Shown one piece after another: positions 1-64,000 of a DNA stretch of 64,000 nt. A program made the position numbers and the translations under genes. Position 1 is the stretch's first letter, and every line of letters starts with the position of its first letter. The notes under the pieces are model-generated. The model saw only the letters and a program-made list of their open reading frames with translations. It ran no database searches and had not been told where the DNA came from. This DNA is from Candidatus Eiseniibacteriota bacterium (GTDB lineage: Bacteria; Eisenbacteria; RBG-16-71-46; CAIMUX01; VGJL01), in contig CAWBWI010000003.1 of assembly GCA_963792585.1 (NCBI GenBank), positions 960,001 to 1,024,000 of the forward strand. The letters are read 5' to 3'.

Positions 1-259
1 ACTCGAATGCGATGCTGTCGACGATGCCGGGTAGATCCGCACTGACGGTGACCCCGTGGACCGCCTCCACGCTGCCGATGAAACCCAGCGTTGCGGGCCA
101 CTCATTCTGCTCGGTGACGATCGTGGTGATTGCCTCCGGTGGAGGCTGCCACGACATTCCCTGAGCGATGGCTGTCTGAATCTGCCGGTACTTCACGAAC
201 CCGATGGCCCCGAGGAAGAATAGGGCGGCCACCAGCATCAATATCATGCGTCGCTTCAT
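1..259 (-). CDS. RND efflux periplasmic adaptor (membrane fusion protein), runs off the window edge
   Basis: Hand translation from ATG 259: MKRRMILMLVAALFFLGAIGFVKYRQIQTAIAQGMSWQPPPEAITT...IGSVEAVHGVTVSADLPGIVDSIAFE, a typical MFP N-terminus; lies directly downstream of TolC. Confidence 0.85.
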   Translation of the reverse strand, partial: MKRRMILMLVAALFFLGAIGFVKYRQIQTAIAQGMSWQPPPEAITTIVTEQNEWPATLGFIGSVEAVHGVTVSADLPGIVDSIAFE

Positions 260-292
260 TGTCGAACGTCTCCCTTGCTATCCGAACACAGT

Positions 293-1852
293 TCAGGGCG
301 TGGCCTCGCCCAGGTCGATGCCCCTTGCCTCGATCAAGGATCCGGTCGCGCGCGCCATCTCGGTGCGTGCGGTCCGGTAGTCGATCAGAGACGAAATCTC
401 GTCGAGCCGAGCGCGCGAGAGGTCGTTCTGTCGCGTGAGGACGAGAAAGTTCGTGGAGAGCCCCGCCGCGTATCGATCCCGTTCCGCCGAGAGCTGCACC
501 TGCGCCGCGTCACGACCCGCGCGGGCGGCGGTAATCCGCTGGCCGGCAGTCTCCAGTGCTGCCGCCGCATCGAGGACCTCGGCACGGATGATCTTGCGCA
601 CCTGTGCCAGGTTCGCTTCCGCTTGCCGCTCTACGCTTCGCGCCGAGACGGCGGCGGCGCGGGCCGTCCGATTGCGTATCGGGAAGCCCAGGACGAGGCC
701 CACGCGGACCGCGTCGAAGTCGCCATCGCCCAGTTTCTCGAAAGACCGCCCGAGATCTCCTTCCATGCTGGACGGCAGCATCCCCTCCGGATTGGCGGGA
801 TTGCGCGAGCCGGCCAGACCGAATCGGTCGTAGGAAACGACGGCGTCGAGGGAAGGCCGGACGGTGTTGCGGGCGTAGGCCGTTTCGGCCCGGCGCCGCT
901 CCACACCGGCTTCTCCCATCTGCAGCTCGGGCCTGACATGGAGAGCACTTTCCAGAAGCGAATCGACGTTCACGGGCGCGGGCTCGACCGTTGCGGCGTC
1001 GACCGGAACGATCGGGTCGTGCCATAGCGGGTCGTCATCGCCAAGGATCAGCAGCTTGAGCGCGTTCTCCGCGCGAGAGACCTGCTCGCGCGACGCGAGC
1101 TGGTCCCCCGTGCGCCGCTCCAACTCCGCCCGAGGCTGCGCCAGCTCGGTCTCCGGGACGGAGCCGCTCTCGACGCGCGTGCCCGTCTCGGTGAGCTGTT
1201 CCTGGGCAAGGCGCACGGCTTCGTCCCGCACCTCCTGCCCGAGCCGGGCGGCGACGAGCGCCCAGTAGGCCTCTTCCACGGAAGCGACCGCATCGGTGAC
1301 CGTTCGGCGCAGGTCCGCCGCGGCCGCCTGCCGTTCCGATCTCGCGACCCGCACGGAGAGTCGAGCCGGATCGGCCACGAGATCGCGCAGAAGGGGCTGC
1401 CGCAGCTCGACGCCGACCTGCGTGCCGTACGCCGGGGTGAGAAGGGCCAGCGTGCCGTCCGTCGTTTCCTTTGACGCCTTTCCTCCGACAGACACGGCCC
1501 CGCCCGTGGGGAGAAGCTGACGGATCGAAACGCTGCCGTCGGCGGCCTTGTTCGTCGGGGCGAACTCTCCCTCAGGCGCGCCGGAGAACGAGGAGTTCAC
1601 CGGCGCGGACGACCTCTGCCATCCGCCCGCGACCTCGAGCCGCGGATCATAGGCGCCCCTCGCGCCGCTCACAGCCGCGGTCGCGGCGGCCAGCGATTCC
1701 TTCCCGATCAGAATCTCGTTGTTGTTCTCGAGCGCCCGCTGAATCGCTTCCGTGAGCGTCAACGGATGATCTGCTCCTCGCACCGATCCGGCCGCGATCG
1801 CGACCATGACCACGCCAAGTATGACGTGACGATTCCACCGCCGAACAATCAT
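293..1852 (-). CDS. TolC-family outer membrane efflux protein
   Basis: Signal peptide, LTLTEAIQRALENN, two OEP-like halves, RYAAGLSTNFLVL near the C-terminus. Confidence 0.92.
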   Translation of the reverse strand: MIVRRWNRHVILGVVMVAIAAGSVRGADHPLTLTEAIQRALENNNEILIGKESLAAATAAVSGARGAYDPRLEVAGGWQRSSAPVNSSFSGAPEGEFAPTNKAADGSVSIRQLLPTGGAVSVGGKASKETTDGTLALLTPAYGTQVGVELRQPLLRDLVADPARLSVRVARSERQAAAADLRRTVTDAVASVEEAYWALVAARLGQEVRDEAVRLAQEQLTETGTRVESGSVPETELAQPRAELERRTGDQLASREQVSRAENALKLLILGDDDPLWHDPIVPVDAATVEPAPVNVDSLLESALHVRPELQMGEAGVERRRAETAYARNTVRPSLDAVVSYDRFGLAGSRNPANPEGMLPSSMEGDLGRSFEKLGDGDFDAVRVGLVLGFPIRNRTARAAAVSARSVERQAEANLAQVRKIIRAEVLDAAAALETAGQRITAARAGRDAAQVQLSAERDRYAAGLSTNFLVLTRQNDLSRARLDEISSLIDYRTARTEMARATGSLIEARGIDLGEATP

Positions 1853-2085
1853 CGCATCTCTCCTCGGAGATCACTCTTCTGCAATCGTGGGTCGAGAGTA
1901 TCGGCGAAGCGTGAGAGCCGACGGGAATCGATGCAAAGCAGCCCTCGAATCTCGCAACCCGTCAGCTCCACGCCCCTCTCGACGAGTTCATGGAGAACAG
2001 CACTCGGTTCCTGTGCGAAGCGGCGTCGCAACGCCTCGTCCGTCGCCAGCAATCCGATCACGCGCTCCACGTTCGTCTGGCTCAT
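1849..2085 (-). CDS. Small NHLP-clan (Os1348/Franean1_4349-like) protein, 78 aa
   Basis: MSQTNVERVIGLLATDEALRRRFAQEPSAVL resembles the nitrile-hydratase-leader-like pattern (vI.ra.tD..fR..l..dP); purine-rich RBS; stop overlaps the TolC start. Confidence 0.7.
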   Translation of the reverse strand: MSQTNVERVIGLLATDEALRRRFAQEPSAVLHELVERGVELTGCEIRGLLCIDSRRLSRFADTLDPRLQKSDLRGEMR

Positions 2086-2156
2086 GGCCCCCTCTCCTTG
2101 CTCCTTCCTATCGATTTGTTGATTGCGCGCGCGCACGCCCGCCGGGGACGCCGCGC

Positions 2157-2801
2157 CTAGAACCGGTAGGCGAGACCGATCGTCCCGCGCTCCATCCAGA
2201 TCTTGTCGGCAGTTCCGTCGACGGACAGGCCGGCCGCATCTTCGGCCGGAAACGCCACGAGCTCACGGAAGTCCGCCCGCAACGACCACGGGCCGCTCAC
2301 CGCATAGGTCACACCGGCCCCGAAGTTGAGGGCGAACGCCGTCTCCGACGACTTGATCTGCGGAAGACGATCGGCATCGGTGTTGGACAGGAAGGTGACA
2401 GCTCCCGCGCCGCCCGTCAGATATGGCCGCACGGGCCCGTTCGCCGATGGCCATGTGGCCCGGAGGTTCGCCTGGTAGGCCAGGATGTCCGGCGTCTTCA
2501 CGTCCAAGTTCGAATCCGATCCGACATCTATGCTCTGCTTGATCGGGACGACCCAGGTGAATTCACCCTCCGCCGCGAAGATCGACGTGAGGTGGTAGGT
2601 CAGCGCCGCAGTTACCGGGATGTTCACGAGATTGTCAGCGAGGGCGGTGTCGTTCTTGTTGAGGGCCTGAACTCCTCCCTGGAGTGAGTACTCGAGACCC
2701 GATCCCGGGCCGTATCCCTGCGCGAAGGCGGTGAACGGCGTTCCCTGCGTGAGAATGACAAGCGCCCCTGCGAGTATCGCGAAAGCTTTCATGGACTTCA
2801 T
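2157..2801 (-). CDS. Outer membrane beta-barrel protein (OmpA/OMP_b-brl-like)
   Basis: Signal peptide, RPYLTGGAG, FALNFGAGV, C-terminal LAYRF; RBS AAGGAGG before ATG 2801. Confidence 0.85.
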   Translation of the reverse strand: MKSMKAFAILAGALVILTQGTPFTAFAQGYGPGSGLEYSLQGGVQALNKNDTALADNLVNIPVTAALTYHLTSIFAAEGEFTWVVPIKQSIDVGSDSNLDVKTPDILAYQANLRATWPSANGPVRPYLTGGAGAVTFLSNTDADRLPQIKSSETAFALNFGAGVTYAVSGPWSLRADFRELVAFPAEDAAGLSVDGTADKIWMERGTIGLAYRF

Positions 2802-2920
2802 GACTTCCCTCCTTGAAGGAGGAGGAACCATGCGAGTGTCGATTCGGTCGGTGCCGGTCGCCGAGCGCGCCGGAGATCCTTCCCTGGATGCATGGCCCTC
2901 TCCTCTCGTCCAAAGCTCTA

Positions 2921-2937
2921 TACAAGAGGGATGCCAG
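2921..2937 (-). promoter_or_regulatory. Putative sigma54 -24/-12 promoter
   Basis: Minus strand CTGGCATCCCTCTTGTA matches YTGGCA-N6-TTGCA with one mismatch in the -12 box; adjacent to a sigma54 activator gene. Confidence 0.65.
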
Positions 2938-3037
2938 TCCGAGGACTTCGGTGCATTGCGCTCGTGAGTTCGTGCGCCTTCAGCAGTTGCGGGACGCGTG
3001 GCGCTGGGGATGGCGGGCAGGGGATGGCGGCCGGACT

Positions 3038-3070
3038 GCGGAGAAATCGACAGGTTGTCGCTTTACCCGC
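3038..3070. promoter_or_regulatory. Imperfect inverted repeat, candidate upstream activator sequence
   Basis: GCGGAGAAATCGACA-GGT-TGTCGCTTTACCCGC, about 100-130 bp upstream of the sigma54 promoter. Confidence 0.4.
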
Positions 3071-3147
3071 GGTTCTGTCGCGGCGAGTCCAGCGCACGAC
3101 GCATCGTCGCGTTTCGGCGAGCCCCGGCATGAACCGCTGAACGCCGC

Positions 3148-5334
3148 TTATTGAATGCTGTATTTCTCGAGGCGGGAATAGAGCTGCGCGCGGCTCAGGC
3201 CGAGCAGCCGTGCGGCCCTCGACTTGTTTCCCTTGGCTTGCTGGAGAGCCTTCTCGACGAAACCCCGTTCGACGGCATCGAGATCGATGCCTCTTGCGGG
3301 TAACGGAGCCTGTGCGTCGATGAGACCACCCGCGCCGGCATCGGCGGATGCCACCACATCTCCCCGCACCACGGCCGCGGGAAGGTGCTCCCGCGTGATC
3401 AGGCCGCCGTCGCATAGGAGGATGGCGCGCTCGATCGCGTTTCGCAGCTCACGGGCATTCCCCGGCCACGGGTGCGCCACGAGCCAGCCGCGCGCGTCCT
3501 TTGAGATGCCCGCGGCGGGGCGGCCCATCGTCCGCCCCAGATCTTCGAGGAACACCTCCGCCATGGGGAGGATGTCTTCCGGTCGCTCGCGAAGGGGCGG
3601 GATGCGGATCTGGAACACATTCAAGCGGTAGTAGAGGTCCTCGCGAAACGCCTGCATCGCAATTGCCGCGACGAGATCGCGATTCGTCGCCGCGATGATC
3701 CGGACATCCGCCCGGAGCGTGCGCGTGCCGCCGAGTCGCTGGAACTCCCGCTCCTGCAGCACGCGGAGGATCTTCGCCTGAACGAACTGGCTCATCTCGC
3801 CGATTTCGTCCAGGAACAGCGTCCCTCCCGCGGCCTGCTCGAGCCGCCCGATCTTCGTGGTGATCGCGCCCGTGAAGGCGCCCTTCTCGTGGCCGAAGAG
3901 CTCCGACTCCAGGAGGTGCTCGGGAAGAGCCGCGCAGTTGATCGCGACGAACGGCTTCGCCGCCCGGGGCGAGCCCTGATGGATCAAGTGGGCAAGGACC
4001 TCCTTGCCGGTGCCGGATTCCCCCACGATCAGCGCGGTCGTCTCGGACGGCGCCACGCGGCCGACCTGCAGGAGGGCTTCCTTCCAGGGACCGGACACGC
4101 CGACGACACGGCCTCTCCCGCGCGTCTCCATTTCGCGCGTCAGCGTCTCGACGGTGGCGGCGAGCCTCTCCGCCCGCTCGCGGGCCTCCGTCGCGGTCCG
4201 GGCCTCTTCGGAGAGTCTGTGGTGGGAGAGCATCAGCGCGACGCGATCGGCGAGCCGGCTCGCCACCTCCACGTCATCGCGATCGTATCGGGAAGGCTCG
4301 CGGTGGAGGAACCCGAGGCCCCCGCTAACCTTGTCCGATAGGCGCACGGGGACGCGCAGCCATGATCGCATTCCCGACTCGGCGAGGAGGTGCTCCTTCT
4401 CCGTCTCGGGTGAGAGCTCGGCGGGGATGTCCCGCATGATCTCGAAGTCGCGGGCCCGATGCTCCGCCTCCTCTTCCGTGAGGGGGATCGGTTCGGTCGG
4501 GGGCGCGACATCGGCACGGCCGGCAACCGCGATCACACGAATCGATCGCGCGTGCAGTTCCAGCTCTGTCAGGACCATCACGTCATGATCCAGCACCGGC
4601 TGGATCCCCTCGGAAATCCGCTCGAACACCTCACGGACATCCAGCGACTCGGCCATCGTCCCGAACAGCGTCTCGATCCGATCGAGCCGCGCCTGCCGCC
4701 GCCTGTCGGCGTCCCAGATCCGCCAGTGCTCCACCGCAGAACCAAGAATGGCGGCGATCGGCCGCATCACCTGCTGGTGCTCGTCCGTGAAGGCGTGCCG
4801 CGCGTAGGCGCTGAGCCAGACTCCGCCGCTGAACGGCTCCGTCGCCCGAAACGGTTCCCAGAGCGCGGATCGGGCGCCCCCCTGAAGCATCTGCGCGTCC
4901 CCCGGGAACGTCGGATCCAGCTCGATCTCCGCATCGCCGACCCGCTGGATGGCTCCGGCACGCGGTCGCATGCGTGGCGACCAGATCGATAGCGGACACG
5001 GACCCGAGCAACCGGTCGCCTTTTCCCCGGGGCATTCATCCAGCGTGGTCGCGTGCATGACCGTCCACTGGCCCTCCAGAATGCGGATCACCCCCATGTG
5101 ATCGACCGGGATGAGTTCGCGGACGGACGTTGCGATGCGCTCGAAGACATCCTGTAGCTCGAGTGTCTCCGACGCGGTCGTCGCGATGTCCGCAAGCACG
5201 CGGGCTACGGCCTCCGGATGGATGAACGGAGGCCGGAGCTGCGTGGCCGTGTCGACCGCCTCGGCGGTCTTTTGCGGGCTCGAAGGGGTCATGATATTCA
5301 CGTTAACAGATGGCACCTTGATTGTCTGCGTCAC
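3148..5334 (-). CDS. Sigma54-dependent enhancer-binding protein (2x GAF, AAA+, Fis HTH)
   Basis: [53 protein letters not shown]; start could be slightly downstream (5292). Confidence 0.95.
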
Positions 5335-5641
5335 GATGCCGTCGAGTGCGGTCCCCGCGAAGCGATCGTGTGCGCCGCGCGAGGAATCAGGCGGGGCGCA
5401 ATTTCACGTCTACTAAAACAGATCGGGGGTCTGAACCACCGTTTCTGATAGTGCCTCTTCCACCCGTCGATCGAACGGCGGATGGGGACATGCGTAGAAC
5501 GGGCGCTGATGGCCGCATGCGGGGGACGATCGCACGGACCCGCCCCGGTGGACTTCGGCGTCCACGGAGCGAAATTCAGTACCGCCGGTGGAGAAACCCG
5601 GTCCCGCATCTCGGACGGGGCAAATTGCTGGTCCGCGATCC

Positions 5642-5665
5642 TGTGGCTTTTTTCATCAAGCCACA
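5642..5665. promoter_or_regulatory. 8-8-8 palindrome, candidate operator upstream of the hydrogenase operon
   Basis: TGTGGCTT-TTTTCATC-AAGCCACA in an AT-richer intergenic stretch about 110 bp before mvhG. Confidence 0.45.
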
Positions 5666-5773
5666 TTGCTCCGGACCCGACCAATTCTAACGGATCCAGC
5701 AGGATCGAACTGCCCATGGGGGATACGGATAGCCGAAAAGGGACGCTTTGAATTCTCTGTGAGGGCTTCGCAA

Positions 5774-6784
5774 ATGGCTGAAAAACCGAAGCTTGCGATC
5801 TACTGGGCTTCCTCCTGCGGGGGGTGCGAGATCGCGGTGGCGAATCTCCACGAGAGGCTCCTCGACGTGGTGAGCTTCTTCGACTTCGTCTTCTGCCCCT
5901 GTCTCCTGGACACGAAGCGGCAGGACGTCGAAGCAATGCCGGACGGGAGTATCGCCGTCACGCTCTTCAATGGGGCCATCCGTACGGAAGACAACGCCGA
6001 GATGGCTCACCTGATGCGTCGCAAGTCGCAGCTCCTGATCGCGTATGGAGCCTGTGCCCATGGCGGCGGAATCCCCGCGCTGTCGAACCTGCACTCTCGT
6101 TCCGACCACATGGAAACGATCTATCTCAAAGGGCCCACGCTCGACAATCCGGATGGAGTTCTCCCGCGAGAGAGAGTCCAGGTGCCGGAAGGGGATCTCA
6201 CCCTTCCCCGCTTCTTCGATGAGGTGATGTCCCTGTCCCAGGTCGTGCCGGTCGACTACTACATCCCGGGTTGCCCGCCCGCCACCGAGCAGGTCTGGAA
6301 CGTCCTGCAAGTGGTGATGCAGGGCCAGGCGCTTCCGCCGGCGGGAGCGGCGCTGGGAGCGGGAACCTCGAGCGTGTGCGACGAATGCTCAAGGAAGCGC
6401 ACCGAGAAAAAGGTGTCCCACTTCAATCGGATCTGGGAGATCGTCCCCGACGCGGATCAGTGCCTGCTCGAGCAGGGGATTGCATGCATGGGCGTGGCCA
6501 CGCGCAGCGGGTGCGGCGGGCAGTGCCCGGAGGTCAACATGCCCTGCATCGGTTGTTACGGCGCCCCCGAGGGTGTCTACAGCCAGGCGGGGAAGATGAT
6601 CTCCACGCTGGGTTCGATCCTCGATATCGATCCGATTCGAGACCTGCGAGGTACCGAGGAGTTGAATGCGAGCGTGGACGAGGCCGAGAGAGGGATTCCG
6701 GATATTGCCGGCTTGACCGGCAAGTTCAACCTCGCGACCGCTGTCCGGCAACATTCCACGGATAGGAGAGCGGAGGAGAAATGA
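5774..6784 (+). CDS. mvhG: F420-non-reducing [NiFe]-hydrogenase small subunit
   Basis: WASSCGGCE, YGACA, IPGCPP, VCDEC, CLLEQGIACMG, CGGQCP..NMPCIGCYG Fe-S motifs. Confidence 0.88.
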   Translation: MAEKPKLAIYWASSCGGCEIAVANLHERLLDVVSFFDFVFCPCLLDTKRQDVEAMPDGSIAVTLFNGAIRTEDNAEMAHLMRRKSQLLIAYGACAHGGGIPALSNLHSRSDHMETIYLKGPTLDNPDGVLPRERVQVPEGDLTLPRFFDEVMSLSQVVPVDYYIPGCPPATEQVWNVLQVVMQGQALPPAGAALGAGTSSVCDECSRKRTEKKVSHFNRIWEIVPDADQCLLEQGIACMGVATRSGCGGQCPEVNMPCIGCYGAPEGVYSQAGKMISTLGSILDIDPIRDLRGTEELNASVDEAERGIPDIAGLTGKFNLATAVRQHSTDRRAEEK

Positions 6785-8346
6785 GCATCGCGAAGGACTT
6801 GAAAGAATCGGCGCCCCTGCCGCAGGTCCAGTCGGAGCCGGATCGGAAGACCGCCCGCAAGCGAGTGACGATCGACCCGATCACGCGTCTGGAAGGCCAT
6901 GGGCGCATCGAGATCTTCCTGAACGATGAAGGCAAGGTCGAGAACGTCTACTTCCAGGTGCCGGAGTTGCGCGGCTTCGAGCAGTTTCTCGTGGGACGGC
7001 CGGTGGAGGACATGCCCGTCATCACGAACCGCATCTGTGGCGTCTGTCCCGAGGCGCACCACCTGGCTGCCACGAAGGCACTGGACGACCTGTTCATGGT
7101 CGAGCCGCCTCCCGCCGCCCGGAAGATCCGGGAGCTGTTCTACAGCGCCTTCTATGTGACGGACCACACGACGCACTTCTACGTCCTTGGCGGCCCCGAC
7201 TTCATCGTGGGACCGGAAGCCCCTCCCTCCGAACGGAACATCGTGGGCGTCATCAACAAGGTGGGAATGGAGGCGGCGAAGCAGGTCATCGCATGCCGCT
7301 CGAGGAACCACGCGATCATCCGCAAACTTGGGGGCCGGGAGATCCACCCCACCGCCGGACTTCCCGGGGGGTGGAGCAAGCCGGTATCGGAGGAACTGCG
7401 TCGAGAGATCGAGGCGGCGGCGATCGAGAATCTGGACTTCGCGCAATTCACCCTGCAGGCCTTCGACGATCTCGTGCTGAAGAACTCCGCCTATCTGGAG
7501 ATGATCTTATCCGACGTCTACCTGCACAGGACCTACTCCATGGGGACGGTGGATGCGGACAACAGGGCGAACTTCTACGACGGCCTCATTCGTGTCGTCG
7601 ATCCGGACGGTCAGGAGATCCTCAAGTACCCGTGCCGCGAGTATCCTGATCACATCGCCGAGCGCGTGGAGCCTTGGACTTACCTCAAGTTCCCCTACCT
7701 GAAGAAAGTGGGATGGCGGGGCTTCGTGGACGGCAAGGAGAGCGGGGTCTACTGCGCGACTCCGCTGTCGCGGCTCAATGTTTCCGATAGTCTCGCCACC
7801 CCGAGAGCCAACGAGCACTTCGAGAAGTTCTACACGACCTTCGGCGCGAAGAGGGTCGACGGACGGTATCAGCCCGTTCACCATCGCCTGGCGACTCACT
7901 GGGCGCGCCTCATCGAGCTGCTGTATGCCGCGGAGAGAATGGTGGAGTTGTCCCGCGACCCCGAGATCACTTCCCCGGATGTCCGGCGCATTCCGAGCGG
8001 GAAGATCAATCCTCTCGGAGGTATCGGATCCGTCGAGGCGCCGCGCGGAACCCTCACGCACCACTATGAAGCCGATGAACGGGGCCTCGTTACCCGGGCC
8101 AATCTCGTCGTCGGAACGACGAACAACTACGCCCCCATCACGATGTCGTTGAAGAAGGCGGCGGAGTCGCTCATCACCGGAAAAACGCCCATCGGAGAGG
8201 GCCTTCTCAACAAGATCGAGATGGCGTTCCGGCTCTACGATCCCTGCTTCTCATGCGCGACGCACTCCTTGCCCGGCGAGATGTCTCTGAAGGTCAAGAT
8301 CAGGGACGCGCGGGGCGCGATCGTACAGACTCTGCAGAGGGACTGA
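6781..8346 (+). CDS. mvhA: [NiFe]-hydrogenase large subunit, group 3c type
   Basis: TRLEGHG, L1 RICGVCPEAH, EAPRG, L2 DPCFSCATH plus a C-terminal extension. Confidence 0.92.
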   Translation: MSIAKDLKESAPLPQVQSEPDRKTARKRVTIDPITRLEGHGRIEIFLNDEGKVENVYFQVPELRGFEQFLVGRPVEDMPVITNRICGVCPEAHHLAATKALDDLFMVEPPPAARKIRELFYSAFYVTDHTTHFYVLGGPDFIVGPEAPPSERNIVGVINKVGMEAAKQVIACRSRNHAIIRKLGGREIHPTAGLPGGWSKPVSEELRREIEAAAIENLDFAQFTLQAFDDLVLKNSAYLEMILSDVYLHRTYSMGTVDADNRANFYDGLIRVVDPDGQEILKYPCREYPDHIAERVEPWTYLKFPYLKKVGWRGFVDGKESGVYCATPLSRLNVSDSLATPRANEHFEKFYTTFGAKRVDGRYQPVHHRLATHWARLIELLYAAERMVELSRDPEITSPDVRRIPSGKINPLGGIGSVEAPRGTLTHHYEADERGLVTRANLVVGTTNNYAPITMSLKKAAESLITGKTPIGEGLLNKIEMAFRLYDPCFSCATHSLPGEMSLKVKIRDARGAIVQTLQRD

Positions 8347-8350
8347 TCCG

Positions 8351-8827
8351 GTGCGCACGATCGTGATCGGGCTGGGGAATCCGGTGCGGGCCGACGACGG
8401 CGTGGGACTCGCGGTGGCCCGGCTCCTCCGGGAGCGCCTGGAAGGTGTCGATGACATCGATGTGACGGAGCTCTGGGCCGGCGGACTGCGCCTGGCCGAG
8501 GCGATGTCCGGCTACGATCGGGCGATCGTGATCGACGCGCTCTGTACGGGAGACAAGAGGCCCGGTTCGGTCTGCCGGTTGGATCTCTCGGATCTGGGAA
8601 GCGCGCGCACGACGACATGCGTTCACGACACCTCCCTCCCCACGGCCATCGAGGTCTGGCGCCGGCTGGGTGCCCCCCTGCCGGAAGAGATCTCCGTCTG
8701 GGGAATCGAGGTCGAGAGCGTGGACGTGGTCAGCGAGCAGTTCACGGAACCCGTGGCCCAGGCGGTTCCACGGGCGGCCGAAGCCATTTTGGATCAACTG
8801 AATCAGCACGGAGGGCGGGTCGCATGA
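8351..8827 (+). CDS. Hydrogenase maturation protease
   Basis: IGLGNPVRADDGVG, IVIDA, conserved His. Confidence 0.92.
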   Translation: MRTIVIGLGNPVRADDGVGLAVARLLRERLEGVDDIDVTELWAGGLRLAEAMSGYDRAIVIDALCTGDKRPGSVCRLDLSDLGSARTTTCVHDTSLPTAIEVWRRLGAPLPEEISVWGIEVESVDVVSEQFTEPVAQAVPRAAEAILDQLNQHGGRVA

Positions 8828-10773
8828 AGGTCGGCGTCTACTTTTGCCGATGTGGCGGGATCGTCTCGGACAAGATCGACTTCGACGAGTTGGCGCGACG
8901 GGTCCATGACAGCGATTGCGTCGCCTACGTGAAATCCGTGGATCTCGGATGCGACGAAAGCGGCAAGGCGTTCCTTGTCCAGGATCTTCGCGAAAACCAG
9001 CCGGATCGAGTCGTCATCGTCGCCTGCACCCCCAGGGAGCACGAAGGGACGTTCCGCGGCATTCTCGCCGAGGCGGGAATCAATCCATTCCTCATGCAGA
9101 TGGTCAACGCCCGCGAGCAGGTCGCGTGGGTGACGGATGACGCTCACGAGGCGACCGAGAAGACGATTCGTTACGTGCGCGCCGCCGCGGCACGGGTCGT
9201 GCATCAGGAGCCCCTGGAGACTCCGGAGGTGGACGTCTGCACCGACACGCTCGTGATCGGGGGCGGGCCCGCCGGATTGAAGGCGGCGCTGACTCTGGCT
9301 GAGGCGGGCCGCCGGGTGATCCTCGTCGAGAAGGGTCCCATCCTGGGCGGGATGCCCGTCCGATACGATGAGATCTTTCCCCGGATGGAGTGCGGGCCCT
9401 GCGTCCTCGAGCCGTTCATGGCGGAGGTTCTGCATGGACCCCACGCGAGCAACATCGAGATCCTGCTTCAGTCCGAGGTCGTCGAGGCCGCCGGATCCTT
9501 CGGAGACTTTCGCGTGAAGATCCGCAAGAATCCGCGCTACGTGGATCTGCGAACCTGCATCGGTTGCGCCGAGTGCATCGGGGCCTGCCCCTCCTCGGCG
9601 AAGAATCCCGTCAACTGCGGAATGGACGAGCGCAAGGCGATCGACTTCGTCTTCTTCGGCGGCCTGCCGAACGCGCCCTATCTCGACCCTGTCGCCTGCC
9701 GGCGCTCGGGCGGGGAGGAGTGCACGAGTTGTCGGGAGGCGTGTCCGGTGGAGGGGGCGATTCGCTACGACGATCGCGAGGAGATCCTGGAAAGGCAAGT
9801 GGGAGCGGTCCTTCTTGCGACGGGAGGCGGTCTCTACGACACCGCGAACATGCCCGAGCTCGGGCACGGATCTCTTCCCTCCGTCGTGACGAGCCTGGAG
9901 TTCGAGAGAATCCTGGCGACCAACGGGCCGACCGGCGGCGCTATCCAGCGAGCGGACGGCGGCGCCCCCAGCCGGTTCGCGGTCGTGCACTGCGCGGGCA
10001 GCCTGGACGCGAGCCACCGGCAGTATTGCTCCGGGGTCTGCTGCCTCGACGCCTTCAAGTTCAATGTCCTCATCTCTCACAACCTGCCGGATGCTCGGGT
10101 CACGCACTACTACAAAACCTTCGCCGTCGCCGGCAAGGAGGAGTACGAGCTGTTCGGCAGAGTCAAGGCGGGCAAACAAACCGAGTTCGTTGCCTACCAG
10201 GATCTCCGCGATCTTTCCATCCAAGCGGGCAAGGACGGGTGCGCGACGATACAGACGGGAGGCGAGAGCAAGACCTTCGACCAGGTCATCCTGATGACCG
10301 CGCTCGTGCCCGGTTCCGACACCAAACCCCTGGCGCGCGTGTTCGACGTCGGCCTGGATCGACAGGGCTACTTCGAGGAGTTGCACGGCCGGGTCGATGC
10401 GACCAGAAGCAAAGTGCGGGGAATCTACCTGGCCGGCACCTGCCAAGGCCCGATGGATCTGGGAAGGGCCATGACGCAGGGGGCCTCCGCCGCCGGCGCG
10501 ATCCTCGCCGCCCTCGTTCCAGGGAGGAAGCTCACCCTCGAGGCCATCCACGCCGAGGTGGACCAGGACCGCTGCTCCGCCTGCAAGTGCTGTCTGTCCA
10601 TCTGTCCGTACAAGGCCATTTCGTTCGATGCCGAGAAGGACGCGACGGAGGTGGATCCGATCCTCTGCGTGGGATGCGGCACATGTGTGGCCGCGTGTCC
10701 TTCCGGGGCGATTCAGGGCAAGCATTTCACGAACGACCAGATCTTCGCCGAGATCGAGGGAGCACTCGCATGA
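8824..10773 (+). CDS. hdrA: Heterodisulfide reductase subunit A-like flavoprotein
   Basis: GVYFCRCG, IGGGPAG FAD site, ferredoxin CxxCxxCxxxCP motifs, HCAGS...YCSGVCC, GIYLAGTCQGP. Confidence 0.9.
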   Translation: MKVGVYFCRCGGIVSDKIDFDELARRVHDSDCVAYVKSVDLGCDESGKAFLVQDLRENQPDRVVIVACTPREHEGTFRGILAEAGINPFLMQMVNAREQVAWVTDDAHEATEKTIRYVRAAAARVVHQEPLETPEVDVCTDTLVIGGGPAGLKAALTLAEAGRRVILVEKGPILGGMPVRYDEIFPRMECGPCVLEPFMAEVLHGPHASNIEILLQSEVVEAAGSFGDFRVKIRKNPRYVDLRTCIGCAECIGACPSSAKNPVNCGMDERKAIDFVFFGGLPNAPYLDPVACRRSGGEECTSCREACPVEGAIRYDDREEILERQVGAVLLATGGGLYDTANMPELGHGSLPSVVTSLEFERILATNGPTGGAIQRADGGAPSRFAVVHCAGSLDASHRQYCSGVCCLDAFKFNVLISHNLPDARVTHYYKTFAVAGKEEYELFGRVKAGKQTEFVAYQDLRDLSIQAGKDGCATIQTGGESKTFDQVILMTALVPGSDTKPLARVFDVGLDRQGYFEELHGRVDATRSKVRGIYLAGTCQGPMDLGRAMTQGASAAGAILAALVPGRKLTLEAIHAEVDQDRCSACKCCLSICPYKAISFDAEKDATEVDPILCVGCGTCVAACPSGAIQGKHFTNDQIFAEIEGALA

Positions 10774-11228
10774 ACCCGCAGGCCGGACGCATGGAACGGG
10801 AGGAGACTCCCTTCATCGGATTCGAACCGAGAATCGTGGGATTCCTCTGCAACTGGTGCTCCTACGCCGGAGCGGACAAGGCGGGGGCCGCGCAGACCCC
10901 GTATCCGCCGAACGTCCACGTCGTCCGGATGATGTGCACCGGCCGCATGGACCCGCAGTTCGTTCTGAAGGCATTCGATGAAGGCGCGGATGGCGTGCTG
11001 ATCCTCGGGTGCCATCCGGGTGACTGTCACTACAAGGAACAGAACTTTCGAATGATCCAGCGTCACCGCTTGATCTTGTCGCTCCTGGGGCAGCTCGGGA
11101 TCGAGGAAGAGCGGTGCCGGCTCGATTTCGTCTCCGCGGCGGAAGGGGAGAAGTTCGCCCAGGTCGTCACGGAGATGGTAGAGACCACGCGGAGGCTTGG
11201 TCCTCTGCGGGGTCGATTGGCCGCATAG
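10770..11228 (+). CDS. mvhD: Hydrogenase [2Fe-2S] delta subunit
   Basis: FLCNWCSYAGAD, MCTGR, GCHPGDCHY, SAAEG. Confidence 0.92.
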   Translation: MNPQAGRMEREETPFIGFEPRIVGFLCNWCSYAGADKAGAAQTPYPPNVHVVRMMCTGRMDPQFVLKAFDEGADGVLILGCHPGDCHYKEQNFRMIQRHRLILSLLGQLGIEEERCRLDFVSAAEGEKFAQVVTEMVETTRRLGPLRGRLAA

Positions 11229-11254
11229 CAATGGAAAGGCGGAGGTGAACTCAG

Positions 11255-11485
11255 ATGGCAACTGTCGAGATCGACGCCAGGGGCCTCAAGTGCCCGATCC
11301 CCGTGCTCAAGATGACGAACCTGGTCATGGCGAAGAAGATCAACGCCGGTGACACCATGGTCGTGACAGCGGACTGCCCGACGTTCGAGAAGGATGTCCG
11401 GCAGTGGTGCCAGACCATGAAGAAGACTCTGATCGTCCTTCGCGACGAAGGAAACAACGTCAAGCACGCGGAGGTTCGGATCTGA
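11255..11485 (+). CDS. tusA: TusA-family sulfur carrier protein
   Basis: IDARGLKCPIP motif, D...DV..WC, 76 aa, RBS GGAGG. Confidence 0.88.
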   Translation: MATVEIDARGLKCPIPVLKMTNLVMAKKINAGDTMVVTADCPTFEKDVRQWCQTMKKTLIVLRDEGNNVKHAEVRI

Positions 11486-11697
11486 CGCAGTAATTCCGAT
11501 AATTGTACCGCACCGACCCAACCCCCATCGGGAAGCCTGCGGAACCCTGACTGGGCGGCAGTACATGAGCGTCCCGTAGTGCTCGATCGAAGCGCGAGGA
11601 CCGCGGTTCTCGAGCCGCTCCTCACGGAAATACGCTGTTGCCGTTCAAGGTGATCATGAACAGACGCCGCCGGCGCGAATACGCAAGGAGATGGTCC

Positions 11698-13806
11698 ATG
11701 CGAGGTTTGAAGGATTTGGGGGTCCGTCAGAAGCTGATCCCGCTGATCGGGATCTTTTGCATCGGGTTCGTGTCGTATTCGATGTTCTCCTACCGGACGC
11801 AAAACCTGGTCAAGGTCAATGGACCCACCTACGAGCGGATCGTCCAGGGCAAGGACTTGCTTGCGGACATCCTGCCTCCGCCAGGGTACCTGGTGGAGTC
11901 GTACATGGTTGTCCTGCAACTGACGCAGGAGACGGATGCGCGCGCCCGGGGAGAAATGGTCGACCATCTCACTCGACTCGAAGCAGAATACAACGCGCGA
12001 CACGACTACTGGAACGGCGAGTTGGATCGGGGAACGCTGAAGGAGACGCTGACCTCCACCGCGCACGCCCCCGCGATGGCATTCTGGAGGACCGTGCACT
12101 CCGACTTCCTCCCGGCGATCCTGAGAGGCGACCGGGCGAAGGCCGAGGAGGTGGTCCAGGGTCCTCTCAAGGCCCAGTACGAGGAGCACCGTCGCGCGGT
12201 CGACGAGGTGGTTCGCATGGCGGCCGCGCGCAATCTGGAAGACGAGAAGCGCGCCGCGATGACCATTCGGCAAGGTTCGATCACCTTGCTCCTGCTCGGG
12301 ATCGTCTTCGTGGGGCTGATCCTCGGCATGAGCTGGGTGATCACGGAGGGGATCGCCAAACCGCTCCGGCAAGCGCGGGAAGTGCTGCGGGCCGTCGCGG
12401 TCGGCGATCTCGAGCAGAATCTGGCCTATGACGGTCGGGATGAGATCGGAGATCTGGCCCAGTCGATTCGCAGCCTCGGGACCAGTTCGCGGGAGCAGGC
12501 GGAGCTGGCTCGGAGGTTGGCGGAGGGCGACCTCTCGGTTCAGGTCTCGGCCCGCTCGGAGCGGGACATTCAGGTGCAGAGCTTCCAGCGAATGGTCGTG
12601 ACCCTGAGAGAGTTGACTTCCGAGATTGGAACACTCAATCGGGCTGCCGTGGAAGGACGGCTCTCGGTGCGCGGAGATGCTGGCAAGTTCGATGGTGGGT
12701 ATCGCGAAATCGTCCAGGGTATCAACGACACGCTCGACGCGACCGTACGACCAACGCAGGAGGCGGCGGGAGTCCTGTCCCAGCTGGCTGCACGAGACCT
12801 TTCCGCGCGAATGCACGGCGACTATCAGGGCGAGCACGCCATGCTGAAGGAATCACTCAACCAGGCGGTGCAGAACCTGGACGACGCTTTCTACCAGGTC
12901 GCTGGGACCATCGACCAGGTGGCCGCGGCCGCGGCCGAGGTCGGATCCGGCAGCCACTCCGTGGCCGCAGGCGCGAGCGAGCAGGCCAGCACCCTGGAGG
13001 AGATCGCCAGCAGTCTTCAGATGATGTCCGCCATCACCCAGCAGGGCGGGGTCAACGCAAAGGAGGCGCATCAGCTAGCGGGGTGCACACAAGGGAGCGC
13101 CAAGGACGGATTGGAGACGATGCATCGGATGAGTGGAGCGATGGAGAAGATCAAGAACTCCTCCGATTCCACCGCGAAAATCATCCGAACCATTGATGAG
13201 ATCGCCTTCCAGACCAATTTGCTTGCCCTGAACGCGGCGGTGGAGGCCGCTCGGGCTGGGGACGCCGGCAAGGGATTCGCGGTCGTTGCGGAGGAGGTTC
13301 GGAACCTGGCCATGCGAAGCGCTCGAGCGGCCAAGGACACGGCGGACTTGATCGAGGAGTCGGTAGGCAACACCGAGGGGGGCGTGAGCCTGAACAAGGA
13401 GGTGTTGTCGGGTTTGGAGGAAATCACCGGCCAAACGACACGCGTGGGCGAGGTCATGCAGGAAATGGTGGTCTCCTCGGAAGAGCAGCAGACCGCGATC
13501 GAGCAGATCACTCAGGCGGTGGCCCAACTGAGTCAAGTGACCCAGCAGAACGCCGCGAGTTCGGAAGAGTCGGCCTCTGCCGCGCAAGAACTCTCGAGCC
13601 AGACTCAGGAGCTGCGCTCGGCCATCGGCCAGTTCTCCCTGACTTCCCATGCTCCCGGCCGATCGGGGACGACCCAGGCATCCTCGGGCTCGGCTCCGCG
13701 CCCTCAGAAGGCGCGGATCGTGCCCTTCAAGGGCCGGGAGCGCCAAGCCCCGGCGGCAGGGGACACCCTCGACGACGAAGACCGGAGGGCTCTGGGCAGC
13801 TTCTGA
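11698..13806 (+). CDS. Methyl-accepting chemotaxis protein
   Basis: Two TM segments, HAMP (DEIGDL), [37 protein letters not shown]. Confidence 0.95.
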
Positions 13807-13932
13807 CGGGGTCTTACCGGTGATGGCGCGAGGCCACCGCCCCACCCGTGTCATACGGAATCCAAGGAGCTTCTGGGCCGCACCGGATTAGGGCCGCCAC
13901 GCCTCGTGTGGCGGACGGCGACCAGCGACGAC

Positions 13933-13965
13933 AACGCCCCCACCCGGGACCGGGTTGGGGGCGTT
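13933..13965. terminator. GC-rich hairpin between convergent genes
   Basis: AACGCCCCCACCCGG-GA-CCGGGTTGGGGGCGTT. Confidence 0.5.
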
Positions 13966-13991
13966 CGCCTGAACCACCAAACTCGCCACTG

Positions 13992-16223
13992 TCAATCGAT
14001 GCGCACGAGACGAACCGATTCCGCTTGGCCACCGCAGCGCAACCGCGCGAAGTAAATCCCACTGGGGACCCGGACGCCGCCCTCGTTGCGGCCGTCCCAG
14101 GAGAGGTCGGAAACGCCCGCCGGCATCGTCCCGTCGTGCAGCACCCGCGCTTCCCGGCCCTGGACATCATGGACCGAGAGGCGCACCGACATGGTCGTAG
14201 GCAGGTCGAGCCGCAGCACGGAGGGACCCGTCGACGGGTTGGTCATCGCGCTCAAGATCCTCGTCTCGGCCGCCACTCCGTCCTCCGCTCCGGCCGTGAA
14301 CCTATGCCGGGGCATGAGGATCAGTCCCTGGGCGCGATCGCTCAGTACGATGCAGTTGGACGCCAGCGCCACGCGAGTCGCACCCGCTGCATGCTGACCC
14401 TCGCGGAAGCCGATGTACGAGCCGCCGATCACATAAGGATGCGACGGGTCCGAGACATTGATGATGTAGATCCCTCCGCCGGCATCGCAACTGACATAGG
14501 CGATATCACCTTCGATCTGCACACCGCCCGCGCTGTTCGGTCTCTGTGCAAACGGCATCGTCTCCAAGGTTACCGGGTTCTCCGGGTTGGTGATGTCGAC
14601 GAACCACAGCTCCCCGCCCCACAAAGTCAGCAGCGCGAGGTTTCCGGACACCGCCATCGCCTCGGCGTACGGGACATCCTGGCCGTCCAAGGAAGCGATC
14701 TGGATCGGGGAGCTGGGATCGCTCACGTCGGCAACCACGAAAGTGGCGTCCACGGCCACGTAGAGATAGGAACCCTGCGCGGCGATTTCGCGGACTTCCC
14801 CCGTGGTCGGCAGCATACCGAGCGTGGTCGGGCTGCACGGGTCGGTCACATCGACCAGGTAGACGTTTCCCGATCGTGGCGCGACAAAGAGAGTGTTCCC
14901 CTCCAGGGCGATGTGGTCGGTAACGGCGTACTGAGGATCTTGCGCGCACCAATGGACGAAGTTCGGATTGAGCAGCCGACCGTAGTGGAGTCGTTGAAAA
15001 CCGCAAGCGAACATCGCGCTCGGTGTGACTTCGAGATCCGCGAATGCGTCCGCCAGGGGAATCCACCCGGTCGTGATCGGATTGCGCGGATCCGATGCGT
15101 CGACGACGCGAATCGAACCGCTCGGGTCGGTGAGGTAGATGCGGTTTCCGAGGACGTCCATGCCACTGAATCCGTCACCCTGGAGCAGGACCTCTCCGAG
15201 CGCATGGTCTTCGAGATTGACCCCACGATAGACCTCCAATAGCCCACCGCCCGAGTAGTAGGCGCGAATGAAGCACGCGCCGCCACCCTCGATCATGGCC
15301 AGATCCTCACCGCCGATGAGCTGCGTGCGCAGCACGGTCACGTCCCCAGGGTCCGAAACGTCGAGGATCGTCATCTGGCCATACTCGCCGACGGTGTACG
15401 CCACGTTCCCCTGGAGGACGATCCGGACGGGAGAGTCGATTTCTGAGATCCCACCCGCCCGGACCGGATGGCTTGGGTCCGTTACGTCGAAGTTGAACAT
15501 GCCCGACGTTGGCTCGGTGCTACAGGTGCGATAGCCGACATAGACCCGTCCGGCGGCCATCGCGACCCCGTGCACTTCACATTCGACATAGGTGCTCGAG
15601 AGTTGATGGGGAACGGAAGGATCCGCGAAGTCCACGAGGATCATGTCGCTGAACGAGGTGAGGCAGACGAGATCATCGTCGACCGCCATATTGTCAATGG
15701 CATACGCCGGCGCGAACGTGGCGAGAAGGGCGGGAGCGGTCGGCACGGAGACGTCGACCACGCGCAGCCGATCCAACGACTCCCGGATGTATGCCCGATT
15801 GCCACTGAGGGCGATCTGAACCGCCTCCGTTGGGTCCCCGAGTGTTCCTACAATTGCGGGGGAGCCCGGATCGCTCACATCGATGACGAGAAGGCCCGCG
15901 CCCCCGGACACGACATAGGCAAAGCCGTCTCGCACGACCAGGTCGGCGGGCGAGCCCGGCAGATTCAGCGTTCCGACGTGCGTTGGAGCGCCTGGGCCTG
16001 CAACATCCATTGCCTCGAGCCCCTGCGGAAGCAGAATGAAGGCGATTCCTCCGTCTTCATCTACGGCCCGGGGTACTTGATCGAACGACACGCTGCTCGA
16101 CCAATGAAACAGGGTCGAGTAGTCGATGCTCTCCGCGCGTGGTGATTGTGTCAGCGCGCCTCCCGCCACGACGATCGCGGCAACGATGAGCGCGATGCGA
16201 CACTTCTGAAACGGGGCATTCAT
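13992..16223 (-). CDS. Secreted LVIVD-repeat protein with C-terminal FlgD-Ig/T9SS-like domain
   Basis: Signal peptide; repeated GL.VIDVSDP..P; C-terminal NPS..P...VHDVQGR...WDGRNEGG..VPSGIYFARL. Confidence 0.85.
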   Translation of the reverse strand: MNAPFQKCRIALIVAAIVVAGGALTQSPRAESIDYSTLFHWSSSVSFDQVPRAVDEDGGIAFILLPQGLEAMDVAGPGAPTHVGTLNLPGSPADLVVRDGFAYVVSGGAGLLVIDVSDPGSPAIVGTLGDPTEAVQIALSGNRAYIRESLDRLRVVDVSVPTAPALLATFAPAYAIDNMAVDDDLVCLTSFSDMILVDFADPSVPHQLSSTYVECEVHGVAMAAGRVYVGYRTCSTEPTSGMFNFDVTDPSHPVRAGGISEIDSPVRIVLQGNVAYTVGEYGQMTILDVSDPGDVTVLRTQLIGGEDLAMIEGGGACFIRAYYSGGGLLEVYRGVNLEDHALGEVLLQGDGFSGMDVLGNRIYLTDPSGSIRVVDASDPRNPITTGWIPLADAFADLEVTPSAMFACGFQRLHYGRLLNPNFVHWCAQDPQYAVTDHIALEGNTLFVAPRSGNVYLVDVTDPCSPTTLGMLPTTGEVREIAAQGSYLYVAVDATFVVADVSDPSSPIQIASLDGQDVPYAEAMAVSGNLALLTLWGGELWFVDITNPENPVTLETMPFAQRPNSAGGVQIEGDIAYVSCDAGGGIYIINVSDPSHPYVIGGSYIGFREGQHAAGATRVALASNCIVLSDRAQGLILMPRHRFTAGAEDGVAAETRILSAMTNPSTGPSVLRLDLPTTMSVRLSVHDVQGREARVLHDGTMPAGVSDLSWDGRNEGGVRVPSGIYFARLRCGGQAESVRLVRID

Positions 16224-16432
16224 TGCGGTCACGGCGTCCTCCTCTCCCGTCCGGGTGGACACGCATCTTAGTCCGAGGGAATTATAGGCTTGCCGGCGCG
16301 GCAAGTACAGACAACGACGAAGCCGTCCGATGCCAGCCAGGATGGGGTTCTCGGTGATGAAGTTCTTGGGGCGACAGCCCCCAACCTCGGGTCACGAGAT
16401 CTCGTGAGGAATCGAAAACGCTGTGTGACTCT

Positions 16433-17914
16433 CTATAGGAGGATCATTCTACGCGTCTGGCTCACCTCCGCGGCGCCCAGTCTATAGAAGTAGCACCCCG
16501 CCGGGACACGGCGGCCTCTCTCGTCGAGGCGATCCCACTGCGCATCGAAGAATCCGGGCGCGCGTTCCGCATCGACCACTGTCCGTAGCAAGCGTCCCTG
16601 CGCGTCGAAGATGCGCAGTTGGACCTGCGACGGCCGCCCAATCGAATAGACGATCCGGGTCGAGGAGATCACCGGATTCGGGTAGTTACCGTACAGGGCC
16701 GTAATCCGAGGGGAGGTCTCGCTCGCGACACCCGAAGGGCCAAGGATCTCGCGAAGCGCTGTGATGAACGCCTGCATGTCCTCCATGGTCCCCGTGGAGA
16801 CGCGCAGGTGCTGCGACATTCCCCACCCGGTGCGCACATTGATGCCCCTGGCCGCCAGTTCCGCCGCCACTGGGCCTGCGCTTCTGCCGACGTTCACCAT
16901 GAAGAAGTTCGTCTCCGAAGGGATGTAGGTCAGACCCATGGAGCCGAACTCGGCGAAGCAGTAAGCCTTGGCCTGATCGTTGAGGGACACGGTGTCGCTG
17001 ATGTGCAGGCTGTCGTTGAGGGCCGCCCTGGATGCGTCCAGCGCCGGCCGGGAAACGGTTCCCCAGGTCTGCCATGCGCCGGCGGCGGCCATCCGATTCG
17101 CGGGGCCGACGGCATATCCGACCCGCACCCCCGCCAGGCCGAAGATCTTGGAGAAGGTGCGGATGACGACGACGTCCTTCCCCTGGCGCACGAGTTCGAC
17201 GGCCGAGGTGTAATTGGGATCGTGCACGTACTCGTGATAGGCCTCGTCGATGACCGTCACGACCCCCGACGGGAGGGAGTTCACGAAGGAGGCGACAGCG
17301 GACGCGGACAGAGCGGTCGCGGTGGGATTGTTGGGGTTCGTGAGGCCCACCGCGAAGGTGCCGCCGTCGACCTGCGAGGCCATGGCGTTCAGGTTGATGC
17401 GATGATTCGCGTCCAGCGGCACATAGCGGACGCTCGCGCCCATGAATGCGCAATCGGTGTCGAACTGCCCGTAGGAAGGGACCGGATAGATGACGTTTCC
17501 TCCCGGCTCGGCGAATCCCAGCGCGCAGAGGTGCAGCATCTCCGTGCCCCCGCAGCCGGCCAGTATTTGAGCGGTGCCCACCTGGTGAATGCCGGCCAGA
17601 TCCTGACGGAGGGACTCGGCGTACCAGTCGGAATATCGGTGCCCGAGATCCAGGCCTTCGCTCATGGCCGCCCGGGCCAGAGGCGAAGGTCCTAGAGGGT
17701 TCTCGTTGTAGCAGAGGCGGCCGATGTAGTCGCGCCACAGATCGACTGCGGCGGGCCCTGCGGGCGACGTTTGGGTGAGGAGCTGCGTTGCCCCCGACGC
17801 CGGTGCAAGGGGCAATTCGCTCAGTGCGAGGGCCGCGGTCCCCGCGGCCAGGCCGAAGAAGTTGCGGCGAGAGATACCGTGCGGTTCTCCAGAGGGGGGA
17901 GGGAACGCGTTCAT
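16433..17914 (-). CDS. HisC-like PLP aminotransferase with Tat signal and C-terminal FlgD-Ig/T9SS-like domain
   Basis: SRRNFF Tat motif; NENPLG, NPNNPT, IDEAY, RTFSKIFGLAGVRVG; tail NYPNP...IFDAQGR...WD...GRRVPAGCYFYRL. Confidence 0.88.
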   Translation of the reverse strand: MNAFPPPSGEPHGISRRNFFGLAAGTAALALSELPLAPASGATQLLTQTSPAGPAAVDLWRDYIGRLCYNENPLGPSPLARAAMSEGLDLGHRYSDWYAESLRQDLAGIHQVGTAQILAGCGGTEMLHLCALGFAEPGGNVIYPVPSYGQFDTDCAFMGASVRYVPLDANHRINLNAMASQVDGGTFAVGLTNPNNPTATALSASAVASFVNSLPSGVVTVIDEAYHEYVHDPNYTSAVELVRQGKDVVVIRTFSKIFGLAGVRVGYAVGPANRMAAAGAWQTWGTVSRPALDASRAALNDSLHISDTVSLNDQAKAYCFAEFGSMGLTYIPSETNFFMVNVGRSAGPVAAELAARGINVRTGWGMSQHLRVSTGTMEDMQAFITALREILGPSGVASETSPRITALYGNYPNPVISSTRIVYSIGRPSQVQLRIFDAQGRLLRTVVDAERAPGFFDAQWDRLDERGRRVPAGCYFYRLGAAEVSQTRRMILL

Positions 17915-18074
17915 GGTGGCTCCTTTCGGCTATGAGCCCCTCGGCATCGTTTCAGCTCCGGCCCGTGCGCGGCTTCGCTCCGGCCGCATCCCAACCGGAG
18001 CGGACGCTGAACCATGATATACCTTGCCGCGGCGGTCGGAGAGCAGGGAGATCGGGAGTGTCATCCGGCCAAGG

Positions 18075-19085
18075 TCAAGCGCTCCCGCGCTTTCCCTTCC
18101 GCCACGCGCCGGGTGACAGGCCCGCGACCCGCTTGAAGGCCCTCGAGAAGGCGGCTTCGCTCTCGTAACCGACCTCGATCGCCACCTCGACCAGCTTCGC
18201 ATTCGTGTCGCGCAGCAGCCCCGACGCCAGCTGCATGCGCCACTGGGCCAGATACTGCATCGGCGGCTGACCGATGAAGTGCACGAAGCGCTCGTGAAGC
18301 GACGATCGCGAGAGCCCCGCCTCCTCGCCCAGACGCTCGAGCGTCCAGGCCTCGGCGGGCCGCTCGTGAAGGATCGAGAGCGCGCGTCCTACGGCGGGAT
18401 CCCGCATCCCTGCGAGCCACCCCGTCTGCTCCGGCGGCAGGGAGTCGACGTAGCGGCGCAGGATCTCGACGAAGAGCATCTCACTCATCCGCTCGAGTAC
18501 CGCCTCGCCGCCGGGCCGCCGCGCGTTCGACTCGACGACGACGGCCCGCAGAAACGTCGTGACCCACGAGTCCGCTCCCAGTGCGCTCCCTGGAACCCGC
18601 AGGACGCGCGGGAGCGCCGCGAGCAGCGGATTGAAGGGCCGCGCATCGAGTCCTAGAAAGCCGCAAACGACCGTCGTCCGGTCGCGGCCGCCGCCTTCCA
18701 GGCGGGCAGTCGTCACCTCCGCCCCTTCCATGCTCAGCGCGTAAGGCAACTGGGGTGGACGCGGCGAAAAGAAGATCTTCGTATCGACGGTCGGCGCGCG
18801 CATTCCCGGCGCGCTCGACATCACGTGCGCGTCACCCTGTGGGAACAGGATGATGTCGCCCGCCTCCAGGCGATTCGGCGATTCCCCGGCGATCGCGCCC
18901 CAGCAGGAACCCTTGACGATCCCGTGGAACTCGATCATGTGCTCCGCGCCCGGCATGATGGCGGGGATGATCTCGCGCGCCTGGGGAGCTTCCGCCACCC
19001 ACGGTGGGGCGCCGTCGAGGTAATAGAAGACCGCACCATGAAGCCGCACGGCGCGGAGCAGATCGGAAAGAGTGTCTCCGCTCAT
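18075..19085 (-). CDS. AraC-family regulator with N-terminal cupin domain
   Basis: DTLSDLL..VRL, WTLERL...GLSRS, VGYESEAAFSRAFKR. Confidence 0.93.
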   Translation of the reverse strand: MSGDTLSDLLRAVRLHGAVFYYLDGAPPWVAEAPQAREIIPAIMPGAEHMIEFHGIVKGSCWGAIAGESPNRLEAGDIILFPQGDAHVMSSAPGMRAPTVDTKIFFSPRPPQLPYALSMEGAEVTTARLEGGGRDRTTVVCGFLGLDARPFNPLLAALPRVLRVPGSALGADSWVTTFLRAVVVESNARRPGGEAVLERMSEMLFVEILRRYVDSLPPEQTGWLAGMRDPAVGRALSILHERPAEAWTLERLGEEAGLSRSSLHERFVHFIGQPPMQYLAQWRMQLASGLLRDTNAKLVEVAIEVGYESEAAFSRAFKRVAGLSPGAWRKGKRGSA

Positions 19086-19126
19086 CGTTCCCCCTGGTCG
19101 GCCGGTGAATCTCGGCGGCGCGTGGC

Positions 19127-19212
19127 GGACGTTCGGCAATGGCCGGCGGACGACCGGTCATGGCGGCGGCGAAATCCGGACGCTCGATCAAGTTTTCCCG
19201 ACGCGCGGTCAG
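19127..19212 (+). promoter_or_regulatory. Two pairs of 21-bp-spaced direct repeats, candidate AraC binding sites
   Basis: GGACGTTCGGCAA (19127), GGACGACCGGTCA (19148), GGACGCTCGATCA (19178), CGACGCGCGGTCA (19199), in the divergent region between AraC and the methyltransferase. Confidence 0.55.
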
Positions 19213-19315
19213 ACGTCAACGCCGCAACATCGGCATGCTTCTCCTGTGACCGCGGCCCCCCTCGGTGGGTCGTGAGATTCCCAAAACCCTTGATGAGACA
19301 GGATGGAATCAAAGC

Positions 19316-20183
19316 ATGAATACCAAGACCCTCGACAATACAACGGTCCGCCCGCCCGCGCACCTCTCGAACCGGCCGGTGAATCCCGATCTGGAAGCGA
19401 TCAAGGCCCGCCAGCAGGCGACGTGGGCCTCCGGCGACTTCGGCCAGATCGGCGTGCGGCTCCAGATGGTCGGCGAATCGCTCTGCGAAGCGGTCGATCT
19501 CCTCGCTTTCGAGCGGGTGCTCGACGTTGCGGCCGGCAACGGCAACGCCTCGCTCGCGGCGGCGCGTCGATTCGCCGATGTCGTCTCGACCGACTATGTG
19601 CCCGATCTCCTCGAGCAGGCGCGGCGACGCGCCGAGGCCGATCGGCTTCCCATCACCTTCCAGATCGCCGACGCGGAGAACCTTCCCTTCGCCGACGAAC
19701 ACTTCGACGTGGTCCTCTCGACCTACGGGGTCATGTTCGCGCCGAATCAGGAGCGCGCGGCGGCCGAGCTCCTGCGTATCGTCAGGCAGGGTGGGCGAAT
19801 CGGACTCGCAAACTGGACGCCCGAGGGCTTCATCGGGCAGCTCTTCAAGGTCGTGGCCTCGTTCGTGCCGCCGCCGGCAGGGCTGCGTTCGCCGATGGAG
19901 TGGGGGACGGAGACCCGACTGGTCGAGCTTTTCGGACCCCACGCCTCCGATATCCGCACGGAGCGGAAGAACTATCCGTTCCGATACGGCTCGGCCGAGC
20001 ACTTCATCGACTTCTTCCGGAGCTTACTACGGACCGACGCACAAGGCGTTCGCCGCTCTCGACGAGGCGGGGCAGAAGGCGTTCCACGCCGCGCTGCTCG
20101 ACTTCCTGCACGACCAGAATCGGTGCAAGGGCGCCGCGCTCGTCATTCCCGGTGAGTACCTGGAGGTCGTGGTGACGAAATAG
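19316..20183 (+). CDS. Class I SAM-dependent methyltransferase with one frameshift near 20020
   Basis: VLDVAAGNG, DAENLPF, FDVVLS; C-terminus YYGPTHKAF...EYLEVVVTK is in another frame. Confidence 0.85.
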
Positions 20184-20188
20184 CATGG

Positions 20189-20226
20189 GCAGTGCGGAGA
20201 GGGAGCCCGGGCTCCCTCTCCACTGC
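20189..20226. terminator. Hairpin between convergent genes
   Basis: GGAGAGGGAGCC/GGCTCCCTCTCC stem with flanking GCAGT/ACTGC. Confidence 0.55.
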
Positions 20227-20243
20227 GGAATCGCGGCCCCTTC

Positions 20244-22451
20244 CTACCGAATGACGACGACCGAGCGGGTAGCGTCCATCCCCGGCCCGCGCAGCCGCAC
20301 AAAGTAGGTCCCCGCCGCCACGGGTCGGTTCATGCCGTCGCGCCCGTCCCAGGTAAGCGACCGCCGACCGCTTTCCGAGATCTCCCCGTCGCCGAGGGTG
20401 CGGATCCTGCGCCCGGCCACGTCGAGCACCTCGACCGACGATGAGCCTCGAGTCGACTGCTGGAACTCGAGCCGCACCGGGCACCGGGTCGGATTCGGTT
20501 CGATCGTGAACAAGCGGGACGCCGCTTCTTCTCCTGGGACCGAGGCCGTCAAGCGGTGCAGCGGCACGACCTGAATCCCTTCCCTCTCGTCCGCGATGAA
20601 GATGGACTCGGGACCGACATCCATTCCGTAGACCTGACCCGCAGTATCCACCTCGCCGATCAGCTGTGGGTTCGAGGGATCGGGTCCGAGGTCCCATAGC
20701 TGCATGCCGAGATCGAGCCGAGCCGTATAGAGGATCGACCCTATGACGGCGCAATCGAGGGTCACGAAATTCGGATGCACGCTCGCGACCACCGGATGGT
20801 CCGGGTCGGCGACATCCGCGACCCACATGCCGGAATACCCGTCCGCGATGTATGCATACTGCCCGCTGACCGCCACGCCGCCTGCATATCCCCAGGATTG
20901 GAGGGGTGACGACAAGGTGCCCCGCCCCACGGGATGCGCCGGGTCGCTGACGTCCACGATGGCCAACTCGTGCCAGGAGCCTCCCAGGTAGACGAAGGGC
21001 CAGGCGACGTCCACCCCACGCGCCTCGCCGATCGAGCCCGGGTAGGTCGAGAGGACGACCGGATGGGCCGTGTCCGTCGCATCGACGACGACGAGATTCA
21101 CGCTGCCGTTCGCGATGAAGACGTAGTTGCCGGAAACCGCGAGATCGTACTCGTACTCGCCCGGCATCGCCGTGTGTGACAGGTAGTGCGGCTGGTCGGG
21201 GAGCGTGACATCGACAAGGTGAAGCCCGGTGGTCCCGAGGACGTAGGCGAGATTCCCCACGAGCACCAGATCGTACGCGTCTCCGGCCTCCGGAACTTGC
21301 GCGACGATCCCGCCCCCGACCAGGTCGATCACCGAGAGGCCCTCGCCACGATCCGCCACGAGCGCATAGTGATCAACGAGCGCAACATCCTCCGCGAAGT
21401 CCCCGGTCGGGTACCGGTCCAGGATCGGGACCCCTCGCGGATGCGAGACGTCGACGATGTTGAGGCCCCAGATGTCGTCGGCCACATAGGCGATGCCGTC
21501 CTCCACCGCGACATCCGTGACGTCCCAGAAGCCTCCGGCCGTATGTCCGACCACCGTCGGGAGAGCGGGATCGCTCACGTCGATCGTCTCGAGGCTCATG
21601 TTCGTCCAGAAGCCCGCGGTGCAGGCATACACATACGGATAGGCGGCGTCGATCGCGCGCGCGATCGGATACTGGAGGGAATGAGAGGAAACCTCCGTAG
21701 GGTTCGCGGGGTCGGAAACGTCGTAGATCGCAAGCTGGCTCAGGTTCTGGTTCGCCTGGCGGATCGCATAGAGCATGCCTCCCTCGAAAGTCAGGCCGCG
21801 AATCCCGGATCCGCCGATCCGGGAAATCTGGACGACATGCGTCGGATCGCTCGCATCAAGAATGTACAAGTATGGTGGAGCCGCCAGGAAGACGGTCGTG
21901 CCGGAGACCTCGACCGCAGTTCCGGCGCTCGCCCCGAAGGCGCCCACGGCGGTTCCTTGCCCGATGACGGAGCCGACGTCGATCACCCTCAGGCCACCGG
22001 CATCCGCGACGTAGGCGTACCCGCCCTCCACGGCGACATCATTGGCGTTGCCCGACACCGCCACGCGGTCCGTGATGGTAGGGCTGGCCGGAACGACAAT
22101 GCGGACGATATCGAGACCGCGGGATCCGACGGCGACGTAGGCATAGAAGCCCGAGACCGCGATGGCCGTCGCCTGTTCGGAGAGGGTGACATGTCCAACC
22201 GTCCAGGGCGCCGTGGGGACGCCGGTGTTGATCACCCAAAACTGGTGGCCGGCCACGAACGCCCGGCCCCCGAGGGTGGCGACGGCAGTCGCTTCATCGC
22301 CTCCATCGTCCACGAAGTGGTTGGCGACGATTCCCTTCAGGAAGTCGCCGTAATCGATCGACTCCGCCCGCGCGATCGAGGGTGGGGTCGCGATCATCCA
22401 GAGCAGAGAGAGGGGGGCGAGGGCGCGCACGAAAGTGCTTCCAACACGCAT
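20244..22451 (-). CDS. Secreted LVIVD-repeat protein with C-terminal FlgD-Ig/T9SS-like domain
   Basis: Signal peptide, many AYVAD..GL.IVDVS.P repeats, PNP...DVAGR...WDGRDG...VAAGTYFVRL. Confidence 0.88.
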   Translation of the reverse strand: MRVGSTFVRALAPLSLLWMIATPPSIARAESIDYGDFLKGIVANHFVDDGGDEATAVATLGGRAFVAGHQFWVINTGVPTAPWTVGHVTLSEQATAIAVSGFYAYVAVGSRGLDIVRIVVPASPTITDRVAVSGNANDVAVEGGYAYVADAGGLRVIDVGSVIGQGTAVGAFGASAGTAVEVSGTTVFLAAPPYLYILDASDPTHVVQISRIGGSGIRGLTFEGGMLYAIRQANQNLSQLAIYDVSDPANPTEVSSHSLQYPIARAIDAAYPYVYACTAGFWTNMSLETIDVSDPALPTVVGHTAGGFWDVTDVAVEDGIAYVADDIWGLNIVDVSHPRGVPILDRYPTGDFAEDVALVDHYALVADRGEGLSVIDLVGGGIVAQVPEAGDAYDLVLVGNLAYVLGTTGLHLVDVTLPDQPHYLSHTAMPGEYEYDLAVSGNYVFIANGSVNLVVVDATDTAHPVVLSTYPGSIGEARGVDVAWPFVYLGGSWHELAIVDVSDPAHPVGRGTLSSPLQSWGYAGGVAVSGQYAYIADGYSGMWVADVADPDHPVVASVHPNFVTLDCAVIGSILYTARLDLGMQLWDLGPDPSNPQLIGEVDTAGQVYGMDVGPESIFIADEREGIQVVPLHRLTASVPGEEAASRLFTIEPNPTRCPVRLEFQQSTRGSSSVEVLDVAGRRIRTLGDGEISESGRRSLTWDGRDGMNRPVAAGTYFVRLRGPGMDATRSVVVIR

Positions 22452-22781
22452 GATTCACCTCCGGAAGCGGTCCGGTTCCATGGAGCTTTGGCGCGCGACC
22501 AGTCTACCGGCGAACGGATCTCGATACAAGCCGCGGCCACGACCGCAGCCGCCGCGTCCGCCGCGGGTGATGCGTCAGGTTTTGTGTCAGGCGACGAGAA
22601 GGAGCCGGTCTCCAGCGGTCCTGAGCGGATCGCAGGAACGTGTTACCCCAGGTCGCCGTTCGCGACGGTCGAGAGGGTGCGTCTCGCGGGCCGGGTGACC
22701 AAGGGGCGGATGAACCGATACATCGGCGAGACTCTGCCGATCCGGGGATGCAGAGCGGACCACTCAAGGGCCTCAAACGGG

Positions 22782-24317
22782 CTATGCCGCTCGAACCCCC
22801 TGCGCCTGCCTGCGCACCATCGTGTCGCGAATCACCTCGAGCGTCCGCACGCAAGCGGGCATCCACTCACCGGCGCGCTCCTGGGCGCACACGGTGACAT
22901 TCGGATACCAGTGCGCCCAGCGCCAGTCCCAGTCGGGGCTGGCGAGAATACAGGTGGGGACGCCCATCGCCGCCGACAGGTTCGGTATCGCGGTCTCCGT
23001 GGAGACGACGAGGTCGAGGTCACGGATCACGCGCGCGGTATCGAGGAAGTCGCTCGCCTCGCGTAGGGGCCGCGGCAGCCCGACCGCCTCAGCTTCCTCC
23101 TCGAGGTGCCCCTTGTGAAGGGAGACCCATTCGACACCGGCGGCCTGCAGCAGGATCGAGAAGGACGACAGGTGCGTGGAGCGCACTGCGTCGAACGCGA
23201 ACTTGGGGTTGCCCGCCCAGTTGAGGCCGACACGCAGCGACGCGTCGCGCCCGTTTTCGGCGCCGTCCAGCGGTGACGAATCGGCTGGAGCGGACTCCGG
23301 CAACCGGATCCACGGCGCGCGCGGGATCCGCTCTACGGAATCGACGCCGAGCAACCACGGCAGGCTCATCGTCGCGCACCAGTGTCCGTAGCGAATGCCC
23401 TCGAGCGTGGTGACAACCTCGATTTCGGGGAACACCGCTTCGAGAAGCCGTGCCAGCGGGGGCTGCACGAACGCGACCACGTGCGCGAACCGTTCCCTCA
23501 GCGCGGGCCAGAACCGACACATGAGAAGCGTGTCGCCCATTCCCTGCTCGTGCACGACCAGAAGGGTCTGCTTCGGGTGCGCCTTGCCGGTCCACTCCGG
23601 TTTCGACAACCCGCGGCCGACGCCCAGCAGCGATTTGCGCATCTCCAGGAGCGGCAAGCCTTCGGCAATCGCCCCCTCCAGCATCAGCGCGTAGCCCAGA
23701 TTGAAGCGCGCCCGGGGGTCGGATCCGGCGGAGCGAAAAGCTTCCTTCGCCTCCTCCAGCCTGCGCTGTGCCTTGAGCGCGAGTCCCAGGTTCAACCAAG
23801 CCGCGGTGTGGCCCGGTGCGATGCGGAGTGCCGATCGCGACCACTTTTCCGCGGAAGCCCAATCGCCGGCGCGGTGGAGGGCGGAGGCCATGTTCACCAT
23901 GGCGTCCAGGTTCGGCATTTCCATCGTGGCGGCCTCGGAGAAGTAGGCCATCGCCGTCTCGAGATCTCCGCGCTCCATCGCCGCAAGGCCCAAGAGAAGG
24001 ACCGGCCGCGCCCGATCGGGACCGCAGCGCTTCGCCAGCATGGCCTCGCGTTCGGCGCCGTCGAGATCCCCTCGTTTCAGGAGCGTCGCCGAGAGGGCCT
24101 CGAGCAGCTCGGGTCGCATGGGCGCGAGACCTACGGCCCGCTCGAACAGCTCGATCGCCTCGTTGACGTGGCCGCCATCGCGCCGCAGGCACCCGAGCAG
24201 GTAGATCAACTCGGCATGGTCGGGATTCATTGACAACAGAGCGCGGGCGTCACGCTCGGCCCTGCGATGATCGCCGGTGCGGTACAGCGACCGCACGGAT
24301 TCAATGGACGGCTTCAT
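22782..24317 (-). CDS. TPR-repeat protein with C-terminal GT-B (GT9-like) glycosyltransferase domain
   Basis: TPR helices, EQGMGDTL, VGLNWAGNP, DFLDTA..I..LDLVVS.ET, DWRW. Confidence 0.82.
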   Translation of the reverse strand: MKPSIESVRSLYRTGDHRRAERDARALLSMNPDHAELIYLLGCLRRDGGHVNEAIELFERAVGLAPMRPELLEALSATLLKRGDLDGAEREAMLAKRCGPDRARPVLLLGLAAMERGDLETAMAYFSEAATMEMPNLDAMVNMASALHRAGDWASAEKWSRSALRIAPGHTAAWLNLGLALKAQRRLEEAKEAFRSAGSDPRARFNLGYALMLEGAIAEGLPLLEMRKSLLGVGRGLSKPEWTGKAHPKQTLLVVHEQGMGDTLLMCRFWPALRERFAHVVAFVQPPLARLLEAVFPEIEVVTTLEGIRYGHWCATMSLPWLLGVDSVERIPRAPWIRLPESAPADSSPLDGAENGRDASLRVGLNWAGNPKFAFDAVRSTHLSSFSILLQAAGVEWVSLHKGHLEEEAEAVGLPRPLREASDFLDTARVIRDLDLVVSTETAIPNLSAAMGVPTCILASPDWDWRWAHWYPNVTVCAQERAGEWMPACVRTLEVIRDTMVRRQAQGVRAA

Positions 24318-25110
24318 GCAACCCATCCTGGAGTTCGAGAACACGGAGATAGCAGTCGAGCCGGTTGCGTTCGAGCCGGGCGAGCAACGGGTTCAAGTGG
24401 TACGGCCCCAGCAAACCAGCGAGTTCCTTGGACCATGGCGCGTCCCGTTCGAATAGGACACCCAGACCGAAGACCGCCGGGATGTGCGCCCACAGGAGCC
24501 GCTCCTCCTTGCCGATGACGAAGTCCTCGATCGCGGTCAGCACCCCGTTCTTTGGTCCGCCTTCGCGCAGCGCGCACGCCCACCGGCCTTCGCCGCGAAA
24601 TCCACCCAAGACGGCCTCCGGCACATCCAGGGTGACGCCACGGTCGAAGGCGTGGGGGTGCCGGAAGCTCGGCGGGATCCGGTCCGGGGCGTAGTAGAGA
24701 TCGCGTCGTCCCCAGGGCCAGCCCACGTCGTGATAGAAGACCAGGAAATCGCCATCCTTCTCCCGGACCCGCTCCCAAATGGCCTGCGATTCGTGGTAGA
24801 CGGTCCACCAGTTATGGTCCCCGTCGATGATCCAGGCGTCGGCGTTCAGCGACGAGATCGAGGCGATGGAGGTGTCGCGCACCAGGCGCGCGTGGCTTGC
24901 CGAGGCGAAGAGGGCCTCCACGTCCGGGTCCGGCGATGGATCGATGCTGACGAAGCTTCCGCCGGTTTGCTGCGTGTGGTCGAGCAACAGTCGCGTCATC
25001 GTCCCCGCCTCCGCGCCGACCTCGACAACATGGCGCGCCCCGGCGATGGACAAGGCGGGGAGAATCAGATCGGAGAACTCCGCCATCGAGTGAATGAGCA
25101 GGTTCGACAT
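24301..25110 (-). CDS. Class I SAM methyltransferase (Methyltransf_24-like)
   Basis: VVEVGAEAG, IDGDHNW, HDVGWP, NGVLTAIEDF. Confidence 0.82.
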   Translation of the reverse strand: MSNLLIHSMAEFSDLILPALSIAGARHVVEVGAEAGTMTRLLLDHTQQTGGSFVSIDPSPDPDVEALFASASHARLVRDTSIASISSLNADAWIIDGDHNWWTVYHESQAIWERVREKDGDFLVFYHDVGWPWGRRDLYYAPDRIPPSFRHPHAFDRGVTLDVPEAVLGGFRGEGRWACALREGGPKNGVLTAIEDFVIGKEERLLWAHIPAVFGLGVLFERDAPWSKELAGLLGPYHLNPLLARLERNRLDCYLRVLELQDGLHEAVH

Positions 25111-25111
25111 T

Positions 25112-27592
25112 TCAAGCTCCCGGGAGAAGGCCAAAGAAGACATCCGCGTCCACGGCGCCGCGAAAATCGGCGGGATGCCGGGCGGGGATCGTGATCCGGT
25201 GCGGGTCGCCCTCGACAAGCCACAGGAGTCCGTACAGGTGGCGGAAGCCGTGCATCTCGAGATCTGCGGGCTCGAGAGTGTCGACCGCGACCTCGCCCGA
25301 CGCCGAGCGCCAGTGCAGCCTGATGCCTGCGAGCCGCAGGGCTTCGCCGACCGTGCCGATGCTGATCGCAAAGCCTCCCGGCGGGCGGTCGTCAACGGTG
25401 AGGGTGAAACGCTGCCAGCGCCTGCCGCGATGGTTGAGCGTGTACGAGACGGTGCTGGACTGGCGCCGTGTGAATCCGGCGCCCGAGTCCCACCAGAACG
25501 TCGCCTCGCGCGGAGCTTCGGCAGCCTCGAAGATTTCCGGCGGCACGGTGCGCATGTATATGTGCGCAACGGCGTCCCCCAGCCCTTGCGACATCGAGGC
25601 GGCGAGCCCGAACGGCCAGTATATCCGGGTGTGCGGCAGACTCGCGAGCTGGTGGGCGGAGATATGTTCCCGCTCCCACTCGTGCATTCCGACGGAGGTA
25701 AGGAGCGTTCGAACTTCTTCCGAGCCGAAGTTCTCGTCGTGACTCCAGGCGCCGAAGAGCTCCAGCTCGATCGGTAGCGGCTGCGCAACGGCGTTCATCG
25801 CGATCGATCGGTAGAGCGTGTGGAGCGACTCCACGTCCGAGATGCCGTGCGCGGCCCGGTGCGCCGCCCAACCGCGCGCCCAGTTCAGCAACCCGCGCTG
25901 CACATCGGCGATTGCCAGCCGCTGAGCAGACGCGACGTGCAGGGCGTCCAGCACCGGAGTGCCGTCCTCCGCGTGACCGATCGTCGTGCCGCAATCGGCC
26001 ATCAGGCTCTGCTCGGCGATCTCGGGCGACCGCACGAACGTGTGCGCCATGCAGGTCGGCTGGCCGTTTTCCGCAAGCCAGCCCTCGAGCACCGTACCCG
26101 TACGCTGGGTCTCGGAAGCCTCGGTCCCGGTGACCAGGTAGAGCCCGTGAAGCGCGAGCCCCTTGCGTTCGCGGGCCAGGATCCGTTGCAGGCAACCTTG
26201 GATGGTGCCCTTGTAGCCCAGGTCGACCACTGCGACCGTTCCGCCGTACTCGGGGCCGAGCAGCGAATCCAGGTGCGCGAGGAGCCGGTTGCGGGTCACG
26301 CGACTCTCATCGACCACCTTGCGCCGGAGATCGTGATCCCGCGCGATTCGCCTGACGAGGGCCATGCACTCCGCAGGCTGCAAGCGCTCATCCGGGTCGC
26401 CAGGGACATCGTCGACAGTGAGCCCCAGTTGCCGGAGGATGCGACCGCGGAGCTGCGCGGACGGGCGGAGCACGAATGCCCGAAGCTCATCTTCCGATCC
26501 ATCGATGATGGCCGACTTGAGGGTGACGTAGCGTGACACAAAGCACTCATGCGTGATCGGTCCGTCCGAGTGGGTGTCGATGACCTGCTTGAAGACACGG
26601 CCCTCCCGCATGAGGCAGAGGGCATGCCGGATCTTGAGATCGGCGCAGCGTTCCACCACCCAGTCGCCGAATCCGGCGATCACCGGCCCAAGGACGCCGG
26701 CTCCCCAGCGTTCATGGGGCGACACGTCCTGGAACAGGGCGCGACCGCGCAGCGCGGTGAGGCCCGCATCATCGGCGCGGACAAACTCCTCACGGCGGCT
26801 CAGCGACGCCGGCCATTCTCGCGTGATCAACCGCTCGTATTCCGGAGGGAACTTGCCGAGATGGAACCCCTCGATGCGGGACGCCTTCGGCCCCTCGACG
26901 TCCGCCTGCTCGTTGTCGCCCACGTGCAACACACGGTTGGGGGGAACCTTGCACTGGGCCAGGAGGATTCGGTGCAGCCCGTGGTACTTGGAGACGCCGT
27001 GCGCGCATGACGGGATCACGAAATCCGCCTCGATACCGGCCAGAAGACGCAATTGCGGCGCCGTGAAGTAGGTGTCGGAGACGAGCGCGACCTTGAGACC
27101 TCTGGAGCGCGCGTGCTGCGCGAGGGCCGCAACGTCAGGATGCGGCGACACGAGCGCGCGCTCGATCTCGAACTCCAAGGAGGCGCCGGCAGCGGGGCCG
27201 ACTCCGCGCAGGTAGCCGGCGGGAAACTGCTCCCAGATCTGCTCGAGCGTAACTTCCATCCCGCGCACTCGCTCGCGCGCACGGATCTCAGCCTGGATAC
27301 GAACCTGAACGAAACTGGCGCGCGTACTCGAGGGCCAGATCGCGCCACGTTCGATGAGGCTGTCGGCGATCAGGAAGAACGCATCGGTCGGCAGGGCCAC
27401 ACGCCGCCAAACCAAGGTATCGAAGACGTCGAGGCTGAGCACGTCATAGGCGCCGGACTCGATGCGCCGGGTGAGTTCGGCAATGCGGGCGTCGGCGAAC
27501 GGCGCGGCCGTAGTCGGTGAAGCCGGCGGGTTCATCGGAGCCGTCACCGTGCAACCAGTGGCCGGAACTGACGTTGGGATGGGGTTGATCAT
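25112..27592 (-). CDS. Large HAD-superfamily hydrolase of the glycan-locus type
   Basis: SLDVFDTLV (DxxDT), SDTY, K, HVGDN..AD, LMREG, VVDLGYKGTIQ; start may be at 27535. Confidence 0.8.
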   Translation of the reverse strand: MINPIPTSVPATGCTVTAPMNPPASPTTAAPFADARIAELTRRIESGAYDVLSLDVFDTLVWRRVALPTDAFFLIADSLIERGAIWPSSTRASFVQVRIQAEIRARERVRGMEVTLEQIWEQFPAGYLRGVGPAAGASLEFEIERALVSPHPDVAALAQHARSRGLKVALVSDTYFTAPQLRLLAGIEADFVIPSCAHGVSKYHGLHRILLAQCKVPPNRVLHVGDNEQADVEGPKASRIEGFHLGKFPPEYERLITREWPASLSRREEFVRADDAGLTALRGRALFQDVSPHERWGAGVLGPVIAGFGDWVVERCADLKIRHALCLMREGRVFKQVIDTHSDGPITHECFVSRYVTLKSAIIDGSEDELRAFVLRPSAQLRGRILRQLGLTVDDVPGDPDERLQPAECMALVRRIARDHDLRRKVVDESRVTRNRLLAHLDSLLGPEYGGTVAVVDLGYKGTIQGCLQRILARERKGLALHGLYLVTGTEASETQRTGTVLEGWLAENGQPTCMAHTFVRSPEIAEQSLMADCGTTIGHAEDGTPVLDALHVASAQRLAIADVQRGLLNWARGWAAHRAAHGISDVESLHTLYRSIAMNAVAQPLPIELELFGAWSHDENFGSEEVRTLLTSVGMHEWEREHISAHQLASLPHTRIYWPFGLAASMSQGLGDAVAHIYMRTVPPEIFEAAEAPREATFWWDSGAGFTRRQSSTVSYTLNHRGRRWQRFTLTVDDRPPGGFAISIGTVGEALRLAGIRLHWRSASGEVAVDTLEPADLEMHGFRHLYGLLWLVEGDPHRITIPARHPADFRGAVDADVFFGLLPGA

Positions 27593-27601
27593 GCTGCCTC
27601 G

Positions 27602-27629
27602 ATATCGGCCCGAGGCGGGTCGGAGTTGA
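27602..27629 (-). promoter_or_regulatory. Putative sigma28 (FliA/SigD)-type promoter
   Basis: Minus strand TCAA-N16-GCCGATAT. Confidence 0.45.
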
Positions 27630-27859
27630 GCAAAAATCACCAATTCCGGGTCTGGATCATGGATTTTGCACGATGGGGGAGTTCCACGGGGGGTGTGGGG
27701 CAGGGAGCGCGTGCGGGCGCTCGCCCCCAACCGGCCGCCTTCACATCGGCGGATTCGTGGCTTCGCGCCAACAACTGTCACTGCCGCAACGGAATGCCGA
27801 TGAGCCGAGGCTTTGGGCGGTCAACCCGGGGCGTGCGTCACCTTCGAGTCTGTGGCGCC

Positions 27860-28369
27860 CTAGTGCCCGTAGTCCTTCAGATAGTCGATGAACTCCTCGA
27901 CCTCGAAGGACTCGATCGGCCGGGACGGCTCGGTGTCCCCGTCCCCTTCGTCGTCGTCCTCGTCCACCGCGTCCCCTTGGGACTCGCGGAACCAGCCGCG
28001 GAGATCGGTCTCGAATTCCCCCGGGCCCTTCAGGAGTTCGTCGAACTTGCCCCACCACTCGAGATCCGCATTGTCGTCGAGGATCTCGTTGATCTCCTGG
28101 CGAAGCTTCTCGGTGAGCGCGACGGGGCGCTTCACGCGGCGGCGGATCTCCTCGAGGCCCACGGTCAGTTTGTCGAGGTCGGGCTCGGAGCCCGCGGCGT
28201 AGACGGCCGGCTCGGCGTCGACGAATGTGTCGAGCAGTTCGTCGGCCGTGCGAAACCAGGTGAAGATCCCGACGACGTCGCTGACGAAGCAGCCGAAGGG
28301 ATACTCGCGGGGATCCCGGTCGCTCGCCTCCTCCAGCACCTGCGGGAAACCGAACTCGTTCAGGTCCAT
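27860..28369 (-). CDS. Acidic hypothetical protein
   Basis: RBS AGGAGG, natural composition, co-directional with the esterase. Confidence 0.7.
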   Translation of the reverse strand: MDLNEFGFPQVLEEASDRDPREYPFGCFVSDVVGIFTWFRTADELLDTFVDAEPAVYAAGSEPDLDKLTVGLEEIRRRVKRPVALTEKLRQEINEILDDNADLEWWGKFDELLKGPGEFETDLRGWFRESQGDAVDEDDDEGDGDTEPSRPIESFEVEEFIDYLKDYGH

Positions 28370-28380
28370 CGGATCCTCCT

Positions 28381-29385
28381 TCAGCCCGCGATTGCCTGGG
28401 AGATCAGGCCGAGCGAGCGCTCATATCGGTAGGTCACCCGCATGTGACCGTCGTCGAACTCCTCGTGCACGTGCGCGATCCCGAGCGCGCGCAGGCGGCT
28501 GGTGAAGATCCGCGCCCCGATATGGAGATTCCACTCGTCGCGCGTCCCGCAGTCAAGATAGACGAGCCGGAATCGGCGCAGGGCATCGGCCCGCCCCGCG
28601 AGCATCCGGATGGGGTCGTGGGGGAGCCAGCGCTCCCAGATCTCCGGCCGCATTTCACCCGTTTCTTCGTGGAACGGAAGATCGATGCCGAGCGCCGGGC
28701 TCAGGGGATTCGGGGAGTAGCAGGCGGACATCGCCAGGATGTTGAGGACGTCCATGCTCTCGCTCGACTTCTTGGTCTCGCGGTCGAAATGCTCGAGGAA
28801 TGCATGCACTCCGCCCCGCTTGCGCAATCCGTTGATCGCCTTCGGGAAATCGGGGAGGTAGCAGTACTCGAAATACATGTCTCCACTATGGCACGCGACG
28901 GCGCCGAAGAGCTCCGGATGCTTCATCGCGTGGACGATCGCGCCGTAGCCGCCGCTCGACTTGCCCATCACTGCGCGGTGCGCGGGATCGGCAAGCGTGC
29001 GGAAGCGCGCGTCGATCATCGGGACGATCTCGTCGACGAGGTAGTCCTCGTAGCATCCGGTTGCGCTCGAGTTGATGAACTGACTGCCCCCAAGACGGGT
29101 GAAGCAGTCGGGCATGACGAGGATCATCGGCTCCGCCAGACCCTGGGCGCGCAGCCCTTCGAGGCGCTCCGGGAGGCTCGGCGTCCACGGCTCGACGTTC
29201 ATGTACATCAGGCCGGTGCCGGTGAATCCCGTCAGGCAGTAGACGACGGGGAATCGCCGGGTGGCGTCGACGTACTCGGGGGGGAGATAGACGTGGACGT
29301 CACGCACGCAGGGATCGCCGAGCGCGTTGCCCTCGAGGGCCGCGCTCGCATGCGCGACGGCGCGGATCGTTCCCTGGATCGCCAC
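28381..29385 (-). CDS. Alpha/beta-hydrolase (putative esterase family)
   Basis: VYLPPEY, GKSSGG nucleophile elbow, DCGTRDE, FDDGH. Confidence 0.88.
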
Positions 29386-29446
29386 GGTGTCTCCCTTCCC
29401 GCCGGTCCGCGGCGGACTCTTCGGAGGCGGCGCCGGTCCTGGGGCG

Positions 29447-30365
<919 letters not shown>

Positions 30366-30369
<4 letters not shown>

Positions 30370-30839
30370 GGCTTTCCTCCTTCGGCCGTAGATCCGGCCT
30401 CCACCGGGGCGACGAACACCGTCACCCCCTCGATGCGCACCACGCGGACGCTGCGTCCGATCTCCAGCGGCACGTTTCCTTCGGCCGCCGCGCGCCACTC
30501 TTCGCCTTCCCATTTGACCCGGCCGGCCCGGTCATTGGCGATCGGCTCGCTCACGAGGACCGTACGGCCGATCAAGGCATCCGTATTGCTGGGAAGTCCC
30601 CGACGCTGCAGGCGGGCGCGGATCCGCTTGCGCCCGAGCAGGACATATGCGAGCGAGAGGATCCCTGCCGCCGCGACGCCGACGGCCGGGGAATGCGTCA
30701 GGATGCCGAGAAGACCGCCGACGAGGACCGCGGAACCGATCAGGAGGAAGTCGAAACCGCTCACGGCTCCGAGCAGGACCTCCATGAGTACGAGCGCTGC
30801 ACCGACGATGATCAAGATCCAATTGATCGATCGGGTCAT
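30366..30839 (-). CDS. NfeD-family membrane protein
   Basis: TM helices, LIGR..V...I...GRVK..GEEWRA; coupled to the SPFH gene. Confidence 0.85.
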
Positions 30840-31015
30840 GGGCACCTCCCCGAGTCCATGCGTTTACCGCATACGGGACTCTAGGGTGGTCCCCCGGGGA
30901 GGTCAAGACGGATGACCCTGTCTGCGGATGGCCCTGTCGATGTGGCGCGGTCGCTTCCGACATGGCAGAATCCGGCGCATGCGGCCGAGCACGGCCGCGC
31001 CGGAAGGAGGCTCCC

Positions 31016-31594
31016 GTGCCCGGACCATTCCTGATCGGCAAGCGTGTCCAGCTCCGGCCATTGACGGACGAGGATGCTCCACTCCTCGCGGATTGGATCA
31101 ACGATCCGGAAATCCGCAGGCTCGTGCTTTCGCGCTTCGCGAAATCGATCAAGGACGAGAAGGAATGGCTCGCGTCGATGTCCTCGACGGGAACGCCGCA
31201 GAACATCGTCCTCGGCGTCGAGGTGAAGCGCGGCAAGCGCCTGATCGGAACGGTCGGCCTGCACACGATCGATTGGGTGCAACGTCGCGCGATGACGGGA
31301 ATCCTCATTCACCCCCTCGCCTTCCGCGGCAAAGGATACGGGACCGAGGCGAAGAACCTGATGCTCGACTACGCCTTCGGCGAGCTGGGGATGCTGTCGC
31401 TCTGGGCGCTCGCCGTGGAAGGGAACGTGGCGTCGATCAGGGCCCTGCTCGAACAGGGGTACAAGCGCAGCGGCGTCCACCGTAAGTCGACCCTCGTGCA
31501 GGGAGCCTGGGTCGACTCGATCTACTTCGACATCCTTCGCGAGGAATGGGAAGAGCTGCGCGGCGGCGCACGCAGGCGGAGGACCGGAAGGTGA
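31016..31594 (+). CDS. GNAT (RimJ/RimL-like) acetyltransferase
   Basis: LRPL..ED, RGKGYGTEA, N.ASIR...GY; RBS before GTG 31016. Confidence 0.85.
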   Translation: MPGPFLIGKRVQLRPLTDEDAPLLADWINDPEIRRLVLSRFAKSIKDEKEWLASMSSTGTPQNIVLGVEVKRGKRLIGTVGLHTIDWVQRRAMTGILIHPLAFRGKGYGTEAKNLMLDYAFGELGMLSLWALAVEGNVASIRALLEQGYKRSGVHRKSTLVQGAWVDSIYFDILREEWEELRGGARRRRTGR

Positions 31595-33210
31595 GACGCC
31601 GCCTCCTTCTACTGCTGATCGCCCTGCTGGTCATCGCCGGTCATGCGCGGGCGAAGTCCTACTCGGCCGAGCTGTACACGAGCGAGCTTCGAATTCTCGA
31701 GGATGGAACGCTCGCCGTGACCGAGATCGTCCGCATGCGCTTCGAGCGCGGCGAGTTCACGCATCTCTGGCGGACCCTCCCCTTGCGAAGGTTGGATCGA
31801 ATCGACGGGATCGAAAGCCCCGACCCGATCCGTGTGCGGACGAATCGACAGCGGATCTCCATCCGATGGGAGTTTCCCGCGCTTCACGACACGGTTCGAA
31901 CGTTCGCGCTCTCGTACCGCGTCCACGGCGTGTTCGGGAACGCCAACGGTCGGCCGGTTCTGCGATGGGTCGCCTTCCCCCGGGAGCACGCCTACCGGAT
32001 CGATCGAGCGCGCGCCGTGCTGTCCTGGCCCTCTGGATGGCCCGCGCCGGAGCAACTGGAGGTGAGCGGCTCCGACCTGCGTCCGATGCGGAGCGCTAAC
32101 GGCGCGCTCTTCGAGATCGGTCCGCTCCGATCGGAGCGATCGGTCACGATCCAAGCGGTCCTTGCGCCCGGGACGATTGCGGTCGAGACCCCCGCCTGGC
32201 AAGTGCGTCGGCAGCGCTGGGACAAGCAGATGCGGATGATGCTCGCGATCGCCGGCGTCATCCTCGTCTTGGGCATCTTCGTGATCGTGCGGATGCGCAG
32301 CGCGGCGGTCGCGTCCGCCCCGAGTTCCGGCGACCTCACGTCGCGACCGGGCCCGCCGAGCGATCTGCCCGCCGTCCTCGCCGGCCCCGTGTGCGACGGC
32401 AGGGTCTGGCTCCGCCACGCCATCGCGGGGTTGATCGACCTCGGGGCCTGCGGCGTCCTGCGATTCGAGTCTCAGCCGCAGAAATCACGATGGTCGGGCA
32501 GGACCTTCCGGATCCGGCGTCTCGCCGATCCTGCGACCCTCGGAACCATCGAGCGCGCCGCGTTCGAGAGCGCCTTCCGGAAGGGTGACGTGGATGGGAC
32601 GGTCGACATGCGCAAGGCGTGGCCTGCGCTGATGCGGGACATGAAGGGCTTCGAGCGCCTCGTTCGCGCGGAACTGGAGGCGCGCGGCGAGTACGATCCC
32701 CACGTCGCGGAAGGGGGTCGGCGGATCGCCCGGTTCGGATACCTGCTGTTCGCGCTCTGCGCGGCGGCCGGGGTCCTGGTCGGCCTTGCATTCGACCGCC
32801 TCGGCCCGAGCGCGATCGCGGCGGTCGGGGTCCTGGCGATCCTGGGCGCGGTCGCCGTCGGCATCGGCATGACCCTGCCGCTGCAGAGCGCCTCGGGCCG
32901 CGCCCACGCCGCGGAGTGGAAGGGGTTCGCGCGGTATATGAGAGACGCGGCGAAGGGGTCGGTCCCGCTGGATGCGGAGCGGTTCCATCGATGGTTGCCG
33001 TATGCGACGAGTCTCGGCATCGCCGATGCGTGGCTCCGCGCAGGCAAGAAGTCGAAGATCGCCCCGCCACCGTGGCTCGAGGGTCTCGAAGGGGACAAAG
33101 ACGGAATGGCCGCGTGGCTGCCGGTATTCGGCGTGAGCACTTCGGGCCACGGAGGCATGGCGACCGGAGGCGGTGGAGCCGCCGGAGGAGGAGGAAGCGG
33201 TGCCGGGTGA
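31591..33210 (+). CDS. DUF2207-like membrane protein
   Basis: Signal peptide, DG.L.VTE, IDL...G, W.GF.RY, LPYA..LG, Gly-rich C-terminus. Confidence 0.8.
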   Translation: MRRRLLLLLIALLVIAGHARAKSYSAELYTSELRILEDGTLAVTEIVRMRFERGEFTHLWRTLPLRRLDRIDGIESPDPIRVRTNRQRISIRWEFPALHDTVRTFALSYRVHGVFGNANGRPVLRWVAFPREHAYRIDRARAVLSWPSGWPAPEQLEVSGSDLRPMRSANGALFEIGPLRSERSVTIQAVLAPGTIAVETPAWQVRRQRWDKQMRMMLAIAGVILVLGIFVIVRMRSAAVASAPSSGDLTSRPGPPSDLPAVLAGPVCDGRVWLRHAIAGLIDLGACGVLRFESQPQKSRWSGRTFRIRRLADPATLGTIERAAFESAFRKGDVDGTVDMRKAWPALMRDMKGFERLVRAELEARGEYDPHVAEGGRRIARFGYLLFALCAAAGVLVGLAFDRLGPSAIAAVGVLAILGAVAVGIGMTLPLQSASGRAHAAEWKGFARYMRDAAKGSVPLDAERFHRWLPYATSLGIADAWLRAGKKSKIAPPPWLEGLEGDKDGMAAWLPVFGVSTSGHGGMATGGGGAAGGGGSGAG

Positions 33211-33961
33211 TGATGTCTACGGATTGCTGGCCCCTGCCTACGAAATGCTCGCCTCGCCCGGACGGATCGCGGCGGAGATCGACGCCCTCGAAATCCCGCT
33301 GCGCGCCGTCGGGGCCGTGAGGATCCTGGATGCGGGATGCGCGGTGGGGTTTCACTCGAGCGAGCTGTCGAGGCGCGGCTTTCGCCCGACCGGGATCGAT
33401 CTCTCCCGCGCCATGATCCGCGAGGCGCGCGCGCGGGCGGCCACCGAGGGGCGTCCGATCCGTTTCCTGGTCAAGGACTTGAAAGAAGCCGACCGCGTGG
33501 CCGGCGGCGCCTTCGACGCTGTTCTGTGTCTGGGGAACACGATGGCATCGGTCCATACCGCCTCGGACAGACTCCGCGTCTTTCGCGCGTTCCACGGCGC
33601 TCTGCGAAGCGGCGGGTTGCTGGTCCTGCAGCTTCGCGACCTCTCCTCGGTTCCCAAGGAGGGATTCGTCTTTCCGACGCGCGGATTCCGGCGGGGACAG
33701 GAGGAGTGGATCCTCCTGCGACGCCAGGACCCGATCGGCGGGCGGATTCGGTTCACATCGACGCTGCTCTACCGCCCCCGCGCCGAGGTCCCCTGGGAGA
33801 CGCGGATTTCGGAATCGCTCGCCGAGATTCTGCCGATGACCGCATGGCGGACCGCGCTCGCGAAGGCGGGATTCGGCCGCGTCCGCCTGGCCGGTGATCT
33901 GCGCGGCACCCCGCGTCGCGGCCGCGCGCCGGATCTCGTCGTCTTCGCAAGGAGTCTCTAG
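33200..33961 (+). CDS. Class I SAM-dependent methyltransferase
   Basis: ILDAGCAVG, GIDLS..MI, FDAVLCLGN, L..GG. Confidence 0.85.
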   Translation: MPGDDVYGLLAPAYEMLASPGRIAAEIDALEIPLRAVGAVRILDAGCAVGFHSSELSRRGFRPTGIDLSRAMIREARARAATEGRPIRFLVKDLKEADRVAGGAFDAVLCLGNTMASVHTASDRLRVFRAFHGALRSGGLLVLQLRDLSSVPKEGFVFPTRGFRRGQEEWILLRRQDPIGGRIRFTSTLLYRPRAEVPWETRISESLAEILPMTAWRTALAKAGFGRVRLAGDLRGTPRRGRAPDLVVFARSL

Positions 33962-35332
33962 GTTGTGGTTCTTAGATTGGTGTTTGGACGCACTGCCGGC
34001 AGGGCGGTGCTCCGTGGTGTGGCACGCCCTTGGCCTCTCCTTCGCCTCGTGTCCAGACGACGTACATCCCTCCACCAGGTCCATGGGACCTGCCGCCCAC
34101 CCCATTGCCCCAACTCCGCCTGCAATTTCTACACACCCCGTCCCGATTGGCGCCCGGCCTACGACGGTTTCTTCCGTCGGCCTTCCGACGGGCGCCTCTT
34201 CCAACGCTTCCGATGCCCCCATTGCGGCCGCCGATTCTCGTCTCGAACCTTCGCCGCTGACTACTGGCTCAAACACAGGAGTCTCTTCTGCGACATCGCC
34301 CGACTTTCTGCCGAAGGACCCGGTCTCCGTCAGATCGCGCGTCTCCTCGGCGTCTCCCACACGACCGTCCTGCGCCACATCGCCCGTGCCGGCCGCCACT
34401 GCATGCTCTTCCACCGTCAGATGCTGGTCGAGTACCGGACCGCAGAGCCCATCGTCATCGACGGATTCGAGTCCTTCGAGTTCTCCCAGTACTTTCCCTT
34501 TCACATCAACCTCGCCGTCGATGCCCGGAGTTGGTTCATCTTCCACTTCACCGACAGCCCTTTGCGACGCAAGGGGACCATGAGACCCGAGCAACGGCTT
34601 CGCAGGGAGCATCTGGAAGCCCAACTGGGCCGCCCCGATCCCAAGGCGGTCGAGAAAGGCGTCTTCGACCTACTCCGGTCCGTTCTGGAGGATCCATCCT
34701 CGAGGAGCGACCGGGAGCAACTCATCCACAGCGATGACCATCCCGCCTATCGCCGCGCGCTCCTTCGCCTCCGCAGACTTCCGGAGTTCCCACAAGTGCG
34801 GCATCAGATCACTCCGTCGACCGAGCGTCGAACCACGCGCAATCCGCTCTTCCCCGTCAACCTGACCGACCTGCTCCTTCGACATGGTCAGGCCAACCAC
34901 CGCCGGGAGACCATCGCATTCAGCAAGCGGCGGCAGGCGGCGATCGAGCGGCTGGCGATTTTCACGGTGTGGCGCAATGCCATCAAGAGCCGGAGAGAGA
35001 AGGCACCGGGGGAGACCGCTGCCATGGCCGTTGGGATCCTATCGAGGCCTTTGGGGTGGGCAGAGATCTTTGCGGATCGGACATTCCCCAGGAAAGAAGT
35101 CCTACCCGGGCCCTGGTGGTCCTACTACTGGAGGCGGGTCCGAACGGTGGCGCTGGGTCCAAGCCAAAGGGGACACCAGCTCAAGTACGCATTCTGAGAA
35201 GAACTGGAGTGGTTCGGCACGGGCGAAGCCGGACCACTCTCCGCTCAACTTCCTGTCACGGTCGTTTCCGCAAGAGCCGAAGGGGTGGCCGTTGCTTCGT
35301 CAGCTGCATCCACCAATCTCCGCACCACAACC
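33961..35332 (+). mobile_element. IS1-like insertion sequence, 1372 bp, with 22-bp terminal inverted repeats
   Basis: IRL 33961-33982 GGTTGTGGTTCTTAGATTGGTG; IRR 35311-35332 reverse complement GGTTGTGGTGCGGAGATTGGTG (19/22 match); single transposase inside; no target duplication visible. Confidence 0.85.
33965..35197 (+). CDS. IS1-like single-ORF transposase (Zn ribbon, HTH, RNaseH-like core); true start probably somewhat downstream
   Basis: HCPNSAC...RFRCPHCGRRF, GLRQIARLLGVSHTTV, IDGFE, HSDDHPAY, RRETIAFSKR. Confidence 0.8.
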   Translation: MVLRLVFGRTAGRAVLRGVARPWPLLRLVSRRRTSLHQVHGTCRPPHCPNSACNFYTPRPDWRPAYDGFFRRPSDGRLFQRFRCPHCGRRFSSRTFAADYWLKHRSLFCDIARLSAEGPGLRQIARLLGVSHTTVLRHIARAGRHCMLFHRQMLVEYRTAEPIVIDGFESFEFSQYFPFHINLAVDARSWFIFHFTDSPLRRKGTMRPEQRLRREHLEAQLGRPDPKAVEKGVFDLLRSVLEDPSSRSDREQLIHSDDHPAYRRALLRLRRLPEFPQVRHQITPSTERRTTRNPLFPVNLTDLLLRHGQANHRRETIAFSKRRQAAIERLAIFTVWRNAIKSRREKAPGETAAMAVGILSRPLGWAEIFADRTFPRKEVLPGPWWSYYWRRVRTVALGPSQRGHQLKYAF

Positions 35333-35403
35333 TTCCCCCTACACGGGACACGCCCCGGGTGATAAAGTGCGGGGCACTTCCCGGAACAACCATGGGGGAC
35401 TGC

Positions 35404-37257
35404 ATGGCTGGCATCTGTGGACAGATCACGCTCGAACCACGCCCAATCGACGAGGCGGTCTTGAATGGGGTGGTGGCCCGGATGGGTCACCGCGGGACCC
35501 AGGTCAAGCGCCTCCAGCGACCGGCAATCTGGTTCGCCTCCATCGATACCGTTTCTCCCCTGATCTGGCCCCCGGACGGCCGGGAGTTGCCGAGCGAGTT
35601 CTCGGTCGTCATGGATGGTGTCATCGACAACGTCCGCGATCTCGTCCGCGACCTCGAGCGCGAGGGGCACGCCACCGCGCACGATCCCGCTGCGGTCCTT
35701 TCGGCGGGATTCCGCGCCCATGGAAGCGCGTTCCTCTCCCGCGTGCGCGGCGCCTTCGCCGCGGCGATCCACGATCACGACACCGAGACGACGTGGCTCG
35801 TGCGCGACCCGATCGGGGCGCACCCGCTCTACCTGCACCGGACCCGCTCGCGCGTCCTCTTCGCCACGGAACTTCGCCCGCTCCTCGCGGATCCGGCGGT
35901 GCGGCTCGATCTCGATCCCGCCCAGTTGCGGGTCTACCTCTCGCTGGGCTTCAACCCGGCTCCCCAGACACTTCTGAAAGGGATCCACAAGATGCCTCCG
36001 GGCAATCTCCTGGAGGTCAAGCGGGACACGATCAAGGTCGTCTTCTATGACCGTCCCTCGACGGACACGGAACTCGATCTCGATTTTGCGACCGCGATCG
36101 ATTCCTATCGCGCGACACTGCACCGCGTGGTCCGGCGTTGCGACGACGGCGACCCCCTCGGCATCCTCCTGAGCGGTGGCGCGGACAGCTCCGCGCTGCT
36201 TCTGCTGCGGACGCGCGAAGGGCGGCCCGCGTCGTCCTTCACCATCGGCTTCAGCGACGCACCGAGTGACGAGGACGAGAGGGGCGCCGCGTGGCACGCG
36301 GCCCGCCACCTCGGTTCGATGCACCGCGAGAAGGTCCTCGAGAGCGCCGAGATCGGATCTCTCTTCAGCGCGGTCGCGCGCGTCGTCGAGGAACCCGTGG
36401 CGGGGGGATGGATGCCCCCGTTCCTTCGCCTCGTCGAGTCGGCGGCCGGCCAGGTTCCCCTTCTCTGGTCGGGACAGGGAACCGGCCCGCTGCACGGCGA
36501 GGAGCCGAGCTGGCGCTGGCTCCAGCTGGGTGAATCGATGTCCGAGCTGCCGAACTTCGTCGGGAAGTTCGTCGGGGGCGTCGCGCGTCATCTTGGGGGA
36601 CTGGGGCCGGCGATGGAGGGTTCGCGCATCCTCGCGGTGCCCGAGGAGCGGGAACGCATCCTGTCGTCCTTCTACATATTCGACGACGCGACCCTCGCGC
36701 AGCTCCTGCGGGCGGGCCACATGGGCGACCCGGAGCTCGCCCGCAAGCAACTCGAGCGCTGGCGCGAGCCGGTCGCGGACCGGGATCTTCTCGCTCAGGC
36801 ACTCTACATCCGCACACGGACCTATCTCCCCGAGGCCGTCCTCACGCCCGCCACGCGCATGGCGGCCGAATCGCGCCTCGGGATTCGCTACCCTTACGCC
36901 GACGCGGAACTGGTGCACTGGCTCGAACGACTTCCTGCCATCTACCGCCTCGATGGCGGGCAGGGCAAGCGGCTGCACCGCGAGGCGCTGGCTGCATGGG
37001 TGCCGGCCGCCGTCATCACCGCGCACAAGCGCTCGTTGACCGACCCGGTCGCCCGCTGGCTCCGCGGACCCGGCAAGGAGCGTGCGTCCGACTGGCTTCT
37101 CGGCCCGAACTCCTGGATGCCCTCGGTTCTCGACGGCGTCCGCGTACGGCGGGTGATCGAGGAGTCGTGCCGCGGCCGCGCAAACGTAATCCCGCTCGTC
37201 CTGTTGCTTCACCTGGAACTCTGGGCCCGCGAGACCCTGCTTGGGGGACAACGGTGA
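35404..37257 (+). CDS. Asparagine synthetase B-like protein, degenerate
   Basis: GICG, HRG, RDPIG..PLY, LLSGGADSS, SFTIGF, RYPY.D; lacks the N-terminal catalytic Cys. Confidence 0.8.
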   Translation: MAGICGQITLEPRPIDEAVLNGVVARMGHRGTQVKRLQRPAIWFASIDTVSPLIWPPDGRELPSEFSVVMDGVIDNVRDLVRDLEREGHATAHDPAAVLSAGFRAHGSAFLSRVRGAFAAAIHDHDTETTWLVRDPIGAHPLYLHRTRSRVLFATELRPLLADPAVRLDLDPAQLRVYLSLGFNPAPQTLLKGIHKMPPGNLLEVKRDTIKVVFYDRPSTDTELDLDFATAIDSYRATLHRVVRRCDDGDPLGILLSGGADSSALLLLRTREGRPASSFTIGFSDAPSDEDERGAAWHAARHLGSMHREKVLESAEIGSLFSAVARVVEEPVAGGWMPPFLRLVESAAGQVPLLWSGQGTGPLHGEEPSWRWLQLGESMSELPNFVGKFVGGVARHLGGLGPAMEGSRILAVPEERERILSSFYIFDDATLAQLLRAGHMGDPELARKQLERWREPVADRDLLAQALYIRTRTYLPEAVLTPATRMAAESRLGIRYPYADAELVHWLERLPAIYRLDGGQGKRLHREALAAWVPAAVITAHKRSLTDPVARWLRGPGKERASDWLLGPNSWMPSVLDGVRVRRVIEESCRGRANVIPLVLLLHLELWARETLLGGQR

Positions 37258-38507
37258 TGCACGCGGGGGCGCTTTTCCTCGCCCTCGCGCTCGCGCAGCC
37301 TCCCGCATCCCTCCAGCAACGGATCGACGCTGCCGCGGAAGGCGACACGCTGCGCATCGCGCCCGGAGTCTACGAAGCGATGCCCGAGCCTTTCGTCGAT
37401 CCGCTGTGCGGCAACTGCCTCGAGCACGCCACCCCGGTCGATGCATCGACGGGTTTTCGGGTGATCGGCAAGCGGCTCGTCTTGATCGGCTCGGGGCCGA
37501 CCGCCACAACCCTGATTACCCGCGCTGGCTATGGCGTCTATCTCGAAGATGCGGATGGGACGATCATTCGCGACCTCGCCGTGACCGGCGGACGTCGCGA
37601 CCGCGACGGGAATGCGACCGACGCGGCGGTCGTCGTGCGCGGCGGGGACGTCCGCCTGGAGAATCTCCATCTGAGGGACAACGATGACCGGGCGCCCGAC
37701 GTCATCGTCGGGATCGCAGGCGTCGCGGGCCGCGAAGGGGCCGAGATCGAGATCCGCGGCTGCCGGATCGTGAACAACGGTTGGGACGGGATCGCCCTCT
37801 ACCGCGGCGCCGTGGCGCTCATATGCGATAACGCGATCGAAAGAGGGCGCGGCGCGGGGATCGGCGTCACCTGGGATGCGACCGCCCTCATCGTGCGCAA
37901 TCGCGTCTCCGGCTACTGGAAAGGGATCGGGACCTTCGGCGTCTCGCGCGCGGTCGTGCGCAACAACGCGGTCTTCGACAACCTCGGGTGGGGCGTGATC
38001 GCAACCGGGCACTCGTACCTCGAGGCGAGCAACAACGTGATCGTGCGCAACGGCAACTGCGGCTTCGCCGTCTGGAGCGAGGAGTGCCGCGGAATCGCCG
38101 TCAACAATGTCGTCGCGGACAACGGGTGGCGCCGCGAGTGGGTCTGCCCGCGCGTCGGCGTCTGGCACAACGGAAGCCAGGAGGACTTCCCGATCCTCTT
38201 CAACGATCTCGCCGGAAACGTTCTGGGCGCCTGGCGATCGGAACTCGCCGAACCCCGCCCCGCTGCGAACCTCGAAGCCGATCCCCGCTTCCTCGGGCCC
38301 GAGGACTTTCGCCCCGCTCCCGCGAGTCCTCTCATCGACGCGGGCGATTCGACACGCACCGATCGGGACGGCTCGCGATCCGACATCGGCCTGACGGGGG
38401 GAGCGAGCGCCGGCCCCGCGTTCGGATCGCCTCCGCCGCGGATCGAAACCGAGGCTCTGCGTGTCGGATCCCGCCGTTGGACGCGGGGGCAGCTGCCGAT
38501 CCGATAG
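37257..38507 (+). CDS. Secreted right-handed parallel beta-helix protein
   Basis: LQQRIDAA..GDTLRIAPGVY, repeated I.NN.I..N, DPRF...DF.P...SP.IDAGD..D.DGSRSDIG. Confidence 0.82.
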   Translation: MHAGALFLALALAQPPASLQQRIDAAAEGDTLRIAPGVYEAMPEPFVDPLCGNCLEHATPVDASTGFRVIGKRLVLIGSGPTATTLITRAGYGVYLEDADGTIIRDLAVTGGRRDRDGNATDAAVVVRGGDVRLENLHLRDNDDRAPDVIVGIAGVAGREGAEIEIRGCRIVNNGWDGIALYRGAVALICDNAIERGRGAGIGVTWDATALIVRNRVSGYWKGIGTFGVSRAVVRNNAVFDNLGWGVIATGHSYLEASNNVIVRNGNCGFAVWSEECRGIAVNNVVADNGWRREWVCPRVGVWHNGSQEDFPILFNDLAGNVLGAWRSELAEPRPAANLEADPRFLGPEDFRPAPASPLIDAGDSTRTDRDGSRSDIGLTGGASAGPAFGSPPPRIETEALRVGSRRWTRGQLPIR

Positions 38508-38581
38508 ACCGCCCTTTCCTGTGGGGAGTCCCGGCTCCGGCGAGGGGTCCGTCCATCCGACTCCTCCGTGCCGCAACGGCC

Positions 38582-38716
38582 GCACAGGCAGCTCCAGCAG
38601 CTCCGGCCGCTCCGGCCGCCGCGGCCGCGGCGGTCGGTCCGGTCGCTCCGGCAGCTCCGGCCGCTCCGGTCACTCCGGTCACTCCGGTCACTGAGGTCGC
38701 TCAGGTCGCTCCAGCC
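38582..38716. repeat. Degenerate 9-bp tandem repeat, 15 units, consensus GCTCCGGYC
   Basis: gcacaggca gctccagca gctccggcc gctccggcc ... actccggtc actccggtc actgaggtc gctcaggtc gctccagcc. Confidence 0.85.
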
Positions 38717-38799
38717 TTCACCCGACCGGCGGACTCCTGTATCATCATATGATCTGTCGATCGATACAGCCCGATCCCGGTCCGCACGGAGGAACGCTC

Positions 38800-40884
38800 A
38801 TGGTTCGAATCCTGAAGTACGCGTCGCCCTTGATGTTGGGGACGGCGATCGTCGCGATCGCTTGGGGACCCGTACTTGCCCAAGGTGACGACGCCGCGCG
38901 TCCGGACTCCGCCGACTACCTCCTCGAAGAGGTTGTGATCGAGGCCGCCCGCCCGATCACGACCGTCGGGGGCGCGAGCGGGATCAAGGTCCAGGTGGAG
39001 TCCCTGCACCTTCCTGCGGCCCCCACCCTCGATCAGGCCCTGCGCGATCTTCCGCTGCTCCACGTCCGGACCAATTCCCGCGGCGAATCGGAGATCTCGG
39101 CCCGCGGATCCGAGTCGAGACAGGTGGCGGTGCTCGTGGACGGGGTGCCCATCACGCTCGCCTGGGATGCGCGCGCGGATGTCTCCGTCATCCCGGCGAC
39201 GGCCTCGAAGGAGATCGTGTATCTCCGAGGTCTCTCGTCGATGCTCTATGGTCCGAACGTGCTGGGCGGGATCATCGAGACGAGCGTCGGCCGCACGATG
39301 GACCAGCCACACCGCAGGTCGTTCCAGGCGACCAGCGGTACGGACGACATCGGCTCCTTCGGCGGCACGTTGACCGGCGAGATCCCGTTCGAGCGGCTCG
39401 GCGGAGAGGGTTTCCTTCGCGGCGGCATCGGTTATCGGAACACTCCGGGGCAGCCTCTTGCGAAGAAGGTCATCGAACCCCATCCCGCGGACGATGATCT
39501 CCGACTCAACACCGACGCGCAAAACGTCGACGGATTCTTGGCCGTGCGCCACCGCACGCAGGGTGGGGCCTGGGTATCGCTCTCCGGCTCGACCTTCCGC
39601 GAGGATCGCGGGATCGCCGCGGAGTTGGGAGTTGCCGATGAGGACGCCCGCCTCTGGCGCTATCCGCACGTCTCGCGTTCCCTTGCGGTCGCGTCGCTGG
39701 GCACGGGGGATCGTCCCTCGCCGTTCGGTGGGCGGGGAGATCTCGAGGCGAGCTTCGGCTACGACAACGGCCGAACGGAGATCGACAGCTATACATCTCG
39801 AACGTACGAGGAGCGGAACAGCTTCGAGCACGGCAAGGACCGAACCCTGACCCTCCGGCTGCTCGGAGACCAGTCGATCGGCCGGAGGGGCGATCTTCGC
39901 GGGGCATTCACCCTCTCGAATATCCGGCACGAGGAGACCTTGGGAACGATCGACGAGAGCGGGACGACCACGACGGACGCGACCTACCGCCAACGTCTCT
40001 GGAGCGCCGGCGGCGAGACCGATTGGAAGCTGATCGAGCCGGGAACGGGCGGGACCAGCCTGACCGCAAACGTGGGCGGCGCCTATGACGTCGGGGAAAC
40101 CCCCGAGTCCGGGGGCCGGGAGCCGCGCCAGGGGCGACTCTCCGAAGTCGGAGGGCGCGCCGGCCTCTCGCTCGGGCTCTCCAACGGTCGAACCGTTCTG
40201 CACGCGGGGGTGAGCCGGAGAGGTCGTTTCCCCGCACTTCGGGAGCTCTACTCGGGAGCGCTGAATCGTTTTGCGCCCAACCCCGATCTGAAGCCCGAGA
40301 GACTCACCGCCGCGGAAGCCGGCGTGACGAGGCGGATCGCAAGGGGCAGGGTCCAGCTCGTCGGATTCCGCCACCTGCTGAAGGACGCGGTCGTCCGGAT
40401 CACACTGGAGGACCGCCGGTTCATGCGGGTCAACCGCAACGAGCTGAAGAGCACCGGTCTGGAACTGCTGGCTTCGCAGAATCTCGGATCGGCATCGTTT
40501 TCGGGGGATCTCACCGTTCAGGACGTGAAGCTGACCGATACCGAAGCCGCGGAGACGCACAAGCCCGAGAACCTGCCCGAAGTTTTCGGGAGCCTGGCGG
40601 CTCGGTTCCCGCTGCTTCTGGGAGCGGAGGGCGGTGCCCGTCTGGACTATACGGGCCGTCAATCCGCGATCGATCCCGGCACGGGCGATGACGTCGAGCT
40701 CGACAGCGGGACCCTCCTGGGCGGGTACGTCACGCGTGTCTGGTCGCTCCGGCGGACAGGCGGGGCCTTCTCGAATCTCGAGACCAGCCTCTCGATCGAC
40801 AACGCGACCGATGTCGCCGTCTATGATGCGGCAGGACTCCCGGCGCCCGGTCGGCGGTTCCGGTTCGAGTTGCGTCTCTTCTAG
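38800..40884 (+). CDS. TonB-dependent receptor
   Basis: Signal peptide, LEEVVIEA TonB-box-like, VLVDGVP, YGPNVLGGII, NPDLKPE, PGRRFRFELRLF. Confidence 0.92.
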   Translation: MVRILKYASPLMLGTAIVAIAWGPVLAQGDDAARPDSADYLLEEVVIEAARPITTVGGASGIKVQVESLHLPAAPTLDQALRDLPLLHVRTNSRGESEISARGSESRQVAVLVDGVPITLAWDARADVSVIPATASKEIVYLRGLSSMLYGPNVLGGIIETSVGRTMDQPHRRSFQATSGTDDIGSFGGTLTGEIPFERLGGEGFLRGGIGYRNTPGQPLAKKVIEPHPADDDLRLNTDAQNVDGFLAVRHRTQGGAWVSLSGSTFREDRGIAAELGVADEDARLWRYPHVSRSLAVASLGTGDRPSPFGGRGDLEASFGYDNGRTEIDSYTSRTYEERNSFEHGKDRTLTLRLLGDQSIGRRGDLRGAFTLSNIRHEETLGTIDESGTTTTDATYRQRLWSAGGETDWKLIEPGTGGTSLTANVGGAYDVGETPESGGREPRQGRLSEVGGRAGLSLGLSNGRTVLHAGVSRRGRFPALRELYSGALNRFAPNPDLKPERLTAAEAGVTRRIARGRVQLVGFRHLLKDAVVRITLEDRRFMRVNRNELKSTGLELLASQNLGSASFSGDLTVQDVKLTDTEAAETHKPENLPEVFGSLAARFPLLLGAEGGARLDYTGRQSAIDPGTGDDVELDSGTLLGGYVTRVWSLRRTGGAFSNLETSLSIDNATDVAVYDAAGLPAPGRRFRFELRLF

Positions 40885-40934
40885 GCCCGAACGATCCCGA
40901 AGTCTCTCGGCTATCGGTAGGTTCTCAGCCATGC

Positions 40935-40968
40935 GAACGGCCCGGCGGATCTGTCCGCCGGGCCGTTC
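40935..40968. terminator. Perfect 15-bp stem hairpin between convergent genes
   Basis: GAACGGCCCGGCGGA-TCTG-TCCGCCGGGCCGTTC. Confidence 0.65.
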
Positions 40969-40992
40969 CGCGTCCGTCGACGTAGGGTAGGA

Positions 40993-41661
40993 CTAGCTCG
41001 ACTTCTCCTGCTGCTTGTGGGCGGTTGCCATGTGCGTGGCGACCATCTGGATCAACTTCGCGTCGGGGATCGAGGCGAGGACCGGGGTCAGGGTGACGAT
41101 CTGCGCCTCGCGCTTCGCCGTGTAGGTCACGGTCTGCCCGGCACCGAAGCCCTTGTCCATGATTCCCTGCAGGGCCTGGGCGTTCTTCTCATCGAAGGTG
41201 ATTCCGTTGATCGTCGTCAGCAAGTCGCCGACCTTGAAGCCGGCCTTCTCCGCGGGGCTGCCCGCGACGACCGACGTGACCGTCGGCATCATCGAACCCT
41301 CGGCCGTGTCCATCTCGATGCCGAGCCAGCCGTGGGTCTGGTAGTAGGTGCGCATCATCTTCTCGCAGTCGGCCGGGGAAGCCGTGCAGTGCATCGAAGC
41401 GCCCTTCGCCGAGGCGCAACAGTCGCCCCCGGCCATGCTCATCGCGGAGCAAGAGCCCTTGCCCGCCGCGGAGGTCTGGCCCGTGCAGGAGGCGCCGGTC
41501 TTGGACATGGTGGCCTGACCCGTGCAGCCCGAACTGCCCTGCATGGAGGCCTTGCTCTTCGAACCGCAGCTTCCGCCGCCGCCCGCGTGAACCATCGTCG
41601 TGGCGGTGAACCCGGCCAAGCCCAGGACCGCTACGAGTGCAATTGCTTTTCCGAGACGCAT
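40993..41661 (-). CDS. Secreted PDZ-domain protein with a Cys/Ser/Gly-rich N-terminal region
   Basis: Signal peptide ending VHA; GWLGI, VVAGSPAEKAGFKVGD...ING. Confidence 0.82.
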   Translation of the reverse strand: MRLGKAIALVAVLGLAGFTATTMVHAGGGGSCGSKSKASMQGSSGCTGQATMSKTGASCTGQTSAAGKGSCSAMSMAGGDCCASAKGASMHCTASPADCEKMMRTYYQTHGWLGIEMDTAEGSMMPTVTSVVAGSPAEKAGFKVGDLLTTINGITFDEKNAQALQGIMDKGFGAGQTVTYTAKREAQIVTLTPVLASIPDAKLIQMVATHMATAHKQQEKSS

Positions 41662-41735
41662 GTGGAACCTCCGTGTATTCCGTCGCCCGATCTGGTTTCC
41701 GACTCGAATCCAGCAGCCCCATGGCCGCATTGACA

Positions 41736-41761
41736 GAACAGCATACCGTGGGTGGGGTTCC
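41736..41761 (-). promoter_or_regulatory. Putative ECF sigma promoter
   Basis: Minus strand GGAAC-N17-GTTC upstream of the PDZ gene. Confidence 0.5.
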
Positions 41762-41889
41762 ACTCACGCAGATCGAAAAGCAGCATGTGAATCGCGCCAC
41801 AATCGTCGATTGGAATCCTGCCGAATTGAAGCACGACCCGGCGGAATCGATCCGCCGGGTCGCTCTCCAACGCGTCGTGTGTTTCGGGG

Positions 41890-42849
41890 CTACTTGCCCG
41901 TGTCGGGGTGTCCCTCGTGCTGCATCTGCGGAGGCGGCGTCATGCCGCACCCCGGCATGGAACCGTGCGCGCCCTGCTCCATACCCATGCAGCCCGGCTT
42001 GCAGGAGCCATCGTGCTTGTGCATCATGATGACCTTCCGCTCCATCTTGGGTCCGCCGGCGCAGCATCCGCCGTCCATGCGCATCATCTTCATGCCGCCT
42101 TCACGGCGGTCCATCCTGCGCATCATCTTCATGCCGCCCTTGCCGCGCCCCATCTGGCGCATCATCATCATGCAGTCGTCATCGTTCCCCTGGCCGCGAA
42201 ACATCATCACGCGGCAGGAGTTGCGCGAGCCGCAATTGAGGAGGGAACGTCCGCCGGGGTTGCTGCAATCGTAGTCGCCCCAGATTCCATCACACGACCA
42301 ATTGCAGCCGTTGTCGTCCATCGAACAGGCGTCACCGCAACCCTGCTGCATCATCTTCATGCAGTCCATGTTGCACTTGTCGCCGTGCATCGCGCAGCCC
42401 GCAGCGCCGCCCATCATCATGCCCTTGCAGCAGTCGGCCGGCATCTTGCCCATGCCGCCCATCATCATGCCCTTGCAGCAGTCGGCCGGCATCTTGCCCA
42501 TGCCGCCCATCATCTTGCCCTTGCAGCAGTCGGCCGGCATCTTGCCCATGCCGCCCATCATCATGCCCTTGCAGCAGTCGGCCGGCATCTTGCCCTGACA
42601 ACACGCACCGCCCTGCATCTGGCCCATGTCGCAGCCGGCCATACCCATCTGCTTGCATGTGGCAGCGCAATCCGCTGCGTTCATCTGGCCATGGCCACAA
42701 CCCGCGCCCTTCATCTGCATCTGGGGAGAGCCGCCGGCCTGAGCCATACCCCTGCAAGGGGTCGCACCGTCTCCAGCCTGGGCAATCGTGACCGCGAAGG
42801 CGATAAGGGCCGCCGCGGCGAGAACGGTCATGGATTTACGAAGCATCAT
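41890..42849 (-). CDS. Secreted Met/Cys/Gly-rich low-complexity protein, putative metal-binding
   Basis: Signal peptide ending AQA, RBS GAGGAGG; four copies of GKMPADCCKGMMMGG(M). Confidence 0.75.
   Translation of the reverse strand: MMLRKSMTVLAAAALIAFAVTIAQAGDGATPCRGMAQAGGSPQMQMKGAGCGHGQMNAADCAATCKQMGMAGCDMGQMQGGACCQGKMPADCCKGMMMGGMGKMPADCCKGKMMGGMGKMPADCCKGMMMGGMGKMPADCCKGMMMGGAAGCAMHGDKCNMDCMKMMQQGCGDACSMDDNGCNWSCDGIWGDYDCSNPGGRSLLNCGSRNSCRVMMFRGQGNDDDCMMMMRQMGRGKGGMKMMRRMDRREGGMKMMRMDGGCCAGGPKMERKVIMMHKHDGSCKPGCMGMEQGAHGSMPGCGMTPPPQMQHEGHPDTGK
42408..42596 (-). repeat. 48-bp tandem repeat, four near-identical copies, inside the Met/Cys-rich gene
   Basis: Repeated catgcccttgcagcagtcggccggcatcttgcccatgccgcccatcat on the plus strand. 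Confidence 0.9.
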
Positions 42850-42918
42850 CTTGGATCCTCCTCGGTCATGGTTCGGCCCGGGCGCGCGGGGTTTGCGGCT
42901 TGTGGGCGGTCAGGAACA

Positions 42919-42944
42919 TAACTATATAGAGGCGGCCAGGTTCC
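42919..42944 (-). promoter_or_regulatory. Putative ECF sigma promoter
   Basis: Minus strand GGAAC-N17-GTTA upstream of the Met/Cys-rich gene. Confidence 0.5.
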
Positions 42945-42968
42945 GCGCAAGCGACGGAAAACCTGGGG

Positions 42969-43658
42969 TCACGGCTTCCAACGCCTGTATTTCCAAAGGG
43001 TTAGGATCGTTTCGATCCCGTCGCGCGCCCGGATCTTCTTCCCCTCGTTCATGTGCCGCGGCCGGTAGATGATCGGGATCTCGATGATCCGCTCCTTCAT
43101 CCGGGCGGCCTTGGCGGTCACCTCGGCGCAGAACTCGAATCGCTCGCACCGGAGGTCCATCGCTTCGATCACCTTACGGTCGACCAGCTTGTAGCAGGTC
43201 GGCTCATCGGTGAGGCGCAGCCCGAAGAGGATGTTCGCCACCCAGGTGACCAGCACCCCGCCCAGGTAGAACGAGATCGCCGAGTACTGCTTGTTCGCCC
43301 GGTGGAGCCGCCTCGAGCCGTAGACCACCCGAACCCCCCGCTCCCGCGCAGCATCCAGGAGTCTCTTCAGATCGGCCGGTTCGTACTCCAGATCGGCATC
43401 CTGGGGGACGACGAAATCGCCCGTGGCCTGCCGCAACGCCGTGCGCAGCGCCGCTCCCTTCCCGCGGTTGCGCTCGTGGCGGATCACGAGAGCTCGATCC
43501 CGATACCCCTCGAGGATCTCGGCGGTGCGATCGGTCGACGCGTCGTCGACGACGACGATCTCCTTCTCCGCGCCGACGTCGGTCGCCAGAACGAGATCCA
43601 GCAGCTCCGCGATCGTCTTCTCCTCGTTGTAGACCGGAATCAGGATGCTCAGTTTCAT
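42969..43658 (-). CDS. GT2 glycosyltransferase (polyprenyl-phosphate glycosyltransferase-like)
   Basis: LSILIPVYNEE, VDDASTD, NRGKGAA, QDADLEY, GSR. Confidence 0.92.
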   Translation of the reverse strand: MKLSILIPVYNEEKTIAELLDLVLATDVGAEKEIVVVDDASTDRTAEILEGYRDRALVIRHERNRGKGAALRTALRQATGDFVVPQDADLEYEPADLKRLLDAARERGVRVVYGSRRLHRANKQYSAISFYLGGVLVTWVANILFGLRLTDEPTCYKLVDRKVIEAMDLRCERFEFCAEVTAKAARMKERIIEIPIIYRPRHMNEGKKIRARDGIETILTLWKYRRWKP

Positions 43659-44929
43659 GCGCGTCCCCCTTCGAGGAAATTCGTGAGTGGCAGGGCGCTG
43701 AAGAGGAACGAGAGCGCGATCGCGGGCGACATGTAGCGGACGTGGGGGAAGACGAGCGCCTGGAAGAGATTGACGAATACGATGATCCCAAGCGCGGGCA
43801 AGGCGCGCGCGAAGGCCTCCGGATGGCGTCGCCGCATCCGGACGGCGCCGATTCCGAAGAGGATCATGAGGGGCAGATGGACGATCAAGCTCACCACCCG
43901 CATCTTCGGTCCGAGCGTTTGAAACCATGTGAAGGGGATTCCCGCCAATCCTCGAACGATCGTGCCCGCGGGATCGAGCCTCACTTCCTCGAGCACGAGA
44001 TCTCGGGCGACGTCTTCATGCCGAACGTACTCGAGGCTCGATGCGAAGGCCTTGGTTCGATCGCCTCCGTAGAGCCGATCGACGACGATCTGATGGCGCC
44101 GCGCATCCGCCGCCTTGTCGACGGGTCGCAGGTCGGCCCAGCGCAGCATCTGCTTGGAGCACTGGATGCCGTGGTAGAAAGGCGCCCATCCCCACGCGGA
44201 GACCGGCACGAAGCGGCCCGTGAGGCGCTCGTTGCGCGCAGTCCAGGGGGCGACGATGATCACCGCGGCCAGCGCGGCGGGCACGGTCCAGCGGAGCAAG
44301 CGTCCGAACGGGCGGCGGTGCGCCCGCGATAGCGCGATCCCGAGCGGCAGCGCCAGCGGAAGCGCGATGAGGGTTCCCCGGGTCAGGATCCCCGCGCCCC
44401 ATAGAGCGCCCGCGGCCAGGCCGCGTCGGACCGATCCCTCCATCGACGCCCTGCAGAGCACGTACGCAAACCCAAGAAAGAGGGGGAAGTACAGGTTCTC
44501 CGCATAGAGTCGCGCGGAATACTCGACCGCGTTCGGATAGACGGCAAACAGGGCGGCCGCCGTCCATCCCAACCTCTCCGAGAGGACCCAGCGGCCCATC
44601 GCGAAGAGAATCCAGCAACCCACGGCGCCCAGCATTGCCTGCGCGATCTGGACCCAGAGGTACCGAACGCCGAAGACCTGGAAGAGGCCGAGCAGGAAGA
44701 AAGGATAGCCGGGAGGGCGTGTGACCGTCGGCGGGAGCTGGGCCAGCTCGCGGTAACCGAGCCCTCGATCGAGGTTCTCTGCGATCTGGTTGTACCCGTC
44801 CGAGATCTCGCGCTCCGGCAGGACGTGCAGGGCACCCCGTGTGATCCCGAGGGAAAAGACGAGGCGCAAGAGCACGGCAGTAACGAGGATCGCGAGGAGA
44901 GGACGGCGGAGGATCACACCGGTTGACAC
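43655..44929 (-). CDS. GT-C (ArnT/PMT-like, family 39) membrane glycosyltransferase
   Basis: Multiple TM helices, RPPGYP, E.L, PWT.RN, RY. Confidence 0.8.
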   Translation of the reverse strand: MSTGVILRRPLLAILVTAVLLRLVFSLGITRGALHVLPEREISDGYNQIAENLDRGLGYRELAQLPPTVTRPPGYPFFLLGLFQVFGVRYLWVQIAQAMLGAVGCWILFAMGRWVLSERLGWTAAALFAVYPNAVEYSARLYAENLYFPLFLGFAYVLCRASMEGSVRRGLAAGALWGAGILTRGTLIALPLALPLGIALSRAHRRPFGRLLRWTVPAALAAVIIVAPWTARNERLTGRFVPVSAWGWAPFYHGIQCSKQMLRWADLRPVDKAADARRHQIVVDRLYGGDRTKAFASSLEYVRHEDVARDLVLEEVRLDPAGTIVRGLAGIPFTWFQTLGPKMRVVSLIVHLPLMILFGIGAVRMRRRHPEAFARALPALGIIVFVNLFQALVFPHVRYMSPAIALSFLFSALPLTNFLEGGRA

Positions 44930-44985
44930 TTGTCGCGAAGACTCCCTAATCTCAGCCGAAACCTTCCTTCAAACACGGGAGCAGT

Positions 44986-46817
44986 ATGCAAGACCAGGAT
45001 ATCGCACGGGAAGCGGAATCTCTCTCCGCGGAATCGCGCAGGCTCTACTGCGTGCGGCATTCTCTCGCCCACATCATGGCGCAAGCGGTCCTCGAGTTTC
45101 GTCCCGGAACGAAGCTCGGATTCGGCCCGCCCGTCGAGAACGGCTTCTACTACGACTTCGACCTGTCCGAGCCGATCGTGGCCGAGGACCTGCCGAAGAT
45201 CGAGAAGCGGATGCGCGAGATCGCCCGCCGCAAGGTCGATTTCGTGCGCGAGGAGATGTCCTCGGCCGACGCGATCGCCCGCATCGAGACGATGGGCCAG
45301 CCGTACAAGGACGAGGCGTCGCACGATCTCGAGGTGAAGGGGGTCGGGATGATCTCCTTCTACACAAACGGTTCCTTCATCGACATGTGCGAGGGACCGC
45401 ACGTCGCCAACTCATCCGAGATCCCGCTCGACGCCTTCAAGCTCGACTCGATCGCCGGCGCCTACTGGCGCGGCGACGAGAAGAACAAGATGCTGACCCG
45501 CATCTACGGTCTCGCCTTCGCGACGAAGGAAGAGCTGGACGCGTTCATCGAGCGCCGGAAGATCGCGCTGGAGCGCGACCACCGGAAGCTCGGTCGCGAA
45601 CTCGATCTCTTTCACATTGAAGAGCTGATCGGCAAGGGGCTCATCCTCTGGCTGCCCAACGGCACCGTGCATCCGCGACGAGATCGAGAAGCTCGTTCGA
45701 GAGGCCGAGTTCCGTTACGGGTACGTGCGCGTCGCGACCCCGCACATCGCGCACCAGGAGCTCTTCTTCAAGAGCGGGCACCTGCCGTACTACAAGGAGA
45801 GCATGTTCCCGCCGATGCGGTGGGAGGACGAGGAGAGGGAAGAGGTCTTCTACCTGAAGCCGATGAACTGCCCGCACCACCACATGATCTTCGCGAGTCG
45901 CCCGCGTTCGTATCGCGATCTGCCGTTGCGTCTCGCGGAGTACGGGACCTGCTACCGGTTCGAGAAGTCAGGCGAGCTCGCTGGACTGCTGCGCGTGCGG
46001 TGTCTCACGATGAACGACGCGCACATCTACTGCACCCACGAGCAGGCGAAGGCCGAGGCGATCTCGGTCATGCGGCTCTACAAGGAGCACTACGATCTCT
46101 TCGGCCTGAAGAACTACTCGATCCGCCTGTCGACGCACGACCCGGCGAACCGGAGAAGTTCCACGAGCGACGAGGAGCTCTGGGCGCAGTCGGAGGCGAT
46201 CCTGCGCGACGCGCTTCACGACGTCGGCGTTCCGTTCGAGGAAGGGTTCGGCGAGGCGGCCTTCTACGGCCCGAAGATCGACGTCCAGTTCGCCAACCTG
46301 CTCGGTCGCGAGGAGACCGTCTCGACCGTGCAGCTCGACTACATGGCGGCGGATGCGTTTCGATCTGAAGTACATCGACGAGCACGGGAACGAGGCGCGC
46401 CCGGCGGTGATCCACCGTGCGCCGCTCTCGACCCACGAGCGTATGCTCTCGTTCCTGATCGAGCACTACGGCGGGGCCTTCCCGACCTGGCTCGCGCCGA
46501 TCCAGGTGCGGATCGTCGCGATCACCGACGAGCTGCTCGATTACGCGAACAAGCTGCGCGACGCGCTCCGCGCCGACTTCGTCCGCGCCGAGGTGGACGA
46601 CGCGCCCCACTCCTTCAACAAGAAGGTGCGCAACGCGACGGTCGAGAAGATTCCGATCGTGCTGGTGATCGGCCGCAGGGAAGCCGAGGTCGGTCAGGTT
46701 ACCGTGCGGCGCTACCGCCGCAAGGAACAGCAGACGATGCTCTTCGAGGAGTTCCGGGTCGCGCTGCTGGATGAGATCAAGAAGCGTGTCCACGTGAAGC
46801 CCGACGAGGAAGAGTGA
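44986..46817 (+). CDS. thrS: Threonine--tRNA ligase with several frameshifts (probable assembly errors)
   Basis: RHSLAH, GFYYDF, DMCEGPH, GAYWRGD, RDHRKLG, LKPMNCPHH, AFYGPKID, IHRA, EHYGGAFPTWLAPIQV across three frames. Confidence 0.93.
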
Positions 46818-46818
46818 G

Positions 46819-47379
46819 ATGCCGCCTGGCTACGAGATCCCCTCGCTAGCCGGCGCCCGCGTCGCGCTGCGGCCGATAGAGCCGCAAGAGATGGGCCTGA
46901 TCCAGCAGTGGTTCCTCGAGTGCGATCCGCTCACGCAGACCTGCCGTGTTCCGGGCCTCGGATCGATCGACCGCGCGATCCGCAACGCGGGGGAGCGCAC
47001 ACCTTCACCGACCGAGGGGGATCTCGGGATCGTGCTGCGGGGGACGGGAGCGCTCGTCGGCAGAATCCGCTTCTTCGACATCAACCCGCGCAATCGCTCC
47101 TGCGAGATCGGCTACATCTCGGCGCCGGGGGCGCGGGGGAAGGGGTACGCGCGCGAAGGGGTCGGCGTCCTGCTCGACTATCTGTTCGACGGACTCGGGT
47201 TGAACAAGGTCCAGGCGCAGACCGGAGCTTTCAACGCCACCTCGATCCGGCTGCTCGAATCGCTCGGCTTCAGCCGCGACGCGGTGCTGCGGGAGCACCA
47301 CCTCTATCGAGGGGTGCTCCACGACGACCATGTCTACAGCATTCTCGCTCGCGAGTGGCGCGGGAGGCGATCCACCTAA
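46819..47379 (+). CDS. GNAT (RimJ/RimL-like) acetyltransferase
   Basis: EIGY...RGKGYARE, N..SIRLLESLGF, YSILAREW. Confidence 0.88.
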   Translation: MPPGYEIPSLAGARVALRPIEPQEMGLIQQWFLECDPLTQTCRVPGLGSIDRAIRNAGERTPSPTEGDLGIVLRGTGALVGRIRFFDINPRNRSCEIGYISAPGARGKGYAREGVGVLLDYLFDGLGLNKVQAQTGAFNATSIRLLESLGFSRDAVLREHHLYRGVLHDDHVYSILAREWRGRRST

Positions 47380-47780
47380 ACTGCCGCGCTACAGCAGAAT
47401 TTGCACTTTTTCGCCTCGGCGGGAATCGTTTCGAGACATTCCTTGCAGACCTTCGTAGGGGGCGCGGGAGGAACTGGCGCCGGCTTCAGGAGCGCCTTGA
47501 CGATCATGAAGATCACGAAGCCGATGATCACGAAGTCGACGACGTTCCCCAGGAAGCTGCCCAGCATAACCGCAGCGGCGGGAGTGCCGTCGGGATTGTG
47601 GGACAGCGCGATCTTGATCTGACGCCATTCCCCGCCGGGGACGACCAGACCGATGACCGGCATGAGAAGGTCGGAGACGATCGACGAGACTACCTTGCCG
47701 ACCGCGGCGCCGATGATGACACCCACTGCCAATGCAAGCGCGTTGGTCTTGAGCAGGAAGTCCTTGAACTCCTTCAGCAT
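47376..47780 (-). CDS. mscL: Large-conductance mechanosensitive channel with C-terminal Zn-ribbon
   Basis: MLKEFKDF...N...LAVGVIIGAA..K.VSS.V.D..MP, G.FL...VDF.I; tail CKEC...CKFC. Confidence 0.92.
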   Translation of the reverse strand: MLKEFKDFLLKTNALALAVGVIIGAAVGKVVSSIVSDLLMPVIGLVVPGGEWRQIKIALSHNPDGTPAAAVMLGSFLGNVVDFVIIGFVIFMIVKALLKPAPVPPAPPTKVCKECLETIPAEAKKCKFCCSAAV

Positions 47781-47856
47781 GGGTACGCCTCCTTTCGGCT
47801 AGGACAGCTTATAACACGGGCAAAATCCCCTCGCCAGCCAAGTTTTGCGGGCCCGC

Positions 47857-47885
47857 TTGACCCAACGGGTGGTCTTGGATAGGTT
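47857..47885 (+). promoter_or_regulatory. Putative sigma70 promoter
   Basis: TTGACC-N17-TAGGTT upstream of the antiporter. Confidence 0.45.
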
Positions 47886-47944
47886 TCGGCCGTGGGCCGC
47901 ACGGGCAGCCCATTCACATCCTCGGACTTCCGGTTGGAGCCCTG

Positions 47945-49987
47945 ATGCATCACAGTCTGAATCTCCAGACCCTGCTGCTCGTCCTGACCCTATCGGTCGT
48001 GGTCGTGGCTGTTCTGCATCGCTTCCGGATCCCCTCGATCGCGGGGTTCATCGTCGTCGGCGTCCTGGCCGGGCCGCACGGTCTTTCGATCGTGCCCAGA
48101 AGCGCGGACGTGCAGGATCTGGCGGAGCTCGGGGTCGTCCTGCTTCTCTTCTCGATCGGGCTCGAGTTCTCTCTGTCGAGGTTGCGCCGCACGTGGCGCG
48201 TCGTGCTCGAGGCGGGAGCGCCCTATGTGCTCCTGACCGGCGGGGCGGGGTGTCTGGCGGCGCGCGCGCTCCACCTCGGATGGCGGACTGCCATCTTCGC
48301 GGGCTTCTGGCTTGCCCTCTCCTCGACGGCGATCGTCCTGAAGAGCCTGACCGACCGCAGGGAGGTCGACACGCCCCACGGACGCCTGACCCTCTCGGTG
48401 CTGCTCTTCCAGGACCTGTGCGTCGTGCCGATGATGTTGCTTCTGCCGATTCTTGCGGGCGTGAAACCGGCCGCCGCCGGCAGCGTCGTGAGGATCCTTC
48501 TGCAATCCGGCGGGATCCTCCTCGCGGTCCTCGTCATCTCTCGGTATGTCGTTCCGACATTCCTGGCCTACGTCGCGCGTACGCGCAACCGCGAGCTCTT
48601 TCTCCTGCTCGTGCTGCTGCTGTGTCTCAGCACCGCGGCCGCGGCCGGGTGGATGGGCCTCTCCGCGGCCATCGGAGCCTTCCTCGGGGGTCTTCTGCTC
48701 TCGAAGAGCGACTACGGCATGCAGGCGCTCGCGGATATCCTGCCCTTCCGCGACATCTTCAACAGCGTCTTCTTCATGTCGATCGGGATGATGCTGGACC
48801 TCCAGGTGCTCACGACCGAACCCGGAAGGGTGGCGCTCGCGACGGTCGGGATCCTGCTCGGCAAGGCCGTGATCGGTTCTTCCCTGGCAATCCTGCTCGG
48901 TTTCCCCGCGGCCGCGGCGGCCCTGAGCGGAATCGCGCTCGCGCAGGTGGGAGAGTTCTCCTTCGTGCTGGCCCAGGCGGGATCCACGATGAACCTGATG
49001 CCGTCGGGGGTGTTCCAGCCCCTGCTCGCCGCCTCGGTGGTGACGATGGCGATCACGCCGATCCTGATCACATTCGCTCCCCGGATGGCCCGCCGTGTCG
49101 AGCGCGCCGCCCGAGGGGTGCCGGTCCCGTGGCTCGCGCACGGCCGACGCGCCGCATCCGGACCGGAAGTGGCGAAGCTCCGCGGCCACGTCGTCATCGT
49201 CGGCTATGGTCTGAACGGACGGAATCTCGCCCGTCTGCTCGCCGGCGAGAAGATCCCCTACGTGGTCCTCGACCTCAACGGCGGCGTCGTCGCCCAGGCG
49301 CGCGCGCTGGACGAACCGATTCTCTTCGGGGACATCACGAGCGAATACGTCGCGCGTCATCTTGGTCTCGAGCGGGCTCGCAGCGTCGTGATCTCGATCT
49401 CGGATCCGCAGGCGGAGCGCCGCGCCGTTCGCCTGATCCGAGAGTCGTATCCAAAGGTCCACATCCTCGTTCGGACGCGCTACGTCTCGGAGGTCGATGA
49501 GCTTCACCAGCTCGGCGCCAACGAGGTCGTGCCCGAGGAGTTCGAGACCTCGATCGAGATCGGCGCCCGCACGCTGGCCCTCTTCGGCACGCCCCTGGAA
49601 CAGATCCGCACCCGATTGGAGCAGGTCCGCGCCGATCGCTACCGCGCCCTGCGCGCGCCGACGCTCACCCCGCGGGAGGCTGAGACGCTGGCCGTGGTCT
49701 TCGGGAGCGTTGCCACCGGCTCGGTCGCGCTCCCGTCCGGTAGCCCGATCGTCGGGGTCTCGCTCCGCGAGCTGGACCTGACCGGCCGGACCGGCGCGAC
49801 CATCCTGGCGGTCCTGCGGGCGGGAGAGGCGCTGGCCAATCCGAACCCGTCTCTCGTCCTCGATCCGCACGATGCCGTGGTGTTCATGGGAAGCGAAGAG
49901 CAGGTCGATACGGCGCGGGCGCTGTTGACCGGAGAGATCACGCTCGAGGACACCGGGGACGAGGCCGCGGAACTCCCCCCGGCCTAG
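47945..49987 (+). CDS. CPA2/Kef-type cation:proton antiporter with TrkA-N and TrkA-C domains
   Basis: GVVLLLFSIGLE, LSSTAIV, LFQD, QVGEFSF, IVGYGLNG, GATILAV.R; ORF track starts at CTG just before ATG-like context, start approximate. Confidence 0.92.
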   Translation: MHHSLNLQTLLLVLTLSVVVVAVLHRFRIPSIAGFIVVGVLAGPHGLSIVPRSADVQDLAELGVVLLLFSIGLEFSLSRLRRTWRVVLEAGAPYVLLTGGAGCLAARALHLGWRTAIFAGFWLALSSTAIVLKSLTDRREVDTPHGRLTLSVLLFQDLCVVPMMLLLPILAGVKPAAAGSVVRILLQSGGILLAVLVISRYVVPTFLAYVARTRNRELFLLLVLLLCLSTAAAAGWMGLSAAIGAFLGGLLLSKSDYGMQALADILPFRDIFNSVFFMSIGMMLDLQVLTTEPGRVALATVGILLGKAVIGSSLAILLGFPAAAAALSGIALAQVGEFSFVLAQAGSTMNLMPSGVFQPLLAASVVTMAITPILITFAPRMARRVERAARGVPVPWLAHGRRAASGPEVAKLRGHVVIVGYGLNGRNLARLLAGEKIPYVVLDLNGGVVAQARALDEPILFGDITSEYVARHLGLERARSVVISISDPQAERRAVRLIRESYPKVHILVRTRYVSEVDELHQLGANEVVPEEFETSIEIGARTLALFGTPLEQIRTRLEQVRADRYRALRAPTLTPREAETLAVVFGSVATGSVALPSGSPIVGVSLRELDLTGRTGATILAVLRAGEALANPNPSLVLDPHDAVVFMGSEEQVDTARALLTGEITLEDTGDEAAELPPA

Positions 49988-50029
49988 ATCCGGGGGCGAT
50001 CGCGTACAATCGGTCCCGAGGAGGCAGCG

Positions 50030-50491
50030 ATGGAGTTCGTTCCGGCACGCGCGCAGGGGCATCTGATCGTGGCGTCGATCCGCGTTCTCTCCTACCAGCG
50101 CAAACGCCCGCCCACGAGTGACGAGATCGCCGATCTCCTGGCGCTCTCGCGGGAGATCGTCCTCCACATGCTCCGGGGTCTCGAGGCGCGGGGAATCGTG
50201 CGCGCGATCGAAACGCCGTTCGAGGTCCGCTTCGATATCGAGGATCACCAGGCGATCGATGCGCTCCCCGAGGATGCGTCCGGGCCCGATCTCGGCCACG
50301 AGATCGAGGACTTCCACAAGAAGGCCGAGGACCGGCAGAAGAAGATCGAGCGGATGATGCGCGATGCGGATCCCGATCGCGCCGCCCGCGAGAAGGCCGC
50401 CAAGATCGAGGAAGAATTCCGTCGCTTCCGGGGGCGCCGGCCGGCCGGGTCCCCGTTCCACGACCCCGAGAACGAGAAGGACGGGGACTGA
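50030..50491 (+). CDS. Hypothetical protein with a winged-helix-like N-terminus
   Basis: RPPTSDEIADLL.LSRE.V...L..LE.RGIV; RBS GAGGAGG. Confidence 0.65.
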   Translation: MEFVPARAQGHLIVASIRVLSYQRKRPPTSDEIADLLALSREIVLHMLRGLEARGIVRAIETPFEVRFDIEDHQAIDALPEDASGPDLGHEIEDFHKKAEDRQKKIERMMRDADPDRAAREKAAKIEEEFRRFRGRRPAGSPFHDPENEKDGD

Positions 50492-50510
50492 GCCCCCCGA
50501 TTTTTTCCGG

Positions 50511-50561
50511 TTGACGATCCGCCCGCATTCCGGCTATCATTTCAATAGTTGTTGAAATGAT
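50511..50561 (+). promoter_or_regulatory. Sigma70 promoter overlapped by a 12-2-12 ArsR/SmtB-type operator
   Basis: TTGACG(50511)-N18-TATCAT; ATCATTTCAATA-GT-TGTTGAAATGAT at 50536-50561 (one mismatch). Confidence 0.75.
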
Positions 50562-50588
50562 GAATCGTGCCGATGGAAGGAGGGCAAG

Positions 50589-50945
50589 GTGCCGAAGCCC
50601 AAGGCGACCGACAGCGAACGGGTGCGCAAGACGATCCGGGAGCTGGAGCCGCTCGCCGAACTGGCGGGGGTTTTTGCCGCACTCGCGAGCGCGCCCCGGC
50701 TCCAGCTCCTGTACCTGCTCTACCACCGGCCGGATCTGACGGTCGGGGAGCAGGCGGAGATCCTGGGCGTCTCGGTTTCGGGTGTCTCGATGCACCTGAG
50801 GAGGCTGCGGGAGGCGGAGTTGATCGATTGCCGACGGGACGGAAAGACGGTTTGTTGCTGCCTCGCGGGAAAGAGCCGCCACGTGCGGATTCTGCGGGAC
50901 ATGTTTCGGAAGATCGGTGACGAGACCGGCTGTTGCCGGCTCTGA
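50589..50945 (+). CDS. arsR: ArsR/SmtB-family repressor
   Basis: F.ALA...RL.LL, VS.HL..LR.A.LI..RR.G; vicinal Cys VCCC and C-terminal CC. Confidence 0.88.
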
Positions 50946-50961
50946 TCAGAAGGAGGAGGCC

Positions 50962-51777
50962 ATGGAAGATCGGGTGGTGCGGGACATCGTTCGTGAGGGT
51001 TACGCCAAGATCGTCGTCGAAGGATCGGGATGCTGTGGCCCAACCGTCTGCTGCGGGGGAGGCAAGGCGGATGCCTTCGCCAAGGAGCTGGGCTATCAGG
51101 CCGAGGATCTGGCCGCGTTGCCGGAAGGGGCAAACCTCGGCCTCTCCTGTGGCAACCCGACGGCGCTGACCAACCTGGCCCCCGGGGAGATCGTCCTCGA
51201 TCTCGGCAGCGGCGCGGGCCTCGACGTCTTCATCGCCGCGCGGAAGGTTGGCCCGACCGGGCGCGCGATCGGGGTCGACATGACCCCCGAGATGGTCTCC
51301 CGCGCCCGGGCGAACGCCGCGAAGGCCGAGGTCGCGAACGCCGAGTTCCGCCTCGGGGAGATCGAGAATCTGCCCGTCGCCGACGGATCGGTCGACGTGG
51401 TCATCTCGAACTGCGTCATCAACCTCTCACCCCACAAGGAGCGGGTGTTCCGCGAGATCGCGCGGACCCTCAAGCCCGGCGGTCGGGTGGCGGTGAGCGA
51501 CATGGCCCTGCGACGGCCTCTGCCCGAGGAGGTCCGCAAGGACGTCGAGGCCTACATCGGATGCATCTCGGGGGCCATCTTGATCGATGACTACACCGGA
51601 ATGATGCGGGATGCGGGGCTCGCCGATATCGAGGTGACGGTGAAGGAGGACGTCGATCCCACCGAGGACGTCCAGGATCCCCTCTACCAGAAGATCAAGG
51701 CGCAGTTGCCGGCGGGGACGCGCCCGACGGACTTCATCGTGAGCATCGACGTACGCGCGCGGAGGCCGATCCGGTAG
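50962..51777 (+). CDS. arsM: Arsenite methyltransferase
   Basis: CC..CC N-terminus, [29 protein letters not shown]; downstream of arsR. Confidence 0.92.
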
Positions 51778-51838
51778 ACGGAAGCCGATCTGCTAGGCGG
51801 AGGCCGATCTGCTAAGCAGAGGCCGATCCACTAGCCCC
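51763..51838 (+). repeat. 19-bp direct repeat, four copies
   Basis: aggccgatccggtagacgg / aagccgatctgctaggcgg / aggccgatctgctaagcag / aggccgatccactagcccc. Confidence 0.75.
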
Positions 51839-52060
51839 AGCCTGCCGGCCGCCAAAGTATAATCCCTTCTTCTCTTGTAATTGAGAGACGGAGGGGTTAT
51901 TCTTATATCGCACTCACGTGATGTCTGCCACCGCGACGAGAGCGGAGATTGCCGGATGAAGCAGACGCTATCGGAATCGGTCCCCCCTCCCTTTCGGCTT
52001 CCAACGGGCCGCGGTCGGATATCCACACGCCGCTTTTCGAGTACATCCAAGGAGAGGAAC

Positions 52061-54787
52061 ATGAAACACCCCTGGATCGGTTTGGGTCTGGGTGTCCTCC
52101 TCATCATGGGCTTCGCCATGGGGCTTGCCGTGGGGCCGTCGAGAGCGGCGGACACGGCTACCCCCGTGCTCATGAAGCCGGGGGCCGGATCGAATCCGCT
52201 CGCAGTACAGCACTGGCGAGATGAGATCTGGATGCAACCGCCGAACCTCGAAGGACTCATTGCCAGTTCCGAGATCATCTCTGAGTTCAATCTGGACACG
52301 GAGATCGCAACCGACTTCCTTCTGACATATGGCGCGACGATCCAGCAAGTCCGCTGGTGGGGCGCCTACTACAACTGGAGCGAAGGCGACGCGCATGTCA
52401 CCAGCTTCCGGATCCGTTGGTTCGAATCCTCGGGCTGCCTGCCCGGCGTCCTGATTCGCGAGGACCTCTTCAACGACAATTGCAATGAGACGTTCATCGG
52501 CTACCAGGGCGGCTACTACCCACTCTATGAGTACTCGACCGTGGTCCCGGATCTGGCAATCCCGGCGGATACGCGCTACTGGTTCGGAGCAACCGGTACT
52601 CATGTATTCCCACCTCAATGGGGACGCCTGGAAGCTGCCGGCGCGATCGTCGAATGCGAAGCTGCCTTCCGCAGCGAGTATTTCGGCTTTCCTGAATGGA
52701 CCCCGGCAGTGGACGTGTTTGGGGTGATATTCGATGCCTCCTTCGCGCTGTATGCAGACGTGGGACCCGTCGAAGCCTGCTGCTATGCCGACGGCACCTG
52801 CCTGATCGAGGACCCAGTCGACTGCGAAGGCCACGGAGGGGCGGCGCAAGGTCCGGGAACCAACTGCTCACCCAACCTCTGCCCGCAGCCGGACCCACAG
52901 GCTTGCTGTATGGACGACGGCACCTGCCGGTTCCTTTCGGTGCCCGCCTGCGATCAGGTGCATGGAACCGCGCAGGGCGCGGGTACCGACTGCGACCCCA
53001 ATCCCTGTCCACAACGCACGGCATGCTGTTTCGAGGGTGGGGATTGCTTCGTGTTCTTCCCAACGGACTGCATCGCCCAGGGCGGGGAGCCGCAGCCGCC
53101 CGACACGCCGTGCGTCCCCAATCCGTGCCCCGATCAGGCGCAGGCCTGCTGCTTCCCCAGCGGCGACTGCCAGATCGACTCTCCGAGCGCCTGCTTGCGC
53201 ATGGGGGGAACGCCTCAGGGAATCGGGACCGACTGTTTCCCGAATCCCTGCCCGCAGCGGGAGGCGTGCTGCTTCCCCGGCGGCCAATGCATGGACCTCA
53301 TGGTGGAGGATTGCGCCGCGCAGGGCGGCCAGTCTCAGGGGGCCGGCTCGGATTGCGAGACGCATCCATGCCCGGTCGCCTGCTGCTTGGATGACGGACG
53401 CTGCGTGATGCAATCGGTCCCGTCGTGCCGGGCGGAAGGTGGAATCCCGCAGGGCGGCGGGAGCGTATGCGACCCGAACCCCTGCCCGATGCCGCGCGCC
53501 TGCTGCTTCCCCATGGGGACGTGCAGGATCCTGGTGCCCGCCGAATGCGAGGCCGCGGGGGGCGCTCCGCAAGGGGACGGAACGGTTTGCGATCCGAATC
53601 CTTGCGCGTTGCCCGAAACGCCGCGCGCCTGCTGCTTTGCCGATCACCACTGCGTGGTGCTCACGGTCGCCGAGTGTGTTGCGCAGTCCGGAATCGCGAT
53701 GCTCGCCGGCACGCTGTGCGAGCCGAATCCCTGCGAACCGGACGCGATTCCAAATGCATGCTGCTTCGGCGACGGAAGCTGCCGGCTCCTGCTCCAGGAT
53801 GCATGCATCGCGGAGGGCGGCCTTCCGCAGGGCGCATGCACGACCTGCGACAACACACCCTGCGCGCAGCCGACGGCATGCTGCTTCCCGGACGGACACT
53901 GCGTCCTGCTTCTGGAGGATGCCTGCTCGGCACAGGGGGGCACCAGCTCCGGCATCCCGTACTGCCAGCCGAACCCCTGTCCGCAACCGGAGGCCTGCTG
54001 CTACCCGGACGGTCACTGCGTGATGGTCCTCTCCGCGGCCTGCCGTCAAGCCGGCGGCGACCCGCAAGGCTCGGGAACCGATTGCGACCCGAACCCGTGC
54101 CCGGTCCCGCAGGCCTGCTGCTTCACGATGGGCACCTGCCGGATCTTGACGCCCGAGGCCTGTTTGCGTGCGGGCGGAATGCCGGCGGGAGTGGGCGTCG
54201 CGTGCGATCCGAATCCGTGCGCGCCTCCGGATGTGCCGCGCGCCTGCTGTCTGGGGGATCAGACCTGTCAGATCCTCTCGGTTGACGAGTGTGTCCGCAT
54301 CGGCGGACTGCCGCTCCTGGCCGGGGCGACCTGCGACCCGAATCCTTGTACCGAACAGCCGGTCCCGCACGCCTGTTGCTTCAACGACGGGCACTGCGTG
54401 CTGACCCTCAGTGATGACTGCACGCAGCTCGGAGGTCTGCCCCTGGGGGCGTGCGTCACCTGCGATCCGAATCCGTGCCACTCGGGCGGATTCGGCGCCT
54501 GCTGCTTCCCGGACGGGACATGTGTCTACACCTCCCCCACCGGATGCGACGGCGCCGGAGGGGTCTACTACGGTGACGGGACCACCTGCGATCCCAACCC
54601 CTGCTCCGTCGGTCAGGTCGGTGCGTGCTGCCTGCCGGACTTTAGCTGCCTCATTGCGACGGGCGAGGAGTGCGACACGCAGAATGGCATCTACCAGGGC
54701 GATGGGACGCCATGCGAACCCAATCCCTGCGCGGCGATTCCGACCCGCAACGCGACCTGGGGTCAGATCAAGGGGCTGTTCCGATGA
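52061..54787 (+). CDS. Secreted Cys-rich repeat protein A (16 modules, TWGQIKGLFR tail)
   Basis: RBS, signal peptide, N-terminal domain, 16 CC-x5-C-x7-C-x~13-C-x4-C modules. Confidence 0.85.
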   Translation: MKHPWIGLGLGVLLIMGFAMGLAVGPSRAADTATPVLMKPGAGSNPLAVQHWRDEIWMQPPNLEGLIASSEIISEFNLDTEIATDFLLTYGATIQQVRWWGAYYNWSEGDAHVTSFRIRWFESSGCLPGVLIREDLFNDNCNETFIGYQGGYYPLYEYSTVVPDLAIPADTRYWFGATGTHVFPPQWGRLEAAGAIVECEAAFRSEYFGFPEWTPAVDVFGVIFDASFALYADVGPVEACCYADGTCLIEDPVDCEGHGGAAQGPGTNCSPNLCPQPDPQACCMDDGTCRFLSVPACDQVHGTAQGAGTDCDPNPCPQRTACCFEGGDCFVFFPTDCIAQGGEPQPPDTPCVPNPCPDQAQACCFPSGDCQIDSPSACLRMGGTPQGIGTDCFPNPCPQREACCFPGGQCMDLMVEDCAAQGGQSQGAGSDCETHPCPVACCLDDGRCVMQSVPSCRAEGGIPQGGGSVCDPNPCPMPRACCFPMGTCRILVPAECEAAGGAPQGDGTVCDPNPCALPETPRACCFADHHCVVLTVAECVAQSGIAMLAGTLCEPNPCEPDAIPNACCFGDGSCRLLLQDACIAEGGLPQGACTTCDNTPCAQPTACCFPDGHCVLLLEDACSAQGGTSSGIPYCQPNPCPQPEACCYPDGHCVMVLSAACRQAGGDPQGSGTDCDPNPCPVPQACCFTMGTCRILTPEACLRAGGMPAGVGVACDPNPCAPPDVPRACCLGDQTCQILSVDECVRIGGLPLLAGATCDPNPCTEQPVPHACCFNDGHCVLTLSDDCTQLGGLPLGACVTCDPNPCHSGGFGACCFPDGTCVYTSPTGCDGAGGVYYGDGTTCDPNPCSVGQVGACCLPDFSCLIATGEECDTQNGIYQGDGTPCEPNPCAAIPTRNATWGQIKGLFR

Positions 54788-54840
54788 GAACGATCAATGA
54801 TGAACTCCATATTCCTCCGCAGATGACGAGGAGGTGTCCG

Positions 54841-55983
54841 ATGAGGACCGTATTGGTGCTGATGGGAATCCTGCTGCTCCTGACGACCCCGGCGCTCGCC
54901 GGTCGTAACGCGAACGGCGCGCTCGTCGTGCACACGGACGACGCGATCAACTACACGGCGAACGAGAACTACTGCTCGACAGTGCTGCCGACCGTCTGCG
55001 ACCAGCTGGGAACGCAGTCGAACAAGCCGGTGGAGGAGCAGGAGGCGGTGATCTGGTTGCTGGCGGCGTTCGTGCCCGAGTCGAGCCCGGGCGTGACCGC
55101 GATCCAGTTCGGGATCCACCACAACCTGCCGTCCAACCAGGGGCGCTTCTCCGGCTACGCCGCGTGCGGGCCCGGTCCTCTGGAGCTGCCCGATGCGGGC
55201 TGGCCGGAGCCGAATGACTGCGGCAACCTGGTCGCATACAGCGGGCCAGTCTATGACCATCTCATGAAGTTCTACTGGTTCGCCGCGATCGGCGTTCAGG
55301 ATGGCTTCTTCGGGACGCGCACCTATCCGAGCACGAACGAGGCGAAGTTCGTCGATGACGGCAATCCGCCGGTCGAGGACCTGATCTATGCCTTCGGCAC
55401 CATGCGATGGGGCGCGCCCGGCCTGAACCAGTGCCCGCACTACGATGGCGGCGCGTGCTGCTTCCCGGATGGTCACTGCACGATCCTGGTGGCGGATGAC
55501 TGCGATGCTCAGGGCGGTGTCTTCCAGGGGATTGGATCTCCGTGCGATCCGAATCCCTGCCCCGTCTCCGGTGGCGCGTGCTGCTTTGTGGACGGTCACT
55601 GCGAGATCCTCACGCCCGATACTTGCGTGGGCTACAACGGCGTATGGCAGGGACCGGAGACACTCTGCGATCCGAACCCGTGCTCGCAGCCTCCGCAGGC
55701 ATGCTGTTTCCCGAGCGGCAATTGCTCGTTCATTCCGCCGGCGGAGTGCGAGCAGGCGGGCGGGACGCCGATGGGATTCGGTTCGACCTGTGATCAGATC
55801 GCCTGCAAGGCGCCGGCCTTGGGCGCGTGTTGTCTCAATGAGGGAACCTGTGTCGTGACCGACGAGGCTGATTGCGCGGCTCAGGGCGGATCCTTCCTCG
55901 ATGGCGTCGCATGCGAGCCAAACCCCTGTGACAATCCGGTCGCGCCCACGACGTGGGGTCAGATCAAGGCCAGCTTCAGGTAG
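54841..55983 (+). CDS. Secreted Cys-rich repeat protein B (4 modules, TWGQIKASFR tail)
   Basis: RBS GAGGAGG, signal peptide ending ALA, AGRNANGALVVH N-domain, 4 modules. Confidence 0.85.
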   Translation: MRTVLVLMGILLLLTTPALAGRNANGALVVHTDDAINYTANENYCSTVLPTVCDQLGTQSNKPVEEQEAVIWLLAAFVPESSPGVTAIQFGIHHNLPSNQGRFSGYAACGPGPLELPDAGWPEPNDCGNLVAYSGPVYDHLMKFYWFAAIGVQDGFFGTRTYPSTNEAKFVDDGNPPVEDLIYAFGTMRWGAPGLNQCPHYDGGACCFPDGHCTILVADDCDAQGGVFQGIGSPCDPNPCPVSGGACCFVDGHCEILTPDTCVGYNGVWQGPETLCDPNPCSQPPQACCFPSGNCSFIPPAECEQAGGTPMGFGSTCDQIACKAPALGACCLNEGTCVVTDEADCAAQGGSFLDGVACEPNPCDNPVAPTTWGQIKASFR

Positions 55984-56068
55984 TCGGGCCCTGTCGAGCT
56001 GATGATGGCCCCTCCTTCAAGCATACATGAGAAGGAGGGGCTGTCCTCATTGAGCTAGGGAGCGAAAC

Positions 56069-58165
56069 ATGAAACACGTATGGATCAGCCTGAGTCTTGG
56101 CGCCCTCCTCGTCACGGGGCTCGCCGTGGGGTGCTCGCAGGCGGCGCAAGCCGCGACCCCCGTGCTCATGAAGCCGGGCAGCGGATCGAATCCGCTCGCC
56201 GTGGAGCACACGCGTAACGAGATCTGGATGCAGGCCCCGAACATCGAAGGGCTCATCGCGAGTTCTGAGTACATCGCGGAGTTCGGCCTCGAGTCCGAGC
56301 TCGCGAACGACTTCCTGCCGATGTACGACGCGAGGATCCAGCAAGTCCGCTGGTGGGGCGGGTACTACGGCTGGAGTCCGGGCGACCCGCCTGTCACCAG
56401 CTTCCGCATCCGGTGGTTCGAAGACTCGGGTTGCCTGCCGGGCACCCTCGTCCGCGAGGACATCTTCGACAACGACTGCAACGAGACCCTCATCGGTTAC
56501 CAGGACGACTACTACCCGATCTATGAATACTGGACATGGGTCCCGGACCTGTGGGTCTCGGCGAACATGCGCTACTGGTTCGTACCGACCGGCACTCACA
56601 CCTTCCCGCCCCAATGGGGGTGCCTCGAAGCTGCCGGCGGGGTCGTCGGATGCGAGGCGGCCTTTCGCAGCGCCTACTTCAGCTATCCCAACTGGACCGA
56701 GGCGAACGAGGTGTTCGGCAACAGCATGGACACCTCCTTCGCGCTCTTGGCGGACCTTGGACCTCTCGTCGCCTGCTGCTACGAGGACGGAACGTGCCGA
56801 ATAGAGGACGCCGGTGACTGCGAGGGCCACGGAGGGTCGCCGCAAGGAGCCGGCAGCGACTGCTCGCCCAACCTCTGCCCGCAGCCGGAGCCTCAGGCCT
56901 GTTGCATGGACGATGGGAGCTGCCAGTTCCTCTCCGTGCCTGCGTGCGGGCAGGCGCATGGAATCCCGCACGGACCGGGCACGCAGTGCGATCCCAATCC
57001 ATGCCCACAACCCACGGCATGCTGCTTCTCGGGCGACCATTGCCTCGTGATGGTCCCGGTGGACTGCACCTCGGGCGGGGGAGTGCCCCAGCCGCCCGAC
57101 ACGCCCTGCGACCCCAATCCGTGTGCCGACTCGCCGCGGGCCTGCTGCTTCCCGAACGGGGACTGCAGGATCTATCCGCCGAGCGATTGCGTGGACTTGG
57201 GCGGATCCCCTCAAGGATTCGGGACCGACTGCGAGCCGAACAACTGCCAGCAGCCGCAAGCCTGCTGTTTCCCGGATCGACCCTGCGAGGATCTGTTCGA
57301 GAATGTCTGCACGGCACAGGGGGGCGTGCCTCAAGGGTGGGACTCGAACTGCGAGGCGAATCCATGCCCGGTGGTCTGCTGCTTCGATGACGCGCACTGC
57401 ACGGTGCAGACCATGGCTTCGTGTTGGGCCGACGGGGGGGTGCCGCATGAGGAGCTGATCTCCTGCGACCCGGACCCGTGCCCGCAGCCGGGCGCATGCT
57501 GCTTCCCGATGGGGACGTGCAGGATCCTGGTGCCGTCCGAGTGCGAGGACGCAGGCGGCGCTCCGCAAGGAAACGGGACGACCTGCGATCCGAATCCTTG
57601 CGCGTCGCCCGACATTCCACGCGCCTGTTGCTTCGCCGATCATCACTGCGAGGTTCTCTCGGTTGCGGAGTGCGTGGCGCAGTCCGGAATCGCGATGCTC
57701 GCGGGCACGCCGTGCGATCCGAATCCCTGCGAGCCCGCCCCGCTTCCGCATGCCTGCTGCTTCGGTGACGGAAGCTGCCGGCTCTTGTTGCAAGATGCAT
57801 GTATCGCAGATGGCGGCCTGCCGCTGGGCGCCTGCACCACGTGCGACAACACCCCCTGCCCGCGGCCGGAAGCCTGCTGCTTCCAGGACGGCACCTGTCA
57901 GTACTTGCTACCCGAGACGTGCATCGAGTGGGGCGGGACCCCACAGGGCCCAGGGACGACTTGCGAAACAGCATTGTGCAGTCCGCCTCCCGTTGGTGAA
58001 GCCTGTTGCTTCGACGATGGCCACTGCGAGTTCACGACTGCCGAAGATTGTCGCGGGGCGGGCGGGTACCCGCAGGGCGAAGGGACGACGTGCGAGACAA
58101 CTGTGTGCCAGGCTGTTCCGGTTGATAAGACGACCTGGGGTCAGATCAAGGGGCTGTTCCGATGA
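56069..58165 (+). CDS. Secreted Cys-rich repeat protein A' (paralog of A, 11 modules, TWGQIKGLFR tail)
   Basis: N-domain and modules 1-9 colinear with A. Confidence 0.85.
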   Translation: MKHVWISLSLGALLVTGLAVGCSQAAQAATPVLMKPGSGSNPLAVEHTRNEIWMQAPNIEGLIASSEYIAEFGLESELANDFLPMYDARIQQVRWWGGYYGWSPGDPPVTSFRIRWFEDSGCLPGTLVREDIFDNDCNETLIGYQDDYYPIYEYWTWVPDLWVSANMRYWFVPTGTHTFPPQWGCLEAAGGVVGCEAAFRSAYFSYPNWTEANEVFGNSMDTSFALLADLGPLVACCYEDGTCRIEDAGDCEGHGGSPQGAGSDCSPNLCPQPEPQACCMDDGSCQFLSVPACGQAHGIPHGPGTQCDPNPCPQPTACCFSGDHCLVMVPVDCTSGGGVPQPPDTPCDPNPCADSPRACCFPNGDCRIYPPSDCVDLGGSPQGFGTDCEPNNCQQPQACCFPDRPCEDLFENVCTAQGGVPQGWDSNCEANPCPVVCCFDDAHCTVQTMASCWADGGVPHEELISCDPDPCPQPGACCFPMGTCRILVPSECEDAGGAPQGNGTTCDPNPCASPDIPRACCFADHHCEVLSVAECVAQSGIAMLAGTPCDPNPCEPAPLPHACCFGDGSCRLLLQDACIADGGLPLGACTTCDNTPCPRPEACCFQDGTCQYLLPETCIEWGGTPQGPGTTCETALCSPPPVGEACCFDDGHCEFTTAEDCRGAGGYPQGEGTTCETTVCQAVPVDKTTWGQIKGLFR

Positions 58166-58218
58166 GAACGATCGATGATGCACTCCATACTCCTCCGCAA
58201 GATGCGAGGGGGTGTCCG

Positions 58219-59247
58219 ATGAGGACCGCTTTAGCGCTGATGGGAATCCTGCTGCTCCTGACGACCCCGGCGCTGGCCGGCAGGAACGCGAACGGCGCAC
58301 TGGTCGTGCACGTAAACGATCCCGTGACATACCGGGGCACCGAGGACTTCTGCACCTCCGCTCTTCCAACGGAGTGCGCGGATCTCGTCACGACGAGTCA
58401 CGCCACCGGAGAGGATGTCGCCGTAATCTGGTTTCTGGCCGCGTTCCGGGCGGAGGCGAGCCCGGCCGTCACCACGATCCAGTTTGGGATCGAACACAAC
58501 CTGCCGCCTGGGCAGGGCTATTTCATCCGATACTCGGCGTGCGGCCCCTCGCCCCTCGAGTTGCCGGACACGGGTTGGCCTGAGACCGGGTTTGGAAATC
58601 TCGTCGCGTACAGCGGGCCCGTCTACGATCACCTCTTCAAGTTCTACTGGTTCGCGGTCTTCAACGAGGACAGCCAGAGCTACCTTGGGACACGAACATA
58701 TCCCAACACGAACGAGGCGAAGTTCGTCGACGACGGAAACCCACCCATAGAGGACTTGATCTTCAACTTTGGCACTGTTCGTTGGGAGGTGCCGGGAGAG
58801 AACCACTGCCCGCAGCCGCTCCCTGCTGAAGTCGCGTGCTGCTTCCCGGATGGAACCTGTCTCTTCATCGTCGAGGGCGACTGCATCGAGCAGGGTGGGG
58901 CATCTCAGGGACCAGGCTCATCATGCGATCCGAATCCGTGCCCGCAGCTGGAGGCATGCTGCTTCCAGGACTGGCGTTGCGAGATGATGCTGCCCGCCGA
59001 TTGCACGCAGGCCGGCGGCGTCGCTCAGGGCCCCGGCACGAACTGCGATCCGAACCTATGCTTTGTCGGCGATGGGGAGGCTTGCTGCTTCGAGGACGGC
59101 CATTGCGAGTGGATTCTGGCAGGTGACTGCGTTGCGCTCGGCGGGCGATCTCCGCAAGGAGCGGGAACGACCTGCGAGACCGTCATCTGCGAAACGGTCC
59201 CGATCGAGAACACGACCTGGGGGAGCATCAAGGCGCGCTTCCGGTAG
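58219..59247 (+). CDS. Secreted Cys-rich repeat protein B' (paralog of B, 3 modules, TWGSIKARFR tail)
   Basis: N-domain clearly homologous to B. Confidence 0.85.
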   Translation: MRTALALMGILLLLTTPALAGRNANGALVVHVNDPVTYRGTEDFCTSALPTECADLVTTSHATGEDVAVIWFLAAFRAEASPAVTTIQFGIEHNLPPGQGYFIRYSACGPSPLELPDTGWPETGFGNLVAYSGPVYDHLFKFYWFAVFNEDSQSYLGTRTYPNTNEAKFVDDGNPPIEDLIFNFGTVRWEVPGENHCPQPLPAEVACCFPDGTCLFIVEGDCIEQGGASQGPGSSCDPNPCPQLEACCFQDWRCEMMLPADCTQAGGVAQGPGTNCDPNLCFVGDGEACCFEDGHCEWILAGDCVALGGRSPQGAGTTCETVICETVPIENTTWGSIKARFR

Positions 59248-59280
59248 GCGACGAACCGCGCACCGCACCCCAACGAACAC

Positions 59281-59310
59281 GGGGCGCCCCGGCACGAGCC
59301 GAGGCGCCCC
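59281..59310. terminator. Hairpin between convergent genes
   Basis: GGGGCGCCCCGGC-ACGA-GCCGAGGCGCCCC. Confidence 0.5.
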
Positions 59311-59357
59311 ATTCGCATCGAGCGGCCGCGACGAGCGCGCCGCTCCCACTCCCGCCG

Positions 59358-60620
59358 CTACCGCGCCTTCCGCTTCCGGTAGGTCCGCGCCAGTTCGAGG
59401 AAGATCTCGAGGTCGCGGTCCAGGTGCGACTGGGTCCCGTCGAAGTAGAAGATGCGGATCGGGATCCCGTCGTGGTCGCGGCTGATCTTCGGGTAGATCG
59501 CCTCCGAGACGATCCCGTTCATGCAGGTGAAGGGGCTGATGTCGACGATCCCGTCGCATCCCTTCTGCCAGTAGTAGATTCCCTTGCCCGTGTTCATCAC
59601 CATCTCGCCGTAGACGCCCTCGGAGGGCAGGTACGGCTCGGCGAGATCCATCAAGAGGCCGATCCGCGCCGGCTCCTCGCGTCCCTCGAAGAGATGATGG
59701 AACGGGCGCGGCCAGCGCGTGCTCGTCGCGCCGCTGGAAGGTCTCCTTCAGGTACGCCGCGAGCATCTTCCCGCTCCACCGCTGGCCCGCGTACGGGATC
59801 CACTTCTTCCGCTGCTCGAGGTTCGTGTAGTAGACCCACTCGGCGATGTCCGAGATCCACGCCTCGCCGCCGTGTTCCTCGATCCTGCGGACGAGATCCT
59901 CGTTGCGAGAAGGTGTTCAAGCCGGCAGAAGATCTCGCCGACCACGCCGATCAGGAGGCGCTCCTCGTCGCGCCGCGGGATCGCCGTGAAGCGCGGCCGC
60001 CGCGCGCTCCATCACCTCGCGCAGGCGCCGCAGCGATTCCTGCGTGGAGATGCCGGGCATCGCGAGGACGTCGCAGGTCTCGCGCAGCGACGTCTCGTAG
60101 AGCGCATCGCACGCGCCGCGCTCCCGTCTCGTACGGCCGCACCCGCAGGAGCGCCTTGCGGAGCAGGTCGCTCACGAGGAGCGCACGCCAGCCCGCCCGT
60201 TGCACCCCCTTGCCGCCCGCGTTGTCGTAGCCGGTTCCGCTGGTGGGGGAGAAGACCATCGCCTCCTCCGCGCCGACCGAGTCGAGCACCTTGCGGAGGA
60301 AGGGCGCGTACTGCCCGAAGCGACAGGGCCCGGGCGCGGTCGGCATGAAGAAGGCGAGCTTCTCGGGGCGCGCGCCGGGCGCCAGGACGATCCGCAGCGA
60401 CGTCGCCGAGGGTGACCCGCTCGGGGAAGCACTCCTCTCCCGAGGTGTAGCGGCCGCCCAGCTCCAGCGTCTCTGCGTCGGATGGAGGGAAGGGGTGGGT
60501 GTCGATTCCCGCGGAGCGGAACGAGGCGGCCACGCAACGCGCCGCGCTGAAGCTCATGCGCGGGATGTAGAGGGTGCGATCCCGGAGCGAGGGGCCGCTC
60601 GCGGCGCGGTCGTTGCGCAT
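59358..60620 (-). CDS. Activase-associated protein (DUF2229-like / 2-hydroxyacyl-CoA dehydratase-related), frameshifted
   Basis: LYIPRM, YTSGEECFP, MPTAPGPCRFGQY, VGEIFCR, ISPFTCMNG, FDG over several frames; ATG overlaps the upstream TGA. Confidence 0.72.
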
Positions 60621-63600
60621 CAACTCAGGTCGTGACATGCGTTGCACCCCGGGTCTCCCGAACACTGACTGCATCCACCGCCCTGCGCGACGTCGGCCGT
60701 GATCGTCGTGGTTTCCTGCGCTGCGCGCACCGGTGCAGCCGCGGCCGCGGCTCCACCCCCGCCCCGCTCATCGGCCCCAGCCGCGGCCGATCGGCTCCAC
60801 CGTCGCAGGATCCCCTGGCTGTCGAGATACGCCTCGATGCGGGTCAGCATCCCGGCGTCGTTGGCGTGCCCGTCGAACTGGAGCGACAGGAAGGGTCGGC
60901 CGTAGGCGTCGCGCACGAAGTGCTTGATGTAGGAATCGGGCCCGCACTTGAAGTTCGTGACATAGATCATGTGGAGATTCGGGTAGGCGCTCGCCGCCCG
61001 CGCGGCGGCGAGGATCTTCCGGCCGTATCCCCAGTACATGTTCGCGTTGATCGCCTCGATGTCGCTGTCGTCCGCCGCCGAGGAACTCGAGCGGCAGGAC
61101 GTTGACGCCGTAGAGGTCGCGCAGCTTGCGCGCGACGTCGAGGCTCGCGATCGGATCGAATAGATTGTACGGCCGGCCGACGAGCAGGACCGCCGGCTCG
61201 CCGCGTCTCGACCAGGCGCTCGAGCGCGCGCTCGCCCGCCTCGCGAATCCGCGTCGTGGAAGCGATCGTGCGCCTTCTCCGCCGCGACGAGGGCCCGCAC
61301 GATCTCGCCCTTGCGGATCCCGCCGCCGCAGGACTTCGTGTAGCGGACCGACCAGCGCCTGCCGCCCTCCGCGGAAGCGGATCAGCGGGTGGAGGATCCG
61401 GTCGGCGTGCTCCTCGAACGACTGCGGCGCTCTGGACGATGAAGGGCAGCGTCGTCCCCCACGGGCAGTAGAAGCTCTGGATCTCGCGGTGGGTCGCCTC
61501 GGAGTTGATGTAGTTCGGCAGCCAGACGAAGGCCGTCGGCGTCGATCTCCAGCGCGTTCGCGATCTGCCCGTGCGCGATCTGGATCGGGAAGCACGGCTC
61601 GGCGACGGAGGCCTCGACGCCGGCCACCGCGATCGCGCGGTTGGTCTCGGGGGTCGCGCGCACGCCGAAGTCGAGCGCGCGGAAGAAGGCGTTCCAGTAG
61701 GGGAAGCGATCGTGGAAGTAGATCGCGCGCGGCATGATCATCCGGCCGCGCCGCCCCTCGGACTCGGGTCGTAGCCGTCGAGCAGCCACTCCTTGCGCAG
61801 GCGGACGAGGTCGTCGATCACGGGTCGGAAGTCGACCTTCGCGCGCCGCCGGTATCGATCGCCGCACTGGTCGCCCCAGTAGGTCTTCTCGTCCTCGACG
61901 TGGAACTCCTGCATCTCGCAGTGATTCTCGCAGCCGCTGCAGGTGAACTCGCGGATCGTGTGCTCGACCGCGCCGAGGTCCCAGCCGCGGAAGCGGGTGC
62001 CGGCGTTGACGCGCCGCGTCTTCTCCCACGCGAGAAGGGCGGCGCCGACCGCGCCCACGACCCCGTTGTACGGCGGGACGACGATCTCGCGATCGAGGAT
62101 CTGCGCGAAGGCCGCGGCGACGGCGTCGTTGTAGGCCGTCCCGCCCTGGAAGAAGATCGTGCCGTCGATCTTGCGCCCGCGCACGACGCGGTTGATGTAG
62201 TTCGTCGCGACCGAGAGGGCGAGGCCGGCCAGGAGGTCGTTCGTCGCGCGCCCCGCGCTGCTGGTAGGCGTTGACGTCGCGCTCCATGAAGACCGTGCAG
62301 CGCTCGCCGAGGCGAACCGGGCTCTCCGAGGCCAGGGCGCGCAGGGCGAACTCGTCCTTGATGCAGACGCCCAGCTCCTCGGCCCGCTCCTCGAGGAAGG
62401 AGCCGGTGCCGGCGGCGCACGCCTCGTTCATCGCGAAGTCGACCACGATCGCCGTCGTCGATCCGGATGAACTTCGCGTCCTGCCCGCCGATCTCGAAGA
62501 TCGTGTTGACCTCGCAGTCGAGCATCGTGCGCGCGATGAACGCAGCCCCGGTCTTGTGGGCCGTGATCTCGTCGTTGATCGTGTCGGCGCCGACCAGCTC
62601 GCCGATCAGCTCACGCCCCGATCCGGTCGTGCCCACGCCGCGGACGCACGGATCCGATCGCCGAACTCCTCGCGGACCTGGGCGAGGGCCGCGGTGACGA
62701 CTTCGACGGGTCGCGCCTGCGTGCGCGTGTAGATCTCTTGCACGACGCGTCCCGCATTGTCGAGCAGGACGACGTTCGTGCTGACGCTGCCGATGTCGAT
62801 CCCGATCGTCACCTCGACCGGCGGACCGCCGGCGGGCATCTCGAAGGGGATGCACGCGGTCGCGCAGGGTGAGGACCTTGTCCATCGAGAGGGGACGCGC
62901 GCTGGGAATGGTCGACGCGTCCTGCGTCGCCGCGACGTGCGCGCGCGCGCCCGCATCGTGATGGCTCGTGGTCGAGGGCGGCGCGGACCGCGCAGCCGAT
63001 CGCGGCGTGGGCGAAGGCGTGCGCGGGGATCACGAGGTCGCTCGTCGAGCTCGAAGGTCTCGCGCAGCGCGCGGACGACCATCTCGTTGGCCGCCACGCC
63101 GCCGACGAAGAGGACGGGCGGACGCGGGGTTCTTTCCCTTGGCGACCGCGGCGCGGAAGTTGCGCGCCACCGTCTCGCAGAGGCCCCGCAGGACCTCGGG
63201 CGGGAGATACCCCTTCTGCTGCGCGTGGATCATGTCGCTCTTGGCGAAGACCGAGCAGCGGCCGGCGATCTTGGCCGTCCGCGGTCGCTCCGGCCGCGAT
63301 CCTTCCGACGTCCTCGATGTCGTACTGGAGGCGCCCGGCCTGCTGATCGAGGAAGGAGCCGGTCCCGGCCGCGCAGTCGCCGTTGGTCTGGTAGTCGGCG
63401 ATGCCGAGATCCCCGCTCTGCGCGTCGCGCTCGAAGAAGAGGATCTTGGAGGATTCGCCGCCGATCTCGAAGAGGGTGCGGACGTCGGGGGCGATGGCCC
63501 AGGTCGCGGCCGCCAGAGCGCGGAACTCGTTCTCGCGGGTCATGTCGACCAGCGAGCGGAGCAGGGCCGAGCCGGAGCCGGTGGCGCGCACGGCGTCCAG

Positions 63601-63855
63601 CGGACGGCCGCCCAGATCCTCGCGGATCTCGCCCAGGAGATCCTTGGCCGCCTCGACCGGACGCCCGCGCGTCCGCCGGTAGGTCGCGACGATGATCGAG
63701 GAAGGGCCGATGCGGGGGAGGTCGAGGGTGAGCGAGACGGGATCCCATAGATCGGATCCGCCGCGAAGCCTCGAGACAGGCTCGGCGTCGTCGCCGGTTC
63801 CCAGCAGGGCGGCCTTGATGCTCACGGCGCCCAGATCGATTCCCAGCAGAAGCAC
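60620..63855 (-). CDS. Acyl-CoA dehydratase activase (two BadF/BcrAD ASKHA ATPase domains plus DUF2229-like region), heavily frameshifted
   Basis: LGIDLGAVSIK, ATGSG, EIGGESSK, NGDCAAGTGSF; second IDIGSVST, TTGSGR, EIGGQDAK, MNEACAAGTGSF; FTCSGCENHC; NFKCGPDS. Confidence 0.82.
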
Positions 63856-64000
63856 GGGGGACGTCCTCCAGGATCGCGCTGCGGCTCGATCCACTACGCG
63901 GCCAACCGATAAGCAGGATAAGCGGGGGGGCGGACGTGCGCAAGCTCTTGCGCGACGCGAAGGTAAGGGAGTTCGATCAGGCGCGGGCGACGAAAATGGA

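Follow-up and report, generated by a model that had tools for sequence, protein, structure and literature searches.

Four adjacent genes in the window (the whole stretch of 64,000 nucleotides that was analysed) encode exported proteins that carry two kinds of N-terminal domain and end in one and the same short tail. What is this shared tail for? The features concerned are as follows.

52061..54787, + strand: A1, 908 aa; signal peptide, A-type domain, Cys-rich repeats, TWG tail
54737..54784, + strand: TWG tail of A1 (final 16 codons, stop excluded)
54841..55983, + strand: B1, 380 aa; signal peptide, B-type domain, Cys-rich repeats, TWG tail
55933..55980, + strand: TWG tail of B1
56069..58165, + strand: A2, 698 aa; signal peptide, A-type domain, Cys-rich repeats, TWG tail
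58115..58162, + strand: TWG tail of A2
58219..59247, + strand: B2, 342 aa; signal peptide, cohesin-fold domain, three Cys-rich repeats, TWG tail
59197..59244, + strand: TWG tail of B2 (modelled helix spans mature residues 314-321)
13992..16262, - strand: contrast gene, secreted, ends in a FlgD-type T9SS CTD, no TWG tail
16433..17914, - strand: contrast gene, exported, ends in a FlgD-type T9SS CTD, no TWG tail
20244..22430, - strand: contrast gene, secreted, ends in a FlgD-type T9SS CTD, no TWG tail

A C-terminal tail on many exported proteins

The first-pass annotation had reported four genes with a signal peptide and the tail, and three other window proteins with a FlgD/T9SS-like end. Both observations held: the four + strand ORFs have exactly the quoted ends and signal-peptide-like starts, and the three FlgD-type CTD genes all lie on the - strand. 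The tail described there as P-x4-TWGxIKxxFR is present exactly, but the true tail is longer, with the 16-residue consensus [TV]-P-[TVI]-x-x-[TS]-[TS]-W-G-x-[IVL]-[KR]-x-x-[YF]-R-stop, and its penultimate aromatic residue is more often Y (61%) than F (37%).

The B-type domain of B2 has the beta-sandwich of a cohesin: its best VIA-align match was 2vo8 (Z 11.4, rmsd 2.7, 127 aligned), and the top 18 rows were all cohesins or cohesin-like modules (Z 11.4-8.5). The fold of B1 was assigned by homology to B2; a Pfam scan of the window proteins gave no cohesin match for the B-type domain. The A-type domains of A1 and A2 matched only DUF7901 in Pfam and NCBIfam, weakly and below the cut-off, and the A domain matched no PDB sequence. 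A gene adjoining two B-type genes elsewhere in the genome (C1:1440068) encodes a protein with what we take to be dockerin-like repeats and no Pfam match. A promoter and terminator scan of the four-gene locus gave no signal exceeding shuffles.

About 115 ORFs of the host genome (84% complete) carry the tail. Among 87,112 six-frame ORFs, 77 of 80 matches to [TS]WGx[ILVM]K sat 4-8 residues ahead of the stop, and a fuller core motif was terminal in 113 of its 119 matches. The back-translated motif with a stop matched the genome 98 times and its reversed control 0 times. This terminal clustering places the tail far beyond chance. The claim that it is kept on unrelated N-terminal domains extends to the whole genome, where 97 tailed ORFs with a signal peptide fall into 43 N-domain families. 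A signal-peptide heuristic was positive for 77 of 84 tailed genes and 1172 of 3148 controls, so that the tail is not equally common on cytoplasmic proteins.

The signal had been called uncharacterised, and Pfam and NCBIfam were indeed empty for the proteins and for the tails alone; six 30-aa tails had no match in either at E<=10. The literature covered, which lies largely outside the subscription journals, yielded no paper that deals with the tail or with the operon described below. In the B2 model the tail forms an eight-residue helix. Likenesses to the dockerin recognition helix and to WDG, a motif within FlgD domains, were dropped, as the spacing differs. No sortase, exosortase or rhombosortase was prominent among the recurrent neighbours of tailed genes; in genomes with few tails the recurrent upstream membrane gene encodes no sortase but an ABC permease (BPD_transp_2), accompanied by the ATPase gene.

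Two parallel C-terminal systems had been proposed for this lineage. The tail and the FlgD-type CTD are mutually exclusive in that 0 of 115 tailed ORFs overlap the 295 FlgD ORFs or the 285 proteins with a FlgD/T9SS end, and none matches the FlgD-CTD profile. Either can nevertheless follow the same kind of domain: for 42 of 97 tailed proteins the genome also encodes a T9SS-tagged paralogue. Cargo size also separates them, with a median of 234 aa for tailed and 557 aa for T9SS-tagged proteins; only 4 of 97 tailed proteins exceed 500 aa, against 151 of 261 T9SS-tagged ones. This ceiling suggests a pore.

A barrel-lipoprotein operon and a predicted receptor

A candidate partner of the tail is encoded in an operon with the conserved order outer-membrane barrel, lipoA, lipoB in 16 of 16 fetched loci. 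In the host genome it lies outside the window and is split by the assembly:

C5:35355-36788, - strand, and C2:1-2476, + strand: barrel-lipoprotein operon; C2:1922-2473 encodes the soluble NTF2 domain of lipoB

In a set of 71 Zixibacteria-type genomes, lipoA is present in 23. An unlinked small Ig protein ending in TWG[KR]IKALF[KR] is present in exactly the same 23, while PorU is present in 71 of 71, the set having no T9SS-free members. (Ten strict pattern matches occurred in this set; those in G180, G186 and G221 were set aside, being non-genic or due to chance.) A single-gene PorU tree was built for 60 of these genomes, which are incomplete; along it, presence changed state four times, two of the changes being nested in clades with support 1.0. 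This amounts to at least 3-4 joint losses of the lipoproteins and the tailed partner. A single partner protein takes part in this co-loss, and it may be a fixed fourth subunit and not cargo.

Of the genomes from the window's own phylum, 143 of 151 encode NTF2 lipoproteins, as do 57 of 61 from a second phylum rich in tails. Tails with no lipoprotein detected occurred in six genomes of the own phylum and, with one tail each, in 4 of 61 of the second. Re-testing five of those six located the barrel gene at a contig end in two and found no barrel in three. One further genome, G151, had a tail at a contig edge and no lipoprotein detected.

LipoA, lipoB and the barrel matched no Pfam or NCBIfam family above cut-off. 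The lipoA model (pLDDT 90.7) is a cone-shaped alpha+beta fold with a pocket, and all of its top 50 VIA-align rows were NTF2-like (best Z 16.3, rmsd 2.0, 121 aligned), as was its Foldseek match (E 9e-8). LipoB is a lipoA paralogue, mostly without a tail; its NTF2 fold was assigned by homology, and it has a weak SnoaL_3 match. The natural C-terminus of lipoA is the same helix as the tail, at 158-163 in the model. It reads SW[AGS]x[FL]KxxYR or similar in Zixibacteria-type genomes and, in the phylum of the window, takes the form of a degenerate TWG helix. Such an end is retained in 122 of the best 150 distant homologues, and in tandem NTF2 proteins (P0120, P0124, L426) the helix is internal and follows each domain. 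An acidic export signal of the kind described for Bacteroidota lipoproteins was not evident past the lipobox in most lipoA and lipoB rows. The barrel has about 600 residues. One barrel scanned had OMP_b-brl as its sole Pfam match, below cut-off, and none in NCBIfam; the barrel profile matched one PDB sequence, an autotransporter barrel, weakly (E 3e-4). Clusters resembling the operon are labelled Rhodothermota, Ignavibacteriota, Cloacimonadota and Bacteroidota.

A complex was predicted for one receptor and one tail, lipoB and that of B2. It scored 0.93 (runs 0.93, 0.92, 0.93), the best of three controls 0.26. At least 96% of contacts were common to the runs, with a partner pLDDT of at least 72. 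Of solved pairs 116 of 157 attain this mark, and of mismatched pairs 2 of 215, which for our own alignments is a rough guide only. B2 residues 307-322, including the tail Pro, make up the entire predicted lipoB interface. The lipoB contact columns are conserved in a 32-row alignment (E/D76 32/32, D/E174 32/32, D60 27/32). The complex is akin to a split protein whose halves rejoin, lipoA having the helix in cis, and such cases tend to pass. The tail had been called a recognition or processing signal; recognition is now favoured over processing, because the proposed reader offers a pocket for binding and is not a protease.

One tail on unrelated exported proteins, the predicted fit to a pocket and the co-loss of operon and partner together make it likely that the tail serves as an address label, and that the system which reads it, for the export or display of proteins, is so far undescribed. 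More specifically, at a probability of roughly 0.55, we propose that it is a shared C-terminal tag, a donor helix that fills the lipoB pocket, and that the barrel complex exports or displays the uncleaved cargo. Export would begin through Sec by the N-terminal signal peptide, as the heuristic indicates. The tail derives from the C-terminal helix that completes lipoA, an origin visible in the sequences, with packing in cis suggested by the model. Tail-less lipoB would then take the cargo tail in trans, with Trp and Ile in a predicted hydrophobic pocket and the tail Lys/Arg predicted to face an invariant acid. Finally, the barrel may carry or display the cargo in parallel to T9SS, which would handle larger proteins. 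Small cargo would in this way be captured after Sec export and moved to, or held on, the cell surface with its tail uncut.

A wider scheme is tentative, at somewhat less than even odds. Barrel, lipoA and lipoB may form an outer-membrane system, so far undescribed, for secretion and display in FCB-related phyla, whose signal is a 16-residue donor helix completing the receptor fold. It may have grown from one Zixibacteria-type partner to >100 Eisenbacteria-type cargoes, taking small proteins while large ones go via T9SS, and tailed NTF2 paralogues could chain into short stalks by helix exchange.

What is new here is the candidate reader of the tail, lipoB as predicted from the model, with its operon. 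Described short C-terminal sorting tags combine, to our knowledge, a membrane helix with a protease, and the T9SS tag is a folded domain; sorting by a short helix that stays uncut and is read through completion of a lipoprotein fold would be a different principle. The tail is common in at least three phyla, and the hypothesis would assign a function to an unannotated operon. The organisms are uncultured, but the proposed receptor residues make the idea testable, for which a synthetic peptide and a single small domain in soluble form would do. As a tool for protein display, a tag of 16 residues and its 20-kDa binder could be of use as well.

Alternative explanations

The tail might bind lipoB for docking only, the barrel merely holding or flipping both lipoproteins, with cargo tethered in the periplasm or docked after crossing the outer membrane by another route, much as dockerins dock on cohesins. 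This is unlikely, though the binding and co-loss evidence fits it equally well. The nearest named look-alikes of the barrel are generic beta-barrels (one cluster has a 10% SlipAM share), three lipoproteins in the genome carry the tail, and so does a protein that presumably has a thioredoxin-like fold and is periplasmic (C2:319467). However, many cargo domains have T9SS-tagged paralogues, which presumably points to the surface, yet the cargo carries no further signal for the outer membrane. The 84% complete genome yielded no type II secretin, the one secretin found lying in a type IV pilus cluster, and the cargo size ceiling favours a pore.

Distinctly less probable is that the tail acts in Eisenbacteria-type phyla as a short T9SS signal, which a PorV paralogue reads and the second sortase, PorU2, cuts and anchors, with the lipoprotein pocket serving only lipoA and one ancestral partner. 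SprA, PorV and PorU are all present in the host genome, eight PorV genes pass the cut-off, and the tail begins where the pre-CTD linker begins in paralogues. PorU2 (C1:1423386-1427618, C25 domain) lies near tailed genes across the phylum; they are 3-22 kb upstream of it in the host genome and at least 10 others. It was found in 138 of 151 own-phylum genomes, near-universal and thus uninformative there. As a required partner PorU2 was rejected: a search of five genomes with the operon and a tailed partner detected it in none. The tail is helical, unlike T9SS CTDs, which are beta-sheet domains of 40-82 aa with motifs B, D and E and a cut consensus PT/GI (PMC11969387). In 75% of tails Pro stands where the small residue follows the T9SS cut, the register being inferred. 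Pro at this presumed P1' argues against PorU cleavage and surface-glycan attachment. The predicted interface spans the whole tail, that Pro included.

The tail could also be a non-specific amphipathic membrane anchor, as is the C-terminal helix of E. coli PBP5. W, I/V and Y/F share one face of the predicted helix with K/R flanking, but only eight residues are helical, tail presence tracks a protein operon, and the last ten residues of the Zixibacteria partner are near-identical in 120 of 120 homologues although its Ig domain falls to 32-50% identity in distant ones; this reading is very improbable.

That the tail merely caps the structure of Cys-repeat proteins, suggested by repeats directly before it in all four window proteins (4/4), has next to no probability and is refuted as a general explanation, since 75 of 115 tailed ORFs lack repeats (40 have them) and 19 of 295 FlgD proteins have repeats and no tail.

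Comparison with known systems

The tail resembles the T9SS type A CTD (TIGR04183, PF18962; here of the FlgD_ig PF13860 type), a swappable C-terminal tag on Sec-exported proteins, found in the same genome, on the same cargo domains and at the same post-linker position. It differs in being 16 residues and helical, not a 40-82 aa beta-domain with motifs B, D and E. Nor does it track PorU (23 versus 71 of 71 genomes); its candidate reader is an NTF2 lipoprotein, cleavage is not indicated, and its cargo is much smaller.

Tripartite sortase signals (LPXTG, PEP-CTERM, GlyGly-CTERM, MYXO-CTERM; Haft, 10.1101/2023.06.07.544157) are likewise short C-terminal signature tags with a terminal Arg on many unrelated exported proteins. 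The tail had been held to differ from the first three, and it does: it has no transmembrane segment, no basic cluster and no curated-model match, and no cognate intramembrane protease occurs among the neighbours examined. The motif stops eight residues past W with K/R inside it, and a TM-like segment beyond residue 45 was seen in 4 of 89 called tail genes.

In the donor-strand complementation of chaperone-usher and type V pili, an incomplete fold is completed in trans by a terminal peptide beside an outer-membrane barrel, as predicted here. The donor of the tail system would be a helix with a short strand, however, and the acceptor an NTF2 pocket; the cargo comprises >40 unrelated families, and no polymer is indicated.

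Dockerins dock on cohesins, a non-covalent and modular docking of secreted proteins like that proposed for the tail, and the B-type cargo domain has a cohesin fold. The tail, in contrast, has no calcium-binding repeats, no acidic loop in its consensus and no Pfam match, and its acceptor would be NTF2-like.

In Slam / type XI secretion, where the SlipAM barrel has an N-terminal TPR domain, the barrel gene lies beside cognate lipoprotein genes, as in this operon. The one barrel scanned here had no SlipAM match, and a genome-wide peptide tag takes the place of a single adjacent cargo.

The tail as a C-terminal tag of secreted proteins

The first-pass annotation had described four genes of the window as sharing a C-terminal tail, here called the TWG tail and 16 residues long. 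All four are real ORFs in the same orientation, with the C-termini quoted there:

52061-54787: A1, N-domain type A
54841-55983: B1, N-domain type B
56069-58165: A2, N-domain type A
58219-59247: B2, N-domain type B

In both A-B pairs (54784-54841 and 58162-58219), an in-frame ATG, 19 codons 5′ of the B start, overlaps the A-gene stop (ATGA), with a similar leader, MRTI[ND]D; translational coupling is possible.

In the source genome (G000, contigs C1, C2, etc.; 5.4 Mb, 84% complete; window at C3:960001-1024000), a six-frame search for [TS]WGx[ILVM]K gave 80 matches, of which 77 sit 4-8 residues ahead of a stop. The core motif was terminal in 113 of 119 matches, and a looser rule gave 115 tailed ORFs, 89 of them called as genes. 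The consensus (n = 114), in which T/S, W, G, I/V/L and K/R were imposed by the search rule, has P at -6 in 75%, Y/F in 98% and R in 93%, and then the stop. By our own heuristic, a signal peptide was present in 77/84 tailed called genes versus 1172/3148 controls. Among 18 heuristic-negative tailed ORFs, ten were copies of secreted paralogues that are either fragmentary or mis-started, one shows a signal peptide when read from a later start, and seven had no match; no intact cytoplasmic protein could be recognised among them.

The 97 tailed proteins with a signal peptide fall into 43 N-domain families, and Cys repeats occur in only 40 of the 115 ORFs, so the tail is not confined to a Cys-repeat family. 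The C-terminus of 83 B2 homologues is the tail in 72, FlgD in 2 and something else in 9. In the B2 model (pLDDT 94), one domain adopts the cohesin fold (Z 11.4, rmsd 2.7, 127 aligned) and residues 314-321 form a helix at the C-terminus. No Pfam or NCBIfam model matched the tail, which argues against an already described sorting-signal family, and no description was found in the literature searched. The tail is real, and is categorically new if the receptor link discussed below holds.

The proposed mutual exclusivity with the FlgD-type C-terminal domain (CTD) of the T9SS was also confirmed: this domain occurs in 295 ORFs of G000 (285 terminal), none of them among the 115 tailed ORFs. For 42 of the 97 tailed proteins, a same-genome paralogue carries a FlgD end instead; this holds for the window's A and B domains alike. 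Tailed cargo is smaller than FlgD cargo (median 234 vs 557 aa; >500 aa in 4/97 vs 151/261). One protein might be an adaptor between both routes:

C3:1272738-1273190 (-): L178, 150 aa, with signal peptide, lone FlgD-type CTD and a tail-like motif 9 residues before the C-terminus

T9SS is present in all genomes examined for it. G000 has PorU, eight PorV above cut-off, alongside 17 Peptidase_C25 matches, and SprA in at least four ORFs (C4:15479-21688, -). The SprA split is probably a sequence error because similar breaks are frequent across the assembly. A 1392-aa outer-membrane-like protein (C1:1083564-1088458) matched SprA very weakly (17.8 bits) and is followed by a variant-tail gene. In the window, a FlgD CTD is combined with a twin-arginine-type leader (16433-17914, -); one gene, presumably acyl-CoA dehydratase activator-like, is in many frameshifted pieces (59358-63999, -); and a ~270-aa ORF (34403-35197, +) resembles a distant one at C1:648272-649099 (-), possibly an insertion-sequence gene.

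Range of the tail and a barrel-lipoprotein operon

Phylum labels follow submitters' record titles, our own phylum being termed Eisenbacteria-type after most titled motif-bearing records. A strict DNA pattern was found in 140/151 own-phylum genomes (controls 0-2 per genome), 12/12 of a small second phylum, 53/61 Krumholzibacteriota-titled and 9/71 Zixibacteria-titled genomes. The synteny of a tailed lamin-tail-domain gene (C2:75375-76043) is kept even where genomes have only 1-4 tails; it lies 3′ of the genes for two exported proteins without annotation and one FlgD-LTD protein (L156, L161, L163-L167, L169, L172, L173, L042).

A reader of the tail was sought where tails are rare. Ten strict-pattern matches in the Zixibacteria-type set comprised three non-genic or chance matches, one contig edge, five copies of one small Ig protein with a signal peptide, adjoining rex, and the end of one lipoprotein. 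This lipoprotein, lipoA, belongs to an operon whose genes run outer-membrane barrel, lipoA, lipoB; the last is a lipoA paralogue that stops just short of the tail. The order recurred in 16/16 fetched own-phylum loci. In these loci a degenerate TWG helix, ~7-18 residues past a WxD strand, forms the end of lipoA; lipoB mostly lacks the helix, and some copies carry the full tail on a longer linker.

C5:35355 (-) and C2:1-2476: own-genome operon, split by the assembly
C2:291916-293914: three lipoprotein paralogues, full tail on a longer linker

The fold predicted for lipoA belongs with the NTF2-like proteins (Z 16.3, rmsd 2.0, 121 aligned), of which the best matches are 6-15% identical. Above cut-off, the barrel matched no Pfam or NCBIfam family; the clusters that resemble it are nameless and labelled Cloacimonadota, Ignavibacteriota and Bacteroidota. 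A lipoprotein profile search gave 2397 cluster representatives (E<=0.001), and a helix-like end is kept in 122 of the best 150. Tandem lipoproteins (P0120, P0124, L426) repeat the TWG helix after each of two or three NTF2 domains; from these sequences, therefore, the helix is native to the domain and completes it.

NTF2 lipoproteins occur in 143/151 and 57/61 genomes of the two tail-rich phyla. None matched in six own-phylum genomes with tails; in five of these re-tested, the barrel gene reaches a contig end in two (one with 21 tails) and was not found in three (88-94% complete). Nor did any match in four Krumholzibacteriota-titled genomes and genome G151, with a single tail each.

Among 71 Zixibacteria-type genomes, all with PorU, 23 have lipoA, with tail-less lipoB 3′ in 22 and the barrel 5′ in 22, both gaps being contig ends. 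Exactly these 23 also have, at an unlinked site, the small Ig gene as a full-length copy with TWG[KR]IKALF[KR]; elsewhere, four weaker Ig matches that were inspected have T9SS-type CTDs at their ends. A barrel profile that detects the gene in positives gave no match in five of five lipoA-negative genomes. In a PorU tree covering 60 genomes (20/23 positive, 40/48 negative), the joint state changes at least four times, with two negative groups nested with positives inside support-1.0 clades and a weaker fourth placement. This co-loss concerns one protein, whose last ten residues are near-invariant in 120/120 homologues and which may be a fixed subunit.

Predicted seating of the tail and a proposed export route

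We modelled lipoB (184 aa; alignment of 32 rows) in complex with the C-terminal 32 residues of B2 (alignment of 56 rows). The predicted complex scored 0.93, 0.92 and 0.93 against 0.26 for the best of three controls, with at least 96% of contacts common to the runs and partner pLDDT of at least 72. The calibration mark, reached by 116/157 solved versus 2/215 mismatched pairs, is only rough for our own alignments; moreover, lipoA has the helix in cis, so that the pair resembles split-protein halves, which tend to pass. On B2, the predicted interface coincides exactly with the conserved tail (307-322): K318 contacts E76, Y54, S79, A80 and M83, W314 contacts L126, V143 and D174, and I309-T313 run along lipoB 139-143. 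Positions 76 (E/D) and 174 (D/E) are acidic in 32/32 rows. The model shows fit of the tail to lipoB rather than cellular binding; that the lipoB family binds the tail is quite likely.

Tailed cargo would be exported by Sec and then captured, its tail seated in the lipoB pocket, and would pass or be displayed through the barrel. The tail would stay uncleaved because T9SS cuts PT/GI-like sites, according to the available text of PMC11969387, and its Pro at the matching position lies within the predicted interface. We give this full export-or-display reading a probability of about 0.55. Docking at lipoB with no export through the barrel would equally accommodate the predicted complex, and we consider it unlikely because the cargo domains have T9SS-tagged paralogues and no other outer-membrane signal, the cargo has a size ceiling, and a type II secretin was not found in G000. 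A route through PorU2, which is present in 138/151 own-phylum genomes and lies near tailed genes in G000 and ten others, is less probable still, as PorU2 was not found in five of five operon-positive Zixibacteria-type genomes. PorU2 scores under both PorU cut-offs. It lies in a conserved block (C1:1436000-1446000 and 1423386-1427618; L048-L050, L106, L154, L170), near what we take to be rluD-ruvX-mltG, with tailed cohesin-like genes and a secreted Ig protein whose repeats are dockerin-like, and the two could form a cohesin-dockerin pair.

As the first-pass annotation held, the tail is distinct from signals of the PEP-CTERM, LPXTG and GlyGly-CTERM type; having no membrane helix, it falls outside the tripartite signals as defined in the available text of 10.1101/2023.06.07.544157. 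It resembles the T9SS CTD in role and differs from it in fold, and is not a member of that family. The chemistry of its proposed fold completion is like that of donor-strand complementation.
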